IMG/VR virus record: IMGVR_UViG_3300024520_000063 | Coordinates: 1 to 64,000 of that record | Length of the DNA: 64,000 nt | Reading direction: 5' to 3' (one strand) | DNA from: a virus | Part shown: piece after piece, positions 1 through 64,000 of the stretch | Numbering within the stretch: the first letter of the stretch is position 1 | How the letters are laid out: the number at the start of each line of letters is the position of its first letter | Made by a program: the position numbers and the translations under genes | Notes under the pieces: model-generated | What the model was told of the DNA's origin: nothing | The model's input: only the letters and a program-made list of their open reading frames with translations | Databases searched by the model: none

Positions 1-10
1 GATACTGCCA

Positions 11-3000
11 TTATATAATTTTCCCCATATTGCCAAAGTTGGCATTCAGCTGTCCCATTCCAGTGTTAATCAGATTAAGAATCCTGTTGCCCTCCACGGC
101 AGCGTCAAGTTGCTTATCGCCCTTCAGTGAGGTCTGAATCTGACTGTGCAAACTTCCGACATCAGTCAATCCGACAGGAGCGTCCGTAAGTGACGCCTCT
201 TTGACTCCCGCGATCGCCGCCTCTTCTGCGATCTTCTTCTCAGCATTAGCCACAGACTCGTCATTTCCTGGATCGACATCAGCTTGGATTTGCGCAATCT
301 TGGCTTCAAGGTCACGTCTAATCTTGGCCCTCTGCTCGTCAATGTCGACTTCTCCGTCAGCAGCATCAAGGCGACTCTGGAAATCCGCATTCTCTCCAAT
401 CTTTCTCGCCTGATCCTGACGGCCAGCCTTCAACATATCATCGAACAATTGTGAATCAGCCTCTTCTGTCGCTTTCTGTTTCTCTGCTGGGGTTAGCCTT
501 CCGGCTGCGTCCTCTTCCTCGATTCTTTTTCGTCTGGCAATATCCGCTTCCTGTATCTGGTCCTGCTCTCGGTCCAGTCTTGTGCTGTCTGATTTCAGAG
601 AGTCGATCTCGCTGCCGAACTTCAGTCTTGCCGACTCGTCATTTAGGTATGCGATTCTCTTCTGAGCTGCAAGGAAGTTATTCAGGGCAGCCGTGGCGGC
701 AGCTAACTCAGCAGGCGTCTTGCTAAGAGTGTTCGCCCACTCTTCCAATTGAGCATCAGCACTGAAAGCCTGTGATTTTATATTATATAGGGACTTGGAA
801 AGAGCATCGAGACCTGGCCTGTCAGCTTCCAGCTTGAATGTCTCTGCTAATGCGCTATTAACTCCAATATTCTCCCTTCGCCTAATATCCTTAGCTGACC
901 CCGGGAGCCTGCCTGCGGCTTCAGCACTCTCGCTGCTGATGCGGTTACGGAAATCCGCCATAGTCTCACCAGACTGTCTTTTGAACCTGGATGATTTAAT
1001 GCTCTCCTCTTTGGCCAATTCTTCCTGTCTTGTAAACTCGTCTTTGAATGCCTTCTTGCGACGTATATCGTCTGGGGTCGTGCCTTTAATGCTCTCGTCA
1101 ACACCCTGCCTTCTCTTATCGAAATCAGATTCAATCTTGTCGAGCTTTTGGGTATTTACATCATTTATTCCACCTCCAACACCAGAAAGAAACTTGTCGA
1201 TCGAATCATCGTACAGCTTGATCATGCCCTGTAGTTGATTTCTGTTTTCAGTCAGTGACGCTATTTGTGTTTCGCTGAGCCCACCTTTATCCAGTGTGTC
1301 GTCAATACTCTTTAGTTGTGTTCTGGCACCAAAGGACGCATGTGCCATCGACTCGGCATCCTTAAGGTTGGATACCGATGATCCAAACGCTATCTGGCTT
1401 GTCTTGCCAGACATAAAATCATTCATTCTCTGGGTAAGCTGAACAATGGAGTCCGCGAACGCTTTTGACGCCGCTTCCGCTTCCGCTGTAACTCTGGAAA
1501 TTTCCTCCAAAGTCTCTTTGAATTTTACTAATTCTGGACTGTCCCCGTCGATCTCTTTCAGGCTGTGCAGCAAGCGAGCAATCTCTGCTTTTCCAGCAAG
1601 CGAGCTTTTGTCTATATTAGCTATATCTGTAAGAGATTGCTTATTCTCTGGATTCATTGTAGAACCCAGTCTTTCAGCCGTCTTCATCGCCTTTGCCTTA
1701 CCGCTTACAAGTAATTCATTTAAGACGTGCATCTTAAACGTGTCAAGGCCTTCGTTTGCCCTGTCCGCCAACCCCGGAATATTATCAAAGTCACTTATTT
1801 GATCTTGCGCAGTATCTGCGATTACAGCAGTAAAGTGCATTATCTTGGAGAACGTCTCGTTAAGGCCAGCGGCCCAACCACTACTGGATACATCCAAAAT
1901 AATAGAATCGAGTTGTCCCTCTGCCTTGCTCTTCAGGCCCTCTTTGTCGAAAGCCTTTTGGGTTACTTTCTCTGCCTGAGATACGGAAAATTCTTCAGAC
2001 AGGCCCCGTGATGAGAGAATATCGAGACTGTCAGACCTTCCCTGCTCTCTTAACTTGACCAGTGTTTCAAGCTTGCGTATCAGAATCTCCAAGTCCTTGG
2101 ATGTGTCTTTCGCCGACTTACCCATAAGGGTTATTGCCTCTGCGATCCCGATCATTAGAAGCGTCACACCGCCACTTAAGAGAGCCCCCTTGACCGTGCC
2201 CATCGTTGCGAACAACTGAGCTACGTTATTTGCAGATGCGCGGAGAGCACCGCTCAGGCCAGTTTGTCCGATAACTTGGACAAAGTCCTGTACGGCATAC
2301 GACCCCTGCTGCATCATGAACGTGACTTTGCGCTGCCCTTGAGACGCAGCGTGCGCAGCTTCGTTAAAGCCTCCAGTCGCAGCACTTAGTCTCTGCATGT
2401 TGTTATCGTTATCCTGCAACTCCTTTTGAAGTTCTTTGAATTCCTTAGTGTTACCCCTTCCAGTAGTCTTTAGGTTGTTCATTCGCGTTGTAAGTTTTTT
2501 AGATGCCAGATCAAGCCTTTGCATGTTTTGAAGCATTGGAAGCTGTGATTTTCTAAACTCAATCTGTGCATCGATATTGTCCTGAATGGCTGCGTTTCCG
2601 GAGCCTCTCTCCTTTTTAAGCCTCTCCAGAACACTAATCTCATCTTCCAGATCATTGACCCGGGTAGATCCTCCGCCCTCCACAGCGTCTAGCTCTGACT
2701 GAAATGAGTCTGAAAGTGCGGCCTTTCTTCTCTCGCGGCTCTCATCTCGGTCAACCCTGCTCAAATCCTGTTTCAGTTTTTGTTGTTGTTTTGGGTCAAG
2801 CTTTCTACCCTGGTTGTCGGCTATCTCTGCTGAACTCTCTAGTAATTTTTGCCTCTGCTTATCAAATGGCCCAGTAAGAGCATCTTCAAGCTGCTGTTCC
2901 AGAACGGCATAGGTCTGCTGTCCCAGAATGGCGAACTGAGAAAAGAACTCGTCAGGTGACAGGCCTGCGCCGCTGATTTTATCTGCGCCCTCTGACAACA

Positions 3001-4147
3001 TCCCCCCGACATTCTCGCGGGATAGTTGACGACCGATACGGCCACTGGTTCGCTCTTGATCTCGCCCTCTCCTGGCCTCTTGTCTGGCCACGCCAACTTC
3101 GAACTGTGCATCTCCAATTCTTCCGCTCGCAAGCCCCTCCTGGAGGCCAGCTTCGACCCTGTCATAATATTCGTTTGCAGCCTGCTTGGTTTGTGCGGCA
3201 ATATGCTCAGCCGCATCGCGAGCAGCCTGAGCCAATTCCGGACGGGCATCGTCAGGATCGGCCCCTATACCTCCAACCTGGCTGACTATCTGCTTGCGCT
3301 GCAGTTTGGCAAAGTCCTGTCCGGATACTCCCAACATGTCACGGTTAGCCTGACGCTCCTGCCGCACTCCCGACTCACCCTGGAATCTTTGTGCAAGCCG
3401 GACTGCTCCGAAGTTGCCAGCGGCGTCTGTCATCTGCCTCTCTGCTGTTGAGGCAACCCGAGTGATCGCTTCCGAGTCTCCTTCAGATACTTGAGTCTGT
3501 GCCCTTATTGCCGTTAGGTATCTCTCATGTTCGGATCCTGCATCAATATCGCCAGAGGCACGTCCCGACTTCAACATCTGATCCATGAAGGCGACTGGAT
3601 TGCGATGAATGTCCTTTTTGCCTTCTGTGGTGAACCGACCTCTTGTTTCCTCAAAGGACTCCCTCTGGTTGAGTAGGGATTCCCGCATCGGAAGTGTTCC
3701 GCCAGCACCAAGGAAGGCAGAGGACTTCTGAGCAGCATCTCTAACTTGCTTCTTGAGGCCTAGCTGTCGATCGAGTGCTCGTTCGATCGCCTTCTCGTCC
3801 TGAAGTCGACGAGCTGTGATTGCGTTGCCTTTGTCTTCCTGAGACTGATACCTCTTCAGTGATTCGAGAGCCTGTTTGTCTCGGATGGCCCCTTTCATCT
3901 GAGGGCTCAACTTGAACTCTGTTTGCCCTCCCCTGATTGCACTCTGGAGCCTTTTAATTTCGGCTCCGCCGTTCTTCATGCCTTTGATCCACTGCTCCAG
4001 TCCTTTCACTTGACCAGCAGTGATCATGTCCGGCATTTTGAACTTGTTCAGTTCATTGGCAGCTTCTCGCACGCCCTTCAGAAGCTCAGGTAGACCCTCA
4101 GCCGAGAAGTCTACATGAGCACTGCCGATTGATGTGCCTCTGGCCAT
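11..4147 (-). CDS. tail tape measure protein
   Basis: 1378-aa ORF, extended coiled-coil-rich sequence with central hydrophobic segment (GALLSGGVTLLMIGIAEAITLMG), located at distal end of structural module; typical TMP size/position. Confidence 0.8.
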   Translation of the reverse strand: MARGTSIGSAHVDFSAEGLPELLKGVREAANELNKFKMPDMITAGQVKGLEQWIKGMKNGGAEIKRLQSAIRGGQTEFKLSPQMKGAIRDKQALESLKRYQSQEDKGNAITARRLQDEKAIERALDRQLGLKKQVRDAAQKSSAFLGAGGTLPMRESLLNQRESFEETRGRFTTEGKKDIHRNPVAFMDQMLKSGRASGDIDAGSEHERYLTAIRAQTQVSEGDSEAITRVASTAERQMTDAAGNFGAVRLAQRFQGESGVRQERQANRDMLGVSGQDFAKLQRKQIVSQVGGIGADPDDARPELAQAARDAAEHIAAQTKQAANEYYDRVEAGLQEGLASGRIGDAQFEVGVARQEARRGRDQERTSGRIGRQLSRENVGGMLSEGADKISGAGLSPDEFFSQFAILGQQTYAVLEQQLEDALTGPFDKQRQKLLESSAEIADNQGRKLDPKQQQKLKQDLSRVDRDESRERRKAALSDSFQSELDAVEGGGSTRVNDLEDEISVLERLKKERGSGNAAIQDNIDAQIEFRKSQLPMLQNMQRLDLASKKLTTRMNNLKTTGRGNTKEFKELQKELQDNDNNMQRLSAATGGFNEAAHAASQGQRKVTFMMQQGSYAVQDFVQVIGQTGLSGALRASANNVAQLFATMGTVKGALLSGGVTLLMIGIAEAITLMGKSAKDTSKDLEILIRKLETLVKLREQGRSDSLDILSSRGLSEEFSVSQAEKVTQKAFDKEGLKSKAEGQLDSIILDVSSSGWAAGLNETFSKIMHFTAVIADTAQDQISDFDNIPGLADRANEGLDTFKMHVLNELLVSGKAKAMKTAERLGSTMNPENKQSLTDIANIDKSSLAGKAEIARLLHSLKEIDGDSPELVKFKETLEEISRVTAEAEAASKAFADSIVQLTQRMNDFMSGKTSQIAFGSSVSNLKDAESMAHASFGARTQLKSIDDTLDKGGLSETQIASLTENRNQLQGMIKLYDDSIDKFLSGVGGGINDVNTQKLDKIESDFDKRRQGVDESIKGTTPDDIRRKKAFKDEFTRQEELAKEESIKSSRFKRQSGETMADFRNRISSESAEAAGRLPGSAKDIRRRENIGVNSALAETFKLEADRPGLDALSKSLYNIKSQAFSADAQLEEWANTLSKTPAELAAATAALNNFLAAQKRIAYLNDESARLKFGSEIDSLKSDSTRLDREQDQIQEADIARRKRIEEEDAAGRLTPAEKQKATEEADSQLFDDMLKAGRQDQARKIGENADFQSRLDAADGEVDIDEQRAKIRRDLEAKIAQIQADVDPGNDESVANAEKKIAEEAAIAGVKEASLTDAPVGLTDVGSLHSQIQTSLKGDKQLDAAVEGNRILNLINTGMGQLNANFGNMGKII

Positions 4148-4149
4148 TA

Positions 4150-4647
4150 TCAGTCTCCAGCGCCGGATCCGGCGCTCTCGTCAGAGTCCTTATCATCTTC
4201 CTTCAGACTGTCCGTAATTGTACTCAATGCGTGTTCCATCAGGTCAGTCCAGACTGAACCTTGAAGTGCGGTCATCCAGAAGTCTCGCAGCTGACGCATC
4301 CCGTCCCGGTCCAGGTTATCGAACGTCTCGTCGATATCTTCCTGCTTGATATCAGAGTTTGCCTTCTTCGATGATTGGCAGAATGCGAAGTACAGCCCTT
4401 CCGGGGTACTGGTCCACCTGTTGACGTCCTCATCGCTGATGATGATTCCGTTCATATAGGTATCCAGGGCGACATTGGTCTGTGAGATCATCGCAGCTGG
4501 GTCGTTGGGCAGGCTGCCCACGAAATCCTTGAAAGCGGCCCCGCGAACCTTCCTGATCTCCTCGGCAGCCTGCATCCGGAAACGGTGTCCCAGATTCCCA
4601 AACTTGAAGTTCTTACGGTTGATTTTCAGTGTGAAATCTTTACTCAT
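4150..4647 (-). CDS. hypothetical protein (tail assembly chaperone position)
   Basis: 165-aa ORF immediately upstream of tape-measure gene, 2-nt spacing to neighbours. Confidence 0.5.
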   Translation of the reverse strand: MSKDFTLKINRKNFKFGNLGHRFRMQAAEEIRKVRGAAFKDFVGSLPNDPAAMISQTNVALDTYMNGIIISDEDVNRWTSTPEGLYFAFCQSSKKANSDIKQEDIDETFDNLDRDGMRQLRDFWMTALQGSVWTDLMEHALSTITDSLKEDDKDSDESAGSGAGD

Positions 4648-4649
4648 GT

Positions 4650-5423
4650 CTATCCCTTTGTTAATCCAGCCAGTGCGGGTCGTCCACTGGCAATGTTTTT
4701 GGCCATGACCCTGTATCGCTCAGTGTATTCTTTTCGCAGAATCCTGGTATGTTTCTTTGCCTGCATCTCCAGAACACTCTTCTCATTGGAGACGTCCTCG
4801 ATCTGGTCTTCAGTCTTCCTGATCATCAGAGATATCTGCCCGAGCGTGAGATTGGCGACATCGGCTGGAGAGATATTAAATGGCTCCTTGATTAGAGAGC
4901 CAAACAGGGATGAGCGTTCACGCATGAATCCCTCATCTCCGCCCCCTGACGATTCAGCCAGGACAAGAATTTCGTAGATGTAGCAGATATCAGCGTCACC
5001 AGTCGCAACGTCAATACTCCACTCAATCTTGTGTGACCACTCGTAGCCCTGATCCTCAATTTCGCGACAGTAGCTCTCCTGAGCCTCAAGGAAGTCCATT
5101 CCCGACGAATCCCTTGTAGCCTGCCAGTAGGACAGCACGCGGCCCTCTGGAGACCTGTAATAGCGATTCAGGTCTGAGCCCCGACAACCAATCCACTTGT
5201 GCCGGATAGGCGGGAGAATACCCTCAAGGAACGCTACGCGGTCGTCGTAGTCCTTTATGCGCATAGCAAAGTACCTGGCGTGGAAAAGCGGATCGTTTCG
5301 CAGATACATGATCTGCGCTTCCACTTCTGCCAGGTGCTTGAGGGTTCGACCCCGAATTTGTACCGGCTTTCCCTGAACAATAATCAGCGGGCCGACACCA
5401 CAGAGTGTTGAGAGCCCACTCAT
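4650..5423 (-). CDS. hypothetical structural/assembly protein
   Basis: 257-aa ORF, contiguous with neighbours in structural operon. Confidence 0.5.
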   Translation of the reverse strand: MSGLSTLCGVGPLIIVQGKPVQIRGRTLKHLAEVEAQIMYLRNDPLFHARYFAMRIKDYDDRVAFLEGILPPIRHKWIGCRGSDLNRYYRSPEGRVLSYWQATRDSSGMDFLEAQESYCREIEDQGYEWSHKIEWSIDVATGDADICYIYEILVLAESSGGGDEGFMRERSSLFGSLIKEPFNISPADVANLTLGQISLMIRKTEDQIEDVSNEKSVLEMQAKKHTRILRKEYTERYRVMAKNIASGRPALAGLTKG

Positions 5424-5426
5424 AGA

Positions 5427-5813
5427 TTACGTCCTTAGGCCAGCTCCAGTCCAAACGCCATCAGTCATGAATGGCACAGATGCACGCTGGACAGTACCTT
5501 CCCGGTTTCCCGTGAAGTTGAACTGGCCCAGTCGAGCAGTTCCTGTTGCCAGCGTGAGGCCAGTCTGACCCAGAAGAGTCAGCGTGACAAGGTCACCTGT
5601 CTCAGCCAGATCGGCGGCGAGGGCGTCAGCATCAACGACCATATTCATGGTCCCGCTGCCACGTTCTGCCGTGCAGACTGTTTCGGAAGCACCGTCGCCG
5701 CTCACGGCGAAGTACTCTTCGTTCGGGGAGCCGTACGTCAGATCCCAGTCGGTCACGGCAACCATTGTGCAACTGCCGATGGTCATGTAGCCTTGCTTAC
5801 CAGAAAGGGCCAT
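5427..5813 (-). CDS. putative tail component (possible small major tail protein)
   Basis: 128-aa ORF, position upstream of chaperone-like ORFs and TMP. Confidence 0.4.
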   Translation of the reverse strand: MALSGKQGYMTIGSCTMVAVTDWDLTYGSPNEEYFAVSGDGASETVCTAERGSGTMNMVVDADALAADLAETGDLVTLTLLGQTGLTLATGTARLGQFNFTGNREGTVQRASVPFMTDGVWTGAGLRT

Positions 5814-5834
5814 GTTTCTCTCTCCTTGAGATTA

Positions 5835-6284
5835 CTAAGCCGGAGTCGTCCGGGCTTTCTTCCACATTAGGGTAAAGTCAACGTACCCAGCATAGACATT
5901 CTTGTCTGGAAGCTTGTACGCCTCACGTCCTTCGAACCGAACATCAATCACATCACCTTCTGAAATGACCAATGGATTGGTTCCGGCCCGGTCAGAATCG
6001 TTGATATTTGACTCAATAGTATCGAGGAATCCTTCCAGCGCAACTAGATCAGTATGCCAGACTTTGAAGCGGACCTCGGTTATTCTGATGCTGTACTCGA
6101 CTGCATCTTCATAGACGGTGTCAGGCCCCAGTCCATACTCGGCTCGGGGCATGTCTTTGTTGGCATCTGATTCTGGCGTGGAGTCCGCCCCCATCAGGCC
6201 CCAGTTTCCCCGATAGAGCTTAGCTATCGAAGTGTCCAGGCTGGCGTCATTCCATCGGTCGTAGATGCCCTTGCCGAGTGGCAT
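5835..6284 (-). CDS. hypothetical virion protein
   Basis: 149-aa ORF in structural operon. Confidence 0.5.
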   Translation of the reverse strand: MPLGKGIYDRWNDASLDTSIAKLYRGNWGLMGADSTPESDANKDMPRAEYGLGPDTVYEDAVEYSIRITEVRFKVWHTDLVALEGFLDTIESNINDSDRAGTNPLVISEGDVIDVRFEGREAYKLPDKNVYAGYVDFTLMWKKARTTPA

Positions 6285-6904
6285 TAGTTGATATTCCCCC
6301 TAAAGAGAAGTCTGCGGACAATCCACTCTGTCTCTTCGAAGACCGCGTCGTCGATACCTTTGCGAGCCGGAATCTCAAACGACTTACTTGTGAGGATGTA
6401 GTGAAGCTCGCTTTCGTTTTCGCCAGTTCCGAGAAAGATCCCAAATGGAGCACTGTACTTCTTCCCGCCCCCATCCTTCTGGTTCATCCTTCGTATGATT
6501 CGAACCCCAGGAAAACTCCGAGCCGAGTTACCGTCACTAGACCACTGCTTGGCAGCCCAGCTGTATGGAATTGCCAGGTATTTTCCATTCTTCGGACTGA
6601 TTCGCCTCACATTTGAAACTAGCTTTTCCCGAGCCGCAAATGGCCCGGTCGTAGAGATTCTGATCGCAAAGGGGTTAATTCTTTTGACTTGAACAGACTC
6701 TCTCAGGTGTCCCTGGACTCGGGTGGGATGCTCTCCGCCCACGCTGTAGCGCGTCCGAGCAGATTTGCTCCACTTCTTTCGAATGCGGTGTTGCAGTCCC
6801 TTCCGGATTTCCTCGATCCGACTCTTGAGCACATTCTCCAACCTGAGCGAAAACTCTCCGCCCGTGTTTTTGATTGTGACAGTTTGTCGGCCTCTCTTAG
6901 CCAT
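6284..6904 (-). CDS. hypothetical virion protein
   Basis: ORF 6284..6955; likely start at internal Met (MAKRGRQ). Confidence 0.45.
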   Translation of the reverse strand: MAKRGRQTVTIKNTGGEFSLRLENVLKSRIEEIRKGLQHRIRKKWSKSARTRYSVGGEHPTRVQGHLRESVQVKRINPFAIRISTTGPFAAREKLVSNVRRISPKNGKYLAIPYSWAAKQWSSDGNSARSFPGVRIIRRMNQKDGGGKKYSAPFGIFLGTGENESELHYILTSKSFEIPARKGIDDAVFEETEWIVRRLLFRGNIN

Positions 6905-7229
6905 CGATTCTCCCAGAGCGTATCTCAAGATCCTTATCAGCCAGAGTGTCCTCAAGGGACTCTCGGATTGTCAGATACTCATCAGTCCCGTCAGTGACAT
7001 ACTGATCGTTCCGGCCACAGTGGACCAGAAGCTCATAAACGTCGTCTCCAGTCACGAAGGTGCTGCTCAGATAGACGTCTGTGGACGTCTCGTCGATCGC
7101 TTCCAGTAATCCAATCCTGACGACCCCGCCCAAGACAAGGCTTTTTCCATCAGGGGGGTCGTTGATTCGGTCCAGTTCGTCAATGAATTCTTCCGTGCTG
7201 TTGAATGAGATGTTCATCGTTTGATCCAT
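6897..7229 (-). CDS. hypothetical head-tail joining protein
   Basis: 110-aa ORF, operon context. Confidence 0.45.
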   Translation of the reverse strand: MDQTMNISFNSTEEFIDELDRINDPPDGKSLVLGGVVRIGLLEAIDETSTDVYLSSTFVTGDDVYELLVHCGRNDQYVTDGTDEYLTIRESLEDTLADKDLEIRSGRIDG

Positions 7230-7624
7230 AAAGCGGCGATTCCCAGCCTCTCCCGGTGCTCTACACTGAGCTTTTTTGGGTTGTAGGCTGCGAGATATTT
7301 TTCTGCTTTTTCGAACTCTGTCTTGTCCTTGATTCTGATTAACGCTCCTTTCGGAGATAGATGCATCTCCCTTAGAACCTTCTCTTCCAGAACAGGAAGG
7401 CTTCCCAGTTCTGGGATCTGGTCTGGGATCTCAGATGCCGATTGTGGAAGTTCGTCATCCCGAACCTTTGGAAACTCGTCACCAGTAATTGTTGGAGCAA
7501 CAGGCTTCTTCAGTTTCTTAGCGCCCGAGTCGGCGCTCAGTTCCAGTTTTCCTTCTCCTGAACCACTGTTCTCCAGATGCTGTTTCTTCCTGCCATGTCG
7601 AACGACGGATTTTTTACGCGGCAT
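7214..7624 (-). CDS. hypothetical protein, basic N-terminus
   Basis: 136-aa ORF; overlaps next ORF by 88 nt so start uncertain. Confidence 0.4.
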   Translation of the reverse strand: MPRKKSVVRHGRKKQHLENSGSGEGKLELSADSGAKKLKKPVAPTITGDEFPKVRDDELPQSASEIPDQIPELGSLPVLEEKVLREMHLSPKGALIRIKDKTEFEKAEKYLAAYNPKKLSVEHRERLGIAALWIKR

Positions 7625-7905
7625 GTTCTTGCGATTCCTGTGTTATCAGTCCAAGTGACTCGGTCTTCGGTCTGAAGCTGAGGATCAGATGCGGTATACA
7701 TACACCATGCAATTGCAGTTTCCCGAATTCCATATTCAATTCGCTCATCGGCTGTTGCGGTCTGCATATCAGCCTGGACAGTCGTAGGTAAGGCACCTCG
7801 ATTTCCAGTGCTCCACGCTAACGAGACTCCGCCATGAGCGTCTGTCGTGTCGGCTTCCCTCTCCATTGTGATGGCAAACCGATCGCACATACTGGAGATG
7901 CTCAT
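7537..7905 (-). CDS. hypothetical head-tail connector protein
   Basis: 122-aa ORF, 4-nt overlap with upstream gene. Confidence 0.45.
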   Translation of the reverse strand: MSISSMCDRFAITMEREADTTDAHGGVSLAWSTGNRGALPTTVQADMQTATADERIEYGIRETAIAWCMYTASDPQLQTEDRVTWTDNTGIARTCRVKNPSFDMAGRNSIWRTVVQEKENWN

Positions 7906-8591
7906 ATGAACTCCCCGTAGTAAACAATCGGATCGAGATTAGCCATGGTTCTTCCCAGGAGCCCGCTTGGTGCGTTCCACTCTGCCTGCATTGTGGATGT
8001 GTCCGCGTACTTCACTGTGTAGTCCTTGAGTCTCTCCATTGTGACTGGCCCAGCCCCAGCCGTGACATTCTGCTGCTGTTTTGCGAAGTTGTACCTGGCC
8101 AATGTCTCGTTAAAGACAGCCTCTCGCACAAAGTGAAATTCATCGTCCAGCTGGGTTGATGTGAACCCGGCAAGATAGACCACTTTGACTGTACGAGGAC
8201 TGATCGGCCAGTTCTTCTGGTATCGTCTCAAGATGCCCGCATGGCTCAGTGTACTGATTTCGGTGTCTAACCAGAAATCTGTATCTATGGTCAGTGCTGT
8301 ATCTGAGTCGAAATCCGCTGCGTTCTGTCCACCGCGAGAGTTGTAATCCTCGTGAACAGTGGTCACAGAGGCGACGAACGGCTCCGGCAATTGAAGCTCG
8401 TTACTGTCCTGTCTCCAGCGTGGCAGGATGTGAGTATGCGTGGCCCGAGTAATTGTCCAGCGGACGTACTGGCGGATCTGAGCCTCAACACGCAGCCTGA
8501 TAGCATCAAGCATCGCAGTGTCAGCGGCAGCCAAAGCTGTTCCGAGCTGCAACTCTATGTTTGCCGTTGTGGCAATGTCTGTCAGTGCCAT
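7902..8591 (-). CDS. hypothetical virion protein (head-tail adaptor size class)
   Basis: 229-aa ORF in structural operon. Confidence 0.5.
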   Translation of the reverse strand: MALTDIATTANIELQLGTALAAADTAMLDAIRLRVEAQIRQYVRWTITRATHTHILPRWRQDSNELQLPEPFVASVTTVHEDYNSRGGQNAADFDSDTALTIDTDFWLDTEISTLSHAGILRRYQKNWPISPRTVKVVYLAGFTSTQLDDEFHFVREAVFNETLARYNFAKQQQNVTAGAGPVTMERLKDYTVKYADTSTMQAEWNAPSGLLGRTMANLDPIVYYGEFI

Positions 8592-8686
8592 TGTGCGTTA
8601 CCCAAAGAAAAGAGGCGAGGACCGCAATTCGATCCTCGCCTTTATAGGCTTGCCTATGCGGCAGTCTGGACTCTCAGATTACTGGC

Positions 8687-9091
8687 TTACCAGGAAGTCT
8701 TCCGCGACATCAGAGTGATGCCAACCAGAAAACTCGGGCTGGTTCCGGCGATCGTCAGGACAGCTCGCACGTATCGCTCTTTGCGATTATGGAACTGAGC
8801 CGTGAAGACCGTGTTGTCATCCGTGCCTGTGATCTGTGTCAGGGTGGCACCTGTAATGTCCGCCCAGGCGTCAGCAGCTTCAGGATCAGCCGAGTTTTCG
8901 TTTCGGCTTTCCTGCAGCTTAATGTCCAGAGTCGGGCTGGTTCCAGTTGCAGCACCCAAATTGACGATCACGAAGACGTCTGGACCGCAGTCCTGACAGT
9001 CGTGTGAGCTGCTGTTTGCAGTCGCCGTGGTTGCAGCAGGATCCAGAACCTGCGTGGTATTGAAGTAATTAACCATATCAATCGAACTCAT
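8687..9091 (-). CDS. hypothetical virion protein
   Basis: 134-aa ORF downstream of capsid gene. Confidence 0.45.
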   Translation of the reverse strand: MSSIDMVNYFNTTQVLDPAATTATANSSSHDCQDCGPDVFVIVNLGAATGTSPTLDIKLQESRNENSADPEAADAWADITGATLTQITGTDDNTVFTAQFHNRKERYVRAVLTIAGTSPSFLVGITLMSRKTSW

Positions 9092-9106
9092 CTCGGTTCT
9101 CCTCGA

Positions 9107-9589
9107 TTACTTCCCAGAGCGGGAAGAGGGTTTTTGGCTTTCCGCGACAATCCCTCGGACGATTGATTCGATCAAGTGAACGGAAACCATTCCATTCGTG
9201 ATCGCATTCTGGTGCCTCTTGGGAACTTTGTCAGTCTTCCTGACATCAAGGACGAGAAACTGATAGTCAACCTGACCCAGCTGTTCTCGTGCCTTGTATT
9301 TCTTAAGCCACTCGTTGTGCGTGGACAAAAGGCCGTTCACGATTGTCCCCGTGAAGGACTCCGATGGAGTCACAACATTGGGCTGATGAACGTGTTCGAA
9401 ATCACCATTCCCCAGAGCAACAACCTTCCGCTTTCTGCCCTGGTACATCCGATCTTCAGGCGACCAGCTCGAATGCTGACCCAGTTGAAGTGTGACTTCG
9501 TAAAAGCCGCTCTCTTCGCTCTCAGGCAGAAACTCGTGTGGCTTGACTTGCTCCGCACTAAGGGCTTCGATTTTCTCTGCAACAGCCAT
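9107..9589 (-). CDS. hypothetical virion protein
   Basis: 160-aa ORF downstream of capsid gene. Confidence 0.45.
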   Translation of the reverse strand: MAVAEKIEALSAEQVKPHEFLPESEESGFYEVTLQLGQHSSWSPEDRMYQGRKRKVVALGNGDFEHVHQPNVVTPSESFTGTIVNGLLSTHNEWLKKYKAREQLGQVDYQFLVLDVRKTDKVPKRHQNAITNGMVSVHLIESIVRGIVAESQKPSSRSGK

Positions 9590-9656
9590 TCTTGACTCCG
9601 GTTTTGAGGGTGGAACACAGGGCGGATCAGGTCCGATCCGCCCCTAGTCCTTATTT

Positions 9657-11081
9657 TTAGCCATTCACCAGCTGGTCGATAAGACCAAAACTGTTTTCGT
9701 GGCGAGGAACCGCATCGATGTAGTGCGTACCACGCATCGTGAAGATGCCAGAAGCAAAGTTGCTTCCATGGCTGTCCGTGACCTTAACCTCCATCATCGG
9801 AGACCGGCCAATGAACAACTCAGAGGGGACGCCACCCAGAACGTAAGTCAGGTCCGTGCCTGAACTCTTCGCTCGGATGTTGTTAACCTGCGTACCGGTG
9901 AACACTGGGTGTCCGCCGATCGATTCCCGAACTCCGCCGTCGCCATAAGCGAGAGCAGCAGCACGGAACTTCGGCTGACCCTGGGAATCTTCGCGATACT
10001 TCAGGGCTGCCCAGATCAGATTCCGCATCGTGAGGAACGTGCCCGTGCCGACAGGAGCGTTGTTGTCCGCGATCTTCGCGAGCAGCAACTCAGGATCCTT
10101 GGGCTCAAGCGTGTCGCCATTGGCACCAGTTGTGCTGGCGGTATGGGTCTGGATTCCGGAGTACCGGATCAGGCCCTGGATGTATGCTCCACCCGGACCA
10201 TCACAAATGTCCTGATCGACGTTCAGGGCGATGTCCTTGGTGATTTCATCTCGAACAAAAGCGTCTGCAGACACGGTCGTCGAGAATCGCATGAACTCTT
10301 CGGTCATCTCAACCAGGCCGTTGTACTTTTTGGCCTGCAGCAAGACGTCCGCAGTTGTCGGAGTACTTTCACTCACAGCTTCCGATTCCGCGTGAGCCGT
10401 AATCGTGACAGCGCCGGTCACTTTCGGGTAGCGAATCTGGCCCTGTTGCGGCATCGGGACTTCCCGAACGCCCGGAATCCGACCCCAGAGGGAGCTGGCT
10501 CGCAGGAATTCAATCAGTTCACCCTGCTGCGGGAAATCAACAAACGTCCCACCAGTCGTGGCGGTACGATATGTCAAATCCTTGCTCAGTCGCTTGGACA
10601 GCCAGGCCGCTTCATCCGGGTCGAAACTGCCCAGATTCGTGTTCATCTGACGCCACTCTTTGGTCAGCTCGGAGCCATCCTGCTCCATATAAGCTGAGCC
10701 GATCGGAACCATGAAGGCACCGCCGACCGTCTGGCCTTTGCTCTTGGATTCCTTGGCCAGCTTCTGGCAGAAGTCCATTTCGAGCTTGCAGTCTTCAGTA
10801 TACTCCTGCTTCGTGGCGTGAAGGACAAGTCCCTTGGCCAGGCGGGAGAAGCTGAATGCTCGGCTCGTGTTGACAGATTCGCCAACCGACATCCCTGGAG
10901 CACCTTGCATCCACGGAGCCTGTGCTTTCGAGTGCTCATCGACGGTCTTCGCAAGCGACTCCACATTGGCAGTCATCTTCTCGAAGCCATCAGCCAGATC
11001 TTCGATGCTCTTCGCGATGAACTCAGCAGGATCAGTCGCGCTTTCTTCGGTCGCATTGGCAGCGGTATTGGTGTCAGCCAT
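9657..11081 (-). CDS. major capsid protein (HK97-fold class inferred)
   Basis: approx 475-aa ORF directly after an acidic scaffold-like gene and followed by small head completion genes; size and position typical of MCP; start probably MADTNTAAN. Confidence 0.65.
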   Translation of the reverse strand: MADTNTAANATEESATDPAEFIAKSIEDLADGFEKMTANVESLAKTVDEHSKAQAPWMQGAPGMSVGESVNTSRAFSFSRLAKGLVLHATKQEYTEDCKLEMDFCQKLAKESKSKGQTVGGAFMVPIGSAYMEQDGSELTKEWRQMNTNLGSFDPDEAAWLSKRLSKDLTYRTATTGGTFVDFPQQGELIEFLRASSLWGRIPGVREVPMPQQGQIRYPKVTGAVTITAHAESEAVSESTPTTADVLLQAKKYNGLVEMTEEFMRFSTTVSADAFVRDEITKDIALNVDQDICDGPGGAYIQGLIRYSGIQTHTASTTGANGDTLEPKDPELLLAKIADNNAPVGTGTFLTMRNLIWAALKYREDSQGQPKFRAAALAYGDGGVRESIGGHPVFTGTQVNNIRAKSSGTDLTYVLGGVPSELFIGRSPMMEVKVTDSHGSNFASGIFTMRGTHYIDAVPRHENSFGLIDQLVNG

Positions 11082-11098
11082 GACAGTTTCTCTCCAGT

Positions 11099-11790
11099 TT
11101 AGGTGTCCTGGCCGCACGCGCGGGCCATAGAGCAGTTGATTTCGTCCAGTCGTTCCGCCAGACCAGACATCGAAGATGTGACCGTAGTCAGACTCTTAAC
11201 AACCTCAGTTGTTGAGTCCGCCTTACGGAGCTTCTTGCGTTCCCGCATAATTTCGACTGCTTTTGCAAGCGGGTCGATCTTCTTCTCTTCCGTCTTCGTC
11301 TCAACATCGTCGTTTTTAACGATGGTATCCGAGGTCTCGTCATCCCCATCCTTGGGTTCAGTCGCAGGCTCTTCCTGCTTGACGAGACTTTTGATCTCTT
11401 CGAAGCTCTTCTCGATTTCTTCCTTCTCGACCTTCATGGTGGACGCAACAATGTTGACTGCGCTTTCCAAGTCGGACATTCTCTCGCCGAGCTTGTCCAT
11501 TGTGGTTCTCAGTCGAATTCCAACCTCAGGCTCGGCGTCTTCATCCCAGTCAGAATGATGGATATCAATTCCGACATGCTCTTTGAGAAGTTCAATCAAC
11601 GGCTGAGCCTGGTCAGCAGTCAGGCCTTCGATGCTCTTCAGGATCTCGACAGCCTGGCTGATTTCATCCATGGACGTGTCCTCTTTTGTCAGTACAACAA
11701 AATCCGAACCTGGCACAGCGCCTTTTCGGACGAGGCTGACCTCTCCGATTGAGACATCGCTCAGGCGTCGTCGTTTGTTTGTTTCAGACA
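11099..11790 (-). CDS. scaffolding protein (acidic coiled-coil)
   Basis: highly acidic E/D/K-rich alpha-helical sequence immediately upstream of capsid gene; start at MSETNKRRR. Confidence 0.5.
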
Positions 11791-11988
11791 TTAAAACCAT
11801 CCATGTGTTAGAATCTGATAGACAAGTATCGCATAAAGGCACTACCAGGTGTCAAGATCAACTCACAGCTTTGATCCGATCTCAAAAACTACCGGCTTAG
11901 TGCTCCAGAAAGAGCCAGGAAATGTCAGCTGAACCTGCTCTGTGGCAATTCCGGCGTTCTGCCATATAGAGATTCGAAGCCATCATCA

Positions 11989-12426
11989 TTATTCGGTTCC
12001 TTGTTCAGTTTCCGAAACAACTTCCTCAATCTCGGTATGTCCAGCGTTTCCGCCAATAGAGAATCCATTGAACGTGCCGTCACGGACGGACTTTTGAAGC
12101 TCTTCAGATTCTGGGGGAATTCGATACTCTGTAACCATCGACCCCTTTACGATCTCTGACCCTTCGATCTCAAAATCACATGGGGCGATGAAACACTGAG
12201 TCAGTTGAACGTCCTGCTTGGAAAGCATGGTGCGATGCCCGACTCCCGACACCTGGCTGCGAATCATGTAATCTCTGGATGCCTTCCTGATCTCATCGGA
12301 ACTGATAATGTCCCCCTGGTGATCAGTCACTTCAGGAACCAAAGGCGATCCATAGATGTAGATGCTTCCGTCCTCCCCTTCGGACGACTTAAAGACAGAA
12401 TTCGACAGTTTGACATTTTCAGACAT
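11989..12426 (-). CDS. head morphogenesis protein (possibly protease-like fragment)
   Basis: ORF between portal and scaffold; DxxGDII segment reminiscent of HK97 prohead protease but too short to assign. Confidence 0.35.
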   Translation of the reverse strand: MSENVKLSNSVFKSSEGEDGSIYIYGSPLVPEVTDHQGDIISSDEIRKASRDYMIRSQVSGVGHRTMLSKQDVQLTQCFIAPCDFEIEGSEIVKGSMVTEYRIPPESEELQKSVRDGTFNGFSIGGNAGHTEIEEVVSETEQGTE

Positions 12427-12437
12427 GGAGAAACCTA

Positions 12438-13181
12438 ATGAGTGAAAGGTTAGATTCGGTCGCAATCAAGTTCCGCGTATCGAACGAACTGTCAGTCCTG
12501 CTTCAGGACGCTGCTGGAAACAGACACCTTGATAAGGCAGAAATGATAAGGCAGGTACTGGCCTCGTGGCTAGGTCGTCCCGATACAGCACAGCTCACAA
12601 ACTCACTGAATATTACGTCTCGAAAGGCTATGGCCAGGGTAGATATCGGGTTAGAGAAACTCAGGCAGGGTATGAAATCTGGCTGGAAAGATCTGTCTTC
12701 CGGAATTATTGATCTTCTGAACTGTGGCTATGTCCGGATGGCGGACAGATACTGGAGATTCGCCAACAACCTCAACTTGAAGAGTCGGCATCTTGAGGGT
12801 ACTAAACCTCTTGCCGACATGAAGCTCATGATTAAAGAGCGAGCGCTCTATCTGGAGGAGAGCCTGTTCCCCCAATGGATCTCAGGCGAACCAAGGACTG
12901 TTGGACTCTTCGTGATCAACAGAAAGCTCAAGAAGGGAACTCGCGAGGAGCTTCTTCGTGTGAAGTCTCCCCACGATCTCCCGCTGCTTGACGACAAAAT
13001 ACTGGCCCATCACCGAGTTCCGGTTACTCCGAAAATCAGTTCGCGTTATTCAGGGCCATTCGACCAACCTGAACTGGCTTTGCCTGAGGCTGAGCAGATC
13101 CATTCTGGTCAGGTTTCTCCGGGGTTTTGCCTGCAGGATCCTGCCCTGGCTCAATCGGAATCCCAGTGTTCGGGTCAATGA
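12438..13181 (+). CDS. hypothetical protein, possible RHH-like N-terminus
   Basis: 247-aa plus-strand ORF filling gap in minus-strand head module, overlaps portal 3' end; N-terminus KAEMIRQVLASWL resembles ribbon-helix-helix. Confidence 0.3.
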   Translation: MSERLDSVAIKFRVSNELSVLLQDAAGNRHLDKAEMIRQVLASWLGRPDTAQLTNSLNITSRKAMARVDIGLEKLRQGMKSGWKDLSSGIIDLLNCGYVRMADRYWRFANNLNLKSRHLEGTKPLADMKLMIKERALYLEESLFPQWISGEPRTVGLFVINRKLKKGTREELLRVKSPHDLPLLDDKILAHHRVPVTPKISSRYSGPFDQPELALPEAEQIHSGQVSPGFCLQDPALAQSESQCSGQ

Positions 13182-14466
13182 CCTGGAAGCCAGAGATCAT
13201 GACTGGCCGGTCGCCCAGCTCGCCACCGAACGGCTTCAGGTTCATAAGAAGCTCACGAACCTCGTCCGGAGTGATGGCACCGCACTTCAGGCAAGTCAGA
13301 ATGTTATCTCTCAAGCTTTGCTGAGAGTCGACATTGCAAGGCCCCAGTTTAATGAACAGGTTGCCAGGGAAGTCCGAGGCAAGCTTCTGGGTCAGATGCT
13401 GGGAAATGTGCTCAAGGATCGGATCCACAGTCATCTTGCAGAACTGAGTGAGCGACCCTTCCATTGAGGCACTGGTCATTCCCTCTCCGAGGCCGACCAC
13501 AGACTTAGGAACACCATGAGTGGCCAAAGTGATAGACAGTGTTCTGTCCAGGCTGGAAGAGTAATCCAGTTCCTTCACGCTTCCGGAGTTGTATTGCCCG
13601 GAAAGCTTCAGGCCCGAGTGTGAGATCATCGGAGCACCCGTCTGATCCGCCATGCTGTGCTGGGCGAACAAATTGGCCCAGAGCTGGTGGACCTGATGTG
13701 GCTGGAGCCGATTCGTGCACTCGAAAACCATGCCTGGCGCGGCAAAATTCTTGAACTGGTAGTACAGACGCCTGTGCATCTCATCTTCCAGGTCAATAGT
13801 CGTTGCAGCCGCCTTAATCGAGGGAGTTCCGTAGTATCGGCCAGAATCACTCCAGTCCAGGCTGGGATTCTTGATATGGATCATCCACTCTGGCGGAACG
13901 ACGAAGTTTTCGCCCACGGCTCCAGAGTCGATCTGGTAACCGCCGACCATCTCTGTCTCACCCGACAGGACTTTCACCCACTGAGTCGGCATTGGCCAGA
14001 TTTCTCTGGGGATTCCAAACCCGTTGCGAGCCTTGTAGAGGAAAGAGTCGCCCGTCAGGAGTCTCCACCCAACCATGTAAAACCAGAGGTCCCATTCGGT
14101 ATCTACCGGGTTCACATCGCGGAGAAGCTCGACCAGCGGGTGCGTTGGGGAGACTTCTTCGGTCTTCCATGTGCCCTTCTGCTTGAATTTGCGGAAAACC
14201 TTGGCCTTTTGCATTGCGGCCATCCGAGCAATTGCTCCAATGGCGATATAGGTTGAGCCCTTGTACTGCTGGGCGTACTTGTTCCGATCTTCAACCCAGC
14301 GAGCGGGAGTTCCTGACTGGCCCAGTCGATTAGCCATTACCGGGAACTGCTGCTCAGCCGGAAACGTACGGATGTCTCGACCACGAGTCGGACCTTGAGA
14401 GAATTCAACCTCTCGGAACGAACTACCAGCGTTCTGAAGAATCGATTCCAGGTTCGTCAGGGCCAT
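13036..14466 (-). CDS. portal protein
   Basis: 476-aa ORF at head-module start with WDLWFYMVGW and other portal-like blocks; size typical. Confidence 0.7.
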   Translation of the reverse strand: MALTNLESILQNAGSSFREVEFSQGPTRGRDIRTFPAEQQFPVMANRLGQSGTPARWVEDRNKYAQQYKGSTYIAIGAIARMAAMQKAKVFRKFKQKGTWKTEEVSPTHPLVELLRDVNPVDTEWDLWFYMVGWRLLTGDSFLYKARNGFGIPREIWPMPTQWVKVLSGETEMVGGYQIDSGAVGENFVVPPEWMIHIKNPSLDWSDSGRYYGTPSIKAAATTIDLEDEMHRRLYYQFKNFAAPGMVFECTNRLQPHQVHQLWANLFAQHSMADQTGAPMISHSGLKLSGQYNSGSVKELDYSSSLDRTLSITLATHGVPKSVVGLGEGMTSASMEGSLTQFCKMTVDPILEHISQHLTQKLASDFPGNLFIKLGPCNVDSQQSLRDNILTCLKCGAITPDEVRELLMNLKPFGGELGDRPVMISGFQVIDPNTGIPIEPGQDPAGKTPEKPDQNGSAQPQAKPVQVGRMALNNAN

Positions 14467-14800
14467 TCTTTACTCCGTTCTGCAGAACGCTTTGGGCAGC
14501 ATTCATTGCTAGTGTTTCATTCCTTCGGGTCTCGATGTACCCAGCGATAATGTGGGCCTGAAGCTCCACATTCTGCTCTGAAAGCTGAAAGGCGTTCAAG
14601 TTCCTCTCGGACTCCAGACGAAGGTCAGACTCAATCTGCTCAAGTTCCCTGACTCTGATTTCAAGATCTTCAACCTTAGCGCCAAGGCTGGCGCTGATAT
14701 TGTCTCTCTCCGCCTCCGCCTGCTTCTTTTCCCTGCGAAGCTGGGAACAGGCAGCCTTTAGCTCAGCAATCTTCTTGTCACGCTTGGGGAACAGCTGCAT
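14423..14800 (-). CDS. coiled-coil protein
   Basis: 125-aa ORF, heptad-rich (LKAACSQLRREKKQAEAERD...). Confidence 0.4.
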   Translation of the reverse strand: MQLFPKRDKKIAELKAACSQLRREKKQAEAERDNISASLGAKVEDLEIRVRELEQIESDLRLESERNLNAFQLSEQNVELQAHIIAGYIETRRNETLAMNAAQSVLQNGVKNGPDEPGIDSSERW

Positions 14801-15327
14801 TTCTGGCTCCGTTAAATTTGTTCATCGAGACCGGAAGATCGCAGAAAAAACCGATGAATAAAAGAGCAGCCCATCCACGGAGCCTGAGAATGGACTGCTC
14901 TCGTCAGAGAAAACGTCAACAATGGTATCTGTATGTCCATTTCCATTTCTACTGCTAGATTTCTTGACGCCATGAGATTTGCTGGTAGATTGCCCAGTCA
15001 TATTCATTTCTCAAACCCAGAAAGCATCCATGGACAAATCCAACTGCCAGATCATGGAAGACGCCGCCCGATCCAGAATGGAAGACTTATACCCGGAACT
15101 TCTTGAGGACTGGCACCCTGCTGAGATTCAGCTCGAAAACGTGCAGGTCATTGGAGATCCGGGAGGAAACGACGCCAGTATTACCGTGTTTTCCGATGCT
15201 GCCCCCGGCTCAGAGTTTGTTCCCCTGCTGATCTTTACAGAGATGACAGAGTCGGGAGAATGCATCTTCCCAGGCTATCTTCAGAGTTCGAATCCACATT
15301 TTAAGACTCTCATAGGACACGCACTCA

Positions 15328-16245
15328 ATGACCGACCTCAAATCGATCCCAGAGGGGAAGATTGAGACAGTTGAGATTTCCCTCTTGCGGAACAACCCGC
15401 TCAATGAGGAAATCTACGGCACCGAGGATGTCGACCCTGATCTTTTAAGGTCGATTCAAGATCACGGTGTCGATACGCCGATTGAAGTTCTTCCGGACGG
15501 AACTATCATCAAGGGCCACCGCAGAAAGCTGCACGCAGAAGAGGCTGGGCTTACAGAGGTCCCAGTTATTGTCCGCCACGAGCTGAACTCTCCGGAAGAG
15601 GTTGGCTTCGCTCTGATCGAAGACAATCGCCACCAGAGAAACAGGACGAATATACAGAAGGTGCGTGAAATCATGTACCTGACAGGGATGCTCCAGACCC
15701 AGAACAGAATCCGCAAGGCTACGGGGCTTCCTGTTTATGAGGCTGATGCCCATACGGACGAAGAACTTATGGAGCTTTCCGGGATGAGCCGGGAGAGCTA
15801 CGAGCAGGTTGCCAGTCTCACCGAAAGCTATGCAGCCAGGTTTGGATCGTCAGCATCTCCCCAGGATGTGGCCTGTGATCACATCGGAGTCAGCAAAAAG
15901 ACGTTCATGCAGGGACAGAATGCCCTAAAGACAGCAGAGGCCTGGCGGAGTGCTGGAAACGACAAAAAGGCCGACCAGATCGAAGAGGCTCTCCATAAGG
16001 GTATCTCAACTGGATATCAGGTCGCCAAGAAGATCGGTCAGCCCGGCAAGAGGAGTGAGAAGAAAGTAATCAAGGCTAAGGCCAGCATAGAGTCGGTCAT
16101 TCTCACTCTTAAGAGTATGACGGCGGCACTTCACAAGGCTCGCGTCGCCATTCCAGAATCACTGCGTGATCAGCTCGACACCATCATCAATAAAATCAAT
16201 AGCATGAGGGAAGAACTTGAAAAGTCCGAACTCGACAATACTTGA
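15328..16245 (+). CDS. ParB-like nuclease domain protein
   Basis: N-terminal ParB/Sulfiredoxin-type block (DTPIEVLPDGTIIKGHRRKLHAEEAGLTEVPVIVRHE). Confidence 0.65.
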   Translation: MTDLKSIPEGKIETVEISLLRNNPLNEEIYGTEDVDPDLLRSIQDHGVDTPIEVLPDGTIIKGHRRKLHAEEAGLTEVPVIVRHELNSPEEVGFALIEDNRHQRNRTNIQKVREIMYLTGMLQTQNRIRKATGLPVYEADAHTDEELMELSGMSRESYEQVASLTESYAARFGSSASPQDVACDHIGVSKKTFMQGQNALKTAEAWRSAGNDKKADQIEEALHKGISTGYQVAKKIGQPGKRSEKKVIKAKASIESVILTLKSMTAALHKARVAIPESLRDQLDTIINKINSMREELEKSELDNT

Positions 16246-18496
16246 GGGCGACAGCCTGCAAGTACTCAAAGGCCTGCCTGATAACTCATTCCAGTGCTCC
16301 GTAAGCTCGCCTCCTTACTGGAATTTGCGCAACTATCAAGTCGATGGACAGATAGGGCTTGAGCCAACCGCACGCGAATTCATCCAGAATCTCGTATCTG
16401 TTTACTCAGAACTAAAGAGGGTTCTCCATCCGTCTGGTATTGCCTGGATTAACATAGGCGACAACTACGCCGGTGGAGGAAACAAGCGAGGCAAGGGTAG
16501 TCCGATATCCAGCAAACAGTCCAGTAATGCCGGATGCACTGGCCAGCTTGCGGATGTGCCAATAGTAGAAGATCTTCCACGGAAGAACATGAATGGAATG
16601 CCATGGAGATTTGCCTTTGCAATGCAGGATGACGGCTGGGTCCTCCGAGATGCGATAATTTGGCAGAAAAAGAATCCGATGCCTACGAGCCAAAAAGATA
16701 GATGTACGAACTGTTACGAGTACATCTTTCAGTTCACGAAGGGTCCAAAGTACTTCTTTGATATGGAGTCTGTGAGAGAGCCTGCCAGATATGGAGCTGG
16801 GGAGAACTTTCGGAGTTCGTCATATCTCAATGATAAGTCTCACAACAACAGCCAAGACCGGTCAGGATCGACCGAAGGAGGGATTCCGGGCAAGGGTGGA
16901 ACGCGAGTGCCTAGGAACATCAGAAGCTGGGCAACCCAAGGCTATAAAGGTGCTCACTTTGCTTGTGTTGACGAGGAAACCCAGTGCTTGACCAAAGAAG
17001 GATGGAAGTCTCAAGATCAAATTAAGCCGGGTGATGTCGCCGCCCAGTACAACATGGAGAGCGGCCTCTTGTCCTGGGCTGAAGTTGAAGACGTAGCGAG
17101 ATACGATGTTTCTGACCAAGACATGGTTTCTGCCGAATGCCGTGACTTGTCAATGCTTTTGACTCCTAACCACAGAACGATAATCTCCAGAAGAAGATCG
17201 AGAGGAAAAGGCCATCACCCTCCGACCATAATCGAAGCTGAGAATCTTAGTGATGGCCACAGAATACCAGTCTCTGCCGACTGGGATGATGGCGATCATG
17301 ATCAAACCATGGGAGGGGTAGAGTGGGCAGAACTGATAGGATGGTACGTTGCGGAAGGGTACGAAAACAAGAAATCGTGGTCTGTGGATATATATCAAAG
17401 CAGATCAGCAAATCCGGAAAAGGTCGAGAGGATTCGGCATCTTCTGGATTACGTGGATGCCGAGTACGAAGAGACTCAATCTGAGAGGAAATACAAAAAT
17501 CGCACATGCAGCATGTCTTCATTCAGAATAACTGGTCACGCGGCCATAAAAATAAGAAGCATGGTCCCAGGGAAAAGGCTTTCTTGGTCTTATATGGGGC
17601 TGTCAGCAGAAGAGATGAGGGCTCTTGTTGCTGGACTTATTGCTGGAGATGGACACATTCGGCCAGATGATGGCCGGGTGTGCTTTATCCAGAAGTCGGA
17701 CCACTGTATCGACTTGGTTCAAGCAATGGCTGTTAGGCTGGGATATGCTGTAAAGATCACAAAATCCCCTTCAACATGGAGAATGTACCTGACTGAAAAA
17801 AGATACATTTCTCTTCGTGGTACGAATGGAAGTGGCAGGAATATATCAACAAAGAAATATTCCGGAGTTGTGTGGTGTCCAAAACTACCCCATGGAACCT
17901 GGGTTGCTAGGAGGAATGGACGAGCATTCATAACTGGGAATACTTTTCCAATTTCGCTCCCTCTATGGTGTATTACGGCCAGTGCTCCGAAAGCAGGCGT
18001 CTGTGCTAAATGCTTCACGCCATACAAGCGAGTAGTCGAAAGCATCCGCAGGGCGACCCGTCCGGGAGAAAACACCAAGATCAAGATGCCGGACGGATGG
18101 GACACAGGAGAGGGCGGGCACGGCAGTTTTCATCGGGAAGGCAGAGAGAAAGGCCAGTACCGTGACACAGCAGAGATTGGAAACAGAGATCCGCAACGTC
18201 ACGTCACAGAAACAACCACCGTTGGGTGGGAACCTGGATGCACTTGCGATTGCGGAACTGATTTCCCAGCAATTCTGGATCCCTTCTCAGGGGTCGCCAC
18301 TACAGGACTGGCCTGTTCGCGCCTCCGATGCCACTACGTGGGAATCGAACTTAATCCAGAGTATGCACAGATGTCGCGGGACAGAATCAAGGACGATCTG
18401 ATCAAGGGATTCGATCCGAACCCACATGCCGTGAACCTTAATCTGGGAACTGGTATCGACTTATGTCAGGAAAACGTGTCACAATTTAATTACTAA
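16217..18496 (+). CDS. beta-class amino-DNA methyltransferase (N6A/N4C), intein-containing
   Basis: motif IV SPPYWNLRNY near N-terminus and motif I DPFSGVATTG near C-terminus (beta-class order); central insertion with intein/LAGLIDADG blocks. Confidence 0.75.
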   Translation: MKSPNSTILEGDSLQVLKGLPDNSFQCSVSSPPYWNLRNYQVDGQIGLEPTAREFIQNLVSVYSELKRVLHPSGIAWINIGDNYAGGGNKRGKGSPISSKQSSNAGCTGQLADVPIVEDLPRKNMNGMPWRFAFAMQDDGWVLRDAIIWQKKNPMPTSQKDRCTNCYEYIFQFTKGPKYFFDMESVREPARYGAGENFRSSSYLNDKSHNNSQDRSGSTEGGIPGKGGTRVPRNIRSWATQGYKGAHFACVDEETQCLTKEGWKSQDQIKPGDVAAQYNMESGLLSWAEVEDVARYDVSDQDMVSAECRDLSMLLTPNHRTIISRRRSRGKGHHPPTIIEAENLSDGHRIPVSADWDDGDHDQTMGGVEWAELIGWYVAEGYENKKSWSVDIYQSRSANPEKVERIRHLLDYVDAEYEETQSERKYKNRTCSMSSFRITGHAAIKIRSMVPGKRLSWSYMGLSAEEMRALVAGLIAGDGHIRPDDGRVCFIQKSDHCIDLVQAMAVRLGYAVKITKSPSTWRMYLTEKRYISLRGTNGSGRNISTKKYSGVVWCPKLPHGTWVARRNGRAFITGNTFPISLPLWCITASAPKAGVCAKCFTPYKRVVESIRRATRPGENTKIKMPDGWDTGEGGHGSFHREGREKGQYRDTAEIGNRDPQRHVTETTTVGWEPGCTCDCGTDFPAILDPFSGVATTGLACSRLRCHYVGIELNPEYAQMSRDRIKDDLIKGFDPNPHAVNLNLGTGIDLCQENVSQFNY
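16985..17941 (+). mobile_element. intein with LAGLIDADG homing-endonuclease domain inside the methyltransferase gene
   Basis: starts Cys (CLTKEGW), contains LIGWYVAEGY and LVAGLIAGDGHI (two LAGLIDADG blocks), ends ...ITGN followed by Thr; splicing would restore HFATFP, matching HPAVFP of the paralogous MTase at 26922. Confidence 0.65.
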
Positions 18497-18526
18497 ACAT
18501 TCACCTGCAAGAAAGGAGCGTGCGGT

Positions 18527-18742
18527 ATGAGTCGTTTCTCCATTCGTCAGTTTCCTTCCACAAGCAGGGTCAGCACCTTTGTGACGGCTTGCCCTGAGAC
18601 CCAGAACTACACTGGCCATATCGCCATTGGGGCCGATGGCGACTTCCGTGTAGTCTATTCCGGTTCAGAGCAATTGTCCGGAAATGACGCGATTAATCAT
18701 GTGAAGAGCGTCCTCACGGAATCAATGCGAGACGATGGTTAA
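18527..18742 (+). CDS. hypothetical protein
   Basis: 71-aa ORF with GGAG-type RBS (aaaggagcgtgcggtATG). Confidence 0.4.
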   Translation: MSRFSIRQFPSTSRVSTFVTACPETQNYTGHIAIGADGDFRVVYSGSEQLSGNDAINHVKSVLTESMRDDG

Positions 18743-18965
18743 GATCAGGCACGAGGCCCACTTAGGCATTAATGACAGGGGCCAGCTCCATTACAGGAAA
18801 TGGGCTGGCAACCTGCCCACAAAATCAGGTCGCGTTATTCTGTCCAACCGGGAAATAACTTCCGAGGGCAGCACGTTCACCGACTACGACGATACGGTCC
18901 ATCAGATTCAGCCGGGCGACACTCTTCAGTTTGAAGACGGAACCTGGAAGCTGTTCCATAATTAA
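18735..18965 (+). CDS. hypothetical protein
   Basis: 76-aa ORF overlapping previous stop. Confidence 0.4.
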   Translation: MVKIRHEAHLGINDRGQLHYRKWAGNLPTKSGRVILSNREITSEGSTFTDYDDTVHQIQPGDTLQFEDGTWKLFHN

Positions 18966-18977
18966 AGGGAGGCGGCA

Positions 18978-19367
18978 ATGTTGCCATGCCCGTTCTGTGC
19001 GTCGGACAATTGCCATGTAATGGAGAAGCCGGGGCATCCTCGCCTGTGGGTGGAGTGCCTGGACTGTGGCTCTTCAGGCCCAGATGTTTTCTCTTGGGAT
19101 GGGGCAGAGGAGTCCTGGAATATTCGCGGCTGTGATTGCATGTCGGAGCAGTTCGAAAACCACACGGAGATCGATGAGGTCACGCTTCGCCCGGAAATTA
19201 ATTGTGGAGAGAGGCAACTTGGCCGCTGGACGATAGTTGCCCATCACGAGCGGAACGGCAGGAAATACAAGGCTTATGAGTTTCCTGCGGTGGATGATGA
19301 TCTGATCGGGGATATCCTGAAAAGCCTATTCGCATCAGGAGCCAGATCGACAGACGCTACTCAGTAA
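18978..19367 (+). CDS. Lar-family restriction alleviation protein homolog
   Basis: N-terminal CPFCASDNCH...CLDCGSSGP...AEESWNIRG matches Lar family zinc-ribbon pattern (CPFCG...C..CG...A...WN.R). Confidence 0.55.
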   Translation: MLPCPFCASDNCHVMEKPGHPRLWVECLDCGSSGPDVFSWDGAEESWNIRGCDCMSEQFENHTEIDEVTLRPEINCGERQLGRWTIVAHHERNGRKYKAYEFPAVDDDLIGDILKSLFASGARSTDATQ

Positions 19368-19385
19368 TCATATTCAGGAACACGC

Positions 19386-20000
19386 ATGACTCAGAAAGTA
19401 ATCTCTCTGTGTGATCGCACAGGGAACATGGTTAAGCCATGGGCAGAGGCTGGATACGAATGCATCTGTGTTGATATCCAGCATTCCATCCGAAGGACAA
19501 AAGTCAAAGGCAACATCACCTATCAGTGGGGCGACGTCCGGTCGTGGTGGCCTTTTCCGGATTGGGATATTGCCATGGTGTTTGCAGCGCCACTTTGCAC
19601 GGACCTCTCGGTTTCAGGTGCTCAAGACTGGCCCAAGAAGGGCCTGACTCGCTTAATTGACGCCCTGACTATGGTTGAATGCTGTCGTCGCATCGGAGAG
19701 TTCAGCCGAGCACCATGGATGATCGAGAACCCGGTCGGAAGACTCTCGTCCTTGTGGAGCAAGCCGGACTACACGTTCCAGCCATGGAACTACGGAGATA
19801 TGTATCAGAAGAAGACCTGCCTCTGGACGAACGAGAAGTTTGTGATGCCAGAGTTTCAGATCACAGAAAAACCAGAGGAAGTCACTCAGGATATCTGGAC
19901 TATGTCCCCATCTGCTAACCGGGCCGATCTTCGGTCGGTCACTCCGATGGGATTCTCAAAAGCAGTATTCGAGGCCAATCATCGTATTAAGGCCTCGTGA
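19386..20000 (+). CDS. C5-cytosine DNA methyltransferase-like protein, N-terminal catalytic half only
   Basis: motif I-like ISLCDRTGNM, motif IV-like FAAPLCTDLSVSGA (cf GGPPCQGFSxAG), motif VI-like ENPVGRL; lacks TRD and motifs IX-X. Confidence 0.4.
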   Translation: MTQKVISLCDRTGNMVKPWAEAGYECICVDIQHSIRRTKVKGNITYQWGDVRSWWPFPDWDIAMVFAAPLCTDLSVSGAQDWPKKGLTRLIDALTMVECCRRIGEFSRAPWMIENPVGRLSSLWSKPDYTFQPWNYGDMYQKKTCLWTNEKFVMPEFQITEKPEEVTQDIWTMSPSANRADLRSVTPMGFSKAVFEANHRIKAS

Positions 20001-20038
20001 AGTATTGGCCCCCCAATAATCGCACAAGGAAACCAAAA

Positions 20039-20311
20039 ATGCTTGAAGCCGTCACTAAAGAAATCACCAATGAGGTTATGCGTAAAAGGCTAGAGTTCAC
20101 CAGGAAAGTCATTGAGTTTGCAAGACAGCATTGTCATATTCTGCACCCACATGACTTTTACGGGGTTTATGGATTCGGTACTAAGAGTGCCGACCTTGAA
20201 AAATACAAGTTCTTGGAAATCGGATCGTTTGTTCCAGTCTTGGCCGAAAAGGAAACGCGAGCCATTGTCTCGAAGATGCGAGAGCAGCTTAAACAGAAGG
20301 ACAGCGAATGA
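20039..20311 (+). CDS. hypothetical protein
   Basis: ORF 19997..20311, probable start MLEAVTKE. Confidence 0.4.
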   Translation: MLEAVTKEITNEVMRKRLEFTRKVIEFARQHCHILHPHDFYGVYGFGTKSADLEKYKFLEIGSFVPVLAEKETRAIVSKMREQLKQKDSE

Positions 20312-20481
20312 GCCTTGCCGTGATCATCGTGAGCGCGATTGCCGGACTCGCCATGACCGGCGGTCTGCGGCTGTTTGTGTGTGAGCTTGGGTATCACAAA
20401 TGGAAGCGTTTCAAGTACGGAAAAGAATGTTGCGTGTGCGCCAGGCGGAAATGGGACGAAATGGGAGAGATTTATGAATAA
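20308..20481 (+). CDS. small membrane protein
   Basis: 57-aa ORF (MSLAVIIVSAIAGLAMTGGLRLF...), ATGA overlap with upstream gene. Confidence 0.3.
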   Translation: MSLAVIIVSAIAGLAMTGGLRLFVCELGYHKWKRFKYGKECCVCARRKWDEMGEIYE

Positions 20482-20797
20482 ATGGCACTGGGCACGACAC
20501 GGGCGCGAGTGGCGACTGGAAGATCAGGACGGAAAGACCATCCTCAGATCAACCGGGCATGAAGTTCACATGGAGTGCTATTCGTGTCAGGAAGAAGTTC
20601 GGGGTGGACATCCAGAGACCTGGCTCTTAAATAGTGATGGAGACTTGGACCCTGAGTCGTCTGACGCCAAGCTGTTAGCACTGGCTCCAGAGATGCTTGC
20701 TCATCTGGAACTCTTGCTGTGCAGTGAAGCCGACGATGACGACCTACGCAATTCAATCCGTCGCATCACGGAGCGTGCCCATGGAAGGGCTACTTGA
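20474..20797 (+). CDS. hypothetical protein
   Basis: ORF 20375..20797; probable start MNKWHWARHG with RBS gggagag. Confidence 0.35.
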   Translation: MNKWHWARHGREWRLEDQDGKTILRSTGHEVHMECYSCQEEVRGGHPETWLLNSDGDLDPESSDAKLLALAPEMLAHLELLLCSEADDDDLRNSIRRITERAHGRAT

Positions 20798-20970
20798 CAC
20801 AATCGCCCGAAGGCTCGGACTGGACGACTGGGGCAAGACTGTCCGGTATGTCAACAGCACTGGGCACAAGGACGACGATCTCTATGACGCTGGCGAAATA
20901 CTCAAGGACCTTCGGGTCGTAATCAACGAACTCGATAAGCACTCACAAGACATAATGGATTGGTAACCAC

Positions 20971-21279
20971 ATGGATGTCATTAGAGAGAGCGAAGGAAAG
21001 CTCTTGTGTCCCACCTGCTCAAGCGATCAGGTACATCTTGGATTTGTCCAGGGAGAACAGCAGAAGTTCTCAACCAGAATCACAGGCAATCGGGTCGTGA
21101 CGCTCCCAATCCGGCTCCACGACAAGGATGGGTCCACCGTAGAGCTTAAGATGTGGTGCGAGAACGAGCATGAGTTCTCCTACTTTCTGGAGTGGGAGCA
21201 AGGCTCTGTTTATGTCGAGTGCAGCCAGGGTCGCCTCAGCAAAGAGAAGCCCGCACCGGAAATGTGGATCAGGCAGTAA
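20971..21279 (+). CDS. zinc-ribbon protein
   Basis: CPTCSSDQ ... C..NEHEF, 102 aa. Confidence 0.4.
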   Translation: MDVIRESEGKLLCPTCSSDQVHLGFVQGEQQKFSTRITGNRVVTLPIRLHDKDGSTVELKMWCENEHEFSYFLEWEQGSVYVECSQGRLSKEKPAPEMWIRQ

Positions 21280-21363
21280 TCAATTATCAGAATATTCATG
21301 TTTTTCTTAGCTGGGCGCTGGACTTATTCAAATTCAGTGGAATAATCATCGCACAAGAGGCGC

Positions 21364-22242
21364 ATGTCGCACCTCAACCCATCATCACAAGCAGGGATTA
21401 TCAGAATGACGATCACGTACTCTACGGAACAGGTTACACCAGAAATGGCCGCACGGTGGCTATCCGTCAACACAGGAAACCGCCCAGTATCGAAAGGGTC
21501 CGTGGCCAGGTTTGCCGCAGACATTAAAAACGATCGCTGGATGGAAACCGCCGACCCAATTAAGCTGGCTGAGGGGGAATCCCGTCTTGTTGATGGGCAG
21601 CATCGATGCCTTGCGATCGTAAGTGCCAAGAAGGCAATTACAACTGCTGTCGCTCGCGGAGTGTCTCCTGACACGTTCGTTGTTCAGGACTGCGGCAAGA
21701 AGCGAACCCCCGGAGACACGTTTCACGTTGCTGGGTTTGTAGACACGAACATACTTTCGTCTGCTGTACGAAAAGCCCTCATGCTTATGAGCGGCCTCGC
21801 CCCGAGACACAGCCACAGAAACATAATCTCGACCCATGAGCTTCTGGACTATATGGAAGAAAACAAGGATGCGTTCGAAGCCGCCATGCGAACCAAGCAT
21901 CGCATGGTTGGGATTATGCCTGCCAGCCTTTGTGTGGCCATGCGGTTTGTTCTCGGTATAATCGACGACGAGCGGGCCAGTATTTTCTTCGACACTCTGT
22001 CGACCGGCATTGGTCTTCAGGAAGGAAATTCTGTTTACACGCTTCGTGAGCGACTCCGGAAAATCATGTCCGAGCGAGGCACCCGTAAGCACGGAGACGA
22101 AACCTTGATTGCGCATATCACCATCAAGGCGTGGAACCACTTCGTTGCCGGGAATCGGTGTATGGTGCTGGGCGTTCGCCAGACAGAGCCGTTCCCGAGT
22201 CTTCTCGACCAGATTCCAGAGGAATTTCATCGCGTTGTATAG
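21364..22242 (+). CDS. DGQHR/ParB-like domain protein
   Basis: contains DGQHR motif (RLVDGQHRCLAIV) characteristic of ParB-like/DndB-like nuclease superfamily. Confidence 0.55.
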   Translation: MSHLNPSSQAGIIRMTITYSTEQVTPEMAARWLSVNTGNRPVSKGSVARFAADIKNDRWMETADPIKLAEGESRLVDGQHRCLAIVSAKKAITTAVARGVSPDTFVVQDCGKKRTPGDTFHVAGFVDTNILSSAVRKALMLMSGLAPRHSHRNIISTHELLDYMEENKDAFEAAMRTKHRMVGIMPASLCVAMRFVLGIIDDERASIFFDTLSTGIGLQEGNSVYTLRERLRKIMSERGTRKHGDETLIAHITIKAWNHFVAGNRCMVLGVRQTEPFPSLLDQIPEEFHRVV

Positions 22243-22449
22243 CAGTTGGTTTCGGTTCCGTGATGGTGCCTTCTGAGTGGCACAGCTCACTGGCACAATC
22301 TAAAACCGACGACATCCGGGAGAGACCGGTCGGTGAGTGCAGAGTGCCGGGTCCGTAGACGCCAAACCTGCACATGCCTGATAACCTCCTACAGGCCCCG
22401 TCCCGTGGCGGGATATCCACGGGACTTTTCGACACACAAAGGGATAATC

Positions 22450-22656
22450 ATGCCAGGAATCAGCGAGCTATGGACGATTGGGAAAGCCGCACGAGAGCTT
22501 AAAACGTCCTACGGAAGGATCGAGGCCCACGTCAAGTCTGGAAGGATTCCTCATGTTGTATTGGGATCTGGACAGGTACTGGTGACGCTTCAGGGCGTGC
22601 AGGACTACCTGGACAATCCAGTTTCTCGGGGAAGAAAAACTCAAACACAAGGATAG
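22450..22656 (+). CDS. excisionase/MerR-like helix-turn-helix protein
   Basis: MPGISELWTIGKAARELKTSYGRIEAHVKSGRIPHVVLG resembles Xis/HTH_17 DNA-binding domain; followed by conserved terminator hairpin. Confidence 0.5.
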   Translation: MPGISELWTIGKAARELKTSYGRIEAHVKSGRIPHVVLGSGQVLVTLQGVQDYLDNPVSRGRKTQTQG

Positions 22657-22664
22657 CGCCAGCC

Positions 22665-22682
22665 TTGGCGCTGATCAGAGAG
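22665..22682 (+). terminator. conserved hairpin AGCGCCA-GCCT-TGGCGCT
   Basis: direct reading just after stop of 22450 gene. Confidence 0.5.
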
Positions 22683-22691
22683 GAGAAATAA

Positions 22692-23309
22692 ATGGCGTCA
22701 AACTACCCGTACAGTTCTAAGACTTATTATTTCGAAGAAGGATACATGTCCAATCCGTCCTATTGGACTGGGGACTGGGCCGTGGGCGATACAGGCGGGA
22801 ACCAGGCCGAGTCTACTCCGCCACCCTATGCGAGTGTGCCCACAAGCCCCAAAGAACGGCCTGTTGTTCTGCCTCCAATGATCCGGGACAGGCTGATCTC
22901 GGGCGAAACTCCCAACCTTCTGTCACTCCCGACATCCCTGTGTACGGGTTGGAAAAAGGGCGATTTCGTCTTTCTCTGTGAGCCCATGATCTTCATTGAT
23001 GATGAACTCTGTTATGCCTCAGACAAAAGCATAGTTCCGGAACACGACATCCTTCGAGGTGAATCCGCATGGGTTGGTGCTGGCGTGATGAACAGGAAGT
23101 CAGCCCGATACTGGTTCAGAACAGAGTCGGCAGAGGATTGCGAGTTAAGTTCAATGTCCGAGACTCAGTTCCGTGAACAAGGCTTCGCAGACAGGCAGGA
23201 GTTCGTTAAGTTCTTCATGGATCTGCGAGAGCTTAATCTCAGGTCGTATTCCAGAATCAAGACATTCGAACTCGTTCCGTGTGAAAAGCCAGAGGTGTCC
23301 ACATGCTAA
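22692..23309 (+). CDS. hypothetical protein
   Basis: 205-aa ORF with RBS gagaggag. Confidence 0.5.
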   Translation: MASNYPYSSKTYYFEEGYMSNPSYWTGDWAVGDTGGNQAESTPPPYASVPTSPKERPVVLPPMIRDRLISGETPNLLSLPTSLCTGWKKGDFVFLCEPMIFIDDELCYASDKSIVPEHDILRGESAWVGAGVMNRKSARYWFRTESAEDCELSSMSETQFREQGFADRQEFVKFFMDLRELNLRSYSRIKTFELVPCEKPEVSTC

Positions 23310-23899
23310 TGGGCTTGGGAACGGGACGCTGTGGGACCAAGAGCCTGGCTGTTCAGCTCGGCGGACTACATGAGCCAAAGCCTTGGCTTAAAGAAGAGCC
23401 TGTCCAATACAAGTGCGACAGGAATATGGACGTTCGAGATTCCCTACTGGAAAACCTGAAGGCAAGGTCCGAGTTACCAGTTCCAATCATCGTTGATCTG
23501 AAGCACAGCTATGTGATCGACCTTATCTGTGAAGTTGATCCGGAAGCAGAGTTTATCTGGATGCTCAGAGACCCTGTTGATTGTATCTCTTCGCTGTTGA
23601 ATGGCGGGGCATGGACTAAAACAGACTGGCATGGAGCCAGAAAGTGGAGGCCGTTCGGAGGATGGAAAGATGACGTGCCACGAGAGATGCGAGTCGTTCG
23701 CTATTGGATTGAGATAAACAAGATGATTGAGAAGTCTCTCATGGAAGCTGGTAAGGGTATCGAGATTTACCCGACTGAGTCACTCACAGCCAAAGAGAAC
23801 GTGTACTCCAAAAGAGACCGTATCGGGGGCGATCTGCTGAAGATTGTTCACGAAATGTGCGGCCCACTCTACAAGCAATGGATCAGAGACTACGTATGA
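23303..23899 (+). CDS. hypothetical P-loop/sulfotransferase-like protein
   Basis: N-terminal GLGTGRCGTKSLA resembles PAPS-binding 5'-PSB loop; weak. Confidence 0.35.
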   Translation: MLMGLGTGRCGTKSLAVQLGGLHEPKPWLKEEPVQYKCDRNMDVRDSLLENLKARSELPVPIIVDLKHSYVIDLICEVDPEAEFIWMLRDPVDCISSLLNGGAWTKTDWHGARKWRPFGGWKDDVPREMRVVRYWIEINKMIEKSLMEAGKGIEIYPTESLTAKENVYSKRDRIGGDLLKIVHEMCGPLYKQWIRDYV

Positions 23900-24138
23900 G
23901 AAAGCCAAAAGACGAGCGGCCCATAAGTGAAACTGCCCAGGGAGTCATGGTGCATCTGGGAGAGCATGGGCCAACTCCGCTTAGCGTGCTGTGTAGCACA
24001 TTCAATGTGGCGACCGGCAAAATGGTAATACTGTTGGACGAAGAGCTTAATCTCTGTAAGAGGGGCAGGGTTATTACAGAGGGGACGACCGAATCCGTTT
24101 ACGCCCTGCAAAAGGCCCCGCCCAATCCATTCAGATGA
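23896..24138 (+). CDS. hypothetical (possible winged-helix) protein
   Basis: ATGA overlap with upstream gene; 80 aa. Confidence 0.4.
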   Translation: MRKPKDERPISETAQGVMVHLGEHGPTPLSVLCSTFNVATGKMVILLDEELNLCKRGRVITEGTTESVYALQKAPPNPFR

Positions 24139-24317
24139 ACAAGAATCAGTACAACAACTTCCTTACTGTTGTGGCCAGGCCGCTTCTAGCTGTCGGCTTA
24201 GTAGTCCTGATGGCGTCGTACTGGAATGAACCAACCCCGATACACTGGGGTATGCTGCTTCTGGCCGTCAGCTTAATCGCAACTGTCTTGTTTACGGGGT
24301 GTCTGAATGAAGATTGA
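24135..24317 (+). CDS. small membrane protein
   Basis: 60 aa, two hydrophobic helices. Confidence 0.4.
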   Translation: MNKNQYNNFLTVVARPLLAVGLVVLMASYWNEPTPIHWGMLLLAVSLIATVLFTGCLNED

Positions 24318-24612
24318 AAGGGAGCTTAAGCTTCACGAAATACGATCAATGCTGGAAACGTACATCTACGCCGAGCTGTACCAGTATTTCGATCACGGAA
24401 TGGACCTCGAACAGTGTGCCGCAGAGGGTGCGGACATTCCAGAACTCACTGATGACAATATCTACTCAGAGATTAAAGAACGGATCGAATACACACTTGA
24501 CGAGTTCTTCGACGAAGGGTGGCCCAATGGGGGAATTCCGCACGGACTATCCAGGCAAGTGATCGACTGGGTCGACAAAGCAATGAAACTGTATATCAGG
24601 AACTCTAAATAA
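24307..24612 (+). CDS. hypothetical protein
   Basis: 101-aa acidic ORF. Confidence 0.45.
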   Translation: MKIERELKLHEIRSMLETYIYAELYQYFDHGMDLEQCAAEGADIPELTDDNIYSEIKERIEYTLDEFFDEGWPNGGIPHGLSRQVIDWVDKAMKLYIRNSK

Positions 24613-24624
24613 TCAGGACCGCAC

Positions 24625-24855
24625 ATGCCCAACTACTGTACCGTCCCAAGCCACGAGAGGTTCCGTGGTGTATCCAACGCAATCGGCACATGCTTGGCTT
24701 GCGAGCTGGAGAAAACGTCCAGACTCTTGAAGCTTCATCAGGAGCTTCTCCGCAGAACGCATCTCTGCTGCGAAGATCTCCATCACGAGAAGAGTGAGTA
24801 TCACACCGGACTCGACTGCCCCGTAATAAAGAAGTTCGAGGAGATTGTCCCGTGA
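24625..24855 (+). CDS. Cys-containing small protein
   Basis: 76 aa; CxxxE...C pairs. Confidence 0.4.
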   Translation: MPNYCTVPSHERFRGVSNAIGTCLACELEKTSRLLKLHQELLRRTHLCCEDLHHEKSEYHTGLDCPVIKKFEEIVP

Positions 24856-25067
24856 GCAGTAAAGAGTTAATGGTCGTGTGTTGTCACAGCAATCAATCAG
24901 ACATATGTAAATGTCATGTTTGTGACAGTCCATACACGGTGTCATGCAATCCAATAATCAATCATTTCGGGCAGAGACTCAAGATTTCTGTCTGTGAGGC
25001 GTGTATTAGGGCTGCAGTGGCCAATATAGACTCCCTTAAAGAAGGCAAATGGGAGACTGTCCCGTGA
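24852..25067 (+). CDS. Cys-rich zinc-binding small protein
   Basis: 71 aa, CC..C.C.VC...C...CEAC. Confidence 0.4.
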   Translation: MSSKELMVVCCHSNQSDICKCHVCDSPYTVSCNPIINHFGQRLKISVCEACIRAAVANIDSLKEGKWETVP

Positions 25068-25291
25068 GCATGAACGAGAAAGCACTTAGGGAGCGAGAGA
25101 CAGAACACTTTCTCTGTCTAGGGCTCACCATTGGAATGGCGATTGGAGGGTTGCTGGGAGCATGGGCAGCAACCAGCATCACAAATCACCGCTGGGAGAA
25201 AATGCTCTCAACAAATGTTCCGGAAGACGAAGCAGGGGGCGAAATCACTCATGAACGCCTCAATCACTTTGGCACCATGAGGGTGAAGTGA
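25049..25291 (+). CDS. membrane protein
   Basis: 80 aa with hydrophobic helix LGLTIGMAIGGLLGAWAA. Confidence 0.4.
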   Translation: MGDCPVSMNEKALRERETEHFLCLGLTIGMAIGGLLGAWAATSITNHRWEKMLSTNVPEDEAGGEITHERLNHFGTMRVK

Positions 25292-25726
25292 CTTTCGGAC
25301 AGCAGACTTGAGCAATTTGTCGATTTTGTCCTGATTTCCCTTCAATTCGTCGTAATTATGGCTCAAAACGACTGTTTTTACCCCTAATTGAGCCACATCT
25401 GATACTGTTTCTTCCAGATCGAAGGTCTCTACGAGTGCTTTTTCTATGTCTGATACCTCGTAAACCACTGTTACAGACACAGTTACAGTCCTGCCATCGT
25501 CCGTGGTCAATACCTGAGGCGACAGATCAAGCGTCTGTCTCTTGATGGGATATCGAACTGGCTCCGACCAGATGGGCCAGTAGATATGCATTCCGGGCTC
25601 CAGAACCTTAGTTTTTCCTCTCTTGAAGAGTACACAGCCCAGATTGAACTGAACATGCAGCAATCTGGGCAAAACAAGGCCCATATTGTGGATAATGCTG
25701 GAAATCCAGCCAAATGCACCTTCCAT
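25208..25726 (-). CDS. SPFH/band-7 domain protein
   Basis: LTTDDGRTVTVSVTVVYEVSDIEKALVETFDLEE... pattern typical of SPFH (HflC/stomatin-like) domain. Confidence 0.5.
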   Translation of the reverse strand: MEGAFGWISSIIHNMGLVLPRLLHVQFNLGCVLFKRGKTKVLEPGMHIYWPIWSEPVRYPIKRQTLDLSPQVLTTDDGRTVTVSVTVVYEVSDIEKALVETFDLEETVSDVAQLGVKTVVLSHNYDELKGNQDKIDKLLKSAVRKSLHPHGAKVIEAFMSDFAPCFVFRNIC

Positions 25727-25928
25727 AGTGATCTCCTTTCAGGAGCCAGAATATCAGGCCCAAGAGTAACGAGAATCACAGATAATGTCCCTGCCTGTAT
25801 CTGGGAAGGACTCACATTACGAACGACCGAATTCAGCAGGCGGCGAAAAAAGATATCCCTAAGTAGCTCGGCGTAGTTTCGCCGCTCTGCTGCAATGCCT
25901 TGTTGGGTTGCCTTCCTGGTTTACATGG

Positions 25929-26324
25929 CTACTTCCTATGAAGATATTTAAGCACTTTCTTGGCCGCTTTTTGAACTTCTGTGGGATCGTCGCAGACAAT
26001 TCCGCCATGGCCATCTTCGTGACAGGGTGCCTGGGCTTCTGCCTGGTAGTATTTCTTTATGGCATGCCGGAATGCCCTGCATGCCAAAGTGCCCATTCTT
26101 TCGCTGATTCGATCGATAGCGGCGTCAGATGGTCCGAGTCCGATAGGATTGTGGCTTCTAATAATGGCCTGGAAGGTCGCCCGCAGGGGATCGGCGAGTT
26201 CATTGAATTCGTTGCGCCTGTCACGAACGACCGAGAATTTATGGTCGATAAAGGCCCCAGCCAAAGCGCCCACAACAAGCGAGCCAGCACTGGTCGCAAT
26301 CAAGTGCAGGATAGTGATTGTCAC
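25929..26324 (-). CDS. hypothetical protein
   Basis: 131-aa minus ORF preferred over overlapping 198-aa plus ORF on sequence plausibility. Confidence 0.3.
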   Translation of the reverse strand: MTITILHLIATSAGSLVVGALAGAFIDHKFSVVRDRRNEFNELADPLRATFQAIIRSHNPIGLGPSDAAIDRISERMGTLACRAFRHAIKKYYQAEAQAPCHEDGHGGIVCDDPTEVQKAAKKVLKYLHRK

Positions 26325-26921
26325 TACTGGTGCCGCCTCGCGATTTTATGTTTATGTTCAGCTTATATTAGCACTGTTGTCAGAACAGAGCTGCGGTTTC
26401 GAAGAGAGCGGATGCATATGCCAGGACTGTCCATGTCGCCGCAACCTAACAACCAAGCTAACGGGGCGGCGACTGGCGATTCGGAAGAACAGAAACAGCC
26501 TTAATCCGCCGCTCGCGTTGGGCGGTTTGTTGGTGAGGACTCGCATGACAATAGAATTTGACACGGTGACGCGCAGCCACTGCCAGCTCGTTCACTGCCA
26601 CTGTGGCGGGTGCGGATTTCCAATCGGCATGGACGGCTCATGTGGTTGTGTAGAATTAAACCACCCCATCGGCCAAATTCAGACAAGCAACCTGAGCATG
26701 GCCCGGCTGGCGTCCAACTATGCCATGATGAGGCTGGCTGATTACGGACATATGGACTCTGTAAGTGCTGTCAGGGCAATTCTGGACGGCGAACCTTTCA
26801 TGACTGGAGTTGCTAGAGGACGAGAAGGTTTATTTCTTTGAGCCTTTGGAAAAGGAAATATCTATTGAGGATATGCAGAAGATTGTGGACGCAAACGAGA
26901 AATTAGTTAAGGAGTTGAAAG

Positions 26922-27671
26922 ATGGAGATAAATAAAATTTACAACGAAAATTGTCTTGATACGATGGCAAAAATGCCTGATTGCTTTGTGGATTTAACGG
27001 TTACTTCACCGCCTTATGATAATTTGAGAGATTACAAAGGGTTTGATTTTGATTGGAAAACTATAATAAAAGAACTTTATAGGGTAACAAAAGAGGGTGG
27101 TGTAGTAGTTTGGGTTGTTGGTGATGCAACAATTAAAGGAAGTGAAACGGGAACATCTTTTAAGCAAGCATTACACGCTATTGATTGTGGTTTTCGTTTG
27201 CACGATACAATGATTTACTCAAAAGCAAGTCAGCCAAGACAAAACGGGCATAGGTATGAACAGCAATTTGAATATATGTTTGTGTTTAGTAAAGGGAAAG
27301 TTAAAATAAAAAACATTATAAAAGAACCATCTAAAAATGCAGGAAAGGTTGTCAAAAGGACTTGTAGAGATAGTGGAAAAGATGAACTAAAAAGTAGTAA
27401 AAATATTGTTTCAGACTTAAAAACAAAAGGGAATGTGTGGTTTTACGGAACTAAAAAAAACGACACAAAACACCCTGCTGTATTTCCTAAACAATTAGCA
27501 AACGACCATATCATAAGTTGGAGCAATGAAAACGATTTAATCTACGACCCATTTTTGGGAAGTGGAACAACGGCTAAAATGGCGTTACTAAACAATCGAA
27601 AATTTGTCGGGAGTGAAATATCAAAAGAGTATTGCGAAATTGCAGAGAAGCGAATCAATGAAAATCTATAA
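26922..27671 (+). CDS. beta-class amino-DNA methyltransferase (orphan), AT-rich codon usage
   Basis: SPPYDNLRDY (motif IV) then DPFLGSGTT (motif I); paralog of 16217 MTase but with strongly AT-biased codons. Confidence 0.8.
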   Translation: MEINKIYNENCLDTMAKMPDCFVDLTVTSPPYDNLRDYKGFDFDWKTIIKELYRVTKEGGVVVWVVGDATIKGSETGTSFKQALHAIDCGFRLHDTMIYSKASQPRQNGHRYEQQFEYMFVFSKGKVKIKNIIKEPSKNAGKVVKRTCRDSGKDELKSSKNIVSDLKTKGNVWFYGTKKNDTKHPAVFPKQLANDHIISWSNENDLIYDPFLGSGTTAKMALLNNRKFVGSEISKEYCEIAEKRINENL

Positions 27672-27930
27672 AATCACAGACGCAAGCGATTATCTTGGAG
27701 TGTCTATAAACACCCTCAAGACGCTTGCCAACAACGGAAAGATAAAATCTTTCAAGACTACTGGTGAGCATAGGCGTTTTCGTCAGGAAGATTTAGACGC
27801 TTATATGGGAGTCGAGAAAGAGAAGAAAGAAAAGCTGACTGTGATTTATGCCCGTTGCTCTACTGCTCGAGAGACCAGCTCTTCCATTTCCATGACTGAC
27901 TGGGTTTGGGCACCTCTGTCAGCGTTCTGA
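27658..27930 (+). pseudogene. truncated IS607-like serine recombinase (MerR-like HTH + start of catalytic domain)
   Basis: HTH (YLGVSINTLKTLANNGKIKSFKTTGEHRRFRQEDL) followed by VIYARCST (cf serine recombinase IYARVS catalytic motif) then divergence and stop. Confidence 0.45.
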
Positions 27931-28459
27931 TTTCGCTCGGGTCCCATATATGGGATGCATCAAACCCTTCGTATTCGTAGTCGTACCATGTGGATTGCGC
28001 CGCCCAAAGTCTGATATTCAGCTTTTTGCGGCGCTCTTCCATTTGCTCGGCGTAGAATTCATCAGCGATATCTTCCAGTAGTTCAGTCCACGCCGGGGAC
28101 TCTCTCATTGCCTCATTCTGGGGGAGCGTCTGCCATACATCCCGGCCCAGCCGGTACTGAGGGTAAGCTCCGAGGCGAGTACTCTGGTAATCGTGCCATC
28201 TGACCCGGAAGAATGACAGAATCCGGAGTCTCCTGGCCTCCAGCTCGCAGCATTTCAGGAGCACGTCAGGATTCAGCCTGTGCTTACGGGGAATCCTGCG
28301 GAACCACGAGATGGACAACTCGCGATACAGGACCATCGAAGAAACATCTCGTTCGTCGACAGCGATATGCAGCTCGCGGCGTCTCTCTGGAACTGGACGG
28401 AACGGTTGCTCGTAGAAAGTCTCAACCGTCATCCACATTGTGAGGCAATAGACAAGCAT
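27860..28459 (-). CDS. hypothetical protein
   Basis: 199-aa ORF. Confidence 0.45.
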   Translation of the reverse strand: MLVYCLTMWMTVETFYEQPFRPVPERRRELHIAVDERDVSSMVLYRELSISWFRRIPRKHRLNPDVLLKCCELEARRLRILSFFRVRWHDYQSTRLGAYPQYRLGRDVWQTLPQNEAMRESPAWTELLEDIADEFYAEQMEERRKKLNIRLWAAQSTWYDYEYEGFDASHIWDPSEIRTLTEVPKPSQSWKWKSWSLEQ

Positions 28460-28494
28460 CCAGATATTATATGCGACACCGGCCAGTCCGAGCG

Positions 28495-28665
28495 CTAATT
28501 CTGGATAGTTTTGTCCATCACTCCGAACGCATCCCTGATCATCTCGATCGTAATATCGTCATTCGAGAGCTTGGCGTTCGCGTAAGCAAACTGAATCGCT
28601 TCCTCCAGAGCCTCTTCTGGGGTAATGCCCCTCATCTCTGCCAATTGCTTAAACAGCTCACTCAT
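28495..28665 (-). CDS. hypothetical small protein
   Basis: start MSELFKQLAEMRG inside ORF 28495..28779. Confidence 0.35.
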   Translation of the reverse strand: MSELFKQLAEMRGITPEEALEEAIQFAYANAKLSNDDITIEMIRDAFGVMDKTIQN

Positions 28666-28879
28666 CAGGGGCCTCCACGGCAGAGAGATCAGAGAGCATT
28701 CCCATCTGCCTGCCCTTGCTGTTAATGAGGGCCGTGTCGGCGCTTGTGAGCTGCACCATGCTGTCGTCAACGACCTCAACAGAGATGAGGTGAGTGTTGA
28801 GGGTGTAGGGATTTCCCATTACGACATCAGCGCCAGCCTTGGCACCCTTAAGGATGTGCATCAGCTCAAATACTTTCAT
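28658..28879 (-). CDS. hypothetical small protein
   Basis: 73-aa ORF. Confidence 0.35.
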   Translation of the reverse strand: MKVFELMHILKGAKAGADVVMGNPYTLNTHLISVEVVDDSMVQLTSADTALINSKGRQMGMLSDLSAVEAPDE

Positions 28880-29106
28880 TTATTGTCCTGTTTGTTTTCA
28901 CTGGCAGTTATGCGGTACTGAGCAATCATCATCTGCACATTAGCCATAGCTAATTCGTGGCCAGTTGTCGTCTCGTGCCTTGATTGCAGAAAACCGGCAA
29001 ACAGACACGCACCTCCGATCGAGGTCGTGACGTACCCAGGATCGAAGAATACCCCGACATGAGTGAGGACTGCCCCGATAAGAAACAGCATCGTGCTCTT
29101 GTTCAT
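28876..29106 (-). CDS. membrane protein
   Basis: 76 aa, two TM helices. Confidence 0.45.
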   Translation of the reverse strand: MNKSTMLFLIGAVLTHVGVFFDPGYVTTSIGGACLFAGFLQSRHETTTGHELAMANVQMMIAQYRITASENKQDNK

Positions 29107-29384
29107 GCCATATCCTTTTCATGGAGTCGGTCAAACAACTCTTGTCCGCGAGCCTTGATTTTAGCGATCACAGCATCAGTCCACTCTGGCCATGTCTCAG
29201 GCCGGGCGTTCCATCTATTGATAGCGGCTTCCCTGGATTCCCATTTCCCCTGCAGCGCGCAACCGCATTCGCATTGTATCAGGCACGCCGACATCACGGC
29301 AGGAACGTAGTATTCACTGTCTGCGTCGAGAACCTCAACCTGGTCATTGCCGCAGAACGGGCACGGGAGCATTTCATTCATCTT
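29103..29384 (-). CDS. Lar-family restriction alleviation protein homolog (second copy)
   Basis: MKKMNEMLPCPFCGNDQVEV...CECGCALQG...AAINRWNARP matches Lar family pattern. Confidence 0.55.
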   Translation of the reverse strand, partial: KMNEMLPCPFCGNDQVEVLDADSEYYVPAVMSACLIQCECGCALQGKWESREAAINRWNARPETWPEWTDAVIAKIKARGQELFDRLHEKDMA

Positions 29385-29586
29385 CTTCATCCTGATTAAC
29401 CATCGCAGCGCGAGCGTCACGGACGCTGTTCAGTTGCTGCATACTCTCTCTCATCTGTTCCAGAAGATGCACCTGAGAGACCAGCGCACCAATGTGCTGC
29501 TGACGGGATTTGATCTCAAGTTCGATGTCGGCCAGTGTCGTTTCGCTCATCTCATCTCTCCTTGAAAAGTGGTCATGTAACAACAT
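29374..29586 (-). CDS. coiled-coil small protein
   Basis: 70 aa. Confidence 0.4.
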   Translation of the reverse strand: MLLHDHFSRRDEMSETTLADIELEIKSRQQHIGALVSQVHLLEQMRESMQQLNSVRDARAAMVNQDEEDE

Positions 29587-29629
29587 TTTCGCACGGTAAC
29601 ACAGCGCATGTTATCGTGCGAAAATAGTG

Positions 29630-29953
29630 TTACGTTCTATGAGTCCCCTCGACGTCTCTCTTTTCTCGGTCGTCAGTCCGCTTTCTCAGGGCGTCAACAG
29701 CCATGGCGAGATAACCCAGTGCGGCGGAGTTGTCGTCACACTTGAACTTGCTCGACTGGTAGTGCTTAATCCGATCAGCAACAGCCAGAATCACATCCTC
29801 GACGAAAGCTCCGTTCGGTTCCTTCCGGTCATTCCCGCGACCCAGAGGCCCATTCTGCCAGCTGATCGTAAATCCTCGACCACTGACACACCCTCCATTC
29901 GGATTTCCATCTTCGTCTGTCCAGTTCTCAGAAAAGAATCCCTGGGCTGCCAT
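29630..29953 (-). CDS. hypothetical protein
   Basis: 107 aa. Confidence 0.45.
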   Translation of the reverse strand: MAAQGFFSENWTDEDGNPNGGCVSGRGFTISWQNGPLGRGNDRKEPNGAFVEDVILAVADRIKHYQSSKFKCDDNSAALGYLAMAVDALRKRTDDREKRDVEGTHRT

Positions 29954-29983
29954 TGTTATTCTCCTGTGGTTTGAGGCTCGGAC

Positions 29984-30352
29984 TTATTCATCGAACAGAA
30001 CGGTTCCAATGATCTTATCTGGACTAAGTTCTCCACACTCTGAATGGGCGTGCGGAGCGATTATTGCGAAGGGGCTTTTGCTCTTATGGAATTCATCCAG
30101 CGTCATCCAGTCGTGACCCTTCAGGGGCGAATACCACTTGGCCGCGTGATCACAGACCTCAGGCTCTCCGTGATACAGAACACAAGTTCCATAGAAGTAA
30201 TCTGGATTCTTTGAGTGAGTCCGGAAAACCAGAACGTCTGAGCATAGCCCTCTCCGCATGATCAGAACTGGGCGAGAGTCTCCATAGAGGTACGAGAACC
30301 CCTCGAAGAATGTCCTTATCGTAACTGGCGGAATTTCCGTGCTCCAAGGCAT
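29984..30352 (-). CDS. hypothetical protein
   Basis: 122 aa. Confidence 0.45.
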   Translation of the reverse strand: MPWSTEIPPVTIRTFFEGFSYLYGDSRPVLIMRRGLCSDVLVFRTHSKNPDYFYGTCVLYHGEPEVCDHAAKWYSPLKGHDWMTLDEFHKSKSPFAIIAPHAHSECGELSPDKIIGTVLFDE

Positions 30353-30591
30353 TATGTCAGCTCCTCATATGAATGGGGGATTCCACCGACAAGAGCGACA
30401 GCGAGTTCGTCAACCATAGACTCCAGTCTCTGGGACTCCTCTCTTGTTCTGAGGCAGATGCCGCCACTGTGGCTCGCGGCTATATATAGCATCTCCAAAG
30501 CTTCCTTCTGGAAATGGATGTTATCTCTGTGCAGCCATCTCTCGTCAGCCCTGGAGTAAGTCCAGTCATCGCACACTGGATGCGTCATCAA
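30352..30591 (-). CDS. hypothetical protein
   Basis: 79 aa. Confidence 0.4.
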   Translation of the reverse strand: MMTHPVCDDWTYSRADERWLHRDNIHFQKEALEMLYIAASHSGGICLRTREESQRLESMVDELAVALVGGIPHSYEELT

Positions 30592-30762
30592 ACTCTCCCG
30601 TCTTAAGTTTGAGTTCGTCCTGCAGGCTGTCTATTTCGCGAGAAGCTCTTCGGGCCGCTTCGGCAATCATATCCGGATATGGCAGCGATTCATCACAAAA
30701 CTCAACAAGCCACAGATGAGCAACCCTTGCCGCTTCCGGATAGTCAAGAGGCCTTGCCATTC

Positions 30763-30948
30763 TCACCTCCCATATTTCTGAGCACATCGAGAACAAACAC
30801 AGATCTGGTCGCCCGGAGTCATATCTCCAGAGTGAGGCAGCTCGACGATATAGACCTTGGAAGCAAACTGGCCGCACTCGTCACAGGCGAGCCGATGCTC
30901 AATCTGAACAAAAAGAGTCTCAGGCTCACCCCGTGGATACCTGGCCAT
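30763..30948 (-). CDS. zinc-ribbon protein
   Basis: CDECGQF...CVCSRCAQ. Confidence 0.4.
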   Translation of the reverse strand: MARYPRGEPETLFVQIEHRLACDECGQFASKVYIVELPHSGDMTPGDQICVCSRCAQKYGR

Positions 30949-30997
30949 TTACAATCTACTCCTTATGCTATGCAGTGTAGACCGAGAACAGACAGGG

Positions 30998-31465
30998 TCA
31001 AGAATCTGGAAGCCTGCCTTTGATTAATTCCTCGTACTGGGACTCCGGAACCTGATTATTCTTCAGGATCGCGACCAGCGACTTAATGCGCTCGCTGTCT
31101 TCGCGATACGCCTTCCGTGCCTTGATAAGTCTCCGCTCCATAGCAGACGGGGCATCTTCCTCATATTCCTCCAGCACCTTAGCAGCCCGCGAGGCAGAGA
31201 TATCCGCCGCAGCATGTAGCCTCTCGACCAGGACATCATCATCCGAGGTCGCCATAGCCCGTCCCACAGAGACGCACATCATGACGTGCCGAGGGGAATA
31301 CCCCAGGGCAGCCGCCAATCGATCCTTAGTCTGGCCCCCTCCGAACTTCCATAGTTCATTCAGCCGATAAGCTTCCAGACACGTCTCGCTCCCGGACATC
31401 GACCCCCGGTTCACGCAGACACAATCAAACTTGCCGCATCCGCGACAGCCCACATTAACGCTCAT
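30998..31465 (-). CDS. hypothetical DNA-binding protein
   Basis: 155 aa; N-terminal Cys cluster CRGCGKFDCVC; first gene of minus-strand block next to divergent control region. Confidence 0.45.
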   Translation of the reverse strand: MSVNVGCRGCGKFDCVCVNRGSMSGSETCLEAYRLNELWKFGGGQTKDRLAAALGYSPRHVMMCVSVGRAMATSDDDVLVERLHAAADISASRAAKVLEEYEEDAPSAMERRLIKARKAYREDSERIKSLVAILKNNQVPESQYEELIKGRLPDS

Positions 31466-32007
31466 ATCAGCTCTCCTTTTTCCCGACGTCAGGAAGATGG
31501 CCTATTTGTTGCCCTCAACAAAATGGTCCGCCCTTAACTACTCCCCCGCCGTCATTCCCACGTGCGAGACCATCACACAACAGATGCAGCGAAGTGTATC
31601 AGGCGATTACCACGGGTGCAACCACGGGGTTCAGATCGAGGAAAACCCGGTCAGGATCAGGGCAGCGAAGCTCTCTTTCCGGGTGTAGAGAACACTCAGT
31701 ATGAGCATGTGCGACACGTGCATAGAGGTGGTGCATCAAAGTGCTCCATGAACCGGATTGAGGGAAAAATGAGGACTGATGTCTGAGGCATCAATACCTG
31801 CCTGGCGGGCATGAGAGCGCACTATTGTTCACCCCCGCCTATGTCAATCTGCGCCTATGTTAAGGTCACCTACAGGCACATGCTGAGTGTTCACACAGAG
31901 ATCGTCTGCGAAGTCTACGCGGCGTCACGTACCGTTCACGCGATACGTTGACGTGATGGCAGATTCACGCAGGGTAGCTGCTGGCATGAGCGTGTGGTCG
32001 GATCTAT

Positions 32008-32046
32008 CTCGTCTTCATCTTCGTCTTCGTCTTCGTCTTCGTCTTC
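32008..32046. repeat. (TCTTCG)n hexanucleotide microsatellite, about 6 units
   Basis: direct reading: tcgtcttcatcttcgtcttcgtcttcgtcttcgtcttc. Confidence 0.9.
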
Positions 32047-32460
32047 TAGTTCTTCGCTCGCGGCCTCTGCGTTCATCTCCTGCGTCTGCCGAGTCTGGCC
32101 AGCGTATCGGTCAACTCGGCAATGACGGCCCACGTGGAGCATCTGAGCGACTAACAGCAAGCGCTGGCGGTATTTCGGATAAACTTAGATAATTAGTACA
32201 GATTAGACCCTTGACCGATAATCGATTCCGGAATCCATCAAAGAACAATCCAAACGACCACAACGAAATTTAGCCATATCATGACAGATTCAGGGATCTG
32301 TACGTGTTTATATAAACTAAGTGTCCTATAAAATTTGAAGTTTATTCTCGTTTATTCGCGTCCAGATTATCGGCTGAATTCACGATCCTGGATTTCCCTA
32401 TCTTTGTACCGAATACTTGGATCCTTCGATTCTCAATTCTCACAACACAAGGAGACCAAC

Positions 32461-32589
32461 TATGACCCAGCGACAGAAGCTAATGGTAGCGATTCGCGAT
32501 TACTCTCAAGCTAGCGTCGATGTCGCGTCGATTATTGGCGACGACGAAGCAGAGATGCTCGAACTTTACGCTGATCACCTCGACGACTA
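32461..32589 (+). CDS. small acidic protein (42 aa)
   Basis: strong RBS caaggagaccaactATG; first plus-strand gene after control region. Confidence 0.35.
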
Positions 32590-32812
32590 ACGCAGACGCC
32601 GCGCGGCGGCCTACCGATCGTCGCGCGGAATCGGCTACCCCGGATTGTTGAACGGCATTCACGCCTGACAATCGGGAGGCCTTACAACCTGACTCGCTCA
32701 ACGATATCGACTACCGGCAATTACATAGTTGCCGGTTGCCGGTATCGTGGGGTTTCGATGCCCGCCCTGGCGACTACCTTATCAACCGGGCATCACATCA
32801 GGAGATTTTGAG

Positions 32813-33343
32813 ATGAGTTTGCGAAACCTAGTTGAACGCGACGAGGCGAACGGCGACATTCAGTATTCGGGTCGCCAGGTGTCGTATCGGAATCGGGACG
32901 ATAAGGCCGATTTCGCAATTCGACGATTAGATCTTGGCGCGGGGAAAACGACCCCGTCCGTTGAGTCAGTTTGCGAATCAATCGCAACTGGCCAGATCTC
33001 TGAGGTTACTCTGTCTGCAGCACTCGCGGACGCATCAGGCGCAGTCTCAGACCGGTTGACGTCTTCGCAGACGGTTACCGGCAAGCGCAACCTGTCCCGC
33101 CTGGGTCATTCCCTCGCGGAGGAATTGGGCGTGACGATTGAGGCGGAGGTGCCTGAACCTCCCCGCAATCCGACACCCGAACCCCGCCAGGCCACCAACG
33201 GCGACATCACGCCGGAAATGATCAGTCAGGCTACCAAACCGGAATTGCTCAAAGCGCTCCGCGAGCGCGGAATCCCGGTTGACGGTAAATCTAAGGTGGA
33301 CGATGTCCGCGCCCTGGCAACCTCCGAACTGGTGACAGTCTGA
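32813..33343 (+). CDS. hypothetical protein with C-terminal SAP/Rho-N-like HeH motif
   Basis: RBS aggaga; C-terminus ELLKALRERGIPVDGKSKVDDVRAL resembles SAP/Rho_N DNA-binding motif. Confidence 0.45.
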   Translation: MSLRNLVERDEANGDIQYSGRQVSYRNRDDKADFAIRRLDLGAGKTTPSVESVCESIATGQISEVTLSAALADASGAVSDRLTSSQTVTGKRNLSRLGHSLAEELGVTIEAEVPEPPRNPTPEPRQATNGDITPEMISQATKPELLKALRERGIPVDGKSKVDDVRALATSELVTV

Positions 33344-33478
33344 ACCAGTTCAGCGGGCGCGAGGGTTTTCCCGCGCTAGCGTCCCGAATCCCGCCAGGGT
33401 AACACCTGGCGGGGTTTTCTCATGCGCCAAGGCGATTGGCGTACGGGAAAACCTACCTCAAACCCAGGAGACAAAACC

Positions 33479-34276
33479 ATGCAACGTATGCCGAAAGACC
33501 GGCGCAGACAGTCTACAAAACAGGGAGGCCGCAAACCCGATGCGGGCATTGTCCCCGCAATTGCGGTCAAGATTGAGGCGGACGGAAACGGTAAACATGT
33601 CCGCCGGTATCGCGAGGGATCCCGCGTCCTAACATCAACCGGAATTATCCCGCCAGCCGTTGGGCGCAGATTGTTGTTGGAGGCTGGATCTGGCGATTCT
33701 GACGCCAGCCTAACGGCGCGGGAAGACGCGCAGACATCAAACCGCAATGAACTGCGCGTTGAGGTGAACGGACATCGGCGCAGAACTGCGATTGCGATTC
33801 AACGCAAACTATCGGATATGGGGATCCCGCATTCAATCACCAGTCATCCAGACGATTGCCGCGCGGATTGTTTCGGTTGGGTTGTTCGGGGATCCGATAA
33901 TGCCCGCCAGGCTTTTCTATTCTGGTGTCAACGTTCGCGGAAAACTCGCGGGCAATTCCAGGCCGATACCGAGCTTGCGACACCACATGGAACCGGCACG
34001 GACGGACATCAAACCCCAGTTGGCAAGATGCAAGCGCGGGATCCCAACCGGCCGCGAGTGACTACGGACGGAAATGCCATCGCGGCAAATGCCCGCCAGG
34101 CCGCAAGATCTCAAACAATGCGGATTGAGGCTGAACGCAGAGCGAACAACCGGCGCAAAGCGGACGGATTGCGCGAGGCGGAGAAAACCGCGAGGCGCGA
34201 GGCGAAGCGTACGGAAATCACAATCCAGGCTATCCGCAACGGAGGTTTGCCGGATTGCTTGATCTTCCAGGGATGA
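33479..34276 (+). CDS. Arg-rich hypothetical protein in GC-rich segment
   Basis: RBS aggagacaaaaccATG; coding assignment uncertain because all frames are open in this GC-rich stretch. Confidence 0.3.
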   Translation: MQRMPKDRRRQSTKQGGRKPDAGIVPAIAVKIEADGNGKHVRRYREGSRVLTSTGIIPPAVGRRLLLEAGSGDSDASLTAREDAQTSNRNELRVEVNGHRRRTAIAIQRKLSDMGIPHSITSHPDDCRADCFGWVVRGSDNARQAFLFWCQRSRKTRGQFQADTELATPHGTGTDGHQTPVGKMQARDPNRPRVTTDGNAIAANARQAARSQTMRIEAERRANNRRKADGLREAEKTARREAKRTEITIQAIRNGGLPDCLIFQG

Positions 34277-34576
34277 TACTCGCGACAATTCAACACGTCC
34301 TGCCCGCGCTGGCATGTGATCAGCGCGGGCATTTTTCGTATCGGGACACAATGCCCAACCGGCAACCTGGACAGCGTACGCAATCCACCTGGACAACACG
34401 CAACCGGCAACAATCCACACTCGCGACCTGGATCCCGTTCGTTCATGTGAACGGCACAATTACTGAACGCGCGATCGTTCGTATCAACAATGGACCTGAA
34501 CATACGTCAGGTTGTGGACACGCGGAGAGCGCCGGCTCCGGCGCAGATAAGATAGATCCAGATTCCTATGAGATAA

Positions 34577-34610
34577 CCCCTCATGGGAACGAAACCCCCT
34601 CATGGGAACC
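34577..34610 (+). promoter_or_regulatory. two tandem copies of CCCTCATGGGAAC motif immediately upstream of a start codon
   Basis: direct reading. Confidence 0.6.
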
Positions 34611-34615
34611 AGGTC

Positions 34616-34786
34616 ATGAATCTCACCGCAGTTCAGTACGAATCAATCTGTGCTCTGATCGCGTGTCGTGGGAAAGAATCTGCCATCAAACAGGTATCAC
34701 ACTTCCTGGATGGAGAAGATCTGGATGCGGCTAAGGCCTTTATCGACAAGGCTGATGTCGATGAAGATACCAGGCATATCAAATAG
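34616..34786 (+). CDS. small protein (56 aa)
   Basis: start directly after motif. Confidence 0.4.
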   Translation: MNLTAVQYESICALIACRGKESAIKQVSHFLDGEDLDAAKAFIDKADVDEDTRHIK

Positions 34787-34800
34787 TCCCTCATGGGAAC
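34787..34800 (+). promoter_or_regulatory. CCCTCATGGGAAC motif
   Basis: direct reading; ATG follows 6 nt later. Confidence 0.6.
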
Positions 34801-34806
34801 GAAACC

Positions 34807-34941
34807 ATGCTTACAGCAGAACAGATCAGCTTGATCATCGACTCTGAGGCAGACAGGATTAATCCTGTCCATCACCCTGAGTGTGAATGCTATGAATGCG
34901 TCTGCGAGTACGAATCTATGGCGCAGTTTGAAGAGAACAAC
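34807..34941 (+). CDS. small Cys-rich protein (44 aa)
   Basis: HPECECYECVCEY. Confidence 0.35.
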
Positions 34942-34945
34942 TAGA

Positions 34946-35036
34946 CCCCTCGTGGGAACCGATGCTCCCGGTGCGACCGACGATATGACTCATGGGAACC
35001 AGGCGATGGGTTCCCTTCCTGTTCCCTCATGGGAAC
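34946..35036 (+). promoter_or_regulatory. motif variant CCCTCGTGGGAACC, then CTCATGGGAACC-aggcgat-GGGTTCCC hairpin, then third motif copy
   Basis: direct reading; stem GGGAACC/GGTTCCC. Confidence 0.6.
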
Positions 35037-35058
35037 GTAATTTTCAGGAGACGTAGCG

Positions 35059-35592
35059 ATGTTTCGCAAGATTCTGACTCTCGGCTTAGGGGCAGCGTGG
35101 TCCTTCCTTCAGGCTAATCAGGACAATCTGTCCTCCTTCGCCAAAGGTTACACGGCTGCAATGCTTCGCGTGGCATGTGGCCAAGTCACAGTGAAAGATG
35201 CACAGGAAGCGGTCAATGACCGGTACACGTGGATCACAGTAGTGATGAATGGGGAAATGGTCGCGTTCCTGCCTGTCCCTCATGGGACTCCGGCGGAAGA
35301 TGCCGTGCAGTTCGCTTGGGAGAATACCCAGCATGGGAACCGATGGTATTGGGACACCAGGCCAGGCGTAAAGGTTGCTCCGACTCACGTGGGGACAATC
35401 CGATCGACAATGGTCGGGGACTCATTCATCTATGACGGAAAACGGTATCTCGTCGCCCCTGCAAGCTTCCCGTGTGTCGATAGCATTCCACTGGTCGGGA
35501 TGACTCCGGAATTGCTGGGTGCAGACTCCAGCGGGTCGCTCGTTCGCGATCGTAATGGTGTCGAATGCTTCGCCTGTCTGGGTGAAGACTAG
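35059..35592 (+). CDS. hypothetical protein
   Basis: 177 aa, RBS caggagacgtagcgATG. Confidence 0.5.
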   Translation: MFRKILTLGLGAAWSFLQANQDNLSSFAKGYTAAMLRVACGQVTVKDAQEAVNDRYTWITVVMNGEMVAFLPVPHGTPAEDAVQFAWENTQHGNRWYWDTRPGVKVAPTHVGTIRSTMVGDSFIYDGKRYLVAPASFPCVDSIPLVGMTPELLGADSSGSLVRDRNGVECFACLGED

Positions 35593-35794
35593 AAGCACGA
35601 GGTGTGACCGAAAATCATGTTTGTGGGAACAGAGTGCCGGTCGTCCCTGTCATTGAGGGAACGCAAACGCAATGTTCGCAGGTCAATAACAGACCGCATT
35701 GCTGCGACCGGCACGGATCCGCAGGTTTGCCGGACCCCTGCGGTGTCAGCTTGATACTCTCATTTGAGAGGGATCCAATTCCGGCTCATTTTAA

Positions 35795-35870
35795 CCCTCA
35801 TGGGAACGGAGGCGATGCCGTTCCCCTTAATCCCTCATGGGAACCAGGCGATGGTTCCCCAATCAGGAGA
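35795..35870 (+). promoter_or_regulatory. two motif copies each followed by hairpin (GGGAACGG/CCGTTCCC and GGGAACC/GGTTCCC) plus RBS
   Basis: direct reading. Confidence 0.6.
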
Positions 35871-35879
35871 CGATGCAGT

Positions 35880-36260
35880 ATGAGAATCGACGGTATTGCC
35901 ATAGGGCGCGAATCGGCTGACAAGATCAGCTTGCATCTGGATCGAGTCCACCAAATAGGTGAGGAACTCTCTGTCGAGGAATTCATCGAAGCGATTCGTG
36001 GGAACCTGAGTGTTGAACTTCTGGTTTCAGGGGAACGAGTATTCGTCAATTGTGCAGACACTCCGTGCATGACAACGAATGCCGACCTGAATCGGGAATT
36101 CGGGGACAGAAACCTCTTCTTTGCCGTGCTGCAGGAATCCCCGAGATCGTATCTCTTCTGTGACGATCCAGAGGATGGGATGCACTGTCACTTGATTTTC
36201 CCGGATTACGATGCGGCGGCTGAGGCGGCGGCTGGATTGTTGAATCCGATCATCTACTAG
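35880..36260 (+). CDS. hypothetical protein (126 aa)
   Basis: in-frame ATG after motif/RBS inside ORF 35604..36260. Confidence 0.45.
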   Translation: MRIDGIAIGRESADKISLHLDRVHQIGEELSVEEFIEAIRGNLSVELLVSGERVFVNCADTPCMTTNADLNREFGDRNLFFAVLQESPRSYLFCDDPEDGMHCHLIFPDYDAAAEAAAGLLNPIIY

Positions 36261-36411
36261 CGCCTCGCGAGAACCCGATCAATCCCTGGCTGACGACACA
36301 GTTGGAAGATCGGTGGCGTCGGGAAACCATCGGACAAGAACCTAAAGCAGTCCCTCGCCTGACTCCCGCTGACTGAACCGAGACGAAGATTGTTACCGAC
36401 GTATGACATAA

Positions 36412-36425
36412 CCCCTCATAGGAAC
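36412..36425 (+). promoter_or_regulatory. motif variant CCCCTCATAGGAAC
   Basis: direct reading. Confidence 0.5.
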
Positions 36426-36539
36426 AGGATCCAATCCCTTTCCCCCCGGCTCTCACCAGATGGCACTGTGAGCCTAACACTGCCGATGATAAAGCGGCCT
36501 GGTGGGAGAGTGATCTGGATTCCTGTTCCCTTTCTTTAA

Positions 36540-36591
36540 CCCCTCATGGGAACCTGGCGATGGGTTCCTTCCCTTCATGAGAACCAGGAGA
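36540..36591 (+). promoter_or_regulatory. motif + hairpin (GGGAACC tggcgat GGGTTCC) + partial motif + RBS aggaga
   Basis: direct reading. Confidence 0.6.
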
Positions 36592-36598
36592 CGATGCG

Positions 36599-37066
36599 AT
36601 GACTGAGACCAAAACCCGTGAATGGGCACTCGGTGATGAAATCTGCGACATGCACTACGGGTTGCCAGATCACACCTGGGATCGCGGGTCGCAAATTCCG
36701 ATCACAACGCGGAATCACGTTCGTTTGCAGTACCTGAACGACGCGCACGATCTGGTCGAAAAAGCTTTGGAGTCTTCTGGGTCACTGTCTTGTTTTTACA
36801 CAAACAAGATGGCCGTTGTCGTCGGTGTTCCAGTTTCGGATGCTTGGTACAAAGTGGCGTACTCTTATGACTGCCACACGTTCGGGATGTTTGAGTTTCA
36901 GCCCATTCCCGTTCAGGAGCCTGAGCCGGAACCCGAGAAGCCCAGGAAGACGATCTTTACCACTGCCGAGATCGCCAAGCTTCTCAAGGTTGCGCCTCGA
37001 ACCGTGTCAAAATGGGAAGAGTATGTATATCGATGCACGATTGAAGAACTGGAAGACAACGCATAA
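36599..37066 (+). CDS. hypothetical protein (155 aa)
   Basis: ORF with RBS, follows motif. Confidence 0.5.
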   Translation: MTETKTREWALGDEICDMHYGLPDHTWDRGSQIPITTRNHVRLQYLNDAHDLVEKALESSGSLSCFYTNKMAVVVGVPVSDAWYKVAYSYDCHTFGMFEFQPIPVQEPEPEPEKPRKTIFTTAEIAKLLKVAPRTVSKWEEYVYRCTIEELEDNA

Positions 37067-37260
37067 TCCCCTCATGGGTCGGGATTCCCCTGTCTGACAT
37101 AGTCCCTGCGGTCATCACCCGCAATGCTGCCCTACGAAGCCTGCAATCGCTTTCTGTCTCTGCTCGCATCCGAGACAGGGCTACGCTGTGCATACCGGGC
37201 CGTGCATAAAGATGGCAACGCATACTATTCAGACAGGGAGATCTCGACCCATGAACTAAG

Positions 37261-37275
37261 ACCCTCATAGGAACC
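37261..37275 (+). promoter_or_regulatory. motif variant ACCCTCATAGGAACC directly upstream of ATG
   Basis: direct reading. Confidence 0.55.
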
Positions 37276-37281
37276 CGAGCG

Positions 37282-37527
37282 ATGCACGATTATGAGATAT
37301 CAGTGCCGACAGACTCCACAGAATCAGAGTGGATGGTTTCTCAGGTCACACACGCCAGAAGCCTCCATGATGCATCAGTCTATATGGCCCGGTATCTAAC
37401 CAGATTCCGGGTTCGGAGTGTCTCTCACAATGAGACATTTGACTACGGAGTCATTCATCATCCGAATCATGGGTATGCGTACCCTTCACTCAAGGCAGTC
37501 ATATGTCCAGAGAAAACAACGCTATGA
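37282..37527 (+). CDS. hypothetical protein (81 aa)
   Basis: ORF after motif. Confidence 0.45.
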   Translation: MHDYEISVPTDSTESEWMVSQVTHARSLHDASVYMARYLTRFRVRSVSHNETFDYGVIHHPNHGYAYPSLKAVICPEKTTL

Positions 37528-37709
37528 AAACCTTTGAGATCCAAGTTCCCATCTCTGATGGCGAGTGGGTAACGTGGGATACGTGTGAATCGAAGACTAC
37601 AAATGGGCCTAAGGGGTTGGCGGGCCGATTCTGCCTCAAGAAATTCCGCATCATTGATGTTGAGACTGGGGAATCTGAAGAATACGAAATGAAGACTCTT
37701 CCGTGGTAG
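37503..37709 (+). CDS. hypothetical protein (68 aa)
   Basis: ORF overlapping previous stop region. Confidence 0.35.
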   Translation: MSRENNAMKTFEIQVPISDGEWVTWDTCESKTTNGPKGLAGRFCLKKFRIIDVETGESEEYEMKTLPW

Positions 37710-37723
37710 GCCCAATCCCTCAT

Positions 37724-37739
37724 AAGAACCAGGGCGTGA
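37724..37739 (+). promoter_or_regulatory. motif variant TCCCTCATAAGAACC
   Basis: direct reading. Confidence 0.45.
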
Positions 37740-37870
37740 CGGAACAGTCGACGTCCTTCGCGAGAGCATGTGTAGGATAGGTGGGAGGTGAAGATGCCAG
37801 GCCGCAAGACCTGTCTGAACCGTCCTTGAAATACCACCCGTGCTCTTTCCCTTAAATCAGGAAAACAGTC

Positions 37871-38140
37871 ATGGAAAATCAGTACCACGCCAAAATGACA
37901 GAACTCAGACATCAGGTTTTCGAACTGGCTAATGAAATGGCACTGGATGATCTGGGTCACGTTGCCACAACTCTACACCACGCATCCAACACCATCACAA
38001 GAGCCATAAACTCTCTCGAATCGGGAAGTGTCGATCTTCAATGCCTCATAGAAGATGGACTTCGCGGACTAGGTGGAATTATTGCGCTGGAACACTCACA
38101 GGAACACGACCATGTCCAGAATCATCGGCAAAGTGATTGA
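37871..38140 (+). CDS. hypothetical protein
   Basis: 89-aa ORF. Confidence 0.4.
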   Translation: MENQYHAKMTELRHQVFELANEMALDDLGHVATTLHHASNTITRAINSLESGSVDLQCLIEDGLRGLGGIIALEHSQEHDHVQNHRQSD

Positions 38141-38270
38141 CAGTGGATCCGACAATGCCTGGCCCACGACAGCCGCCAGTGACATTGTCTTCGGTGTTAT
38201 CTTCGGATCAGCCCTTGTGATGATCCTGGGTTTCGGGATCGCGAGTCTGATCCTCAGGCTTCCCTTGTAG
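38113..38270 (+). CDS. small membrane protein (paralog A)
   Basis: MSRIIGKVIDSGSDNAW...hydrophobic C-terminus; paralog of 38680 gene. Confidence 0.4.
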
Positions 38271-38282
38271 GAAATAGTGGGT

Positions 38283-38495
38283 AGTTTTTCTCACAACACA
38301 GGAGACAATCCAATGCCCGAATTCGAATTTGTGGCCCACGAGACCCGCAGGCAGAAAGTCAGGTACTGGGTTGTTGCTGACAGCCTGGAAGAGGCGACCG
38401 AGCTTGCTGAAAGGGGCGAAACGGACAACGAAGAGGACGTGGAATGCCTAGCCGTCTACAGCAGAAGCGTGAAGCACATCAAGCCTTGGAAATAA
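38283..38495 (+). CDS. hypothetical acidic protein
   Basis: ORF 38277..38495. Confidence 0.4.
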   Translation, partial: SFSHNTGDNPMPEFEFVAHETRRQKVRYWVVADSLEEATELAERGETDNEEDVECLAVYSRSVKHIKPWK

Positions 38496-38679
38496 AACAC
38501 ACTGGGTTAGATTTGGCCATCCGGCTCAGTGATGACGACACGATCGACGAAGTTGACCTGTTGGAGATGGTCGCCGTCCTTGCGGTTGACTAGCCGATGT
38601 CCGCGCTGGAACCGATGTCCAATCTTGGAAGACAGACCATGCCGTTGACCTCTCGCACACCGATTAGGAGACAGACCAT

Positions 38680-38860
38680 GATCGGAAAAGTCATCAAGAG
38701 CGGTGGCGGTCCATACCGCGAACGTAACAGATTCGCCGCAGATGTAGTCATAGGAACGACTTGCGGCGTATTCCTCCTCATGGCTCTCACTGCCGCCACG
38801 ATCTGGATTAGCGCCAGCCTTGGCGCTGGAGGAAGCTTTACTACTGTACGTGTTCAGTAG
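38680..38860 (+). CDS. small membrane protein (paralog B)
   Basis: MIGKVIKSGGGPY... hydrophobic C-terminus; RBS ggagacagaccATG. Confidence 0.4.
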
Positions 38861-39017
38861 TAAAGTGCCCAATACGGAACCAGAGGTCCCACTCGGTAAC
38901 GAGTATATCTGTGTAAACTAAAGGCCAATTGTTCCAAAAAGCTGAGTTAGATCTGGCCATCCGGCTCAGCCCCGTGGCGGGCAGGCAGTGTGTTGCTGTC
39001 CTGTCCGCCACAATTTT

Positions 39018-39079
39018 ACCCTCATGAGAACCAGGCGATGGTTCTCTTTACCCCTCGTCAGAAACCAAGGAGACACGCG
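39018..39079 (+). promoter_or_regulatory. motif + covarying hairpin (GAGAACC aggcgat GGTTCTC) + partial motif + RBS aaggaga
   Basis: direct reading; compensatory G>A / C>T changes preserve stem. Confidence 0.6.
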
Positions 39080-39325
39080 ATGAATGCTGCACTCAGAACA
39101 ATCGATGCGATCGACGAACAGCTCGGAATTGCCTCTGTGGGGATCGAGTCCCTGCACGAAGGCAAATACCGGGACAAGATGCTCAGGGATGTCGTTCTGC
39201 TCCGCGAAACCCTGGCTGCTGCGAGGTGCTTTGAGCACTCTGTGGCCAGCAAGAGCACGAACATCGACTGGAAGTTCCTGCGACAGCAGCAGGCCGAGGC
39301 TCGGGAACTCTGTCACGCTGGATAG
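39080..39325 (+). CDS. hypothetical protein (81 aa)
   Basis: MNAALRTIDAIDEQ... Confidence 0.45.
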   Translation: MNAALRTIDAIDEQLGIASVGIESLHEGKYRDKMLRDVVLLRETLAAARCFEHSVASKSTNIDWKFLRQQQAEARELCHAG

Positions 39326-39363
39326 GGCGTGATCACTTCCAAAACCTCAAAAGGAGACAAGTC

Positions 39364-40461
39364 ATGGATAAGATTCAAGAAATGACACCTGAGCAAGAAC
39401 AGCAAATGGTTGAGTTCAGGGAAGAGTACCTTCAGATTGGACTGTCTACCGAACCCGCCAACAGAGAACTGGCAGAACAGGCCATTCAGTCAATCAGATC
39501 CAAGGCCCACAAGGAGTGCTCATCCTTCATGTGGTTCGACGGGATAGCGACAGCAGAATTATTCTTAAATATCGGGGCCAATCTCTGGGACAATCTCGGG
39601 GACAATCTCTGGGCCAATCTTAGTGACAATCTCGGGGCCAATCTCGGGGACAATCTCTGGGCCAATCTCAGGGCCAATCTCAGGGCCAATCTCTGGGCCA
39701 ATCTCGGGGACACTCTCTGGGCCAATCTTAGTGACAATCTCGGGGACAATCTCTGGGACAATCTCGGGTCCAATCTCGGGGCCAATCTCAGGGACAATCT
39801 CAGGGACAATCTCGGGTCCAATCTCGGGGCCAATCTCAGATTACACAGTCAGCTCGAAGGGCAAATGGAGTATTGGATTGCGTGGTACATGTTTCCTCAT
39901 AAATTCCTGAGGAACATTCATTCGGATTCCGACATGGAACATTTGAATGAGTGGGACTCAGTATTCCGATCGTGCTGCTGGTGGTGGCCATACGAAAACA
40001 CCACAATTGTTGCCGAAAGGCCCGCCTCGATCGTCAGAAACGAAGAGGGATTGCTGCATAATGAATCTGGACCTGCAATCTCGTGGCGAGATGGTTGGGA
40101 ACACTTTGCCTTGGAAGGCGTTAATCTGGATCGTCAAATCGTCATGGCTCCTGAGTCTCAATCGGTACAACAATTGGAATCAGAAGAAAACGAAGAGGTG
40201 CGTAGAATCAGAATCGAGCGATTTGGGGTTCTGCGGTATCTGGAAGAGTCTAACTCATCAGTCGTAGATACTCGTCGCAACGACATCGAAGCCACTTTTG
40301 AAATACTGGCCAATACGCCAAATGGCCAGCGATTAGTCACACACTGTCCCTCTACGGGAAGGCGTTATTTCCTTTCTATCCCAGAGCAGGTCGAAACCTG
40401 CGAACAGGCACAAGCTGTCCTGTGGGATGATCACGACATGAGAATTATAGGGAGAACGTAA
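39364..40461 (+). CDS. tetrapeptide-repeat protein (about 22 x [AD]NL[WGRS])
   Basis: 365-aa ORF with RBS aaaggagacaagtcATG; central 12-bp tandem repeats translate to ANLWDNLGDNLWANLS... Confidence 0.6.
   Translation: MDKIQEMTPEQEQQMVEFREEYLQIGLSTEPANRELAEQAIQSIRSKAHKECSSFMWFDGIATAELFLNIGANLWDNLGDNLWANLSDNLGANLGDNLWANLRANLRANLWANLGDTLWANLSDNLGDNLWDNLGSNLGANLRDNLRDNLGSNLGANLRLHSQLEGQMEYWIAWYMFPHKFLRNIHSDSDMEHLNEWDSVFRSCCWWWPYENTTIVAERPASIVRNEEGLLHNESGPAISWRDGWEHFALEGVNLDRQIVMAPESQSVQQLESEENEEVRRIRIERFGVLRYLEESNSSVVDTRRNDIEATFEILANTPNGQRLVTHCPSTGRRYFLSIPEQVETCEQAQAVLWDDHDMRIIGRT
39577..39839 (+). repeat. 12-bp tandem repeat array (consensus GMCAATCTCKGG), about 22 units
   Basis: direct reading. 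Confidence 0.9.
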
Positions 40462-40880
40462 TGCTAATCTCAGAAGCCGTCTCAGAACTTCGCAAATCAT
40501 CCGAATCGATCGACAGCAGTCAGCCAGTTCAGATTCCGGAAGTCATGTCTCCCGGAGAGGGATATCCGCAAGGGGATATCGTCCTGAAGATGATCGAGGC
40601 GCTCCCAAGTAGTGCGGTACAAGTGCCATGGGAACACGGAGATAGGCAAATTGCCCCCGGCACGTCTCGCGGTTCACGTCACTGTATTCCAAGCAGGTTC
40701 CAGGGATACGTGCGATTCTTCTCCATCAATGACGGAAATCCACTCTCCGATCTTGTAATCACAGCAGAAGTGCCCTTCGATCTGGTTCATCCGGAACACG
40801 CCGACCATGTTGGGTATCCGCCAGGAATTTACCGGGTCAAGCATCAGCAGAACGCTCAGCGGGAACGAGTACTGGATTAA
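40461..40880 (+). CDS. hypothetical protein
   Basis: 139 aa, ATGA-type overlap with upstream stop. Confidence 0.45.
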   Translation: MLISEAVSELRKSSESIDSSQPVQIPEVMSPGEGYPQGDIVLKMIEALPSSAVQVPWEHGDRQIAPGTSRGSRHCIPSRFQGYVRFFSINDGNPLSDLVITAEVPFDLVHPEHADHVGYPPGIYRVKHQQNAQRERVLD

Positions 40881-41208
40881 TCCGAAAGTTCGCTTAACAC
40901 TGATCAATACCATTCATGGAACCAGACTCGTGGTTATCAAGATCAAGAAGCGTATCTGGTATTCACTGGGCGGATTCAAGAACCCATCCCTCTTCCGCCG
41001 CAAGCGCCGAGATGGCAGTAAGTGGTGGTGGGAGTACTTTCAGGAGATCAGGTGACCTGTCCCCACTACTGCGACAACCAAGGGCTGTGCCATCAGTGCG
41101 GCATCCTCATGGAGCCGGAGTGGTGGGTTGCATACGCTGGGTATCCCCACCCAGACGACGACAGAACCCCGTCAGTTGAGTTCATTTCCGCAAACAAGGA
41201 ACAATGCG

Positions 41209-41358
41209 ATGTTTAACGTCTACATTCTGAATGCAGGACAATGGGAACCCGTCAGCAATAACCCGCAGGGCACAAACCGCAAAGCCCTGATGGACAAATA
41301 CCAAGGCTCTCATGGGCAAGACAATTGCGGCAAAGTCAAGATTCGGAAAGCCGGGTAG
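41209..41358 (+). CDS. small protein (49 aa)
   Basis: RBS aaggaacaatgcgATG. Confidence 0.3.
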   Translation: MFNVYILNAGQWEPVSNNPQGTNRKALMDKYQGSHGQDNCGKVKIRKAG

Positions 41359-41496
41359 CGGACTGTCCGTCCGGCATGTGCCAGCCCGTGACCGGTATTC
41401 GCCTGAGGCGAGATCGCGGCTCAACGTCCGCGTGAACTTGAGTCAGGATTCACGTCATGCGGAGCGGGCTGGCTTTTCATACACAAGGAGACATGT

Positions 41497-41722
41497 CATG
41501 AAAGTAAAAGAACTTCCACTGGATACAGATCTGTATTCTGTCAAGGTTCGAATCCCGGATGATCTGTGGGAAGATGCACAAATGGCAGGGATGACACAGC
41601 AAGAAGCCTACCTGCACTCTGGATGGTTCAGTGGAGTCTGGCTGAAAGAGGACCTAAGTTCCGGCAGAGTGTTTCCGCTAAACGCATCCAACACGGCAGA
41701 CTGGACCGTCGTCGAGAAATAA
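41497..41722 (+). CDS. hypothetical protein (75 aa)
   Basis: RBS acaaggagacatgtcATG. Confidence 0.45.
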
Positions 41723-42136
41723 TCGCCACCCGTCACGTATCCTGAGATTGTCTCCCTTGTGGTGCGTGGCGGGATTTTAATACCTCGCGTCAGCAATACG
41801 GTTGCCATGCACCGGTAAATGTGTGGCCGTCAAGCAGAAGGAGAGCGATATGACCTGTTATCACAATCACAATCTCTAACACAGGCAGAACGCCGCGTGT
41901 GGGAAAGCCCCACGGTCCCTGCCGGGTACTGTCATACTCGGAGAGCGGAGCACTACTTCACCGGACAGGGTGCGAGTAGGAGTCCAAGCGACTCAGTGAA
42001 AGCTGCTGGTGCAATTCCAGCCATGGGACTTCAGCCCGGATCAGTAGTTGCAGATTCAACGAAGCACAACACGCAAGCGTGAATCCACTACTGATTCGGG
42101 CTGTTTTTGTTTCTTCACCTCAGAAAGGAGTCTGTG

Positions 42137-42316
42137 ATGCTCGTACTCAGTAGAAAGCCAAATGAACAGATCGTGATTGCGGATGGCGAAATCGTGATCA
42201 CGCTACTTGAAATCAGAAAAGGATCAGTCAGACTGGGGATCGAAGCACCTCGTGATATCCCGGTTCACAGGCGAGAGGTGCAGACAATCATTGAATCTGA
42301 GGAGAAGGTGGCATGA
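42137..42316 (+). CDS. csrA: carbon storage regulator CsrA/RsmA homolog
   Basis: MLVLSRKPNEQIVIADGEIVITLLEIRKGSVRLGIEAPRDIPVHRREV aligns residue-by-residue with CsrA ([47 protein letters not shown]); RBS aaaggag. Confidence 0.85.
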   Translation: MLVLSRKPNEQIVIADGEIVITLLEIRKGSVRLGIEAPRDIPVHRREVQTIIESEEKVA

Positions 42317-42421
42317 ACTTCTACACAACTCCCGAGTTCGTCGAGAACGTGCTCCTCGGCGTACTATCCCTCATTGGAATCTTTCTGGTTCTCTCAACCC
42401 CATGGAACCCAAGACCGTGAG
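42314..42421 (+). CDS. small membrane protein (35 aa)
   Basis: ATGA overlap with csrA stop; followed by conserved terminator hairpin. Confidence 0.3.
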
Positions 42422-42437
42422 CGCCAGCCTTGGCGCT
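42420..42437 (+). terminator. conserved hairpin AGCGCCA-GCCT-TGGCGCT
   Basis: direct reading after csrA-adjacent small ORF. Confidence 0.5.
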
Positions 42438-42642
42438 GGTCGCACCACAGGATAAATCCAACTAACGGGGCGGGACCTCTCAATCCACCCTATGGTCTGC
42501 CTCTTCGGAACCTGTGGTGCGGCTCTTTTCGATTAAGTCCATAGCATAACATGACTTATTTGAAATAGATCCCACATAATGCCTGTCAGTTCTACTGAAC
42601 ACGTACACTAGAAAAACCCCAATTAAGGAAGCAGAGGTCCCT

Positions 42643-42825
42643 ATGAGTAAGTTCAAAGCAGAGGAAAGTTTCGGTCTCACAACCAGCACTGGGCGATACA
42701 TCGTCGTCTTCGGAGTGGATAAGAAAGCCGCTCTCCGAAGGTTCGATTCTGCCTACCGCCACACTGACGAAGAGGAGATCGTGAACTACAAGCAGATCAC
42801 AGACAACGGTCGCCTGATCGGATAA
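42643..42825 (+). CDS. hypothetical protein
   Basis: RBS aaggaag. Confidence 0.45.
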   Translation: MSKFKAEESFGLTTSTGRYIVVFGVDKKAALRRFDSAYRHTDEEEIVNYKQITDNGRLIG

Positions 42826-42928
42826 TCGGCCACGGTGAAGGAACCTGGGACCTGCACATCGGAGATTTCTCATGAATTATCACCACAATCTCTGTAAATC
42901 CTTGCATTTTACTTCTGGCATCAGTTCA

Positions 42929-43240
42929 ATGCGTGAGAAGAAAGATGCGTTCTGGCTGGTCGACGCGATCGCCAGCTACTACCACGAAGGTGGACCAATC
43001 CAGCGAGCCGCAGATCAGTTCTTCAGAGACTTACACTTCTGGAGACTGACCCCTGATGGGAACGGAGGGGCCACGCTGACGTCTGATGCCGACACCGGGC
43101 AGCCCAAAGTAATAACTCAGGAAATCGAATTCACGGACTTCAAGTTTGACTCGGACGATCCATATGTCCTGTTCTCCGGGCGAGACTTAACCCCTGATGG
43201 GAAAGAAGTCTGGGTCCTGCACCTTCCATCGGAGTACTAG
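42929..43240 (+). CDS. hypothetical protein with internal TPDG(N/K) repeat
   Basis: ORF 42872..43240, start probably MREKKDAFW. Confidence 0.4.
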   Translation: MREKKDAFWLVDAIASYYHEGGPIQRAADQFFRDLHFWRLTPDGNGGATLTSDADTGQPKVITQEIEFTDFKFDSDDPYVLFSGRDLTPDGKEVWVLHLPSEY

Positions 43241-43241
43241 C

Positions 43242-43766
43242 ATGGCCAAAAAGAAGTGGAAAGACCTGACACGTGCCGAAAGGCGAGTCCAGATCGCAAA
43301 GGATGCTTTGAAGACAGTCCAATCCAATACCTACAGAGGGTATAACGGAGGGTACCTGGCTGGGTTCGCCCCTAATAAAATCATGGATCATAGTTTTGTT
43401 CCAAGTCCCGAGGACTGTGATCTGATCGCCCAGGAATGCTCTGTGTGCGCCAGAGGAGCACTCTTGCTTTCTCGGGCATCCAGGTTCAACACACTGACTA
43501 TGGCCGACCTGGGTCTTGACGCTTGGAGCTTAACCTTATCAGCGTCTTCTGAGGCCACGACAGAAGGCCTGTCTGGTGCATTCACAGAGAAGCAACTCGA
43601 AGAGATCGAGAATGCCTTCGAGTCAGACTGGGCTAACAGCTGGGAACCTGCAGCAGAGAAGTTCGGAGCCAGCTTTCCAGACAGACAGGATCGCCTGATC
43701 GCAATCCTGCAGAACATCATCGACCACGGCACATTCAAGCCGACCGTCGAGTACGAAATGGTCTGA
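43242..43766 (+). CDS. hypothetical protein
   Basis: start MAKKKWKDL within ORF 43197..43766. Confidence 0.45.
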   Translation: MAKKKWKDLTRAERRVQIAKDALKTVQSNTYRGYNGGYLAGFAPNKIMDHSFVPSPEDCDLIAQECSVCARGALLLSRASRFNTLTMADLGLDAWSLTLSASSEATTEGLSGAFTEKQLEEIENAFESDWANSWEPAAEKFGASFPDRQDRLIAILQNIIDHGTFKPTVEYEMV

Positions 43767-44069
43767 TTCAGCAAGTCGGGCACCACAATTTCCATTGGCC
43801 CGTACACGCTGAATCCACCTCCGCCAGACCTCAAGGATCGATTAGCGCCCCTTCCTTGGGGTCTGGTCTTACATACACTCTGCGGTTCCTGAGACTGCAA
43901 ATCTCAGGTTGGCGGTGACGCGATACATGCAACCAGGCATCAAGGTCTGGCGCTTAGCCCGCTCGACAAGGCCCATGGGACACAATTAGGCCTTAGAGGT
44001 CCATTAACTGTGCGAGATAGTGCCTCGCACCCGCAGATTGTTTCTTTTGTGATCTGACAGGAGACAACG

Positions 44070-44300
44070 ATGAAACCGTACGGAATGAGCCGAATGGAAC
44101 ATGGCGACACAGACGTTGCTGGCTGTATCTACAACGCTCGCTCAACTGCTGTCTACTCGCTATCTGGACGAGCATATCGCTCACTGCGTAACGGGAAAAA
44201 GGCCCGCCTTCGCAGAGTGGAAAAAAGGGCCGCTCGTACGGCGGGAGATAGAGAAGCACAAAAACAATTCAGAGAGATGCAAGACGAAACGGGAGAATAA
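44070..44300 (+). CDS. hypothetical basic protein
   Basis: RBS caggagacaacgATG. Confidence 0.45.
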   Translation: MKPYGMSRMEHGDTDVAGCIYNARSTAVYSLSGRAYRSLRNGKKARLRRVEKRAARTAGDREAQKQFREMQDETGE

Positions 44301-44302
44301 CC

Positions 44303-44692
44303 ATGCTCTCAGACCAACTGATGATGACGGTGATGAATGATCGTCACGCCTACCAGTCATTCAAGACCGGTATGGGAATCCTGCGGTGCATCGTCTCGCG
44401 GGCAGCCGCACAGACGGCTCATTACTACGAGTGTGATGAACATACCGGCAAGACAACACTCGAACACTTTCCACAAAACGTGCGAGATGAGGCGATTGTC
44501 GACCTCGTCCGCTATTTCCTGGGTGAAATCTCTGAGGAGAAGTCCAATGAAGAGAGAGAAAGAAGAGCGGCGTCAAGAAGCGGAGGAGCGGAACCAGGAC
44601 TGGAGGAGTCGCCATCCCGAGGATCAGATCAGATCCCTCATGGGTCGGAGGGGCAACTCCAGGAAGCAGATCAACCGAATTCTTTCGGCTGA
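44303..44692 (+). CDS. hypothetical protein
   Basis: 129-aa ORF; C-terminal part low complexity, possible frameshift into 44546..44759 frame. Confidence 0.35.
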   Translation: MLSDQLMMTVMNDRHAYQSFKTGMGILRCIVSRAAAQTAHYYECDEHTGKTTLEHFPQNVRDEAIVDLVRYFLGEISEEKSNEERERRAASRSGGAEPGLEESPSRGSDQIPHGSEGQLQEADQPNSFG

Positions 44693-44759
44693 TGCGGAAC
44701 TCGCCTCTCCAGTCATATCGCCAGAATTCCGTCAGTTTGTGCTGGAGAACAGTCCATGA
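44546..44759 (+). CDS. hypothetical protein (alternative frame)
   Basis: RBS gaggagaagtccaATG; plausible C-terminal region. Confidence 0.3.
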
Positions 44760-45022
44760 AAGACAGCATTTCAGTAGTTGTCGGTTGCATCGACCCTGAT
44801 GGGAACCCAGACTTCTACGCAGTAAACATCATCTGCACACCAGATCAGGAACACGCCAGTGCCCATCGCCAGGCGGCTGAAAAGCTCGTGCGGGACATGG
44901 GTGGAGATCCCTGCTTTACTATCGATGAATTTGATCCCGCTTTCCTGTGGATCAGCGTCCTGAAAATCAATGATCTCGCAGGCACGAAACCCTACGACAT
45001 CAGAACAAAGGAGCCAGCATGA
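44756..45022 (+). CDS. hypothetical protein
   Basis: 88-aa ORF. Confidence 0.45.
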   Translation: MKDSISVVVGCIDPDGNPDFYAVNIICTPDQEHASAHRQAAEKLVRDMGGDPCFTIDEFDPAFLWISVLKINDLAGTKPYDIRTKEPA

Positions 45023-45198
45023 TTGCGTGCATGTGCTTCGGCTCGCTTGAAATCATATACGGACTGTTCCTGGCTGTTACCGGTGGGTTTGCAGCACTGG
45101 CAAAGTGGAGGAACAGCAAGAACTGCAAGTGTCATGGGAAACAAGAGGGCATGTTGCCCTCTCAAGGAGCCACCAACGGAGGTGGGCTTCACATGTGA
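45019..45198 (+). CDS. small membrane protein
   Basis: RBS aaggagccagcATG; hydrophobic N-terminus. Confidence 0.3.
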   Translation: MIACMCFGSLEIIYGLFLAVTGGFAALAKWRNSKNCKCHGKQEGMLPSQGATNGGGLHM

Positions 45199-45261
45199 TT
45201 GGGGCACTTCGCCCCAGGGTGCGACACACCCTTATCTTCCTTTTCGCGAAAGGGGAACATT

Positions 45262-45582
45262 ATGTCAACGCAGGATTTCGGCACTCCGGAAGTAGTCACG
45301 GAAACCGTCACCGTGGAGAACGTCAAGATCCTTGTGATCAACAACGCCGGAAACGGCTTTGCTGACTTCAAGACGTTCCCGGCTGGGACCAAGTACGTGG
45401 ACATCTTCAAGCAGATCATGCCTGAAGGTGCGAAGCCGGAGGATTACTCCATCCGGGTCAACAAGAACCTGGTTTCCACTGAGGACGGTGCCACTCATGG
45501 TGACAACCTGTCCATCACCAGTGCCGTCGCCAACCCGAACGATCGCCTGACGGTCGCTCCGAAGAAGGTCGCTGGAGCGTAG
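45262..45582 (+). CDS. beta-grasp ubiquitin-like (ThiS/MoaD-like) protein candidate
   Basis: 106 aa; pattern I.V.N...V....DGATH.GDNL.I resembles ThiS/MoaD core (I.VNGE.V....L.DGDEV.I); sits first in E2-JAB-E1 cluster; ends ...KKVAGA rather than GG. Confidence 0.4.
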   Translation: MSTQDFGTPEVVTETVTVENVKILVINNAGNGFADFKTFPAGTKYVDIFKQIMPEGAKPEDYSIRVNKNLVSTEDGATHGDNLSITSAVANPNDRLTVAPKKVAGA

Positions 45583-45699
45583 TCGCTGCTTCTGGGGGCT
45601 GGAATTTCCGGCCCCCAGACTTTGGAGCTTCCTGGGGATACCAGAGAGGTTCGATTCCTCCGGCTCCACTTCACGTACCTCTAATCAGGAGACCTAATT

Positions 45700-46890
45700 G
45701 TGCTACACGAAATTATTCCTGCGACCCCGCGATTAGTCGAAAAGCTTGTAGCGAGAGAGAGGGATCCCGCAAGAACAGATCCACTACTGTGGGAAAAATC
45801 AGAAGACACTGAGATGTATATAGAAATAGCATCTCGCGAGACGGCCAAGCTGGTTTCCAGCGTAGATGTCATGCAGAGGAAAATCAGGGCGTTAAACGCA
45901 ACACAGAAGCCATCTTTCGGGAAAGCTCTAAGAGATTCTGCATATACTGCCTATAACGACGCAAAGCATCAATTGGATGAGGCTTACTACAACCTAACCT
46001 CGTTCAATATACCCGAACGTCGCAGCAGCCCGGTCGCTCGGACCAACAACACCAAGAAGATTTCGTATCTGAGCAACTCCGACTTCATAGAGCAGGAAAA
46101 GGTGATGATACACCGCTCATATAAGACGGTGTTCATCACAACAGAACCAATCGTAATCGAAAACATCAACCTTGGTGCTTTTGAGATTCATGTCAGGCCA
46201 CGTGTTGACTCGACAGCAGAGGCATACGCACTCAACCCCAACCCGGCAATCAGCAATCCAGTCGTTACCCACCCGAATGTGAAGAATAACACTGTCTGCC
46301 TGGGCGAAGGTAAAGATGCATACAACAAGGCCGTTATGGAAGGGCGTCTTTGCGATGCACTGCAAATTGCCTTATCCGTCGTGAGAAATTACGGGTGGAG
46401 AAATCCCTACCTGTCTATTAGCGAATGGTTTGGAGTCAACTGTGGATTCTGTGGCCACTTGAATACACCAAATAGAACATTTCAGTGCATCGACTGCAAA
46501 GTAAAGGGATGCAAAACCTGCGCTTACACAGGGACTGCTCGAAGATGCTACGAGTGCCATGAGTACAGGCTGGCCAATCCTCCAGACGAGTGCTACAGGT
46601 GCAGTCGAGAGGCTCATAATGAATGCCCGGACTGCAAGAAGAAAGTCTGCGGGAGATGCTGGATCGAAGATTCCTGCAATCTCTGCTATCGCAGAAACAA
46701 TCAAGCCTGCAACAGGTGCGAGCGTGTCACCCGGATAGACACGTGGCCAGATCCGTGTGCTGGATGTGAGGTACGTTTATGTGCTCTATGTATGGAGCAC
46801 GGAGTTTTGTGTCCTACGTGCTATCAGGGTCACCTCAATGAGAACCCGGATGTGGCACGACTTATTGGGAGTCTGCGAGATGACGACTAA
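45700..46890 (+). CDS. E2 (UBC)-like ubiquitin-conjugating domain protein with C-terminal Cys-rich zinc-ribbon array
   Basis: GTG start after RBS aggagac; VTHPNVKNNTVCLGEG matches E2 HPN(I/V)xxxGx(I/V)C active-site signature; C-terminal half has >20 Cys in CxxC pairs. Confidence 0.55.
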   Translation: MLHEIIPATPRLVEKLVARERDPARTDPLLWEKSEDTEMYIEIASRETAKLVSSVDVMQRKIRALNATQKPSFGKALRDSAYTAYNDAKHQLDEAYYNLTSFNIPERRSSPVARTNNTKKISYLSNSDFIEQEKVMIHRSYKTVFITTEPIVIENINLGAFEIHVRPRVDSTAEAYALNPNPAISNPVVTHPNVKNNTVCLGEGKDAYNKAVMEGRLCDALQIALSVVRNYGWRNPYLSISEWFGVNCGFCGHLNTPNRTFQCIDCKVKGCKTCAYTGTARRCYECHEYRLANPPDECYRCSREAHNECPDCKKKVCGRCWIEDSCNLCYRRNNQACNRCERVTRIDTWPDPCAGCEVRLCALCMEHGVLCPTCYQGHLNENPDVARLIGSLRDDD

Positions 46891-48013
46891 CAACAAACCT
46901 GTGTTCTCTCCGTCTGCATGGCAGAAATACATTCTGCTTCGAGACATGGGGGGCACTGAGATTTCCGCGATGGCGATCTGCTTTGACCCCGACGAACCGC
47001 TGAAAATCAACGATCTCTACGTGCCCGAGCAAACATGCAGCTCGGCCTACACTGAGTTCGATGACGACGCCTTGAGTGAGCTGTACGAGATGTATGGCCC
47101 GCAGATCGACCCGGATGACGACACCAAGCTCACCGGTCTGCATCCTTATCAGTTCAGCCGCATCTGGCTGCACACTCACCCAGGTCAGAGCGCAAAGCCT
47201 TCAGGGACCGACCACACCACATTCAAGGAGCGGTTCGGGCCTCCAGACTGGGCAGTTATGTTCATTCTGGCACGTGGGGGACAAACCCATTGCGAGCTTA
47301 AGGTTCGCAGTGAATCCGGTCTTGTTAACGCTCATGTCAGGCACGATTCCAGTGAGTGGGTCGACTGGAGCATGCCGTGCGTTCCGGTGAATCATGATGA
47401 ATTGAAGGAAATCTACAAGAAGAAAGTAAAAACCAGCCACGCGGCGGTGTCTTACGGCGGTGCGTGGAATGGCGGACACTCCTACACCACTCGTGGGGGC
47501 AAGCCAGGATACTACGCCAATGGAAAGTGGACCGAGTATGGGACTCAAGGGAAGTCCAACCAGACCGGCACAAAGAAGATTGAAGTTAACCAAAGAAACC
47601 AGAGAGAGCCACTCGACTTTGGCGACCTGGAATGGAGATACAAGCGTGAAGACCACTTCATGAAGCAGTATCTCCAGGATGTTTACGTGGACATCAAGAC
47701 ATGGGGAAATGCTGCCGACGTCATGAAGAGAGATGACTTTGAAGAAGTTTGGGCTCCGGACGACCAGGACTTCGCAATGTGGATGGACCAGAAGTGGCTC
47801 ATGGGTCGAGATTGCAAAATCGAATTCATCGACGAGAGCGAAGATGGAGAAGAGACCATATGGGAATGCTCTGCCCAGGAAGCGCAGATGCTTGTCCAGA
47901 AGAAAGTCATCGAGGACACGGACTTCGGAGAGTTTTTCGGTGCAGACAAAAAGGATGACGAAGACGATGAGGAATTGGATTTCTCTTTCCCTGGTCTGCA
48001 CATGTGGCAGTAA
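46880..48013 (+). CDS. JAB/MPN+ (JAMM) metallopeptidase domain protein
   Basis: IWLHTHPGQSAKPSGTDHTTF = HxHx7Sx2D JAMM motif with upstream Glu; overlaps upstream stop by 11 nt. Confidence 0.65.
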   Translation: MTTNNKPVFSPSAWQKYILLRDMGGTEISAMAICFDPDEPLKINDLYVPEQTCSSAYTEFDDDALSELYEMYGPQIDPDDDTKLTGLHPYQFSRIWLHTHPGQSAKPSGTDHTTFKERFGPPDWAVMFILARGGQTHCELKVRSESGLVNAHVRHDSSEWVDWSMPCVPVNHDELKEIYKKKVKTSHAAVSYGGAWNGGHSYTTRGGKPGYYANGKWTEYGTQGKSNQTGTKKIEVNQRNQREPLDFGDLEWRYKREDHFMKQYLQDVYVDIKTWGNAADVMKRDDFEEVWAPDDQDFAMWMDQKWLMGRDCKIEFIDESEDGEETIWECSAQEAQMLVQKKVIEDTDFGEFFGADKKDDEDDEELDFSFPGLHMWQ

Positions 48014-48058
48014 GGCTGGCTGTAACCGCTTAATGTTTCTCTAACGGAGGTGGAAGGT

Positions 48059-48913
48059 ATGCCGTCACTTAACAGGTTTTCTCGACAGGAGAGTATTGTC
48101 CCGGTTGAGAAGAAGACTCCGGTGACAATCATCGGGGTCGGAGCTATTGGACTTCAGCTCGCGAAGTTCATGGCCTCAATGGGAATCCCTCAAATCAGGT
48201 TGATCGACTTTGATGTAGTCGAAGATACCAACATCACTACGCAGGGATACACCGGATCGCAGCTGGGATTGCCCAAGGTGGAAGCCGCAAGGGATTCCAT
48301 CCATGCCATCGACGCGGACATCAAGGTCATCGCAGAAAATGACCGATGGAGACCGAAAACCAAGATTGATGGGGTCGTGTTCTGCTGCGTCGACTCGATC
48401 AAGGCTCGCGAGTGCATCTGGAAAGGCATCAAGAATAAGGTGGATTTCTTCTGTGATGCCAGAATGCTCGGTGAGGTCTTCCATGTGTACGCATGGATCA
48501 AAGGTGCCCCTCACGAAGACTACGAGCAGACGCTGTTCGCAGAAGAAGAGACGATCGCAGGCCAGTGTACCGCAGCAGGTACGATCTACTGTGCTGGCAT
48601 GGCCGCAGGTGCCATGTGTCACCAGTACACGCGATGGATCAGGGGTGTTCTGCCTCCCGATGTGAGCTGGTCCTGTGCTTTGCTGTCCAGCGAGCTTTCA
48701 GTCATCTCACGGGACTTCGTTGCTCCGCCAGAGGATACTGGAATGCTGGTCAAGGAAGTAATCGTCGAGAAGCCAGAAGAGGTTGCGACTCCTGTGGAAG
48801 AAGAGGCAGAAGAAGCCTCAGCTGAACCAGAACCGGTGCCCGCTCTGGCGGACCCTGTGGACGACTATGACGATGATGACTGGGACAGAGAACGAGAAGA
48901 GGACCGCTGGTAA
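48059..48913 (+). CDS. E1-like (ThiF/MoeB family) activating enzyme
   Basis: VTIIGVGAIGLQLAKFMASMGIPQIRLIDFDVVEDTNITTQ matches ThiF/MoeB Rossmann GxGxxG ... D.D.VE.SNL.RQ block; RBS ggaggtgg; followed by terminator. Confidence 0.7.
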   Translation: MPSLNRFSRQESIVPVEKKTPVTIIGVGAIGLQLAKFMASMGIPQIRLIDFDVVEDTNITTQGYTGSQLGLPKVEAARDSIHAIDADIKVIAENDRWRPKTKIDGVVFCCVDSIKARECIWKGIKNKVDFFCDARMLGEVFHVYAWIKGAPHEDYEQTLFAEEETIAGQCTAAGTIYCAGMAAGAMCHQYTRWIRGVLPPDVSWSCALLSSELSVISRDFVAPPEDTGMLVKEVIVEKPEEVATPVEEEAEEASAEPEPVPALADPVDDYDDDDWDREREEDRW

Positions 48914-48924
48914 CAATTCCCAAT

Positions 48925-48960
48925 ACGGAGCGCCAACCTTGGCGCTCCGTATTTCCTTTT
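48925..48960 (+). terminator. rho-independent terminator (ACGGAGCGCCAA/TTGGCGCTCCGT stem + T-tract)
   Basis: direct reading: acggagcgccaaccttggcgctccgtatttcctttt. Confidence 0.7.
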
Positions 48961-48971
48961 AAGGACTAGCC

Positions 48972-50321
48972 ATGAATAGAAAGAGAGTTAAGCAGATCCT
49001 GAAGGCTTGTGGGAACTGGTCTCAGAGTCAGGAATTCGACATCCGCCCCGTCCGACAACAGTTGGCCCGTGCCACGGGCCAACTGAACACCTCAAGGCGG
49101 ATAATTACGCAATCCGCCATAAGGGGCTCTATTACTCGCGAAGAACACCTGGCCCTTCAGAGGGCAGTAGAAGAAACAAGATCCAACTTGTCTACTCTTA
49201 CCCGCTGGGTCAGAGATCTCCCGTTCGACACCCAAACCAGAGAGTCAGCCGCACCGAATCTGGACTATGTCGATCGGGACGAGTACGTCATTGACCGGAA
49301 GACAATCAGTTTCACCACAGAACCCATCACATTTGATGATGTTGAGCTGGGCAGATTCAAAGTCTCACTGAATACAGAAAATGGCACTCTCATAGCCGAG
49401 GCCCTTGAGCCTAACCACCCACAAGAGGACTCAAGAGTTACCCATCCGAACATCAAGAATGACGCTATCTGCATGGGAGAAGGAGCTGGACCGTTCTCGG
49501 CCTGCATCAGACAAGGCTTGTTCTTCCACGCACTGGATATCGCAGTATCCGTCGTAAGAACCAATGGGGACGACAGCCCTTACGTTTCAATTGAAAACTG
49601 GGACGGGTACGAATGCGGCGCGTGTGGCGACAGTACCACGGATATATGCCGCGAGTGTGAAGAGGCGTTTTGCTCAGAGTGCCAGATCGCGGACACGGAT
49701 GGATATTCACGCTGCGATGATTGCTCTCCGCCAACCTGCTGCATCTGTGAAGCTGTCAGGTTCGGAGAAACCTGTTCCGCCTATGGGTGCTATGAATCTA
49801 TCTGTGGAGCGTGCTTGGATAATAATCACGTATGTCCGGAACACAGGCCTGTATGTGCAATCTGCGAAGAAAAGCATTCCGGAGATACCCCTTGTCCTGG
49901 CTGTGGCGATAGCGTCTGCGATGAATGCGGCTGGGAGCGATGCCACCTGTGCGATGAGTACAAATGCTCAAATTGCATTGATCAGTGCCATGCCTGCGAG
50001 GAAAAATCCTGTAACGGATGCTCTGCCATTAAGTGCGAGGAGTGCCCAGAGCATATTTGCGGAGCATGTATGCAATCCTGTGAGTGTGGAGAAGATGTCT
50101 GTGCGACATGCTTTTCCGATAACGGAGATTGTTGTTCCAACTGTAAGGAGCCTGAGGAATGTTCGGAGACAACAGAGACGACCCCGACGAATTCATCAGA
50201 AGGGCCGCAACAACCACAGTCACCAGAAGGTTCCGGTCAAGACGAACCGAACTCTACCAGGTCAAGCGAAGAAGTATCGCAGGATGTGGTCGTATGCGAG
50301 GTGATCCTCTCGAACGACTGA
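48972..50321 (+). CDS. second E2 (UBC)-like protein with extended Cys-rich zinc-ribbon array (paralog of 45700)
   Basis: VTHPNIKNDAICMGEG E2 signature; about 60 Cys in CxxC arrangements in C-terminal 250 aa. Confidence 0.55.
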   Translation: MNRKRVKQILKACGNWSQSQEFDIRPVRQQLARATGQLNTSRRIITQSAIRGSITREEHLALQRAVEETRSNLSTLTRWVRDLPFDTQTRESAAPNLDYVDRDEYVIDRKTISFTTEPITFDDVELGRFKVSLNTENGTLIAEALEPNHPQEDSRVTHPNIKNDAICMGEGAGPFSACIRQGLFFHALDIAVSVVRTNGDDSPYVSIENWDGYECGACGDSTTDICRECEEAFCSECQIADTDGYSRCDDCSPPTCCICEAVRFGETCSAYGCYESICGACLDNNHVCPEHRPVCAICEEKHSGDTPCPGCGDSVCDECGWERCHLCDEYKCSNCIDQCHACEEKSCNGCSAIKCEECPEHICGACMQSCECGEDVCATCFSDNGDCCSNCKEPEECSETTETTPTNSSEGPQQPQSPEGSGQDEPNSTRSSEEVSQDVVVCEVILSND

Positions 50322-50430
50322 AGCTTCTGGATCAATGGGAAATGACCGGAGATATTTCATTCCTGTCAGAATTCCGTAAGCAGCTTTCTGACGTGTGTAA
50401 CAACACCCCACGAGTCTCATTGGAGAACCT

Positions 50431-50919
50431 ATGCCTGTTATCAGCAGACAGCAACTGGCCGAACGCCTCGGAGAAATCTCCGGAGTAACACACATCACGA
50501 TCAGTGCGACGACACGTCCCCGGCTGGTGGGCGGTAAGAAGTGCCCACTACACGGAGTGGAAAAGCACGTTCGAATCAACGGGCCAATTGGAACCCGCTT
50601 CCAGTCGGATGTCGAACGCAGACAGGCCAAGGAAGGTCTTGAGATCGGGTATAGCCCCGGAGAGACATACGCTGATTACGAGGGCGGACTGGTCACCCAC
50701 AAGGGCAAGCATTACCTCCGACTCCGAATCGACAACATACTGGACGAGTCCTATACCTTTGATGGGAACGAGGTATCCAAGGAAGAGGTCGACCAATTCA
50801 CTCGCAAGGATCGTGAGAACCGACAAGAGGTCGACGACCCAGCAGTTATGCGGCGATTTAATCTGGACAACATCACGGCCATTACGATGCAGGGTCAATC
50901 ATTCACTCTTAAGGACTAG
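50431..50919 (+). CDS. hypothetical protein
   Basis: 162 aa. Confidence 0.45.
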   Translation: MPVISRQQLAERLGEISGVTHITISATTRPRLVGGKKCPLHGVEKHVRINGPIGTRFQSDVERRQAKEGLEIGYSPGETYADYEGGLVTHKGKHYLRLRIDNILDESYTFDGNEVSKEEVDQFTRKDRENRQEVDDPAVMRRFNLDNITAITMQGQSFTLKD

Positions 50920-51073
50920 CCATGCCAGTGACATATGAAGACGTGGTCCTGTTCATTAGCGAAAGATGCCGTGCGTCCGAAGACCTCGATGATATTGATA
51001 GGGAAATCGCCTGCTACATGGAAAATCTGGGCAGGGACGTGATGGAAGACATACTCATCGACAAAGTCATAAA

Positions 51074-51676
51074 TCACTTCGGCAGAGCCCCGGAATCCTG
51101 AAGCTCATCAATAAGCAGTGAAATCTTGTTGATCTGCTCATCAGTCATCTCGTCAACACTTATGTTCAGTTGTGGATCTTCAGTTCCAGTAGGCCCAGTG
51201 AGCGATTGTGCTTTCGGGGCATTTGCACCCGGCCACATGTCCCGCTGATCAGCCAAGGCACGGATAGCACCCATCAAGTATCTGGGATCGCCTTCCTTTT
51301 CCGTTTCCGTGATCTCTTCCTCGTCACCACGGGGAGTGGTCTTGTTCCGCTTCTTTATCTTCTTACCGGAGGAATTACGCCATGCCGTGACAAACTCTTT
51401 GTAGATCAGGTCGAGACGGAGATGGTTCTGCATCTTCAGTGACGCAACATCAACTGCGACACCAGATGCCATAAATCTTTCAACTTCTCGACATGCTCGC
51501 TTGACTGTGGCTACTTCACAGTCAACATGTTGTGCAACCTCAGTCGCAAGCAGACCCGACTCGCAGAGTTGCCAGATCTCGATATCCCGTTGCGAAGGGG
51601 TGGACGCTGTGGACTTAACTTTGACGGTCCCGCTTAAGAGGGCGGGCACGTCAACCTTCGCAAGGTCATTAGACAT
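51074..51676 (-). CDS. HTH DNA-binding protein (regulator or terminase small subunit-like)
   Basis: segment IWQLCESGLLATEVAQHVDCEVATVKRACREVERF resembles sigma70 region-4/TerS-type HTH. Confidence 0.4.
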   Translation of the reverse strand: MSNDLAKVDVPALLSGTVKVKSTASTPSQRDIEIWQLCESGLLATEVAQHVDCEVATVKRACREVERFMASGVAVDVASLKMQNHLRLDLIYKEFVTAWRNSSGKKIKKRNKTTPRGDEEEITETEKEGDPRYLMGAIRALADQRDMWPGANAPKAQSLTGPTGTEDPQLNISVDEMTDEQINKISLLIDELQDSGALPK

Positions 51677-51989
51677 GATCGAAGTCCTTGTTTTAGTAGC
51701 CGTATTCTGTCTTGGGACCGCAATGGGAATGCAGTACACGCGATCCAAGGTGGAAGATATCCTGACACGCTTACACAATCGCATGCACTACCAGAGAGTC
51801 ATGCACACTGTCCAGAGGGATCAGGATCATATCACGACAGTCCTGATTACGGCAGATTACATCAACACCCAGATCGAAGGGAAGCGTTTTGACTGGGAAG
51901 GATGGTCATACGAACTGCCTGTCCTGCATCCCACCACTTGGGTTTTTCCTGACGATACACGCAAATTTGAGCAAGAGGTCCCGCTATGC
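51675..51989 (+). CDS. membrane protein
   Basis: MIEVLVLVAVFCLGTAMGM N-terminal TM helix. Confidence 0.4.
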
Positions 51990-52378
51990 TGACTGGAATA
52001 TTCCAAGACTTCTGCACTCTCCTTAAGCAGGCCAAAACCATCCAGGATGCCATGAAGCTGGAGCAGATGGCCAAGGAGAGGCGGGAAAAGCTCATCCGTG
52101 CCGAGAGGAGCGAATGGGCCATTCAGAAGATATGGCTCACCAAGCAGGCATCTAACCACTGGACAGCCAAGAAGGGGGCCACGAAGTATGTCGAGAAGCA
52201 CGGGGAGCACCAGTACAGCATGAGCCCGACAAAGATGGACGATCCTCGGGTTCGGTGGTTCCAGTGTAAGCTGCATGCTGAGGAGTTCATGGCCCATATG
52301 CGGGCGGACCAACCAGAATCATTTGAATCCAGGTTTGCCGAGATCGGCTTGGTGAGCCGCAAGAAACAAAGGCATTAG
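51986..52378 (+). CDS. hypothetical protein
   Basis: 130 aa. Confidence 0.45.
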   Translation: MLTGIFQDFCTLLKQAKTIQDAMKLEQMAKERREKLIRAERSEWAIQKIWLTKQASNHWTAKKGATKYVEKHGEHQYSMSPTKMDDPRVRWFQCKLHAEEFMAHMRADQPESFESRFAEIGLVSRKKQRH

Positions 52379-52380
52379 CC

Positions 52381-52764
52381 GTGCCATTACCCAGCGTCCG
52401 AGTCGTCGTGGGAACCGAATGTGAGGACACGATTCCTCGCAGATACATCCCAGATCCAGAGACGCAACTAGACATCCTCAGAGCGGAGATCAACCGCAGA
52501 AATCCAGATGAAGATATGGTGTTCTTCTGCTCTGACCACCAGGAAGTGGTGGGCTTTATGACGCTCCACAAGCTAAGGGAGTGCGAAACCGTTCTCGTCA
52601 GAAGCCACGAAGGGGAACGACAGGTTTTCGACTTGGACATAGATGGGATCACAATACTTCCTTGGCCGGACCATTTCTTGGAAGTCTGCTTCTATCTAAT
52701 CTTTATGCCCCGTTCCGGAGAGGAGGTCCTGCATGAACGGATGGGTAAGAGTCACCAGGAATAA
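52381..52764 (+). CDS. hypothetical protein
   Basis: GTG start, 127 aa. Confidence 0.4.
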   Translation: MPLPSVRVVVGTECEDTIPRRYIPDPETQLDILRAEINRRNPDEDMVFFCSDHQEVVGFMTLHKLRECETVLVRSHEGERQVFDLDIDGITILPWPDHFLEVCFYLIFMPRSGEEVLHERMGKSHQE

Positions 52765-53632
52765 TCCCTGCCCAGTCTGTGGCAAGTACGACAACTGCTG
52801 CGTCACAGAGGATGGCGGAGCGGCATGGTGCGGTAGAGTATCGTCAGAAACAGTCAATAACGGTGGGCAGAGCCTGCACATCCTGAAGGAGCGGGAGCGG
52901 CCAGAGCAGTTAGCGCCAAGGCTGGCGCAAAAGCCTGTGTACTTCACTAAGGAAGCCCAGAAACTCTCAAAATCAGCAGAGGCAGCAGATCTTGAAAGAC
53001 TGGCAAAGCAGCTCCTGCATGGAACTCCCCATTCTCCAGCAAGGATGTTCAAGGGCATCAGTGTTGGATACGACTCAGACAAGAGGTATTGGACAATTCC
53101 GGAACGGGACGACTTGGGAAATGTGATTGGAATCTGCAGGAGATACGAAGACGGATCCAAGTTCATGATCGAGGGAGGAAAGCGAGGACTGATCTACCAG
53201 AAGGATTGGTATTGCCAGCTAGGTCCCGTCTACTGCCCTGAAGGATTCACGGACGTGGCAGCCCTGCAGAACTGTGGCTTCTGTACTATCGGAAGACCAT
53301 CGTGCTCTGGAGGAATCGAAATGCTCGGCAACCTACTGCTCAGAGCACCGTCCGGAAAGAGGATCATCATACTGGGTGAGAACGACAGGAAGACTCACGA
53401 GAGCCTAAGCGAAAAGGTCAAGGAAACACACGATCCTGACTGTCCTGATTGCATGCAATGCTGGCCTGGAAAGTGGGGAGCAAGACGCACCGCATCAGCC
53501 CTGGCGAAGAAGCTGGGCATTCCAGTCTCATGGACCATGCCTCCAGATGATTGCAAGGACGCGCGGGAATGGGTTGTGCGCCACCCGGAATGGTTTGTTG
53601 ACACGCCTAATCTGAATTGGGAGATACCATGA
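52733..53632 (+). CDS. DNA primase (zinc-ribbon + Toprim)
   Basis: N-terminal CPVCGKYDNCC...WCGR zinc ribbon; later IIILGENDRKTHE Toprim-like acidic motif. Confidence 0.5.
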   Translation: MNGWVRVTRNNPCPVCGKYDNCCVTEDGGAAWCGRVSSETVNNGGQSLHILKERERPEQLAPRLAQKPVYFTKEAQKLSKSAEAADLERLAKQLLHGTPHSPARMFKGISVGYDSDKRYWTIPERDDLGNVIGICRRYEDGSKFMIEGGKRGLIYQKDWYCQLGPVYCPEGFTDVAALQNCGFCTIGRPSCSGGIEMLGNLLLRAPSGKRIIILGENDRKTHESLSEKVKETHDPDCPDCMQCWPGKWGARRTASALAKKLGIPVSWTMPPDDCKDAREWVVRHPEWFVDTPNLNWEIP

Positions 53633-53811
53633 TCATCACAGATGAGCAGGAAGACGCGCTAGATGGCCTTCGCCATGCCATCAACTACGCTGATGAAACA
53701 GGACTTCTTAACGAGCTGAGATACATCGAATTTGGACAGATGGACACACTCGTCGAGGAAGTTGATGACCTGTGTCGTCGCGTCAGAAAAGACAGGGAAT
53801 CGAGCAGTTAA
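53629..53811 (+). CDS. small acidic protein
   Basis: ATGA overlap with primase stop. Confidence 0.4.
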   Translation: MIITDEQEDALDGLRHAINYADETGLLNELRYIEFGQMDTLVEEVDDLCRRVRKDRESSS

Positions 53812-53949
53812 ATGCTGCCGAAAAGGACGTTTGCCGATTGGCAATGTGCCACCGAACAGCCCCCCCCCGAAACAGAGATTGCGACCGTGGAGATACATAG
53901 CCGATTCCGTCCGTGTAACCGAGCAAGTTCCTGAACACAGAAAGAAACT

Positions 53950-54454
53950 CATGTCTGACTACCCACAAGAAGTAGTAGATGTCGCCAAACAGTGCGACCT
54001 GAACAACACATCCGATATCAACGAAGCTGTCGAAGAGTGGTATCGGAAAGTCCAGGCCATGCAAGGCTTCGGTGACTGGGTCGAGTCGTTCATTAAATCC
54101 GCTGGGCGGTCCATCATTCAAGACTGTCGCCACCGCAGGAATACCCAGATGAAGCGGGAGGCGGGAGCCTATGGCGGTCCAGCTAAAGTCGTCGCAGGAA
54201 TGAACACGGCTTCCACTTACGTAGCCTCACTCTTCGACTACGCAATTGACGGTCGCAGGTTGGGCGACATTAGATGGGAGGAGCTGGAATCCATTGCAGC
54301 CGAACAACAGATGAAGGCAATGGGATACACCTACAACTTCGACCTCTGCGTACTACTCAGGAGCAAGAAGCCCCAAAGAGCAAGTATCGAAGCAACTATC
54401 GAAGAATCCTTCGGAGAGAGCTCTCTCAAGAAGGTGTTCAATTCGCTCGCGTAA
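53950..54454 (+). CDS. hypothetical protein
   Basis: start MSDYPQEV in ORF 53732..54454. Confidence 0.4.
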
Positions 54455-54601
54455 ACACTGGATAACGACTTGCTACCGATGCTAGCCATTTCCGAGACTC
54501 ATTCTGAAGCCGAAAACCTCAGATACTTAATTCAATGACCGAGATGATCGCTGCAACCGAAAACTGGAGCTGTTACCCTAACCCATTGAGGAGATTTTGA
54601 G

Positions 54602-55498
54602 ATGTCGCAGACTGACCAGACAGAACTTTGTAACGTGATCATGGAGCACTGCCGAGTCAGGAATGCTTTCCTGAAGAGCAAGAATGCCATCATCAACAGA
54701 ACAGCATCCAGCATTGCAACGGTGATTGGATATCACTCCGGCATGGAAGAGGTCGATCGGAAAAAGCAATACAACGCGGCCCGAGATTTCGTAGTGAAGC
54801 GTATCGCTGGCAAGGAAGCCCAGATGGATGGCGAACTCAGCGATCGACAGCGACTCGCAATCGAGGCTCTTGTTGGTGGTGTCATGGGAAGTGCCCAGGC
54901 CTTCACCGAACAGGAGAACGTCTATAAGAAAGAGCTGACGAAGCTGGGCAGGCAGCTGGAAATCTGGGAGAGATGGGCCAAGGATGTCCGAGGTATCTCT
55001 GAGTTCGGACTGTCTGTCGTCGTAGGGGAAATCGGAAATCTGGACAACTATCCGAACCCAGCCAAGGTCTGGAAGCGGATGGGATGTGCCCCCTATGAGA
55101 AGAACGGGGAAACCAAGGCCCCGAGTACGTGGCGGTCCAAGGGCGGACTTAAGAGCGAAGACTGGGAAATCCTTGGATACAGCCCGAGACGCCGCAGCGT
55201 GATCTACAACCTGGCAGCGTCCATCATTAAGGCGAATCCCAAGGACTCAGGGTCGGAGTTCAGGGCAAGATACGACGAAGCCAAAGAGCTGGGCTTGGAG
55301 AAACACCCTGATTGGAGCTTGGGCCACGCACACAACCACGGGATGCTGCTGTGTGGGAAGAGGTTCCTGAGGGAATTGTGGATCAACTGGACAGAACCGG
55401 ATTCCGAATTGTCACCGATATCCGAAGTTTCAGAACCGGTTGTCACCACAACAGAGAGGGTTCCATTTGCGATCACCGAAGAGTTGAGCTTGAAGTAG
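54602..55498 (+). CDS. HhH protein resembling C-terminal domain of IS110-family transposases (no DEDD domain)
   Basis: ISEFGLSVVVGEIGNLDNYPNPAKVWKRMGCAPYEKNGETKAPSTWRSKGGLKSEDWEILGYSPRRRSVIYNLAASIIK resembles Transposase_20 helix-hairpin-helix region. Confidence 0.35.
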   Translation: MSQTDQTELCNVIMEHCRVRNAFLKSKNAIINRTASSIATVIGYHSGMEEVDRKKQYNAARDFVVKRIAGKEAQMDGELSDRQRLAIEALVGGVMGSAQAFTEQENVYKKELTKLGRQLEIWERWAKDVRGISEFGLSVVVGEIGNLDNYPNPAKVWKRMGCAPYEKNGETKAPSTWRSKGGLKSEDWEILGYSPRRRSVIYNLAASIIKANPKDSGSEFRARYDEAKELGLEKHPDWSLGHAHNHGMLLCGKRFLRELWINWTEPDSELSPISEVSEPVVTTTERVPFAITEELSLK

Positions 55499-55657
55499 CC
55501 GAATGAACCTTTGATACCGATACCAGTTGTTAGCACAGAATATACACATGCAGCCGAACCCAGATTTGCTCGATGGAAGTCATGTAACCGATTGAACCAG
55601 TGAGAACATTAACGGCTTCGCCCGTGTACCCGAAAAAAGCCCTGCCTTGGAGGTTTT

Positions 55658-56302
55658 ATGCAATTCTGGAACCAGGATCCCATCGTGGGAATGGTTACTT
55701 GTCCTCGCGAAGTGAACTATGCCCGCGACACTCTCACGAACATATCTCATTGCGGACTGCCAGCACCAACCATATACCACGACGACCAGAAGGAAGGCCC
55801 GGTTCCAGGGTGGTTTAATTGCCTCAAGCTCTTAAGAAGAAGAGCCTCAAAGATGGCGAGCAACCCACCCATTCTTATTCTTCAGGACGATCTGATATTC
55901 AAGCAGAATCCCGGATTCTTCTTCCCCTTGCCGCCAAGGAACGACGCCCTCCTGAGCCTGTTTACAGTCAATAGGCCAGAGACAGTCAGAGAAGGCTGGC
56001 AAATAGCAGACACGAGCAGTCAGCGAAGAAAGATCGAGTGTGATGGCGGATTGGCGTTTGTCATGGATAGCTCAGTCGCACACGACTTGTTGGCTTGGTA
56101 CTCAATAGACAGGAAGGACGGAAAGAACCCAAGAACAAATCTTCCGGAGCTTCTCGGCGAATACTGCCAACTGTCCGATATCGCTTATTACATATCTCCA
56201 AAGAATTGCGTCCAGCACACCGGAGAGGTACCAGCACGGGACGGATACCCGGAAGGCTTTAGGTGGAATGTCAAACAAACCAGACCAAAGGACAGAAAAT
56301 GA
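55658..56302 (+). CDS. putative glycosyltransferase-like protein
   Basis: RBS ggagg; IVGMVTCPRE and ILILQDDLIF GT-A-like segments; weak. Confidence 0.3.
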   Translation: MQFWNQDPIVGMVTCPREVNYARDTLTNISHCGLPAPTIYHDDQKEGPVPGWFNCLKLLRRRASKMASNPPILILQDDLIFKQNPGFFFPLPPRNDALLSLFTVNRPETVREGWQIADTSSQRRKIECDGGLAFVMDSSVAHDLLAWYSIDRKDGKNPRTNLPELLGEYCQLSDIAYYISPKNCVQHTGEVPARDGYPEGFRWNVKQTRPKDRK

Positions 56303-57384
56303 TCACCGTTCCTGCTGACTGGCTGAAATCCTGCGTAAAAGTCATCTCCCCAACCATTCCTCAGAAGCCCCCGAATGCGGCATTGCTGTGCATGAGAATC
56401 AGGTGGCTGGACGGCTCTGTGGTGTTCTCGTCACATAACCTGTCCGCTGGATCAAGCGTTAAGTTCGGGGAGTGCGACGAGCCGGACGTCAAGGATATGA
56501 TCGTCAGGTTCGATGCGGTGAAGGGATTTTCCGAGACGCTCGATAAGCGTGACCCTGACGTAACCGTGTCGTGGACAGATAAGCTCTTCACGATCATCTG
56601 CGGAAGCTCTGAAGTAGCCCTGCCTGTGTCGGACATCAGCATCTACCCGAACATGGACGCGACCGCACTCGAAGCACTCGACCCAATTCCAGTTGGGCTT
56701 TTGCAGGATACGTTCAAGTTCCTGCTGGGTATCCCCGACACAGACGTCAACACAAGCATGTTCTACGACCTGAACAAAGGCATCATGGGAACCACGGACA
56801 ACTGCGAGGCGAGATTCGTCCGGGGATTCCAGACCGGAGAAGGAAAGCTGTGCATAGGAAACGGAAACTCTCGCATCCTGAAGGCGTTCCTGGCCCAGTG
56901 CGAGGATACTGATGAGCTGATCCCAGCCTTCTCTGATTCCCACTTCAGCCTCAGGTCAACACAGACCAACAGAGCCGCCACAGTACGGCTGGTCGACCCT
57001 GCTCTTGTCCGGACTATTCCTGATCGGTTCATGCATTATTCGCAGCCAAACAGGGCAATGACAGGCAGAGTCAATCTTGCTAAGCTCGCCAGACAGACAA
57101 TGCTGGTTTCCGATCCCGAGTCGGACGTGATTCTCCTGAGTATGAACAACGGAGAAATCAGCGTGGCGACCTCCAAAGGATCAGCCAGATCATTCAGTGG
57201 AAAGTTAGCAGTTAACGAAGGAGCAGAAGGCGAGTTTCTTGTCTTCCTGAGATCGACAAGGCTCTTCTACGCGGTCCACAATATGAGCGAGATTGAAATC
57301 GGAATCGCAGCTGGCGGCAGCGACGAGCCTCTGCTTCTGAACTCAGGCACACAAACAGCAATCATCGCACCGTCAGAGGCTTGA
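56299..57384 (+). CDS. DNA polymerase sliding clamp-like protein
   Basis: 361 aa, size and N-terminal pattern (ITVPADWLKSCVKVISP...PNAALLCMRIRWLDGSVVFSSHNLSAGSS) reminiscent of beta clamp; located among replication genes. Confidence 0.4.
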   Translation: MITVPADWLKSCVKVISPTIPQKPPNAALLCMRIRWLDGSVVFSSHNLSAGSSVKFGECDEPDVKDMIVRFDAVKGFSETLDKRDPDVTVSWTDKLFTIICGSSEVALPVSDISIYPNMDATALEALDPIPVGLLQDTFKFLLGIPDTDVNTSMFYDLNKGIMGTTDNCEARFVRGFQTGEGKLCIGNGNSRILKAFLAQCEDTDELIPAFSDSHFSLRSTQTNRAATVRLVDPALVRTIPDRFMHYSQPNRAMTGRVNLAKLARQTMLVSDPESDVILLSMNNGEISVATSKGSARSFSGKLAVNEGAEGEFLVFLRSTRLFYAVHNMSEIEIGIAAGGSDEPLLLNSGTQTAIIAPSEA

Positions 57385-57385
57385 C

Positions 57386-57598
57386 ATGGCATTCTCAACA
57401 TACTGGACTCAATTGCAGATGAAGAACCCAGGACTGAATGCAGAGGACACCAAGATGACAATCTCGGTTGGGTCCTTCAAATCCGCTCTCAGGAGAGCGT
57501 ACGACTCTGGAGGAGAGAACACAGCCAAGGCCCTCAGGGACTTGGAGATGACCGGAAAACCAGACTATAAAGATCTCTTTGGAGGCATGTTCGGTTGA
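57386..57598 (+). CDS. hypothetical protein
   Basis: 70 aa, ATGA-type junctions both sides. Confidence 0.4.
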   Translation: MAFSTYWTQLQMKNPGLNAEDTKMTISVGSFKSALRRAYDSGGENTAKALRDLEMTGKPDYKDLFGGMFG

Positions 57599-58326
57599 TT
57601 TCCTTCAAGGATGTAACGGTCGTTGTGCTCAACTACAAACGGCCATGGAACGTAATGCGAATCTGTGATCATCTCCTGAAAACTGGATTTGATGACATCA
57701 TCGTGAGGGACCAATCTCCCCCGCTTGAGCATTTCGCATACCCTCTTGAACAGGTAATCCCGCCATCTGTGCGACTTGTACGTGAGGAAAACCTGCTCAA
57801 TATGAGAACCTTGGGAAGGATGCTTGAGCTGGGGAAAACCAACAGAAAGTGGATTGCTACCCAGGATGATGACTATCAGGTCACTGATCTGGGCTGGCAC
57901 AGACTCATGCACCAGAGATATGACGGAATTTGCTGTCAGCTACCCCGGACAAACATGAAGTTTGATCAGGCATACGAACTGCCTTTCGTGAACATCGGGT
58001 ACGGCTCCATATTCCCTCGAAGCCTGGCTGCCAGATTCATTAAAGAGTGGTCAGAAAGCTACGGGGCAGCCGACCCATCCCTGATGCTTAAGGGAGATCG
58101 ATGTTTCACTGCGTGGGCTGGAAAATGGCTTGCGATCCCGGCATATGACGATACCCTGAAGAAGCTCTGGAACCCGGACGGAGAGCTTAGCGAAAACGAC
58201 CCCAGTTCAATCAGCCTGACGGAAGAGCATTGGCCGGACACATGGAGAGCAGTGCTAAAAGCGAGGGAACTATCCGCATCGAAGATCCCTGCGGGGCGAG
58301 AGTTCCCTACCTGTTCCAACAACTGA
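57595..58326 (+). CDS. family-2-like glycosyltransferase
   Basis: VTVVVLNYKRPW resembles GT2 N-terminal V.V.IP.YN motif. Confidence 0.45.
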   Translation: MISFKDVTVVVLNYKRPWNVMRICDHLLKTGFDDIIVRDQSPPLEHFAYPLEQVIPPSVRLVREENLLNMRTLGRMLELGKTNRKWIATQDDDYQVTDLGWHRLMHQRYDGICCQLPRTNMKFDQAYELPFVNIGYGSIFPRSLAARFIKEWSESYGAADPSLMLKGDRCFTAWAGKWLAIPAYDDTLKKLWNPDGELSENDPSSISLTEEHWPDTWRAVLKARELSASKIPAGREFPTCSNN

Positions 58327-58346
58327 GCCACAGAGAGTTCTGGCTC

Positions 58347-58487
58347 ATGAACCGGTACAGCAAAGAGACGTACGACATCGACATTATTTCAAGGACTTGC
58401 ACATGCGGTAATTTCGTCTGGGTACGGGACGGAGAAGATCCGCATGGTTGTAAGCACGTAAGAGCTTTAAGAAAGGCATTCAAGTGA
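58347..58487 (+). CDS. SWIM-type zinc finger small protein
   Basis: CTCGNFVW...HGCKHVRAL (CxCx...CxH). Confidence 0.35.
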   Translation: MNRYSKETYDIDIISRTCTCGNFVWVRDGEDPHGCKHVRALRKAFK

Positions 58488-58858
58488 TTGGATCAGACAC
58501 AAGTTTGTTCGTTGTAACTGGAGTTATCTGTCAGGCCACAGAGACCTACGACACGAACTCCGGAAAGCCCAAATCGAAGATCTTTGTGAAGGCAAAGAAG
58601 GAGTGGAACGGTGGCGGGTTTGAATCTGTGATTCCGATCACAGTGGATGACAAGGTGGTCTCTCAGCAGACACTGGCCAATATCCGACTCGGAACCAGGA
58701 TTCAGGCGTCCGGATATCTGTCCTCGTTCGAGAAAGAGGGCACCAATGGCACGTTCTACAACTTGGCCCTGAGCGGTCAGAACGTGGCAGTTCTCAATGA
58801 TGAGCCAGAGCAGGTTCCAGTCGGTGCAGCTGCTGGCGGGGATGACGTGCCATTTTGA
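58484..58858 (+). CDS. single-stranded DNA-binding protein-like (OB fold)
   Basis: LFVVTGVICQATETYDTNSGKPKSKIFVKA ... IRLGTRIQASGYLSSF pattern typical of SSB. Confidence 0.45.
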   Translation: MIGSDTSLFVVTGVICQATETYDTNSGKPKSKIFVKAKKEWNGGGFESVIPITVDDKVVSQQTLANIRLGTRIQASGYLSSFEKEGTNGTFYNLALSGQNVAVLNDEPEQVPVGAAAGGDDVPF

Positions 58859-59094
58859 GAACCACAACCGAGACGACAACAAAGATACACCTCGGGCGAG
58901 AAGAGATTGCCGATATGCTTTCTAAGTACCTTATCGGTAACAACTTCGGAACAATTCAGCCCGAGGACATCGTTGGTGCATCCTACGACCTGTTAGGGGA
59001 ACTTGATTGCCTCACAGTGACGGTCAAGGGGGAGCCATGGAAACACCCGAACGGAGGAATATTGAGTGGAGAACCTACACCTGACTCCGGTTGA
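58855..59094 (+). CDS. hypothetical protein
   Basis: 79 aa. Confidence 0.4.
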   Translation: MRTTTETTTKIHLGREEIADMLSKYLIGNNFGTIQPEDIVGASYDLLGELDCLTVTVKGEPWKHPNGGILSGEPTPDSG

Positions 59095-59545
59095 CGAGAA
59101 TGGGATACCTCAATCTGTTTTTGATGAGTTCAGCACAGGCGCCTCACAGCACATGCTGGACTTAGACCTGACTAGACCGATCTTCTTCGATGCTCCGTGC
59201 TGTGCTGTCGTCATGGAGTTCGAGGACCCAGAGATGACAGATAACATCTGTGCGGGTGAGTTTCCGGTCTACTGCAACACCGAGCGGGGATTTGCCCTGT
59301 GGTACATGAACTTCAAATCTGCGAAGGACTTGCTCATGAACCACATCCCCGCTGGGATCGTACTGAACATCAAGGGGCAGATGCGAGCCAGGGTCACAAG
59401 CTCCGGAAAAGTGCCGTTCCCGCCCGATTTCGGGTTTGACTGGCTTGTCGAGAAGGCAATCCCGTACTTCACGGCTGCCGAACTGATGGCAAAAACTGCC
59501 ATATTCGGAGAGCACAGAATTGCCCTGAACCTCAAAAGACAATGA
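59066..59545 (+). CDS. hypothetical protein
   Basis: GTG start after RBS ggagg. Confidence 0.4.
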   Translation: MENLHLTPVDENGIPQSVFDEFSTGASQHMLDLDLTRPIFFDAPCCAVVMEFEDPEMTDNICAGEFPVYCNTERGFALWYMNFKSAKDLLMNHIPAGIVLNIKGQMRARVTSSGKVPFPPDFGFDWLVEKAIPYFTAAELMAKTAIFGEHRIALNLKRQ

Positions 59546-59889
59546 CGGTAGAATTGTGGGAAAAGGAGACCGCAATGAACGCCGTCATGGTAACACCCGA
59601 GACGCTAGAGCCGATCTGCCAAGCCGCACTGGTAATCCTGAAGAATGAGGACGACCGTCGACTTCAGGCTCTCAAGAAGGATCACGCACTGCGTAAGGTC
59701 TGGTGGTTCCAAGGGAAACCGAAATTCAGCTACTGCGACCTGAGCAGTACAGAGAAGTGCTGGCTGGAAGAGAATGCCGATCTTGCCAATGAAATCGAGT
59801 CCCTGCTTTCATCCTGTTCCGATGCAGAGAAGATCCTCGTGGATTCTGAGCTGTGGCGGAAAATGCAACAAATGATCACTGGAGAATAA
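59542..59889 (+). CDS. hypothetical protein
   Basis: 115 aa. Confidence 0.45.
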   Translation: MTVELWEKETAMNAVMVTPETLEPICQAALVILKNEDDRRLQALKKDHALRKVWWFQGKPKFSYCDLSSTEKCWLEENADLANEIESLLSSCSDAEKILVDSELWRKMQQMITGE

Positions 59890-59891
59890 AC

Positions 59892-60224
59892 ATGACCACG
59901 CTGATTCCCGACACGTAGGTACAACACCTTTACATCCTGGTTCGGACGGACCTGTCCAAGTCTCAGCAGGCCGTCCAGGCAGCCCATGCCGGAATGGAGT
60001 CTGCCCGCAAATTCAGAACAGAAGAACATCCACACCTTGTATTGTGTGGCGTGAAATCAGAATCAGAACTGCTCTCAGCCGCCTCTCGTCTGCAGTCCAT
60101 GGGAATCGATTATGTCGAATTCCGCGAACCGGACATCGGAAACCAGCTAACTGCTGTGGGAACGAAACCGATTCATGGGAACAGAAGGAAATATCTTCGT
60201 AAATTCAAACTATTGGACCTCTGA
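59892..60224 (+). CDS. PTH2-like peptidyl-tRNA hydrolase domain protein interrupted by in-frame TAG (59916-59918)
   Basis: ATG 59892, [11 protein letters not shown], then in frame [32 protein letters not shown]... resembling PTH2 N-terminal core; no canonical start between TAG and Met at 59994. Confidence 0.35.
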
Positions 60225-60289
60225 CAACACACAGAGCAACGCAGTGAGACCGAAAGGGACATTTCCTAACAATACAGAAAGGCCAAATT

Positions 60290-60793
60290 ATGAGCACTGC
60301 AACACCAACTACCGACCAGTCCGTTGTAACCGAGAGCAGAAGTCCCACAGACCATCTCCAGTCTCGATGGGGCCACCACCCTTGCAGCTACGAGACCTAC
60401 AAGAAGCTGAAGGACCTGAATAAGGTCTACATCAGGGAGCGGAATTACTTCCATGCCCTGTGTCGCCAGCTTGTGAAGGCACCCAGACACAGGACTGTGG
60501 CAGCAAACTGCGTGTCCACGGCAATGAATCTGCCCGGACCATTCATCACGCAATACAGAGAGAACGAGCGGGGCACTAATGGATGGGGTGGGCACTGGTG
60601 GTACAGGTCTATGCCTTCAACCATCAGATACGAGAACGGGTACACAAAGAGGTATCCCGCCAAGTTTGACAACCAGGGCATTCCGATGCTTTACAGGCTG
60701 GCCAAGTACCCTAAAGCTGTCCCGTTTCCCATTCCCTTCAATCAGTCGATCTTGGATAAGATCGACTCTCTTCACAGAAAGCTCTGTAATTAA
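60290..60793 (+). CDS. hypothetical protein
   Basis: 167 aa. Confidence 0.45.
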   Translation: MSTATPTTDQSVVTESRSPTDHLQSRWGHHPCSYETYKKLKDLNKVYIRERNYFHALCRQLVKAPRHRTVAANCVSTAMNLPGPFITQYRENERGTNGWGGHWWYRSMPSTIRYENGYTKRYPAKFDNQGIPMLYRLAKYPKAVPFPIPFNQSILDKIDSLHRKLCN

Positions 60794-60808
60794 GCAACAG
60801 GAGAACAC

Positions 60809-61096
60809 ATGACACAAACGCAGCAGGCTCGTGGCGTCAAAACCAGCATCAGAACTGACGACAGTGGCAGGACTTACGTGAATTATCGCGGTACGGATTT
60901 TGTCTCGTTTGACGCAAACACGATCACATTGAGATCTGGAGGATGGCTGACGGCAACTACGAAGACCCGGATGAACCAGGCGTCAAACCAGTTCGATCTG
61001 GGCTATTCCGTGTTCCAGAAGAACTTCGAGTGGTTCGTAAGGCTTGAGGGGAGGAACCTGGAGTTCGTTGACGGGATGACCATAGTCCGCCCGTAA
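60809..61096 (+). CDS. hypothetical protein
   Basis: RBS caggagaacacATG. Confidence 0.45.
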   Translation: MTQTQQARGVKTSIRTDDSGRTYVNYRGTDFVSFDANTITLRSGGWLTATTKTRMNQASNQFDLGYSVFQKNFEWFVRLEGRNLEFVDGMTIVRP

Positions 61097-61423
61097 CGAA
61101 AGGCCCGCGTAGTGTTAATCAACACGCAAGTCTCTAAAACTTGAAATCTGGGTTAAAGTCCCAGCGCGGGCAATCAATTACCGACCCGGACCCTGTTGCC
61201 GAATAATGCCGTGTCTCGACCGACTGCGCCCGTGTAACCGAAAAAAGCCCTTACCTTCCGCGTAGAAGAATGCCACCGAGGGAACACTTACCGGAAAGCT
61301 CACCGTAACCGATCGCTACTGTTTTTCTCTTGACTAATCAGGATTCTCAAATAGGCTTTCATCTGCCGACCCTCAGGGGAACTTGGACTGGCCCGGTCTT
61401 GTGACTCTGGGGTGTCGGCTTTT

Positions 61424-61502
61424 CACCGGGTACGCCAATCGATCAGAGCGGCTCAGATTAAAATGAGTGGAAATGGGGGTTCAAATCCCTCCCCGGTGTC
61501 CA
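61424..61502 (+). tRNA. tRNA-like gene (anticodon not resolved)
   Basis: perfect 7-bp acceptor pairing CACCGGG...CCCGGTG, T-arm GGGGG-TTCAAAT-CCCTC, discriminator T and encoded CCA; D/anticodon arms could not be folded canonically by eye. Confidence 0.4.
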
Positions 61503-61578
61503 GAAGAGGTGGTGTAGCGGAAACACGCCGTCGTGATCGATCAGGGCGGAACCCGAGGTTCAAATCCTCGTCCCTTCA
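61503..61578 (+). tRNA. second tRNA-like element
   Basis: acceptor GAAGAGG/TCCCTTC (one mismatch), D-arm GTGT-AGCGGAA-ACAC, T-arm CGAGG-TTCAAAT-CCTCG; anticodon region has 12-nt loop so noncanonical. Confidence 0.3.
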
Positions 61579-61600
61579 TTAGCGCCAGCCTTGGCGCTAA
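61579..61600 (+). terminator. conserved hairpin TTAGCGCCA-GCCT-TGGCGCTAA
   Basis: direct reading after tRNA-like pair. Confidence 0.5.
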
Positions 61601-61712
61601 TCAGAAACTTTGAGTTTGAGTGCCGTGCTGGTACTCACCCGGCCCTGTCGTGCGGAATCTCGGCCTCATCACCCGGAATTCCGACGCAGGGCCTTACTTT
61701 CAGGAGATAATC

Positions 61713-61883
61713 ATGTCAGGAAAAGAAACAAAGTTCCCGGTTTACTTCGACCCGGAAAGGCGACAGTTGTACTTCATCGAGTGGGATGAGACCGGAAATA
61801 GCGACATTCCCCATCGGATTTACATCCAGACGGAGAGGCCGGTGGTCAGCTCAGCATTGATGCCACCACCGGACGAGAAGTAA
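61713..61883 (+). CDS. small protein (56 aa)
   Basis: RBS caggagataatcATG. Confidence 0.4.
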   Translation: MSGKETKFPVYFDPERRQLYFIEWDETGNSDIPHRIYIQTERPVVSSALMPPPDEK

Positions 61884-62014
61884 GATGGTTGCCTCGTTCC
61901 TCGTAAGACCGGAGGTGATGTTATCTACGCCGGAAGAATCAAAGAAAAGGGTTGTTGAACCAGAGGCCAAGCCTCATCTGGGGCTTGGTTTTTTCAAACT
62001 CAGAGGGCAAAACT

Positions 62015-62392
62015 ATGACCAGACAGGAAACATTCAACAGAGTGGCGAAACACCTACTCACCCAAGGTAAGAGGTCCCTTGCCGTGTACCCCGGATCAGA
62101 GGATTATGGCCAGAAAGACTGTGCCTACCGAGGAGAGGGCGGTCTTTCGTGTGCTGTGGGATGCCTGATTCCGGATGAAAGGTACAGACGGTCATGGGAG
62201 GGCCAAGGCGTGGAAAACGAAGATATCAAGGGGCTTTTGTGTGGCGAACTAGGCCACGACCTTAGATTGCTCCAAGATCTTCAGGGCGTTCACGATGAAA
62301 CCAATCCGCTTGAGTGGCCGGAACACCTTGAAATAGTTGCGGAAGATAATGATTTAGAGTTCTCTGAAGAACTGGCTAGACTGCCAGCCTGA
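62015..62392 (+). CDS. hypothetical Cys-containing protein
   Basis: RBS gagggcaaaactATG. Confidence 0.45.
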   Translation: MTRQETFNRVAKHLLTQGKRSLAVYPGSEDYGQKDCAYRGEGGLSCAVGCLIPDERYRRSWEGQGVENEDIKGLLCGELGHDLRLLQDLQGVHDETNPLEWPEHLEIVAEDNDLEFSEELARLPA

Positions 62393-63474
62393 CTGTCCAT
62401 TACTATCGTATGGCCGGAATGGAGTAAGAGCCATTCAGGGGCCTTCCTAAAGTTGGTTGAACTTGGCACACAAACATGTATGATTCAAACAGCTCACAAG
62501 AGGGATGGCTCTTACCCATTACGGCTACTCATCTCGGGGAGATGAAGCCTGCTCGACAAAGACTGGCGTGCCAAGCAGTCCAAGTCAGCCCTCGAATTCC
62601 CCGGCCCATAAACCCAAGTTCTTCTCTTCGGAGAGGCGCTTGGGTTTTTTCGTGCGCCAAGATTGGCGCTATCAGAACAGGAAGCCCACTTGGAAGTGGG
62701 AGCTACGGTCTCCAGATTTGCGACAGGACAAGGGCCATGAATGCTGAACTGCCACACCAAAGGCACATTCAGACTACAAGGGTAAACGTCCGAGGCACTC
62801 TGGCATGCAGGTTCGAATCCTGCCCTGTTCAATTTAGCCCGATGAGAGGCTTGTAACCGATAGGATGCTTTGAGTATTCATTGAGCCGAAATGACCTGTG
62901 AGTCCGAACAACCGCCTTTGAGTACGGGACCGCAGCAGTTCCAGAATCGATCTGAGATCGAACACGCTGCCTGAGCATTCAGCCGATCGCTCGAATGATA
63001 CCGAAAGGAAGCATTTAATCTGGGCGTGTCTAGATCCTTAAGTCGCCAAAGATGGCGAAATGGGACCGCAGAAGTTCCACAAATCGTCAAGATTGACGAA
63101 TACTCTGCTTGAGCATTGAGTCGACAGCAGGTCCCCAAGATGGGACAGACCTGGCCGTGCAGGGATGCGAGGTTTGAGAATCCGCAGGACGCACACGGCG
63201 GAGGCATTAAGTTCACTTAATCCGAATGCATACACCACTGCATCACGGACGTGGGTAGGACTCCTTGCGGGGAGCGGTAGGATACCACGTTAAAAACACG
63301 GAGGGTGACTAAGTGATGCCCGGCTCCGCGAGCGGTGGTCAGGTTGCCCATACATTCACCTGTATGGGTTCCTTGCGCTCAACCACTCTCCCTAAGCGGT
63401 AGCTGCTCTGAGTCAGTGTAGTGGACTCTGGGGAGTCCGGATGACACAGTTATGAGCCTGGAGAGAGAAATCTG

Positions 63475-63708
63475 ATGACGCAGGACAGTGATCTGACAGG
63501 TGACGATCTGCTTGATCGGATAAGAGAATTGGAACTTGAAGGCCCAGGGCAGGGATGGAGGCACCTTCTGTCGGCCTGTCGTGCGGAAATTGCCCAGCTC
63601 AGAGAGGCTCTTGCTGAATCGATCGAGGAATCTGATGCATGGGAGCGCAAAGCCAAGTCCATGGCGACTGAATGGGAAAACACAGATTTCATGAGGCCAG
63701 ATCAATAA
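63475..63708 (+). CDS. hypothetical coiled-coil protein
   Basis: 77-aa ORF. Confidence 0.4.
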   Translation: MTQDSDLTGDDLLDRIRELELEGPGQGWRHLLSACRAEIAQLREALAESIEESDAWERKAKSMATEWENTDFMRPDQ

Positions 63709-63767
63709 TCGTCCTTGCCGGACCTTTCTCAGAGGTGTGGCGGACGATTATGGGAGTACGATTAACA

Positions 63768-64000
63768 TGAATGTATGGGATGACGCAGATACACAGCTGA
63801 TGGTTACGGCTGCACACCGGTACTGCCTGCATCGAAAAACCTACATAACCCACGCTGGACATAAATGGCTGGAGGAGAATCGAGCCAACTTCAATCGGCA
63901 GACCATCTTTATGATTGTAAGAGATACGATCCGGGCAATCATGGGTGGGAATGCCGGGTCAGAAACAATCGACGCTCCAGGCTGGCGGAGACTTGCTCTG
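63768..64000 (+). CDS. hypothetical protein (3' end outside window)
   Basis: ORF open to window end. Confidence 0.35.

Follow-up and report, generated by a model that had tools for sequence, protein, structure and literature searches.

What kind of protein is specified by a phage gene in which a 12-bp unit is repeated some 22 times in a row, and what might the repeats do? The question is raised by a locus in the window, the stretch of 64,000 nucleotides of viral DNA that was analysed (IMG/VR record IMGVR_UViG_3300024520_000063). The window represents a tailed-phage genome that specifies a major head protein, a portal protein and a DNA methyltransferase. Neither a close cultured relative of the window nor near-identical DNA in cultured phages was found, and exact left-flank scans of metagenome and viral collections gave no match. 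The repeat gene sits amid early, replication and accessory genes. The gene, its array and the partner gene that follows have the features listed here.

39352 to 39356, plus strand: Shine-Dalgarno sequence AGGAG, 7 nt before the ATG, read from the sequence.
39364 to 40461, plus strand: open reading frame of the repeat gene, ATG start, 365 aa, stop codon included.
39364 to 39564, plus strand: N-terminal domain, aa 1-67, TPEQE..FR..Y/W...GLST.P ... [DS]-P anchor, delimited by conservation and AF2.
39565 to 39840, plus strand: tetrapeptide array, aa 68-159, a degenerate LNIG unit and 22 further units, delimited by Tandem Repeats Finder and pattern count.
39565 to 39576, plus strand: degenerate first unit LNIG, preceding the 22 in-register units.
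39577 to 39840, plus strand: 22 in-register 12-bp units, GMC-AAT-CTC-NGG, specifying [A/D]-N-L-[R/G/W] with few S and T.
39591 to 39638, plus strand: 48-bp, 4-unit segment ANLSDNLGANLGDNLW that is missing in sister contig L002 (protein P0121, 349 aa), its placement being ambiguous within the repeat.
39841 to 40461, plus strand: C-terminal globular domain, aa 160-365, and stop codon; contains the DUF6745 match.
39931 to 40416, plus strand: Pfam DUF6745 match, aa 190-351, from the family HMM.
40461 to 40880, plus strand: partner gene, 139 aa, phrog_27831, whose start codon shares 1 nt with the stop codon of the repeat gene (TAATG).

Tandem Repeats Finder delineated the array at positions 39568-39837 with a period of 12, 22.5 copies, 83% matches, 0% indels and a score of 330. 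The two-unit pattern AATCTCNGGGMCAATCTC, with ≤2 mismatches, occurred 22 times, all within 39568-39837, whereas 0.03 occurrences would be expected by chance; the remainder of the 64-kb window contains none. Translation yields ANLW DNLG DNLW ANLS DNLG ANLG DNLW ANLR ANLR ANLW ANLG for units 1-11 and DTLW ANLS DNLG DNLW DNLG SNLG ANLR DNLR DNLR SNLG ANLR for units 12-22. These three analyses bear out a preliminary description of the locus, made from the sequence, that proposed about 22 tandem tetrapeptides encoded by a 12-bp array that ends at 39839; the end and the copy number were correct within one base and one unit, respectively. In >398 homologs the array shares its frame with the conserved N- and C-terminal domains, which validates the reading frame of the repeat gene and the earlier supposition that the tract is coding. 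The open reading frames at 39623..39910 (plus strand) and 39486..39833 (minus strand) are by-products of the repeat.

The gene product is a non-structural phage protein of the DUF6745 family. Residues 190-351 match DUF6745 (PF20530) in Pfam with 89.3 bits against a cut-off of 27 (E = 2.7e-25), and PF20530 is carried by all 120 homologs that were listed out of >398 found. The C-terminal domain (~205 aa) also matches phrog_31813, to which no function is assigned, and an exhaustive HMMER scan with this domain alone placed the size of the family at 7,513 clusters at 50% identity. The N-terminal domain displays near-invariant residues I4, T8, Q11, G26, Y45, P53 and P61 among 70 aligned homologs, and its HMM matches 223 of 264 family proteins. 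No family in NCBIfam matches the repeat protein, and literature searches for 'DUF6745' or 'PF20530' found no paper. The protein is organized as two conserved globular parts, of ~67 aa at the N-terminus and ~205 aa at the C-terminus, split by a homogenised array of 4-residue units.

The array is not a general property of the family, as only 22 of 118 unbiased full-length representatives possess one of at least eight units. The linker between the domain anchors spans 97 aa in the window protein but can be as short as 11-20 aa in representatives that have no array; in a Streptomyces homolog it is non-repetitive and ~85 aa long. Since array-less relatives join the domains by a short linker, the array is an expansion inside the inter-domain linker. 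The architecture is matched in gp38 of the cultured Mycobacterium prophage prophiGD102-1, which bears ~55 [G/D]-Q-L-[R/G/W] units. The DUF6745 domain occurs in only two of 50,697 deposited phage genomes. Phage contigs from a wide range of environments (mostly of unknown host) contain the family, as do a Thermosynechococcus MAG contig and a Mycobacterium abscessus prophage, and the array-less module also exists in Actinobacteria outside any obvious phage context. The related-locus search was conducted with a 6-sequence C-domain alignment and samples the subclade of the query only.

The structure of the protein was predicted with AF2 from an alignment of 70 sequences. Both flanks (residues 1-70 and 171-350) were modelled with pLDDT values of ~95, the N-terminal domain ranging from 87 to 98, and a pTM of 0.73, in keeping with the globular flanks that the preliminary description had anticipated. 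No solved structure was found that resembles the globular part. The pTM value, along with the short linkers of array-less relatives, suggests that the N- and C-terminal domains may contact one another. The array itself was modelled as a two-helix hairpin with pLDDT values of only 52-69. The low confidence, a composition in which N, G and D together account for ~36% of array residues, and a hydrophobic periodicity of 4.0 and not 3.6, even in degenerate linkers, argue against the predicted helix.

Each unit of the array has a fixed two-residue core, N-L in the window protein, and the fourth residue (x4) together with the first residue of the next unit (x1) forms an adjacent variable pair. Of 31 deviations from the unit consensus in the window, 23 were located at nt 2 and nt 10 (binomial P = 2.5e-12), which are the second base of codon 1 and the first base of codon 4, respectively. 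Pairwise diversity was 0.52 at nt 2 and 0.69 at nt 10 versus a mean of 0.107 at third positions, and the contrast between third positions and replacement sites was pronounced in the window alone (P = 1.5e-7). Residues x4 and x1 vary independently in the window. Seven independent arrays composed of unrelated DNA units gave a corresponding pattern: nt 2, 10 or 11 accounted for 188 of 218 differences, and the four third positions for only 20. The residues at x4 track codon context, with R/G/W for NGG, R/C/S/G for NGC and R/D/Y/G for NRC, which suggests that it is variability, and not a particular chemistry, that is retained.

A word-index search extended these observations. Among the 120 matches listed, position 2 was N in 96% and position 3 was L in 96% of units, position 1 was D or A, and position 4 was R, G or W. 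Homolog P0082 has a short array of about 4 units. The cores differ between relatives (NL, SV, QV, QL, SL, AV) with the unit layout kept, and the DNA units of relatives are completely different (GCCAATCTCGGG, GGCCAGCTCCGC, GCCAGCGTTGGG, GACAACGTCGGG and others). NL, SV or QL cores are present in proteins that show strong similarity in their last 90 residues, the C-domains being 55-59% identical to that of the query. The occurrence of different cores alongside similar C-domains implies that arrays are homogenised within a gene and replaced between genes. The combination of homogenised DNA, invariant silent sites and two polymorphic replacement sites would not be predicted from neutral slippage and points towards selection that favors diversity at two exposed positions in every unit.

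The array changes length by in-frame gain or loss of units between near-identical phages, as judged from short-read assemblies. A comparison of copy number in near-identical phage genomes, as the preliminary description had proposed, revealed differences of 4, 8 and 4 units in three sister pairs, all from short-read assemblies which can mis-size repeats of 270 bp or longer. The source samples are ERZ27250134 and ERZ27250004. Sister contig L002, from another sample, lacks exactly 48 bp (4 units) of the window array; three BLAST segments that together span ~21 kb align it to the window at 99.4-99.98% identity. Contigs L021 and L022, which come from other samples and were built with a different assembler, share 99.93% identity over 9.1 kb, and the only indel in this stretch is one of 96 bp (8 units) in the array. 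The arrays of L025 and L026, which may derive from one data set, differ by 4 units, and the contigs by exactly 48 bp. The indels in all three pairs are in-frame multiples of 12 bp. As array lengths show no preference modulo 2 or 4 units, the occurrence of indels in multiples of 4 units was ascribed to recombination, which would act on the longest stretches of identical DNA.

The DUF6745 gene is almost always paired with a small gene of the phrog_27831 family. In 17 of 18 loci a homolog of the partner directly adjoins the DUF6745 gene on one side or the other, and a search from the partner side found a DUF6745 repeat gene immediately downstream in all five places examined. Linked loci include gp37/gp38 of prophiGD102-1 (MW584211.1, 16158-17991) and an array-less locus on a Streptomyces plasmid. 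The partner is a small beta-rich protein with invariant PQGD, QLAPGTSRGSRH, HPEH and Q..R..D motifs, which correspond to QGD, G..G.xH, H(P/E)EH and QR..R.V.D in the phrog_27831 family at large. This family has >3,800 members, none of which is named or has a Pfam domain. The structure model of the partner was confident and beta-rich, and produced no structural match. The His/Glu motifs suggest a putative metal site.

To our knowledge, gp54 of mycobacteriophage Tweety is the only phage tetrapeptide-repeat protein with a demonstrated role. The gp54, gp57 and gp51 proteins of phages Tweety, Che8 and PMC possess 48, 26 and 15 tetrapeptide units, respectively, of the type A-A-[G/W/Q]-[S/Y] (Pham et al., 2007; PMC2884959). 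Conserved termini flank the units, each of which is encoded by 12 bp with third positions that do not vary, a pattern that was judged 'consistent with selection for variation' by its discoverers (Pham et al., 2007; PMC2884959). According to two reviews from the same laboratory, on which the functional claims for gp54 made here rest, Tweety mutants that escape the prophage defences of Phrann gp29/gp30 and MichelleMyBell map to gene 54 and contain more or fewer repeats, thereby 'tuning' counter-defence (PMC9262239 and PMC8549241, reviewing Dedrick et al., 2017). The mechanism of gp54 'remains obscure' (PMC8549241).

Tweety gene 54 was used as a control and gave a matching entropy signature in which third positions are invariant and first and second codon positions vary. 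In both the window protein and gp54, a 12-bp/4-aa array is flanked by N- and C-terminal regions of unique sequence; each unit combines two fixed with two variable residues, with G/W at the first of the variable ones, and copy number differs between related phages (as seen in short-read assemblies for the window family). Like the repeat gene, gene 54 is a non-structural, early-region gene. However, the core is A-A in gp54 compared to the polar-aliphatic N-L in the window protein, the C-terminal part of gp54 is only ~45 aa, and counter-defence has been shown experimentally for gp54 only. The flanks of gp54 displayed no DUF6745 match and no homology to the window protein (hhalign probability 0.13%, BLASTP E > 5), and no partner-family gene is annotated or recognised by Pfam beside Tweety gene 54. 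The window protein resembles gp54 in repeat logic, on which alone the analogy is based, and is not a member of the gp54 family.

Other systems in which short units are repeated or diversified also were compared with the window protein. In the HsdS subunits of EcoR124I/II (type IC), unequal crossing-over changes the number of TAEL repeats in the central coiled-coil and re-tunes specificity. HsdS likewise has a 12-bp/4-aa unit, which lies in a long antiparallel helical spacer, and in PADLOC the window array matched the central part of an HsdS model with 31 bits. HsdS has 2-3 units versus 22 here, and the window protein is without target-recognition domains. An HsdS identity was rejected: the PADLOC match was limited to the repeat and the NL dialect and was judged periodic or low-complexity, and the N- and C-terminal parts were unmatched. 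TAL-effector arrays also consist of near-identical DNA units, including at synonymous sites, with two adjacent variable residues per unit, the repeat-variable diresidues, and are reshuffled by recombination. By contrast, TAL-effector units are of 34 aa, with a known helical fold and a DNA code, whereas the units here are of 4 aa. Diversity-generating retroelements require a template repeat and introduce adenine-specific variation; the array was rejected as a target of such an element as the AAT adenines are invariant and the window holds no second copy of the unit. Variation in tandem-repeat number has been discussed for VR2 in bbp36 of Bordetella phages BPP-1/BMP-1, in which the unit is 24 bp rather than the 12 bp observed here (PMC2884959).

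The interpretation that we favor, and that is advanced tentatively, is that the N- and C-terminal parts are a base, the array is an extensible stalk with a variable surface under selection, and recombination of units retunes the protein against a fast-evolving target. Because the linker in array-less relatives is of 11-20 residues, the N- and C-terminal parts would make up a single base, possibly in concert with the partner protein, and the array would therefore be an extensible excursion from it, probably as an antiparallel stalk. Core residues would build the scaffold of the stalk. The variable pair would form a surface that selection keeps diverse, and recombination or slippage between 12-bp units would re-tune both the length and the surface of the stalk against a fast-evolving target. 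By analogy with Tweety gp54, this target would most likely be a host- or prophage-encoded defence component, and the His/Glu-rich partner protein may supply or modulate a biochemical activity. We infer the fold of the array, the contact between N- and C-terminal domains, what the protein targets, and whether the conflict is one of counter-defence or of defence. The presence of the array-less module in Actinobacteria outside a phage context indicates that the core function need not be counter-defence. A bolder version, which we consider improbable, is that the array is a programmable recognition module: a period-4 scaffold with a variable di-residue every 4 residues would be rewritten by unit recombination in phages across many phyla to track targets, in company with a small metal-binding partner, and Tweety gp54 would be a convergent, minor example.

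An unlikely alternative with the same components is that the two-gene module is a defence or exclusion system, or a toxin-antitoxin-like pair, that is carried on phages, prophages and plasmids, with the array as a sensor for proteins of competing phages and the partner as effector. The module is present in a prophage, is beside IS110 elements on the Streptomyces plasmid, and is found near integrases. Sensor surfaces of immune proteins typically are diversifying, and the conserved His/Glu motifs of the partner suggest an enzyme. Against this, no PADLOC defence model matches the non-repeat parts or the partner. Moreover, the genes lie inside co-directional early/replication blocks in the window, prophiGD102-1 and L016 or L021, and not in the moron positions that are expressed in lysogeny, and the sole experimental precedent for such repeat logic is counter-defence.

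It is quite unlikely that the array is a flexible linker which expanded neutrally by slippage, with its regularities arising from the mutation process and tolerance. The number of units among the 120 matches listed in the word-index search extends from 4 to ~70 (median 24-29) with no favored length class, 81% of the unbiased representatives are without an array, and the order of variable residues is nearly random: neither super-periodicity nor hairpin mirror complementarity was detected in this order, which shows a mild avoidance of identical neighbors (0.72-0.88). Each of these properties would suit such a linker. However, neutral drift of homogenised units predicts that synonymous sites are at least as variable as replacement sites, whereas 20 versus 188 differences were observed. 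Furthermore, the layout of core and variable residues recurs in arrays with unrelated DNA units, the core residues are 96% conserved, and the frame is always kept.

The preliminary description viewed the array as a possible solenoid, analogous to pentapeptide-repeat proteins, that would imitate DNA and guard against restriction enzymes or topoisomerase poisons. This proposal now is very doubtful, even though the accompanying remark that a period-4 protein repeat is unusual was supported. Pentapeptide-repeat proteins (Qnr, MfpA, AlbG) have the consensus A(D/N)LXX and fold as a right-handed quadrilateral beta-helix that acts as a DNA mimic. The unit A-N-L-x, which we take to be this consensus less one residue, resembles it in being a short tandem unit with a central Leu after Asn/Asp and variable trailing residues; hydropathy within the unit alternates at period 2, and the whole protein is acidic (pI 4.6). 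In contrast to the pentapeptide families (PF00805, PF13599, PF13576), the period is 4 rather than 5, and no Pfam pentapeptide model matched even at E≤1. The array also is nearly neutral, with a net charge of -5 over 92 residues and a family median of -0.03 per residue. The beta-helix needs a small buried residue at the position that Asp fills here in 40% of units. AF2, which performs well on pentapeptide proteins, built no beta-helix and returned the low-confidence helical hairpin instead. Nor was there a preferred number of units per super-repeat: a 4-unit super-period was absent (no lag-4 autocorrelation), as was a modulo-4 preference in length. An Ocr/ArdA-like DNA mimic was discarded separately, as the array is without dense negative charge.

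Finally, that the 12-bp array acts as DNA, be it as iterons, an origin, a binding array for proteins or a hot spot of recombination, with the peptide incidental, is scarcely credible. In its favor, the DNA identity is near-perfect at synonymous sites also, the array is located in replication/early regions, with a RepA-like initiator three genes before it in prophiGD102-1, and the lambda ori lies inside gene O. Against it, the DNA unit changes between relatives while the protein layout, frame and flanking domains stay, the indels are all multiples of 12 bp, and 22 to 70 head-to-tail 12-mers are unlike known iteron sets.

The repeat observation is real and is more interesting than the solenoid idea suggested; the proposed function follows by analogy from gp54. 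The preliminary description had missed the DUF6745 family, the partner gene, the clustering of variation at two residues in each unit, and the precedent of gp54. The repeat logic of gp54, comprising a fixed core, a hypervariable adjacent pair, homogenised DNA and length polymorphism, now is seen in an unrelated and far larger family of ~7,500 clusters at 50% identity. This provides a general, testable class of candidate tunable arms-race factors, for which gp37/gp38 of the M. abscessus prophage prophiGD102-1 are a tractable cultured example. The array potentially is a new period-4 repeat fold, and the proposal furnishes a first working hypothesis for DUF6745 and phrog_27831. If the array should prove to be a programmable module, thousands of DUF6745 clusters would reflect a widespread 'tunable repeat' strategy.

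The tetrapeptide array of the repeat gene, which is built on a fixed NL core, by itself (window 39565-39840, residues 68-159) matched PADLOC model PDLC03131, a Type I specificity subunit (HsdS), with a score of 31 bits and E = 3.6e-8. The matched part of the model was central (positions 156-223 of 439). The QL-type array of the Mycobacterium prophage prophiGD102-1 produced no match to PDLC03131 in the PADLOC model comparison. The match of the NL-type array may reflect a periodic helical spacer of some HsdS proteins, or may be compositional.

Other genes of note were seen in the window and in the related locus L015, some of them near the module formed by the DUF6745 gene and its small partner gene.

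window 42107-42316, + strand: CsrA homolog (74.8 bits)
window 46757-48913, + strand: ThiF (E1-like) with a weak Prok-JAB match
L015 622-3156: full Prok-E2/JAB/ThiF cluster
window 54602-55498, + strand: ORF weakly matching an IS110/IS116/IS902-family transposase (22.6 bits)

The phage-encoded CsrA homolog is located a few genes 3' of the module, and homologs are found near the module in other phages too (L021 6695-6898; L027 1-163). The DUF6745 gene lies within about 8 kb of the ThiF/JAB genes in the window and of the cluster in L015; these are ubiquitin-like conjugation genes of phages. The weak transposase match sits within the phage genome.

The module also was traced in two further settings.

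L005 1185-2739 and 5764-7034: two module copies in one viral contig
L018 (Streptomyces cadmiisoli plasmid NZ_CP030074.1), 378784-385350: array-less DUF6745 gene with partner

Both copies in L005 consist of a DUF6745-like gene and then a partner-family ORF. The L018 module adjoins IS110 transposases and an STM4012-STM4015 cluster, which encodes a radical SAM protein, a hydrolase and two family proteins.

Two near-identical sister contigs, L001 and L002, possess ~368 bases more than the window, containing a 117-aa ORF.

window 35791-35860; L001 1287-1653; L002 6070-6436: gene-sized indel (~368 bases)

Two copies of a ~49-bp sequence flank the insert in L001 and L002 and a single copy is present in the window. 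The difference is a gene-sized indel with direct repeats at its borders.

Two RNA features also were noted in the window.

window 61103-61172 and 61503-61578, + strand: two tRNA genes, one called Pyl by ARAGORN
window 37763-37846, + strand: intergenic 23S rRNA-like element of 84 nt, matching the bacterial 23S rRNA model

One tRNA gene, that labeled Pyl, has a CTA anticodon of the amber-suppressor type; the second is a weaker prediction with an unusual ATC anticodon. When a phage carries a suppressor tRNA, this can point to a reassigned stop codon or to manipulation of the host. The 23S rRNA-like element, which gave no match in the 13 related loci searched, aligns with model positions 2129-2212 (51.5-57.6 bits, E ~1e-14), which we take to be the L1 stalk (H76-78), and its stems are intact. 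The element is a free-standing L1-stalk mimic within the phage early region, and it could act in regulation or offer a binding site or decoy to ribosomal protein uL1.

Follow-up and report, generated by a model that had tools for sequence, protein, structure and literature searches.

The 2020 survey of Sobrero and Valverde recorded csrA in 30 of 2517 phage genomes and on 161 plasmids, and included a csrA-bearing Planctopirus plasmid (PMC7366521). In a 2021 survey of GenBank and IMG/VR, Campa et al. showed repression of three CRISPR-Cas systems by RsmA and suggested manipulation of host physiology or anti-CRISPR activity as the role of phage copies (PMC8450108). The roles proposed for phage CsrA are hypotheses already published in these studies, according to which mobile-element CsrA has been acquired from bacteria several times independently (PMC7366521; PMC8450108). 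The published phage CsrA/RsmA genes (Pseudomonas phi297, F116 and the RsmM type; Vibrio phages; Burkholderia DC1) represent the same type of gene as the one analysed here, although they belong to phages of Proteobacteria and all encode proteins less than 50% identical to this CsrA. The Legionella ICE CsrT and the Rsm proteins of Pseudomonas and Sinorhizobium plasmids are likewise instances of a mobile element with its own CsrA paralogue, but element type and host phylum differ from those of the present phage.

The closest cellular relatives are chromosomal CsrA proteins of Planctomycetota (MAG proteins named carbon storage regulator CsrA, for example P0045 and P0080), which are 62–69% identical to the phage protein over the whole core, share its MLVLSRK start and VRLGIEAPRD(I/V)PVHR core, and are also without the FliW signature considered below. 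These cellular genes stand alone on the chromosome and encode proteins of 63–74 amino acids with acidic tails, whereas the phage copy is 59 amino acids long, has an extra glycine in the turn between strands 1 and 2 and lies in a cassette behind a predicted terminator. E. coli CsrA and the RsmA and RsmE proteins (PF02599; PDB 1y00, 2bti, 2jpp, 1vpz) match the phage CsrA in fold, in mapped RNA-binding residues and in a full-length alignment, but are only 36–43% identical to it. T4 RegA, a translational repressor encoded by a phage, binds ribosome-binding regions, autoregulates and targets phage early mRNAs; it serves as an analogy only, having no sequence or fold relation to the phage CsrA. Since phage-encoded CsrA has already been published, the gene itself is ordinary and the part without a description is its leader cassette, which a covariance model did not find near other phage csrA genes.

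A csrA gene in a planctomycete phage genome

The window, meaning the whole stretch of 64,000 nucleotides analysed here, is from an uncultured tailed phage of Planctomycetota. The features that place the gene in its genome are as follows.

9660-11117, minus strand: HK97-type major capsid protein
13039-14466, minus strand: portal protein
16217-18496, plus strand: N6/N4 DNA methylase of 759 amino acids with a LAGLIDADG_3 domain at amino acids 465-522
26922-27671: second methylase, uninterrupted
42137..42316, plus strand: csrA, from the ATG at 42137 to the TGA at 42314-42316, 59 amino acids, protein MLVLSRKPNEQIVIADGEIVITLLEIRKGSVRLGIEAPRDIPVHRREVQTIIESEEKVA
61103-61172, plus strand: tRNA with a CUA anticodon (amber suppressor; ARAGORN 'Pyl')
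61503-61578, plus strand: tRNA-Asp with an unusual AUC anticodon

In addition to the two DNA methylases, the window encodes a ParB-like protein, a clamp-like protein and many small open reading frames that could not be annotated. Megablast gave no nucleotide match to the window, and tblastn no protein match to its capsid, among 50,697 deposited phage genomes. Capsid relatives in 185,579 species genomes numbered eight (27–34% identity), and all eight lay on contigs of Gemmata, Gemmataceae or Gemmatales. The phage CsrA is itself 62–69% identical to proteins that carry NCBI names as CsrA of Planctomycetaceae or Planctomycetota MAGs, in comparison to 36% for E. coli CsrA, 43% for RsmE and 43% for B. 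subtilis CsrA. Positions I14, D41 and N55 of the B. subtilis sequence used agree with the numbering in bioRxiv 10.1101/2020.07.02.184341. Together, the capsid relatives and the CsrA identities indicate that the host is a planctomycete and that csrA derives from that phylum's own CsrA lineage, and the E. coli and Pseudomonas setting in which a sequence-only reading of the window had framed the gene was accordingly off target.

That reading had described the open reading frame at 42137-42316 as a 59-amino-acid CsrA homologue encoded by the phage, quoting the motif LGIEAPRDIPVHRREV and proposing a search with the Pfam CsrA profile PF02599. Coordinates and length are correct, the motif is found in the product, and the profile search recovered CsrA with 75.4 bits against a gathering score of 27 (E 3.4e-21), a match far beyond chance that spans profile positions 1–50 of 53. 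The phage protein missed the cut-offs of the NCBIfam csrA equivalog models (TIGR00202, 67.8 against 70.1; NF002469, 63.1 against 73), relative to which it is shortened and diverged, and as it falls just under them we place it in the family as a diverged member rather than as a canonical orthologue. An AAAGGAG sequence lies 6 nt 5' of the ATG. A mechanical list of open reading frames also offered a TTG start at 42107 (69 amino acids), which was ruled out because all homologues begin with MLVLSRK, as does the product read from the ATG at 42137.

csrA sits in the middle of a block of small plus-strand genes and is flanked on both sides by phage genes, not by host sequence. The gene order around it is repeated on independent contigs. 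An identical 59-amino-acid CsrA was called on 11 public contigs, the longest of 99 kb, and four of them match the window at 100% over 741 nt. The claim that the gene is phage-encoded is upheld by the HK97 capsid and portal genes of the window, the phage-type small open reading frames on either side and the presence of the cassette in related phage contigs.

Several further features of this genome were recorded. The LAGLIDADG_3 domain in the 759-amino-acid methylase suggests an intein or homing-endonuclease insertion, and a weak match to Transposase_20 (IS110 family) was seen at 54602-55498 on the plus strand (22.6 bits against 21.3). Wholesale TAG recoding is unlikely, as TAG ends 15 of 92 crude open reading frames. 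A stand-alone 84-nt copy of the 23S rRNA L1-stalk region occupies 37763-37846 (plus strand) in a 162-nt gap between plus-strand open reading frames; it matches positions 2129-2212 of the Rfam LSU model (51.5–57.6 bits, E ~2e-14), has a closing stem of its own, AGAGCA/UGCUCU, and retains the conserved core GGAUAGGUGGGAGG...UUGAAAUACCACCC, and its fold energy is not unusual in comparison to shuffled sequences. It could be a decoy for ribosomal protein uL1 or a captured rRNA fragment. The motif CCCTCATGGGAAC(C/G), comprising repeat families D2-D9, D12 and D16, recurs at least 10 times, mostly between small plus-strand genes (34554-39046, 43049-43068, 43181-43210), and may constitute a family of phage promoters or operators. 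A DUF6745 protein at 39364-40461 (plus strand) contains about 20 tandem 12-nt repeats at 39520-39880, encoding the tetrapeptide NLxx, and weakly matched a type I specificity subunit in PADLOC. A ThiF/E1-like protein at 48050-48913 (plus strand) matched the E1 part of the PADLOC E1-E2 models; its gene adjoins three large open reading frames without a family match (45700-50321), and this region may encode a module for ubiquitin-like conjugation or for counter-defence.

Fold, RNA-binding residues and the FliW signature

The phage CsrA was aligned end to end by phmmer with the solved E. coli CsrA, Yersinia and Pseudomonas RsmA, and RsmE (E ~3e-9). An AlphaFold2 monomer model built with 78 relatives (mean pLDDT 82) has strands followed by a C-terminal helix at residues 45–58, and its top 14 Foldseek matches in the PDB were all CsrA, RsmA or RsmE (probability 1.00, TM ~0.58). 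Strands 1 and 5 were not formed in the model; their absence and the modest TM are as expected for a single chain of an intertwined (swapped) dimer, and the phage CsrA most likely forms the usual intertwined homodimer.

Alanine scanning by Mercante and colleagues in 2006 reportedly identified L2, L4, R6, R7, V40, V42, R44 and I47 as the key RNA-binding positions of E. coli CsrA. The equivalents in the phage protein are L2, L4, R6, K7, I41, V43, R45 and V48, such that all eight known positions are kept, and R45 is invariant in 120 of 120 relatives. Profile, fold and these residues all bear out the assignment to the CsrA family. The dN/dS of the csrA core was 0.16–0.21 at a dS of ~0.5 among three diverged lineages of the cassette, and csrA is intact and under purifying selection. 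RNA binding by the phage CsrA, its host targets, attenuation and autoregulation are what we infer.

Zere et al. in 2015 counted Planctomycetes with the phyla in which the partner of CsrA is FliW and not sRNAs driven by BarA-UvrY, and an sRNA sponge system of the BarA/UvrY type is not known for the host phylum (PMC4682653). FliW binding needs Asn55 of CsrA, which is reportedly invariant in organisms possessing FliW and CsrA, while inhibition needs Asp41 (bioRxiv 10.1101/2020.07.02.184341). The FliW-antagonised CsrA of Bacillus and Campylobacter (PDB 5dmb) matches the phage protein in fold, with 5dmb_D as the second-best match, but differs from it in sequence and context: the phage CsrA has Glu56 and Pro42 at the Asn55 and Asp41 positions, and only 14 residues follow its conserved arginine. 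With Asn55, Asp41 and the C-terminal extension all missing, it falls outside the FliW-antagonised subclass. Within the clade, proline occupies the Asp41 position in 117 of 120 members and Asn55 is kept in 6 of 120. No fliW gene is adjacent to the phage csrA or to the chromosomal relatives examined, and the supplementary tables of Sobrero and Valverde hold no FliW data for planctomycetes. As the whole clade is without the FliW signature, escape of a truncated phage copy from FliW by way of its short tail is not supported, and it was rejected because the cellular relatives, too, are without Asn55, Asp41 and an adjacent fliW.

The csrA cassette and its leader

csrA belongs to a cassette that is common to three diverged lineages, namely the window, L006/L007 (CsrA 78% identical overall) and L109/L110 (79%), the last a Tara Oceans contig. 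Homology starts exactly at the stop codon of upstream genes that are otherwise unrelated, and the order in the window is: an invariant hairpin, a 9-codon upstream open reading frame (uORF), a junction RNA, a terminator-like hairpin, a Shine-Dalgarno (SD) hairpin, csrA, a putative membrane peptide and a palindrome. In the window these elements, other than csrA itself, are located as follows.

41717..41774, plus strand: near-invariant block containing an 18-bp hairpin at 41729-41773, with one substitution across the three lineages
41838..41879, plus strand: SD (AAGGAG) and 9-codon uORF, ATG at 41850 and stop at 41877-41879, peptide MTCYHNHNL
41894..42030, plus strand: structured leader RNA, with a hairpin at 41898-41913 and a multi-helix junction of ~115 nt
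42032..42113, plus strand: terminator-like hairpin (42032-42103, G+C-based) followed by TTTTTGTTTC
42121..42134, plus strand: SD hairpin CAGA-AAGGAG-TCTG, with the GGA of the csrA SD in the hexaloop
42313..42420, plus strand: 35-amino-acid open reading frame with the hydrophobic core VLLGVLSLIGIFLVL, overlapping the csrA stop (ATGA)
42420..42437, plus strand: palindrome AGCGCCAGCCTTGGCGCT closing the cassette, conserved in L006

The near-invariant block is present in a single copy in the window, folds with −26 to −37 kcal/mol and is conserved as strongly in its loop as in its stem. Neither this block nor the SD region was found in scans of IMG/VR and JGI metagenomes, an absence that means little because some known carriers are JGI contigs and the collections are incomplete. 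The 9-codon uORF is the sole ATG open reading frame preceded by an SD that is common to the three leaders; its length is always nine codons while its peptide varies (MTCYHNHNL in the window in comparison to MTRLYLTSP in L006 and L109). An 87-amino-acid frame at 41819-42082 from the mechanical list, which also lies within the leader, was discarded, as it is not conserved and is broken by indels in the relatives.

The leader RNA folds far better than shuffled sequences (z-score −5), and its junction is closed by a stem of its own (41915-42029). In the alignment of the three lineages, 94% of cells were paired in comparison to 33–47% in slid registers. Compensated pairs, in which both sides change and pairing is kept, numbered 19 in comparison to 8.5 ± 2.0 after shuffling (0 of 500 shuffles reached 19) and 0–5 in slid registers, values obtained from only three independent lineages and with a structure predicted from the same sequences. 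One 7-bp helix of the junction holds six of the compensated pairs. The junction RNA matched no Rfam family, tRNA or tmRNA model and ARAGORN made no tRNA or tmRNA call on it in the window, L001, L006 or L109, for which reason these identities were rejected; a canonical T-arm sequence, GGGUUCGAAUCCC, occurs in one junction arm of L109 only. A covariance model of the junction, applied to 661 kb of loci that included 80 IMG/VR csrA loci, found only its three training lineages, the best other match reaching 19.5 bits, and on this ground the leader was rejected as a general companion of phage csrA. A conserved structured leader that ends in a predicted terminator before a phage csrA has not been described so far.

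The terminator-like hairpin has ~−37 kcal/mol in each of the three lineages; conservation covers its base, GCCCGG/CCGGGC, and the T-run, while the interior differs in sequence and length. With its stable hairpin, U-run and conservation in relatives the element at 42032-42113 has the features of an intrinsic terminator, and a simple terminator scanner missed it because the loop and stem limits of that program are smaller. It lies 18 nt 5' of the csrA SD hairpin. No sigma-70-like promoter was found for csrA, including in the interval between terminator and SD, a result to be read with the fact that planctomycete promoters are poorly known. As the terminator stands 18 nt before the hairpin of the ribosome-binding site with no promoter-like site between them, csrA probably depends on read-through. 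Its expression thus appears to be gated by the predicted terminator behind the conserved leader, although this terminator could simply end the upstream transcript.

The SD hairpin is unchanged at all nine loci that belong to the three lineages and occurs at none of the 102 other loci compared, and its shape is that of a canonical CsrA site, with GGA in a short hairpin loop (PMC7366521). A GGA-containing SD is itself common (53 of 117 open reading frames of the window), and the argument for autoregulation therefore rests on the invariant SD hairpin alone. E. coli CsrA is said to repress its own translation at its SD, as reported by Yakhnin and colleagues in 2011. The GGA-loop hairpin at the SD of the phage csrA probably leads to a similar translational autorepression.

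At the 3' end of the cassette, the 35-amino-acid open reading frame is conserved as a protein in the three lineages (35, 38 and 35 amino acids; N-F/L-Y..PEF..N...LIGI) and had no match in Pfam or PADLOC. It probably encodes a small membrane peptide whose translation is coupled to that of csrA. The closing palindrome is one of at least six copies in the window of a palindrome family, GCGCCAGCCTTGGCGC (families D4 and D10), found at gene ends at 22654, 28828, 34527, 38809, 42419 and 61580, with the inverse form at 14676 and 52910. This gene-end palindrome may act as a terminator or as an RNA processing hairpin without a T-run.

It is tentatively suggested, as a reading we hold to be rather less probable than its negation, that the leader is a new cis-regulatory device in which the invariant hairpin, the uORF, the junction RNA and the terminator gate csrA through control of read-through. 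The signal for such a device might be how actively the infected cell is translating (its translation state), a phage antiterminator that acts in a nut/put-like manner on the invariant hairpin, or CsrA itself. The first hairpin could be a nut/put-like antitermination site, and the 9-codon uORF could couple the read-through decision to translation. Alternatively, the phage may make the junction RNA as a stable small RNA that has its own function.

Relatives of the phage CsrA and its proposed role

A tblastn search found 83 deposited phage records with a CsrA relative, all less than 50% identical and mostly annotated as CsrA-like, while a scan with two peptide patterns found 366 IMG/VR contigs with relatives of up to 69% identity. 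Among the 120 best relatives, 16 have an extra residue in the turn between strands 1 and 2 (A-D/E/N-G-E-I-V), and the tail after the conserved arginine has a median of 18 residues in this insertion type in comparison to 25 in the others (p=0.001, 120 relatives). Seven insertion-type copies were examined, of which six, distributed over no fewer than four backbones, have a phage or mobile-element context: the phage described here, L006/L007, a Rad52/LexA-type phage (L009), an element with an integrase and a sigma factor (L011), a PolA/SNF2 phage (L026), and a contig with a PD-(D/E)XK nuclease and Gad2 (L028). The seventh, L111, lies outside the six that could be classified. Three relatives without the insertion (L008, L013, L016) are chromosomal and one (L109) lies in a phage cassette. 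Given that 7 of 10 copies were mobile, the chance of all six classifiable insertion-type copies being mobile was calculated by hand as ~0.03, and on this basis a short form of CsrA seems to be in circulation between planctomycete phages and mobile elements of unrelated backbones. On L028 (2696-3625), the short CsrA (P0062) shares its contig with a Gad2-family (anti-Gabija) protein and the PD-(D/E)XK nuclease, which places one CsrA copy in a phage anti-defence neighbourhood.

We consider it highly likely that this is a functional csrA of a planctomycete phage, which adds the activity of an RNA-binding CsrA dimer to that of host CsrA, or overrides it, during infection. The gene derives from the planctomycete chromosomal CsrA lineage. 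In the infected cell, the homodimer of its product would bind GGA motifs in or near Shine-Dalgarno sequences of target mRNAs and alter their translation or stability. The activity supplied by the phage would escape host control. It would be made only by read-through of the terminator, gated by the leader, and CsrA would repress its own translation through the GGA-loop SD hairpin.

An unlikely alternative to this host-directed function is that the phage CsrA mainly times the phage's own genes in the manner of RegA, repressing phage rather than host mRNAs. The position of csrA in a block of small plus-strand genes is typical of early or accessory functions, and its own SD in a CsrA-type hairpin makes at least one phage mRNA a plausible target. 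However, this hairpin motif occurs only at csrA, at least three GGA motifs are found in 19% of phage translation-initiation regions in comparison to 26% of gene interiors, and the related CsrA copies on unrelated backbones are more in keeping with an accessory gene directed at the host; targeting of phage mRNAs was rejected because multi-GGA initiation regions are not enriched. Of distinctly low probability is a dedicated anti-defence factor that represses host defence mRNAs such as cas operons. The RsmA of Serratia binds cas mRNAs, with repression of three CRISPR-Cas types, the same role has been proposed for phage copies (PMC8450108), and the relative on L028 lies near a Gad2-type anti-defence gene, but PADLOC returned nothing for the cassette genes, and anti-defence is a special case of host reprogramming.

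The intertwined dimer of CsrA, together with a phage core ~65% identical to host-type planctomycete CsrA and the shorter C-terminal tails of mobile-element copies, also allows for a subunit poison or modifier, in which mixed dimers with host CsrA alter, or escape, host control of CsrA. This is improbable, since purifying selection maintains every RNA-binding residue, a constraint that a pure poison could do without, and the version involving FliW fails with a cellular clade that already lacks the FliW signature. Least probable, and scarcely credible in our estimation, is that the upstream structured RNA is a phage sponge of the CsrB/RsmZ type buffering CsrA. The leader RNA is strongly structured, ends in a terminator and lies directly 5' of csrA, and the 116-nt core of the window copy contains six GGA against 2.6 expected. 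Over the whole spacer, however, GGA shows no enrichment in the window (10 against 9.2 expected) or in L006 (7 against 9.1), the GGAs of the core are not conserved, no more than one GGA is unpaired in minimum free energy folds and the leader matched no Csr/Rsm sRNA in Rfam; a sponge sRNA 5' of csrA was rejected on these GGA counts, on the lack of conservation and on the mostly paired state of the motifs.

The concept of phages carrying CsrA is unchanged by this locus, which extends the catalogue of phage-borne CsrA to Planctomycetota, a phylum where both Csr biology and phages are almost unstudied. It also indicates that a short CsrA subtype appears to move between unrelated planctomycete phages and mobile elements. 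Only the leader cassette might hold a new lesson, on the way in which a phage sets the dose of a global regulator that is pleiotropic and could be toxic.

Follow-up and report, generated by a model that had tools for sequence, protein, structure and literature searches.

Prokaryotic ubiquitin-like conjugation systems

The chromosomal anti-phage system Bil (BilABCD) is encoded by separate genes for Ubl, E2, JAB deubiquitinase, and E1, four in all and in that order; in its Ubl, a conserved Gly precedes a short tail that is dispensable. The tail of E. aridi BilA, as reconstructed from the sequence of a V95K construct together with the text, reads ...VAGA, and BilC cuts after the Gly (Type I/II Bil preprints: Chambers et al. 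2023, Hör et al. 2023). Caldiarchaeum-type "eukaryote-like" operons encode Ub, E1, E2, a small RING finger protein, and an Rpn11-like JAB, as outlined in PMC4197634, which cites Burroughs et al. 2011 for related operons in Actinobacteria, Planctomycetes, and Acidobacteria. Bub (6E/DUF6527) loci contain fused Ubl-E2, JAB-E1, or E2-E1 proteins together with a DUF6527 serine protease; in Type II CBASS, an E2-E1 fusion conjugates the CD-NTase without a free Ubl. ThiS/ThiF and MoaD/MoeB pairs, which lack both E2 and JAB, occur in linkage with genes for cofactor biosynthesis.

The window analyzed here (64 000 nucleotides) belongs to a phage genome of approximately 99 kb, proteins identical to its own being found on contigs of 98.5–99.3 kb; the host is probably a member of the Planctomycetes. 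An earlier note had described five co-directional genes in the order Ubl, E2a, JAB, E1, E2b (positions 45262–50321), and all five open reading frames were found on the plus strand (Table 1). Their placement inside a phage genome was borne out by genes for a major head protein, portal, head–tail adaptor, ParB, DNA methyltransferases, and sliding clamp. The refuting outcomes listed in the earlier note were all checked for, and none was found.

The "Bil-like gene order" proposed for the cassette holds as an analogy; membership had never been claimed, and it was ruled out by the E2, Ubl, and E1 comparisons and by architecture. The four genes are separate and ordered as in Bil, the conserved Gly of the Ubl likewise precedes a short tail, and the last four residues of reconstructed BilA are those of the Ubl in the window. 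No relationship was detectable between E2 and BilB (hhalign probability 0.1), between Ubl and BilA at the sequence level, or between E1 and BilD (BLASTP E 0.29). The active site of BilB is of the Cys...His (CEHH) type, without an upstream HPN and without the zinc-ribbon array seen here; BilD (535 aa) comprises IAD, AAD, and CYS domains, whereas the E1 family described here has a single domain (230–284 aa); and the cassette is phage-borne and includes a second E2.

Shared with the Caldiarchaeum type are the classical His-Pro-Asn upstream of the catalytic Cys of E2, an Rpn11-like JAB, a zinc-binding component within the system, and a reported occurrence in Planctomycetes. In contrast to that type, a long CxxC array fused to E2 takes the place of a separate RING protein, E1 is minimal and carries no additional domain, the C-terminus of the ThiS-like Ubl is Gly-Ala followed by a tail, and most bacterial members of the family carry HPH rather than HPN. 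Bub and CBASS Cap2/Cap3 are, like the cassette, bacterial conjugation machineries built from E1, E2, and JAB and located on mobile or defence loci. Membership of either was ruled out by sequence and architecture, with neither the Bub fusions and DUF6527 protease nor a CD-NTase being present here. No PADLOC model recognized E2, Ubl, or the whole system; the PADLOC Cap2 "E1-E2" models matched the Rossmann part of E1. The ThiS/ThiF and MoaD/MoeB pairs gave the best sequence matches for E1 and the Ubl family and share the minimal single-domain E1 architecture, but the matches lay far below equivalog cutoffs.

Components of the cassette

Table 1. Positions in the window (nt) of the genes, motifs, and RNA elements of the cassette.
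Feature	Position	Strand	Details
Ubl	45262–45582	+	106 aa, ATG...TAG
Ubl–E2a spacer	45583–45699	+	GC-rich hairpin 45591–45619; tRNA-like piece about 45595–45669
E2a	45700–46890	+	396 aa, GTG start, AGGAG site upstream
E2a UBC-like core	about aa 109–250		HPN 191–193; catalytic Cys200 at 46297–46299
E2a CxxC array	46441–46821		12 CxxC pairs
JAB	46880–48013	+	377 aa
JAB motif	47171–47212		HTHPGQSAKPSGTD, aa 98–111
E1	48059–48913	+	284 aa
E1 nucleotide loop	48134–48151		GVGAIG, aa 26–31 (G26–G31)
E1 GQCT	48560–48571		crossover loop, candidate thioester Cys170
Terminator-like stem-loop with T-rich tail	48922–48963	+	between E1 and E2b
E2b	48972–50321	+	449 aa
E2b UBC-like core			HPN 158–160; Cys167 at 49470–49472
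E2b CxxC array	49614–50144		17 CxxC pairs

The E2 active-site signatures claimed for both proteins were located as HPNVKNNTVC (aa 191–200) in E2a and HPNIKNDAIC (aa 158–167) in E2b. The cysteine spacing (HP[N/H]-x6-C) is of the classical E2 type and one residue shorter than in UbcH5B. E2b and E2a share 29% identity (BLASTP, 1e-32), a distance equal to that of either from bacterial E2s. C-terminal to the catalytic core, the CxxC arrays comprise 24 Cys in E2a and 43 Cys in E2b, and members of the family have between 9 and 20 pairs; the tail of E2b is acidic and Ser/Thr-rich. The large size of the E2s had been ascribed to these C-terminal zinc ribbons, which are indeed present but are not the sole cause: an N-terminal extension of about 110–145 aa, predicted to be helical in the short part that was modelled, adds to it. 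The zinc arrays could be matched to no known domain family, E3 or otherwise, and, like the HPH of most bacterial relatives, this was counted against a conjugation module.

The stop of E2a and the start of JAB share 11 nt, in agreement with the overlap proposed as translational coupling, and this start is backed by a homolog (L001, N-terminus MSSNKPEFSPSAWQKY). The assignment of JAB as a JAMM/MPN+ protein was upheld by the full signature (Glu27, His98, His100, Ser108, Asp111), which is invariant in 51–52 of 52 homologs. The match to Pfam Prok-JAB (1e-3) was below the cutoff, and that to PADLOC JAB was 3e-3. The family profile, whose matches spanned the whole domain, was closest to Rpn11-type deubiquitinases: its best match was Rpn11-like 6fjv (E 0.0099), an "N11-like" protein taken here to be the Rpn11 homolog of Caldiarchaeum, and yeast Rpn11 came next. 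A C-terminal extension of about 190 aa with an acidic tail is confined to the phage lineage.

The open reading frame at 48059 proved to be ThiF/E1-like, with a match to Pfam ThiF above the curated cutoff (4.3e-22) and with MoeB (5.6e-10) and UBA5 (2e-6) as the closest solved relatives. The NCBIfam ThiF/MoeB models also matched, every one far below its own cutoff. Residues G26, G28, G31, D50, D52, N58, Q62, K73, D112, and C170 were invariant in 41 of 41 homologs; the C-terminal tail is acidic. Members of the family are bare adenylation domains without CYS, UFD, or IAD modules. Such modules are present in E1s known to charge E2s, and their lack in this minimal E1 was counted against a conjugation module.

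Support for the Ubl as a putative ThiS/MoaD-like beta-grasp modifier precursor comes from its family: Pfam ThiS was matched by 27 of 32 members, and others matched TGS, Ub-Mut7C, ThiS-like, RnfH, and SAMP2 (Pfam). The beta-grasp claim for the 106-aa frame thus holds at family level, the AF2 model of the Ubl itself being too poor (pLDDT 53), with an order of secondary-structure elements compatible with a beta-grasp. This unusable model and the non-significant match of the Ubl profile to MoaD were both counted against a conjugation module. Relative to bacterial homologs of 74 aa, the phage protein is longer by an N-terminal extension (20 aa) and an insertion (13 aa).

The Ubl ends in KKVAGA, and TVAPKKVAGA(M) is invariant in five close homologs; about 57 Planctomycete homologs linked to it by phmmer end in KIEGA plus a variable tail of 0–20 aa. 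The tail is precursor-like because an invariant [E/A]-G-A is followed by variable residues, in parallel to BilA cut by BilC, and by this analogy with E. aridi BilA the proposed trimming of the VAGA tail gains support. Gly105 is the candidate conjugation residue. The Ala after Gly was invariant in 32 aligned homologs and kept in 60 of the 60 phmmer matches listed, either terminal or preceding a tail, which would be surprising for a residue that is simply trimmed off; this Ala may be the mature C-terminus or a required P1′ residue.

Two RNA elements accompany the genes. The Ubl–E2a spacer gave a fold with z=−3.3 and, in Rfam, sub-threshold mascRNA/tRNA-like matches only; its hairpin and T-arm (GAGGTTCGATTCCTC) are retained with compensatory changes in a related phage (L002), and it possibly sets the Ubl:enzyme ratio as a signal for RNA processing or attenuation. 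In the E1/E2b gap, where a strong terminator had been noted, scanning and sequence inspection located a 14-bp stem (8 G–C pairs) followed by a T-rich tail (48922–48953). This stem is retained in L072 and L071, with both sides changed at 6 of 11 pairs (n=4 sequences only). E2b always adjoins E1 although the hairpin is conserved in relatives, and the hairpin therefore looks more like a regulator than like an operon boundary.

Relatives in phages and Planctomycetota

Three further phage contigs, one of them from a Tara Oceans sample, retain E2a-JAB-E1-E2b. Phage–phage identity is 69–81% for E1, 64% for E2a, 55–60% for JAB, and 43% for E2b, which diverges fastest and whose orthologs (P0157, P0158) lie directly 3′ of E1. 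That the cassette persists in phages in which divergence has brought the other genes to 45–83% identity points to selection on it.

The gene order Ubl-E2-JAB-E1 recurs in about 55–60 of 65 genome loci, nearly all from Planctomycetota. Chance occurrence is excluded by motifs that do not vary within large sets of homologs and by the finding of this order in dozens of independent loci. In Planctomycetota the cassette occupies one end of a multi-copy element, and about half the loci have genes for a serine recombinase and an AAA ATPase on this element as well. The cassette alone is common to phage and bacterial elements, and it has probably been exchanged by horizontal transfer with these mobile-element operons. 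No description of the Ubl-E2-JAB-E1 family was found in the accessible literature, in which the operons of Burroughs et al. 2011 were represented by the citing account. The phage cassette belongs to this large and as yet uncharacterized bacterial family.

Proposed mechanism and role

With the chemistry inferred from the families of the observed domains and motifs, the region probably encodes a complete and active phage-carried ubiquitin-like conjugation module. JAB would trim the Ubl precursor after Gly105 with removal of Ala106 (in relatives, of the variable tail of 0–20 residues), and the small ThiF/MoeB-type E1 would adenylate the exposed C-terminus and then take the Ubl onto Cys170 in the crossover loop. 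Either E2a (Cys200) or E2b (Cys167) would then receive the Ubl on its catalytic cysteine, and JAB could also remove the tag. The zinc-ribbon-bearing E2s most likely choose the targets, their C-terminal CxxC arrays serving as built-in, E3-like recognition modules; the fast divergence of E2b and the varying number of CxxC pairs argue for this role. If the arrays do recognize targets, the two paralogs would direct the tag to two different protein sets.

The most likely role is in conflict, with the tag placed on proteins of the host or of competing mobile elements, as we infer from the setting among co-directional small and putative replication genes and from the relatives on multi-copy integrative elements. 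The roles named in the earlier note (tagging of virion or host proteins, counter-defence) were speculation. The same enzymology could, as one possibility, serve as defence or superinfection-exclusion cargo: Bil-like tagging of structural proteins of competing phages would block their assembly to the benefit of the resident phage or element. Multi-copy serine-recombinase elements in Planctomycetota are a typical home of defence cargo, and rapid E2b divergence fits an arms race, but the PADLOC result and the missing relationship to BilA, BilB, and BilD speak against it. Across diverged phages, moreover, the cassette is no variable cargo but a conserved syntenic core block that adjoins putative replication genes. 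The window proteins scanned included no integrase, and lysogeny is therefore hypothetical.

Host takeover or counter-defence is likewise a tentative proposal, in which host proteins (e.g., defence or proteostasis factors) would be tagged early so as to be inactivated, relocalized, or destabilized. It agrees with the flanks of the cassette (uncharacterized small genes upstream, putative replication genes downstream, all on one strand), with two E2s whose different zinc arrays imply several targets, and with the bacterial linkage to an AAA ATPase of the classical type (PF00004), which hints at tag-directed unfolding. The phage, however, lacks this ATPase and the other element genes, the transcription timing is deduced from gene position alone, and the target is only hypothetical.

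It is improbable that the phage tags virion or assembly proteins of its own, in analogy to the Ubl-fold and JAB-domain proteins of lambda-like tail assembly (Iyer et al. 2006): the structural module (about 4–14.5 kb, minus strand) is far from the cassette and on the opposite strand, and the upstream genes scanned on the small bacterial elements that also carry the cassette match no structural family. Least probable is a sulfur-carrier or peptide-modifying pathway of the ThiS/ThiF or MccB kind with "E2" and JAB as accessories. The closest sequence relatives of E1 (ThiF, MoeB, MccB, PaaA), its minimal form, and the Pfam ThiS matches would suit such a pathway. Against it stand the biosynthetic NCBIfam models far below their cutoffs, the failure to detect any thiamine, molybdopterin, or microcin gene in the neighbouring genes scanned at phage and bacterial loci, and the constant co-inheritance of an invariant-Cys UBC-like protein with an Rpn11-type JAMM peptidase. 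A conjugation module acting in conflict remains the preferred reading, and it suggests that ubiquitin-style tagging may be used by phages as well as by their hosts.

The cassette and its phage setting

The five open reading frames (ORFs) that the earlier note had interpreted as a phage-borne cassette for ubiquitin-like (Ubl) conjugation were all present as described, all on the plus strand, and the motifs quoted for them (HPNVKNNTVC, HPNIKNDAIC, HTHPGQSAKPSGTD, GVGAIG and the ...KKVAGA tail) were verified together with their positions. Ubl, E2, JAB and E1 are separate genes in the order Ubl-E2-JAB-E1, and a second E2 paralog (E2b) follows. The claimed overlap of E2a and JAB amounts to 11 nt; the start of JAB is corroborated by its homolog on the related phage contig L001, which starts with MSSNKPEFSPSAWQKY. 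The phage identity of the window was evident from genes for a major head protein, a portal, a head-tail adaptor, ParB, several DNA methyltransferases and a sliding clamp, and the cassette proteins were identical on contigs of 98.5 kb and 99.3 kb. The overall interpretation is supported and the finding is real.

Coordinates of the cassette and of further features (window positions unless a contig is named)
Feature	Position	Strand	Remark
Ubl candidate	45262-45582	+	ORF
Ubl-E2a spacer	45583-45699
E2a	45700-46890	+	ORF
JAB	46880-48013	+	ORF
E1	48059-48913	+	ORF
E2b	48972-50321	+	ORF
Acidic low-complexity tail of JAB	47900-48013
Acidic low-complexity tail of E1	48750-48913
Acidic low-complexity tail of E2b	50150-50321
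E1-E2b stem-loop	48922-48963
E1-E2b stem-loop in L072	2795-2830
E1-E2b stem-loop in L071	~1771-1799
ParB-like protein by 759-aa methyltransferase fusion, and two further DNA methyltransferases	15328-18496, 19386-20000, 26922-27671
Transposase-like gene	54602-55498
1378-aa ORF	11-4147	-	end of structural module
tRNA, CUA anticodon	61103-61172		ARAGORN
tRNA-Asp, AUC anticodon	61503-61578		ARAGORN
Bacterial element in L007	2-10301		serine recombinase, 3 unknown genes, AAA ATPase (phrog_8638), 3 more unknown genes, Ubl-E2-JAB-E1

Among related phage contigs, L001 carries E2a-JAB-E1 and L071 is syntenic with the window over 13 kb; on L072 and L073, both of marine origin and one of them from Tara Oceans, (E2a-)JAB-E1-E2b precedes one and the same 162-aa gene. 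The two-E2 layout is therefore a conserved feature of the phage group. Identity to the window was 64% for E2a, 55-60% for JAB, 69-81% for E1 and just 43% for E2b, which is the fastest-evolving gene of the cassette. Phage databases were also searched for the same cassette, as the earlier note had proposed. No relative was found in GenBank phages by DNA and protein searches, in IMG/VR by scans with single proteins, the family alignment or a degenerate THP[H/N]...C.G.G DNA pattern, or in scans of metagenome contigs, for one of which the automatic patterns were poorly chosen. The sole IMG/VR match of the degenerate pattern, L070, was rejected as a chance match.

A strong terminator had been claimed 3' of E1. 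The structure itself is present, as a G+C-rich stem of 14 bp followed by T-rich sequence; its role as the end of the operon was rejected, since in relatives E2b is retained along with the hairpin. The stem-loop is retained in the diverged phages L071 and L072 with a compensatory pattern (both sides changed in six of 11 pairs), and it resembles a regulator more than a unit's end. It seems to overlap the start of E2b in L071, and these features suggest regulated read-through or translational control of E2b. The spacer between Ubl and E2a contains a strong GC hairpin directly 3' of the Ubl stop; next comes a tRNA-like element that has a canonical T-arm (GAGGTTCGATTCCTC) and the 3' end CGGCTCCA. 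Rfam gave sub-threshold matches only (mascRNA-menRNA, 19.8 bits, E 0.058, and tRNA-Sec), and both elements are retained with compensatory changes in the related phage L002. The spacer could hold an RNase P/Z-type processing signal or an att-like fragment matching the 3' end of a host tRNA.

The stop codon of Ubl is TAG, read-through of which would add 34 residues before a TAA. ARAGORN called two tRNAs elsewhere in the window, one amber-suppressor-like (CUA anticodon, labelled Pyl), the other a tRNA-Asp whose AUC anticodon is unusual; TAG ends 13 of 70 long ORFs, and global recoding is therefore not in operation. Among the other window genes, the set of methyltransferases suggests a heavy investment in anti-restriction. 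The transposase-like gene gave weak matches to the IS110 family and to PHROG 'transposase' entries; it is conserved in L071 (70% identity, with synteny), which makes it a probable core gene of the phage and not an insertion sequence. The 1378-aa ORF had no PHROG match.

Assignment of the cassette proteins

The assignments proposed in the earlier note were upheld for the ORF starting at 48059 as ThiF/E1-like, for JAB as a JAMM/MPN+ peptidase, for the 106-aa Ubl candidate as beta-grasp and, at moderate confidence, for the HPN-containing proteins as UBC-fold. E1 matched Pfam ThiF with 4.3e-22 (78.9 bits, against a curated cutoff of 28.1), and its nearest solved relatives were MoeB (5.6e-10) and then UBA5. 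The nucleotide-loop motif GxGxxG, the acidic and Lys/Asn/Gln residues of the active site (D50/D52, K73 and D112 among them) and C170 were invariant among 41 homologs; Cys170 lies in a GQCT motif at the crossover-loop position. The assignment as a ThiF-type adenylation domain is unambiguous. It is minimal (284 aa, single domain), no E2-docking domain of known kind was found in it, and the PADLOC E1-E2 models align solely to its Rossmann region (aa 18-120).

Library scores for JAB were weak (Prok-JAB 1e-3, below cutoff; PADLOC JAB 3e-3). The complete JAMM/MPN+ motif, E...HxHx7Sx2D, is present, and its residues E27, H98, H100, S108 and D111 are kept in 51-52 of 52 homologs. Across the full domain, the family profile aligns with deubiquitinases of the Rpn11 type; its top match is 'N11-like protein' 6fjv (E 0.0099), with yeast Rpn11 and AMSH next. 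The phage-specific C-terminal region of about 190 aa had no database match. Acidic low-complexity tails end the phage JAB, E1 and E2b and are absent from the shorter bacterial homologs.

The AlphaFold model of Ubl, built from five close sequences, was unusable (pLDDT 53), and for this reason the fold was derived through homologs. The protein was linked by phmmer to some 57 proteins from Planctomycetes, each roughly 74 aa long; 27 of 32 aligned family members match Pfam ThiS (best E 8e-6), and others match TGS, Ub-Mut7C, ThiS-like, RnfH and SAMP2, all of them beta-grasp families. No NCBIfam, PADLOC or PHROG model matches the Ubl of this family. Relative to the bacterial homologs, the phage protein carries 20 additional N-terminal residues and a 13-residue insertion. 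Members end in K-[I/V]-[E/A]-G-A, after which come 0-20 variable residues, two being the commonest number; at least 90% of the sequences keep Gly105, and the Ala after it is invariant. Ubl is accordingly read, through its homologs, as a probable beta-grasp protein with a conserved C-terminal glycine, the tail of which would be the signature of a trimmed precursor.

E2a and E2b are clear paralogs (1e-32) and matched none of the Pfam, NCBIfam, PADLOC or PHROG models. A profile of their shared core was searched against 1.84 billion proteins and recovered 1387 cluster representatives (50% identity clusters), 903 of them with E < 1e-10. THP[H/N]V-x5-C-x-G-x-G is common to all listed matches, HPH being the usual form and HPN that of the phages; the His, the Pro and the Cys do not vary in an alignment of 35 sequences. 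The AlphaFold model of E2a residues 109-250 was reasonably confident (pLDDT 80.4, pTM 0.75). In a Foldseek search of the PDB with this model, E2s ranked first, none of them significantly, and sequence searches of the PDB with the E2 profiles likewise gave nothing significant; in BFVD the sole viral match was marginal (an unnamed 474-aa protein, E 5e-3). With hhalign, the motif was in register with human UbcH5B through the next helix (E 0.017, in a single pairwise comparison). A UBC-like fold with a conserved catalytic Cys is proposed with moderate confidence, strengthened by the operon context.

CxxC pairs number 12 in E2a, 17 in E2b and 9-20 in relatives; these zinc arrays are fused to the E2 and match no Pfam or other described family. 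E2a is as distant from E2b as each is from the bacterial E2s, so either the duplication is old or each gene was acquired on its own. Odd architectures were seen once each among the profile matches P0010, P0082, P0151 and P0106: a 733-aa protein with two full E2-plus-zinc-array modules, a GYF and trypsin-like protease fusion to E2, a protein with 4Fe-4S ferredoxin domains, and one with a JAB-like IWIHTHPG motif at its C-terminal end.

Bacterial relatives and comparison with described systems

A locus scan (one genome per species; query alignment narrower than the 35-sequence one) yielded 65 loci, almost all of them in Planctomycetota (Pirellulaceae, Planctomycetaceae and others), with 2-5 cassette copies in several genomes. 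In about 55-60 of the 65 loci, homologs of the window Ubl, E2, JAB and E1 keep this gene order and share one strand, and the claim of a Bil-like gene order was borne out there as well as in the window. About half of the loci have in common an upstream co-directional block of a large serine recombinase, a classical AAA ATPase (PF00004; phrog_8638, 3e-86) and several genes without known function, and no conserved gene was found 3' of E1; the bacterial cassette therefore lies at one end of a multi-copy, putatively integrative element. The arrangement tabulated for L007 recurs in about 30 other loci (within L005-L066), with up to five copies in one metagenome-assembled genome (MAG). Phage and bacterial elements have only the cassette in common.

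Bil likewise has separate genes for Ubl, E2, JAB and E1 in that order, and the window Ubl ends in VAGA, as does the tail of E. aridi BilA as reconstructed from a V95K construct sequence and the accompanying text. Membership in Bil was nevertheless rejected, since E2, E1 and Ubl are unrelated in sequence to their E. aridi counterparts BilB, BilD and BilA. The E2 profile aligned to BilB with an hhalign probability of 0.1, and the active site is HP[N/H]-x6-C in E2a/E2b but of the CEHH type (Cys138...His151) in BilB. E1 matched the 535-aa BilD, which combines inactive and active adenylation domains with a CYS insertion, over the Rossmann loop only (BLASTP E 0.29), and the Ubl profile showed no homology to BilA. 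Bub (6E/DUF6527) was rejected because all components are separate genes, with no Ubl-E2, JAB-E1 or E2-E1 fusions; no DUF6527 serine protease matched in the cassette or the flanking genes scanned. Type II CBASS (Cap2/Cap3) was rejected for want of an E2-E1 fusion, and no CD-NTase was detected among the flanking genes scanned. No PADLOC model recognised the whole system.

The phage E2s and JAB recall the HPN-type E2 and Rpn11-like JAB of Caldiarchaeum-type operons, although most relatives carry HPH. By the description contained in PMC4197634 (citing Burroughs et al. 2011), those operons have a separate RING-finger gene and an E1 with extra domains, whereas here a zinc array is fused to the E2, there is no RING gene, E1 is minimal and Ubl is ThiS-like. 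The same passages place related operons in Planctomycetes; the present family may have been noticed computationally before. A phage-encoded complete cascade was not found described in the literature searched. The cassette is best regarded as belonging to a distinct family of prokaryotic Ubl-conjugation operons, represented here in a phage with a conserved second E2.

Proposed reaction sequence and role

The analysis establishes which domains are present, that their catalytic residues are invariant, that the Ubl tail resembles that of a precursor and that the genes are inherited together; the cassette is quite probably an active conjugation module. By the known chemistry of E1s, E2s and JAMM proteases, JAB would trim Ubl after Gly105, a step with direct precedent because BilC cuts E. 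aridi BilA after the conserved Gly. E1 would then adenylate Ubl and take it up as a thioester on Cys170, from which it would pass to Cys200 of E2a or Cys167 of E2b; targets picked by the CxxC arrays would be conjugated, and JAB could reverse the tagging.

Both the place of the cassette in the genome and the fact that mobile elements carry it suggest a role in conflict. Exclusion of competing phages and takeover of the host rank about equal as the form such conflict might take. Modification of the phage's own virion is unlikely. So is a biosynthetic role: a ThiS/ThiF or MoaD/MoeB reading, to which the ThiS-like Ubl and MoeB-like E1 would lend themselves, was rejected on NCBIfam ThiF/MoeB scores of 47-61 bits against cutoffs of 152-376, and no cofactor biosynthesis genes were found among the neighbours scanned.

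In bacteria, the Ubl conjugation systems characterised to date (Bil, Bub, CBASS Cap2/3) belong to the host and mostly act against phages. A phage lineage that keeps the full Ubl-E1-E2-JAB set, with the E2 duplicated and fast-evolving, reverses this picture and offers a tractable five-gene system for studying what a bacterial virus gains from protein tagging. A broader proposal is put forward tentatively, as one that may well prove wrong: phages of about 99 kb, probably of Planctomycetes, would possess their own complete Ubl pathway, with two E2-E3 hybrids, whose built-in zinc fingers would select the targets, rewriting the host or rival proteome during infection, and the parent family would be an unrecognised branch near the roots of eukaryotic E2/Rpn11 chemistry. 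If this is true, no prokaryotic virus was previously known to encode the whole cascade. The parent family, with its HPN/HPH E2 site and Rpn11-type protease, is large, and it is spread on mobile elements of Planctomycetota, to which it is almost confined. Its combination of a classical-type HP[N/H]...Cys E2, an Rpn11-like protease and a minimal ThiF-like E1 bears on the evolution of E2 charging and of E3-like target choice, for which the fused zinc-ribbon arrays may represent a new modular way of selecting targets.

Follow-up and report, generated by a model that had tools for sequence, protein, structure and literature searches.

Two E2-like proteins with cysteine-pair tails in a phage-borne ubiquitin-like modifier cassette

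We examined 64,000 nucleotides of viral DNA (positions 1 to 64,000 of IMG/VR record IMGVR_UViG_3300024520_000063; this whole stretch is called the window). The window is tailed phage DNA with one ubiquitin-like (Ubl) gene, one JAB peptidase gene, one E1 gene and two E2-like genes, A and B. We lean towards the view that both E2-like genes encode E2s of a self-contained Ubl cassette, in which the cysteine-rich tail of each would be a metal-stapled targeting scaffold and the two tails would serve two target sets. The tails plausibly act in target choice, judging from sequence, and the searches reported below indicate that the family is large and undescribed and that mobile elements of Planctomycetota are where the cassette typically occurs.

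The operon runs on the + strand in the order Ubl, E2-A, JAB peptidase, minimal ThiF-type E1, E2-B (Table 1). A preliminary description of this DNA had reported two related ORFs of 396 and 449 aa, and both are present as stated, on the + strand, with the two peptide strings it quoted. Their relatedness was confirmed by BLASTP (E = 1e-32, 29% identity over 361 columns). E2-A has a GTG start with AGGAGA 8 nt upstream and matches the family HMM at 1.3e-60; E2-B matches it at 2.3e-68 and has orthologues on other contigs (P0002 and P0003) with 43% identity over the full length. The two proteins have in common HPN and a loop that is 6-7 residues shorter. A recent duplication of the E2 gene within the phage was considered but is not supported, as the cores of A and B are no more similar to each other than either is to chromosomal members.

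Table 1. Positions in the window of the cassette genes and of the features within and between them
Feature	Position	Strand	Remarks
Ubl candidate, 106 aa	45262..45582	+	C-terminus K-K-V-A-G105-A106; stop TAG
E2-like A, 396 aa	45700..46890	+	Helical N-terminus, UBC-like core, 12-pair cysteine array
HPN (H191-P192-N193) to putative catalytic Cys200, E2-A	46270..46299	+	H191, P192 and C200 invariant in 62 homologues
Cysteine-pair array, E2-A, aa 248-374	46441..46821	+	24 Cys = 12 CxxC, net charge +4
JAB/JAMM metallopeptidase, 377 aa	46880..48013	+	11-nt overlap with E2-A stop
Minimal E1, ThiF/MoeB-type single adenylation domain, 287 aa	48050..48913	+	Pfam ThiF 4.5e-22
Terminator-like hairpin, E1/E2-B interval	48922..48953	+	Consensus scan; 14-bp stem, 8 G-C pairs, then TCCTTTT
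E2-like B, 449 aa	48972..50321	+	N-terminal helices, UBC-like core, ~20 ligand pairs, acidic Ser/Thr-rich end
HPN (H158-P159-N160) to putative catalytic Cys167, E2-B	49443..49472	+	Columns invariant in alignment
Cysteine-pair array, E2-B, aa 215-391	49614..50144	+	41 Cys + His291, net charge -26

The UBC-like region that A and B were said to share at their N-termini is indeed shared, but it lies in the middle of the proteins, at about residues 130-245 in A and 100-212 in B; residues 1 to about 100-125 of both are predicted to form long helices. AlphaFold2 gave a mean pLDDT of 72.6 for A (80-94 for the core, 130-240) and 69.0 for B (77-93 for the core, 100-200, and 77-91 for the array, 300-390).

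We regard the E2-like proteins as divergent E2s with modest confidence, based on the HP[H/N]-x6-C motif, a modest profile match, weak Foldseek matches and the operon context. An HPN-type motif (HP[H/N]-x6-C; HPH-x5-9-C-x-G) was found in 147 of 148 representatives, and the wider motif around the putative catalytic cysteine reads HP[H/N]-x6-C-x-G-[DE]-G. Alignment of the core to seven canonical E2s by hhalign covered 94 columns with P = 0.0048, a score matched by 3 of 150 block shuffles (empirical value about 0.02), and co-aligned G-x-F, HPN, the cysteine (Cys85 of canonical E2s) and NP-x-SP. In Foldseek searches with two separate models, E2 structures recurred weakly in the top 50 (E-values 0.4-1.5). 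The curated E2 families (UQ_con, Prok-E2_A to E) gave no Pfam match at E <= 1 to the full proteins or to their isolated N-terminal parts, no NCBIfam or PADLOC model matched the E2-like protein, and the N-terminal alignment, run as a sequence profile against the PDB, returned coiled-coil noise only. Taken singly, each of the E2-fold statistics is not strong.

The core co-aligns with canonical UBC proteins over a putative beta-meander, HPN, a nearby cysteine and a predicted helix that closes with an NP-x-(D/S)P turn, and its partner genes encode an E1 and a Ubl ending in a conserved glycine. Six residues separate HPN from the cysteine here, as opposed to seven in UBE2D2. Unlike canonical E2s, most members have HPH in place of HPN, the cysteine is followed by an additional helix, a cysteine array stands where the C-terminal helices would be, and about 100-125 additional helical residues are found at the N-terminus.

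The Ubl candidate, preceded by a Shine-Dalgarno-like AAGGGGAA, is 43-47% identical to genes of 73-77 aa that precede the E2 gene in chromosomal cassettes. Its C-terminal K-x-x-G-A is invariant in this alignment and is followed by 0-5 further residues, with 1-6 residues after the conserved Gly, and it matched MoaD in the PDB weakly (E = 0.55). The JAB peptidase has the conserved catalytic Glu, the motif H-T-H-P-G-x-S-x2-P-S-x-T-D and a C-terminal extension that is specific to the phage. Its match to Pfam Prok-JAB is weak (E = 1.2e-3), and the best PDB match of the JAB family profile is the Caldiarchaeum Rpn11-like structure 6fjv_A (7.6e-5). The E1 matched MoeB (1jw9_B, 5.5e-10), and 69 homologues all keep its GxGxxG motif, D/R/K adenylation residues and C173, with no inserted cysteine domain. 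E1s of this family have about 217 aa and one adenylation domain; the one in the window has an acidic tail from about aa 225.

The tails are rich in repeated CxxC pairs, as had been described, with 24 cysteines in 127 residues (19%) in A and 41 in 177 (23%) in B, far above chance. However, the totals of about 30 and about 60 cysteines given before were overcounts, the true ones being 26 (24 in the tail) and 46 (41 in the array). The spacers of the A array measure 11,4,8,11,7,4,5,7,12,4,6 residues, and by alignment this array is the canonical 10-pair array with one inserted 2-pair unit. In the B array, a lineage-specific N-terminal block (215-298) precedes the canonical array (308-391). The whole B array holds 17 CxxC as well as Cx4C, CxxH and CxC pairs, about 20 ligand pairs in all; P0002 and P0003 retain every one of these ligands, those of the Cx4C, CxxH and CxC pairs included. 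CxxC pairs are invariant or nearly so among 62 aligned homologues, and almost all array cysteines lie in such pairs. A unit of 15 residues, C-x2-C-x4-C-x2-C-x3, is repeated along the canonical array, its cysteines invariant and its spacing fixed: 156 of the 286 sequences whose full tail spacing was read have one of two exact spacings, and tail indels come in 2-pair, 15-residue units. Across the family the array ranges from 2 to 20 pairs, a 4-pair variant among them. Pairs 6 and 9 are lost jointly, which suggests an i/i+3 ligand pattern. Cysteine is occasionally replaced by histidine (CxxH in B, HxxC in P0120). From the invariant ligand quartets and these Cys/His replacements, the arrays are probably metal-stapled, and the 15-residue four-cysteine unit, gained and lost whole, may represent a new type of metal-stapled repeat scaffold.

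The type of zinc module proposed earlier was not borne out. No zinc-ribbon Pfam family was matched even at E <= 10, and a zinc ribbon is disfavoured because most spacers have 3-5 residues, too short for hairpins. Profile dissection for RING and B-box domains yielded sub-threshold Pfam matches only (ANCHR-like_BBOX, E = 0.03-0.04; zf-RING_5, 0.02-1.2; zf-B_box, 0.36), all well under the gathering scores. The C2C-x7-12-C2C-x4-C2C spacing, found in A and where the canonical array begins, resembles the B-box type 1 pattern. Dense CxxC pairs are shared with binuclear treble-clef zinc domains (B-box, RING, LIM, PHD), but those are discrete 4-pair domains, whereas the array has a uniform 15-residue repeat, spacers of 3-4 residues and 2-pair steps. 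The top structural neighbours of model B, all weak, were tandem LIM, PHD, FYVE, CHY and RING domains, and a RING-like E3 function in cis is possible by analogy.

An exhaustive search with a profile of the N-terminal part, tail excluded, returned 2,489 clusters of the E2-like family at 50% identity, and nearly all members inspected have a tail. The fusion that had been singled out as a non-standard architecture is what members of this family, with its more than 2,000 clusters, normally show. At 88 related loci, almost all from Planctomycetota, the genes lie on one strand in the order Ubl, E2, JAB, E1 wherever the contig allows (E2 recovered in 88, JAB in 83, E1 in 78 and Ubl, by HMM, in 76), and gene clustering of these loci revealed no conserved E3-like neighbour. 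Many hosts are anaerobic Planctomycetota (Sedimentisphaerales, Phycisphaerae, Kuenenia). Chromosomal copies have integrases, IS elements, a T4SS coupling protein and BrxB nearby. A single related cassette was found in IMG/VR; scans for close relatives of A and B gave no match in IMG/VR or among PLSDB plasmids, and 50,697 GenBank phage records yielded no counterpart. The literature searched holds no account of the family, which Burroughs, Iyer and Aravind 2011 (prokaryotic RING-like domains) may mention.

BilABCD, Type II in particular, is a close parallel. In Type II systems the JAB protein BilC cleaves BilA after a conserved glycine, BilA of E. aridi ends in Gly-Ala, and BilD combines an inactive and an active adenylation domain with a CYS domain (PMC10557695); Bil also picks a single target without an E3 (bioRxiv 10.1101/2023.09.04.556158). 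Both systems have four genes in the identical order Ubl, E2, JAB, E1, a Ubl glycine followed by a short removable extension (its cleavage being predicted here) and a Ubl that ends in Gly-Ala, and both occur on mobile or defence islands without a separate E3. However, the present E1 has just one adenylation domain and lacks the inactive adenylation and CYS domains of BilD, and the E2 has HP[H/N]-x6-C where Type II BilB has C-E-H-H, and adds a helical N-terminus and the cysteine-pair array. The hosts here, moreover, are almost only Planctomycetota, and the present copy is phage-borne with two E2s. The PADLOC and NCBIfam models for ubiquitin-like defence gave generic ThiF and JAB matches only.

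Operons of the Caldiarchaeum/Asgard type encode Ub, E1, E2, a small separate RING E3 and an Rpn11-like JAB protein, and their E1 and E2 are clearly eukaryote-like. These, too, are complete modifier cassettes outside eukaryotes in which an E2 is combined with a zinc module. In the present cassette, by contrast, the E1 resembles MoeB/ThiF, and a highly divergent E2 has the zinc-type module as part of the same protein.

Under the explanation that we favour, the phage would have acquired a cassette typical of Planctomycetota mobile elements and added a second E2. If the cassette works as Bil and other E1-E2 systems do, the JAB peptidase would cut the Ubl after Gly105, and the minimal E1 would adenylate this residue and possibly relay the Ubl to the invariant Cys173. 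The Ubl would then pass to Cys200 of E2-A or Cys167 of E2-B, beside HPN, and the charged E2 would hand it to a target lysine; the JAB peptidase could also remove the mark. The C-terminal array would stand in for the final helices of canonical E2s. With four ligands per 15-residue unit, it might bind as many as about 6 metal ions in A and about 10 in B, compared with 5 for chromosomal members. Such a stiff scaffold would keep its geometry fixed while its exposed residues changed quickly. It would be the target-binding part of the E2, making a separate E3 unnecessary, and a slightly basic and a very acidic tail could direct one Ubl to two target sets.

The array might instead be purely structural, replacing E2 helices, holding the E2 on the small E1 or driving oligomerisation, with targets chosen elsewhere, for example by the N-terminal helices or the Ubl. 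We consider this rather unlikely. It fits the location of the first cysteine pair within a conserved core block (W-x-G-x2-C-x2-C-G), the strong constraint on array spacing and an E1 reduced to its adenylation domain, about 217 aa long and without a ubiquitin-fold domain. The tail dN/dS is also below 1 in 73 of 74 pairs, so that rapid change of the tail could reflect relaxed constraint, not target adaptation; gene-wide positive selection on the tail was rejected, as omega exceeded 1 in only 1 of the 74 pairs. Yet a partner surface should conserve residues other than cysteine, and among 83 gapless sequences their identity is 23% in the tail versus 58% in the core, with the cysteines invariant. 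The tail also exceeds the core in dN/dS in 72 of 74 pairs, with medians of 0.39 (tail) and 0.135 (core). Arrays of 2 to 20 pairs, and the 4-pair variant, also occur beside the same type of E1, and a single E1 serves both phage E2s, whose tails are opposite in charge. Recognition of DNA, suggested in the preliminary description, has a broader counterpart in which the tails bind nucleic acid and steer the Ubl onto DNA-bound proteins or DNA ends. Many CxxC zinc modules do bind nucleic acids, and the A tail is mildly basic (net +4), but the B tail carries -26 over 177 residues, the family consensus tail has 25% Asp+Glu against 7.6% Lys+Arg with an acidic linker next to it, and no nucleic-acid-binding profile was matched. 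Given such strongly acidic tails, DNA recognition is unlikely for B and the family at large, and we hold the broader version to be very improbable.

A chemically active array also seems improbable, whether it turned the E2 on or off in response to redox state or metal, formed a set of rubredoxin-like iron sites or relayed the Ubl from cysteine to cysteine as in RBR/RCR-type E3 ligases. The cysteines are the only conserved residues, the first and last pairs (C-x-x-C-G and C-P-x-C) look like rubredoxin-type knuckles, and many of the hosts are anaerobic. However, the number of ligands is always a multiple of four and His occasionally stands in for Cys, as is typical of structural zinc sites; the array has no prominent free, unpaired conserved cysteine, and its nearest structures are the zinc domains LIM, PHD, FYVE and RING. 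Separate genes or a frame artefact, named beforehand as grounds for refuting the fusion, are excluded because the same core-plus-tail fusion occurs in many assemblies (at least 128 of the 148 top representatives newly returned) and full-length orthologues of B are found on other contigs. The chance that assembly or frame errors produced the cysteine-rich ORFs, or that these do not code for protein, is negligible: the fusion is seen in hundreds of independent assemblies, core and tail are both under purifying selection, and each ORF runs without interruption behind a ribosome-binding site.

Work on bacterial conjugation of ubiquitin-like proteins (CBASS Cap2, Bil, Bub) began recently, and how targets are chosen without an E3 is one of its questions. 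The tail, which alone evolves fast and varies in length, belongs to the E2 itself and is a candidate specificity module that can be tested by tail swaps, and a tailed phage with a full Ubl-E1-E2-JAB set and two E2s raises the possibility that phages tag proteins against their hosts. Beyond the favoured explanation, we tentatively propose an E2/E3 hybrid class, in which a length-adjustable, metal-stapled 15-residue solenoid would be a programmable recognition rod, and a phage that took the cassette over from its host and has two rods would tag host proteins while infecting or counter host copies. The rod would be acidic in most members, and E2 variants alone would set the specificity of a Ubl system. 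A bolder form of this proposal is that the very acidic rods act as DNA mimics that draw in DNA-binding defence proteins.

Some minor features of the cassette were also noted. The gap between E1 and E2 at the syntenic locus L002 is 27 nt, too small for an equivalent of the terminator-like hairpin in the window. A T-arm-like GGTTCGATTCC in the spacer between Ubl and E2-A was considered as part of a tRNA or attachment site and rejected, as ARAGORN and Rfam find none there. A word-indexed homologue search with the tail alone passed 0 of 130 candidates. The only other occurrence of the array noted apart from the E2-like family is in P0065.

Both Cys-rich ORFs of the preliminary description were found on the plus strand with the boundaries it had assigned, and BLASTP confirmed that they are homologous (E = 1e-32, 29% identity). 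Each of the two proteins, E2-A and E2-B, has a UBC-like core followed by a C-terminal array of cysteine pairs. The tails are indeed Cys-rich, although the earlier counts of about 30 and about 60 cysteines were overestimates, especially for E2-B. E2-A has 26 cysteines, 24 of which form 12 CxxC pairs within residues 248-374, and E2-B has 46, 41 of them within residues 215-391, where 17 CxxC pairs together with Cx4C, CxxH and CxC pairs give about 20 ligand pairs overall. Cysteine accounts for 19-23% of the tails, and across 62 aligned homologues the pairs show little or no variation. The enrichment is not a chance feature, and an artefactual origin of these ORFs is excluded. The window belongs to a tailed phage, which encodes capsid and portal proteins, a ParB-like protein, a DNA methyltransferase and a sliding clamp. 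HMMs derived from the family detected exactly one ubiquitin-like modifier candidate (Ubl), one JAB/JAMM peptidase, one E1 and two E2-like proteins in it, and a plausible ribosome-binding site is found at every cassette gene. Since a strong terminator-like hairpin precedes E2-B, this gene may be expressed separately from the four-gene cassette; the corresponding gap in a syntenic phage contig (L002) is just 27 nt.

Features of the cassette and its surroundings in the phage window
Feature	Position	Strand	Remarks
HK97-type capsid protein	9657-11117	-	
Portal protein	13036-14466	-	
DNA methyltransferase	16217-18496	+	759 aa
DUF6745 protein	39364-40461	+	Pfam 2.7e-25
Ubl candidate	45262-45582	+	Cassette gene 1; small protein ending ...K-K-V-A-G-A; stop codon TAG at 45580-45582
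Ubl to E2-A spacer	45583-45699		117 nt
G+C-rich hairpin	~45592-45618		CTGGGGGC...GCCCCCAG
tRNA T-arm-like string	~45648-45658		GGTTCGATTCC
E2-A	45700-46890	+	396 aa
JAB/JAMM peptidase	46880-48013	+	11 nt overlap with E2-A; full Glu...H-x-H-x7-S-x2-D motif
ThiF-type E1	48050-48913	+	Pfam 4.5e-22
Terminator-like hairpin	48922-48953		14-bp stem, between E1 and E2-B
E2-B	48972-50321	+	449 aa
ORF with transposase match	54602-55498	+	Transposase_20, 1.4e-4
tRNA, anticodon CUA	61103-61172		ARAGORN; amber suppressor, labelled Pyl
tRNA-Asp, anticodon AUC	61503-61578		ARAGORN; unusual anticodon

We also examined whether the core is an E2. No curated profile matched the E2-like proteins, and a sequence profile search of the PDB returned coiled-coil noise alone. 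Aligned homologues share HP[H/N]-x6-C, with H, P and C invariant, and AlphaFold2 confidently modelled the middle domain (pLDDT 80-94) as a beta-meander, an HPN loop, a cysteine and two helices. When a 213-sequence core alignment was compared by hhalign with seven canonical E2s, 94 columns were aligned (P = 0.0048) and four landmarks coincided: G-x-F, HPN, the cysteine, and VL-x-TYNP-x-SPYV opposite LL-x2-PNP-x-DPL. Of 150 block-shuffled controls, only 3 scored as high. Foldseek gave no significant match for either model against 350,542 chains; E2 chains recurred among the best 50 for both (target-normalised TM 0.28-0.42), with UBE2H, a Leishmania E2 and UbcA1 for E2-A and Ubc13, CDC34 and UbcH5b for E2-B. 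The operon partners are likewise those expected of an E2.

The canonical array of the chromosomal proteins comprises ten CxxC pairs over 81-82 residues, built on a 15-residue repeat, C-x2-C-x4-C-x2-C-x3, with spacers of 11,4,3,4,3,4,3,4,5 in 92 of 286 tails and 11,4,3,4,3,4,4,4,5 in a further 64. Insertions and deletions involve whole units, so that family arrays of four (P0061), eight (P0139) and 14 pairs (P0108) occur beside the ten-pair form. The E2-A array matches the ten canonical pairs with a single extra unit inserted and has longer loops, while E2-B carries a lineage-specific block (residues 215-298, including Cx4C and C-x2-H291) ahead of a canonical array at 308-391; its orthologues P0002 and P0003 retain all of its ligands. 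In one sequence group pairs 6 and 9 have disappeared together, and in another pairs 8 and 10 have both become CxC, which hints that pairs about three apart may share a metal, a lead only, as the sequences may come from few lineages. The profile search for RING, B-box or zinc-ribbon domains suggested earlier yielded sub-threshold Pfam matches to B-box and RING_5 alone. The structures nearest to the E2-B model were tandem LIM, PHD, FYVE, CHY and RING domains (E 0.04-2); the array groups loosely with treble-clef-like zinc modules and belongs to no defined family. Among proteins of unusual architecture, P0065 (742 aa) has this cysteine repeat in a long array after an unrelated N-terminal region, P0066 (733 aa) joins two complete E2-plus-array units head to tail, and P0170 (783 aa) has a trypsin-like protease region N-terminal to the E2. 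A short, conserved C-terminal motif, Q-P-D/H-G-V/L-G-Q-A-x-V-L-P-G, follows an acidic linker in 78 of 280 members (e.g., P0010, P0013 and P0030), with a faintly similar V-S-Q-D/A-V-V in E2-B and P0002, and could be a docking peptide.

Core and tail evolve at different rates. Across 83 distinct sequences of identical spacing, mean pairwise identity was 58% in the core versus 23% at non-cysteine tail positions, and the cysteines were unchanged throughout. Median dN/dS was 0.135 for the core and 0.39 for the tail, the tail value being the higher in 72 of 74 unsaturated pairs and exceeding 1 in one; tail dN/dS in these 74 pairs gave no signal of gene-wide positive selection. The geometry of the array is thus strictly maintained, and its surface changes about three times faster. 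Tails of the family are acidic (D+E 25% versus K+R 7.6%), and the net tail charge is +4 in E2-A and -26 in E2-B.

The preliminary description regarded the fusion of an E2 to such an array as non-standard. However, it is the standard form of a large, uncurated family, since an exhaustive search with a profile of the N-terminal part, lacking the tail, still returned tailed proteins. A word-indexed search found 26 relatives, raised to 65 by a profile step, all without a protein name; the few with organism labels came from Phycisphaerae, Anaerobaca lacustris and one Planctomycetota MAG. Counted in representatives of clusters at 50% identity, the exhaustive search returned 2,489 at E ≤ 1e-3, 1,633 at E ≤ 1e-10 and 868 at E ≤ 1e-30. 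Among the best 150 of these, we inspected the 148 newly returned proteins: 147 contained HPH-x5-9-C-x-G and at least 128 had a tail by a strict anchor pattern, with most of the remainder also reading as tailed (CxxC pairs per tail: mode 10, range 2-20). When one genome per species was scanned, 106 loci were confirmed, of which the 80 kept are almost exclusively Planctomycetota (Pirellulales, Phycisphaerae, Sedimentisphaerales, Kuenenia, Blastopirellula and Planctomycetaceae). The exceptions were a MAG from Victivallales, another labelled Actinomycetes, one with just the label 'uncultured bacterium', and two contigs of a MAG labelled archaeon. Two or three copies occur in several genomes, and several MAGs contain the whole cassette two or three times. 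No similar gene was found in 50,697 GenBank phage records or in PLSDB plasmids, and the sole related cassette in IMG/VR lies in an element flanked by serine recombinases. Pfam, NCBIfam and PADLOC have no model matching the E2-like protein, and the literature searched, with partial coverage, held no account of the family.

At the 88 genomic loci bearing a family E2-like gene the order is always Ubl, E2, JAB, E1 on one strand; Ubl is present at 76, JAB at 83 and E1 at 78, the missing genes being due to contig ends. A conserved island lies upstream of Ubl: 52 loci have a DUF2958 protein, 42 have a 129-aa family in one to three copies, and 28 have a 541-aa protein that weakly matches HATPase_c_3. 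Individual loci adjoin a tyrosine integrase, IS21, a TraG-like coupling protein, BrxB or large serine recombinases; the cassette thus moves with mobile elements and islands. The window's second E2 downstream of E1 recurs in L002, where the flanking proteins share 44-83% identity with their counterparts in the window. The window's DUF6745 protein is weakly similar (E ~3e-5) to the gene directly upstream of Ubl at L005 and L006 and likewise resembles one about 0.2 kb upstream of Ubl at L020, similarities that hint at a looser association with the cassette.

The window Ubl is 43-47% identical to chromosomal proteins of 73-77 aa, and its C-terminal K-x-x-G-A is invariant, followed in the chromosomal proteins by 0-5 extra residues. 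It thus resembles Type II BilA, in which a conserved glycine is followed by up to nine residues; E. aridi BilA ends in Gly97-Ala98, and the extension is removed by the JAB protein BilC (PMC10557695). The nearest solved structure to the JAB family is the Caldiarchaeum Rpn11-like protein 6fjv_A (7.6e-5). The E1 is a bare MoeB/ThiF-type adenylation domain (1jw9_B, 5.5e-10), about 217 aa in chromosomal copies, with invariant nucleotide-binding residues; no inserted cysteine domain was found in the E1 alignment. C173, invariant within G-x-C-T-A-x-x-T-I-Y, presumably corresponds to ThiF Cys184 and UBA5 Cys250. At its C-terminus the phage E1 carries an acidic extension of 60 residues that chromosomal E1s lack. 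The phage JAB exceeds its chromosomal counterparts by about 150 residues; its Gly/Tyr/Asn-rich insert and acidic end are also present in L002.

We propose that the cassette is a Ubl conjugation system of Bil-like layout, and we infer all five steps of its cycle from homology and context. JAB would expose the Ubl glycine (Gly105), the minimal E1 would adenylate it, and the Ubl would be handed to the E2 cysteine beside HPN (Cys200 in E2-A, Cys167 in E2-B), placed on a target by the E2 and later removed by JAB. The system would work like Bil but falls outside it because of its E1 architecture and E2 signature, and no defence-system profile matched it. It is best described as a variant of the known 'prokaryotic Ubl-E1-E2-JAB cassette' kind, distinguished by the E2-array fusion, its restriction to Planctomycetota and the two-E2 phage form.

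What the array contributes is the point on which explanations diverge. Since no conserved E3-like neighbour was found among the family loci and the array is the sole fast-evolving, length-variable part of the system, we propose it as the target-binding part. It would act as a metal-stapled rod, making these proteins E2/E3 hybrids in function; on this model E2-A would hold about 6 zinc ions, E2-B about 10 and a chromosomal protein 5, with no iron. Alternatively, its role might be purely structural or one of E1 docking, or it might be a redox, iron or cysteine-relay element. It might also bind nucleic acid, as in the DNA recognition first suggested, but the strongly acidic tail argues against DNA binding for E2-B. 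If the array does bind targets, a phage with one Ubl, one E1, one JAB and two E2s of opposite tail charge may address two target sets, the hairpin possibly allowing separate expression of E2-B. The phage could benefit by taking over the host, excluding rival elements or interfering with the cassette that the host itself carries.

Several other features of the window were recorded. Of the cassette genes, the Ubl gene alone ends in TAG, a stop codon used by 13 of the window's 70 long ORFs; read-through would append 33 residues past Gly-Ala, up to a TAA. ARAGORN called an amber-suppressor tRNA and a tRNA-Asp with an unusual anticodon farther along the window. The Ubl to E2-A spacer contains a G+C-rich hairpin and a tRNA T-arm-like string, with no tRNA or Rfam family called there. 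The DNA methyltransferase matches N6_N4_Mtase in two stretches, with LAGLIDADG_3 at residues 465-522, and the interruption looks like an intein or homing-endonuclease insertion. Finally, an ORF with a weak match to IS110-family transposases is kept at 70% identity in L002, and is therefore probably a resident phage gene, not a recent insertion.
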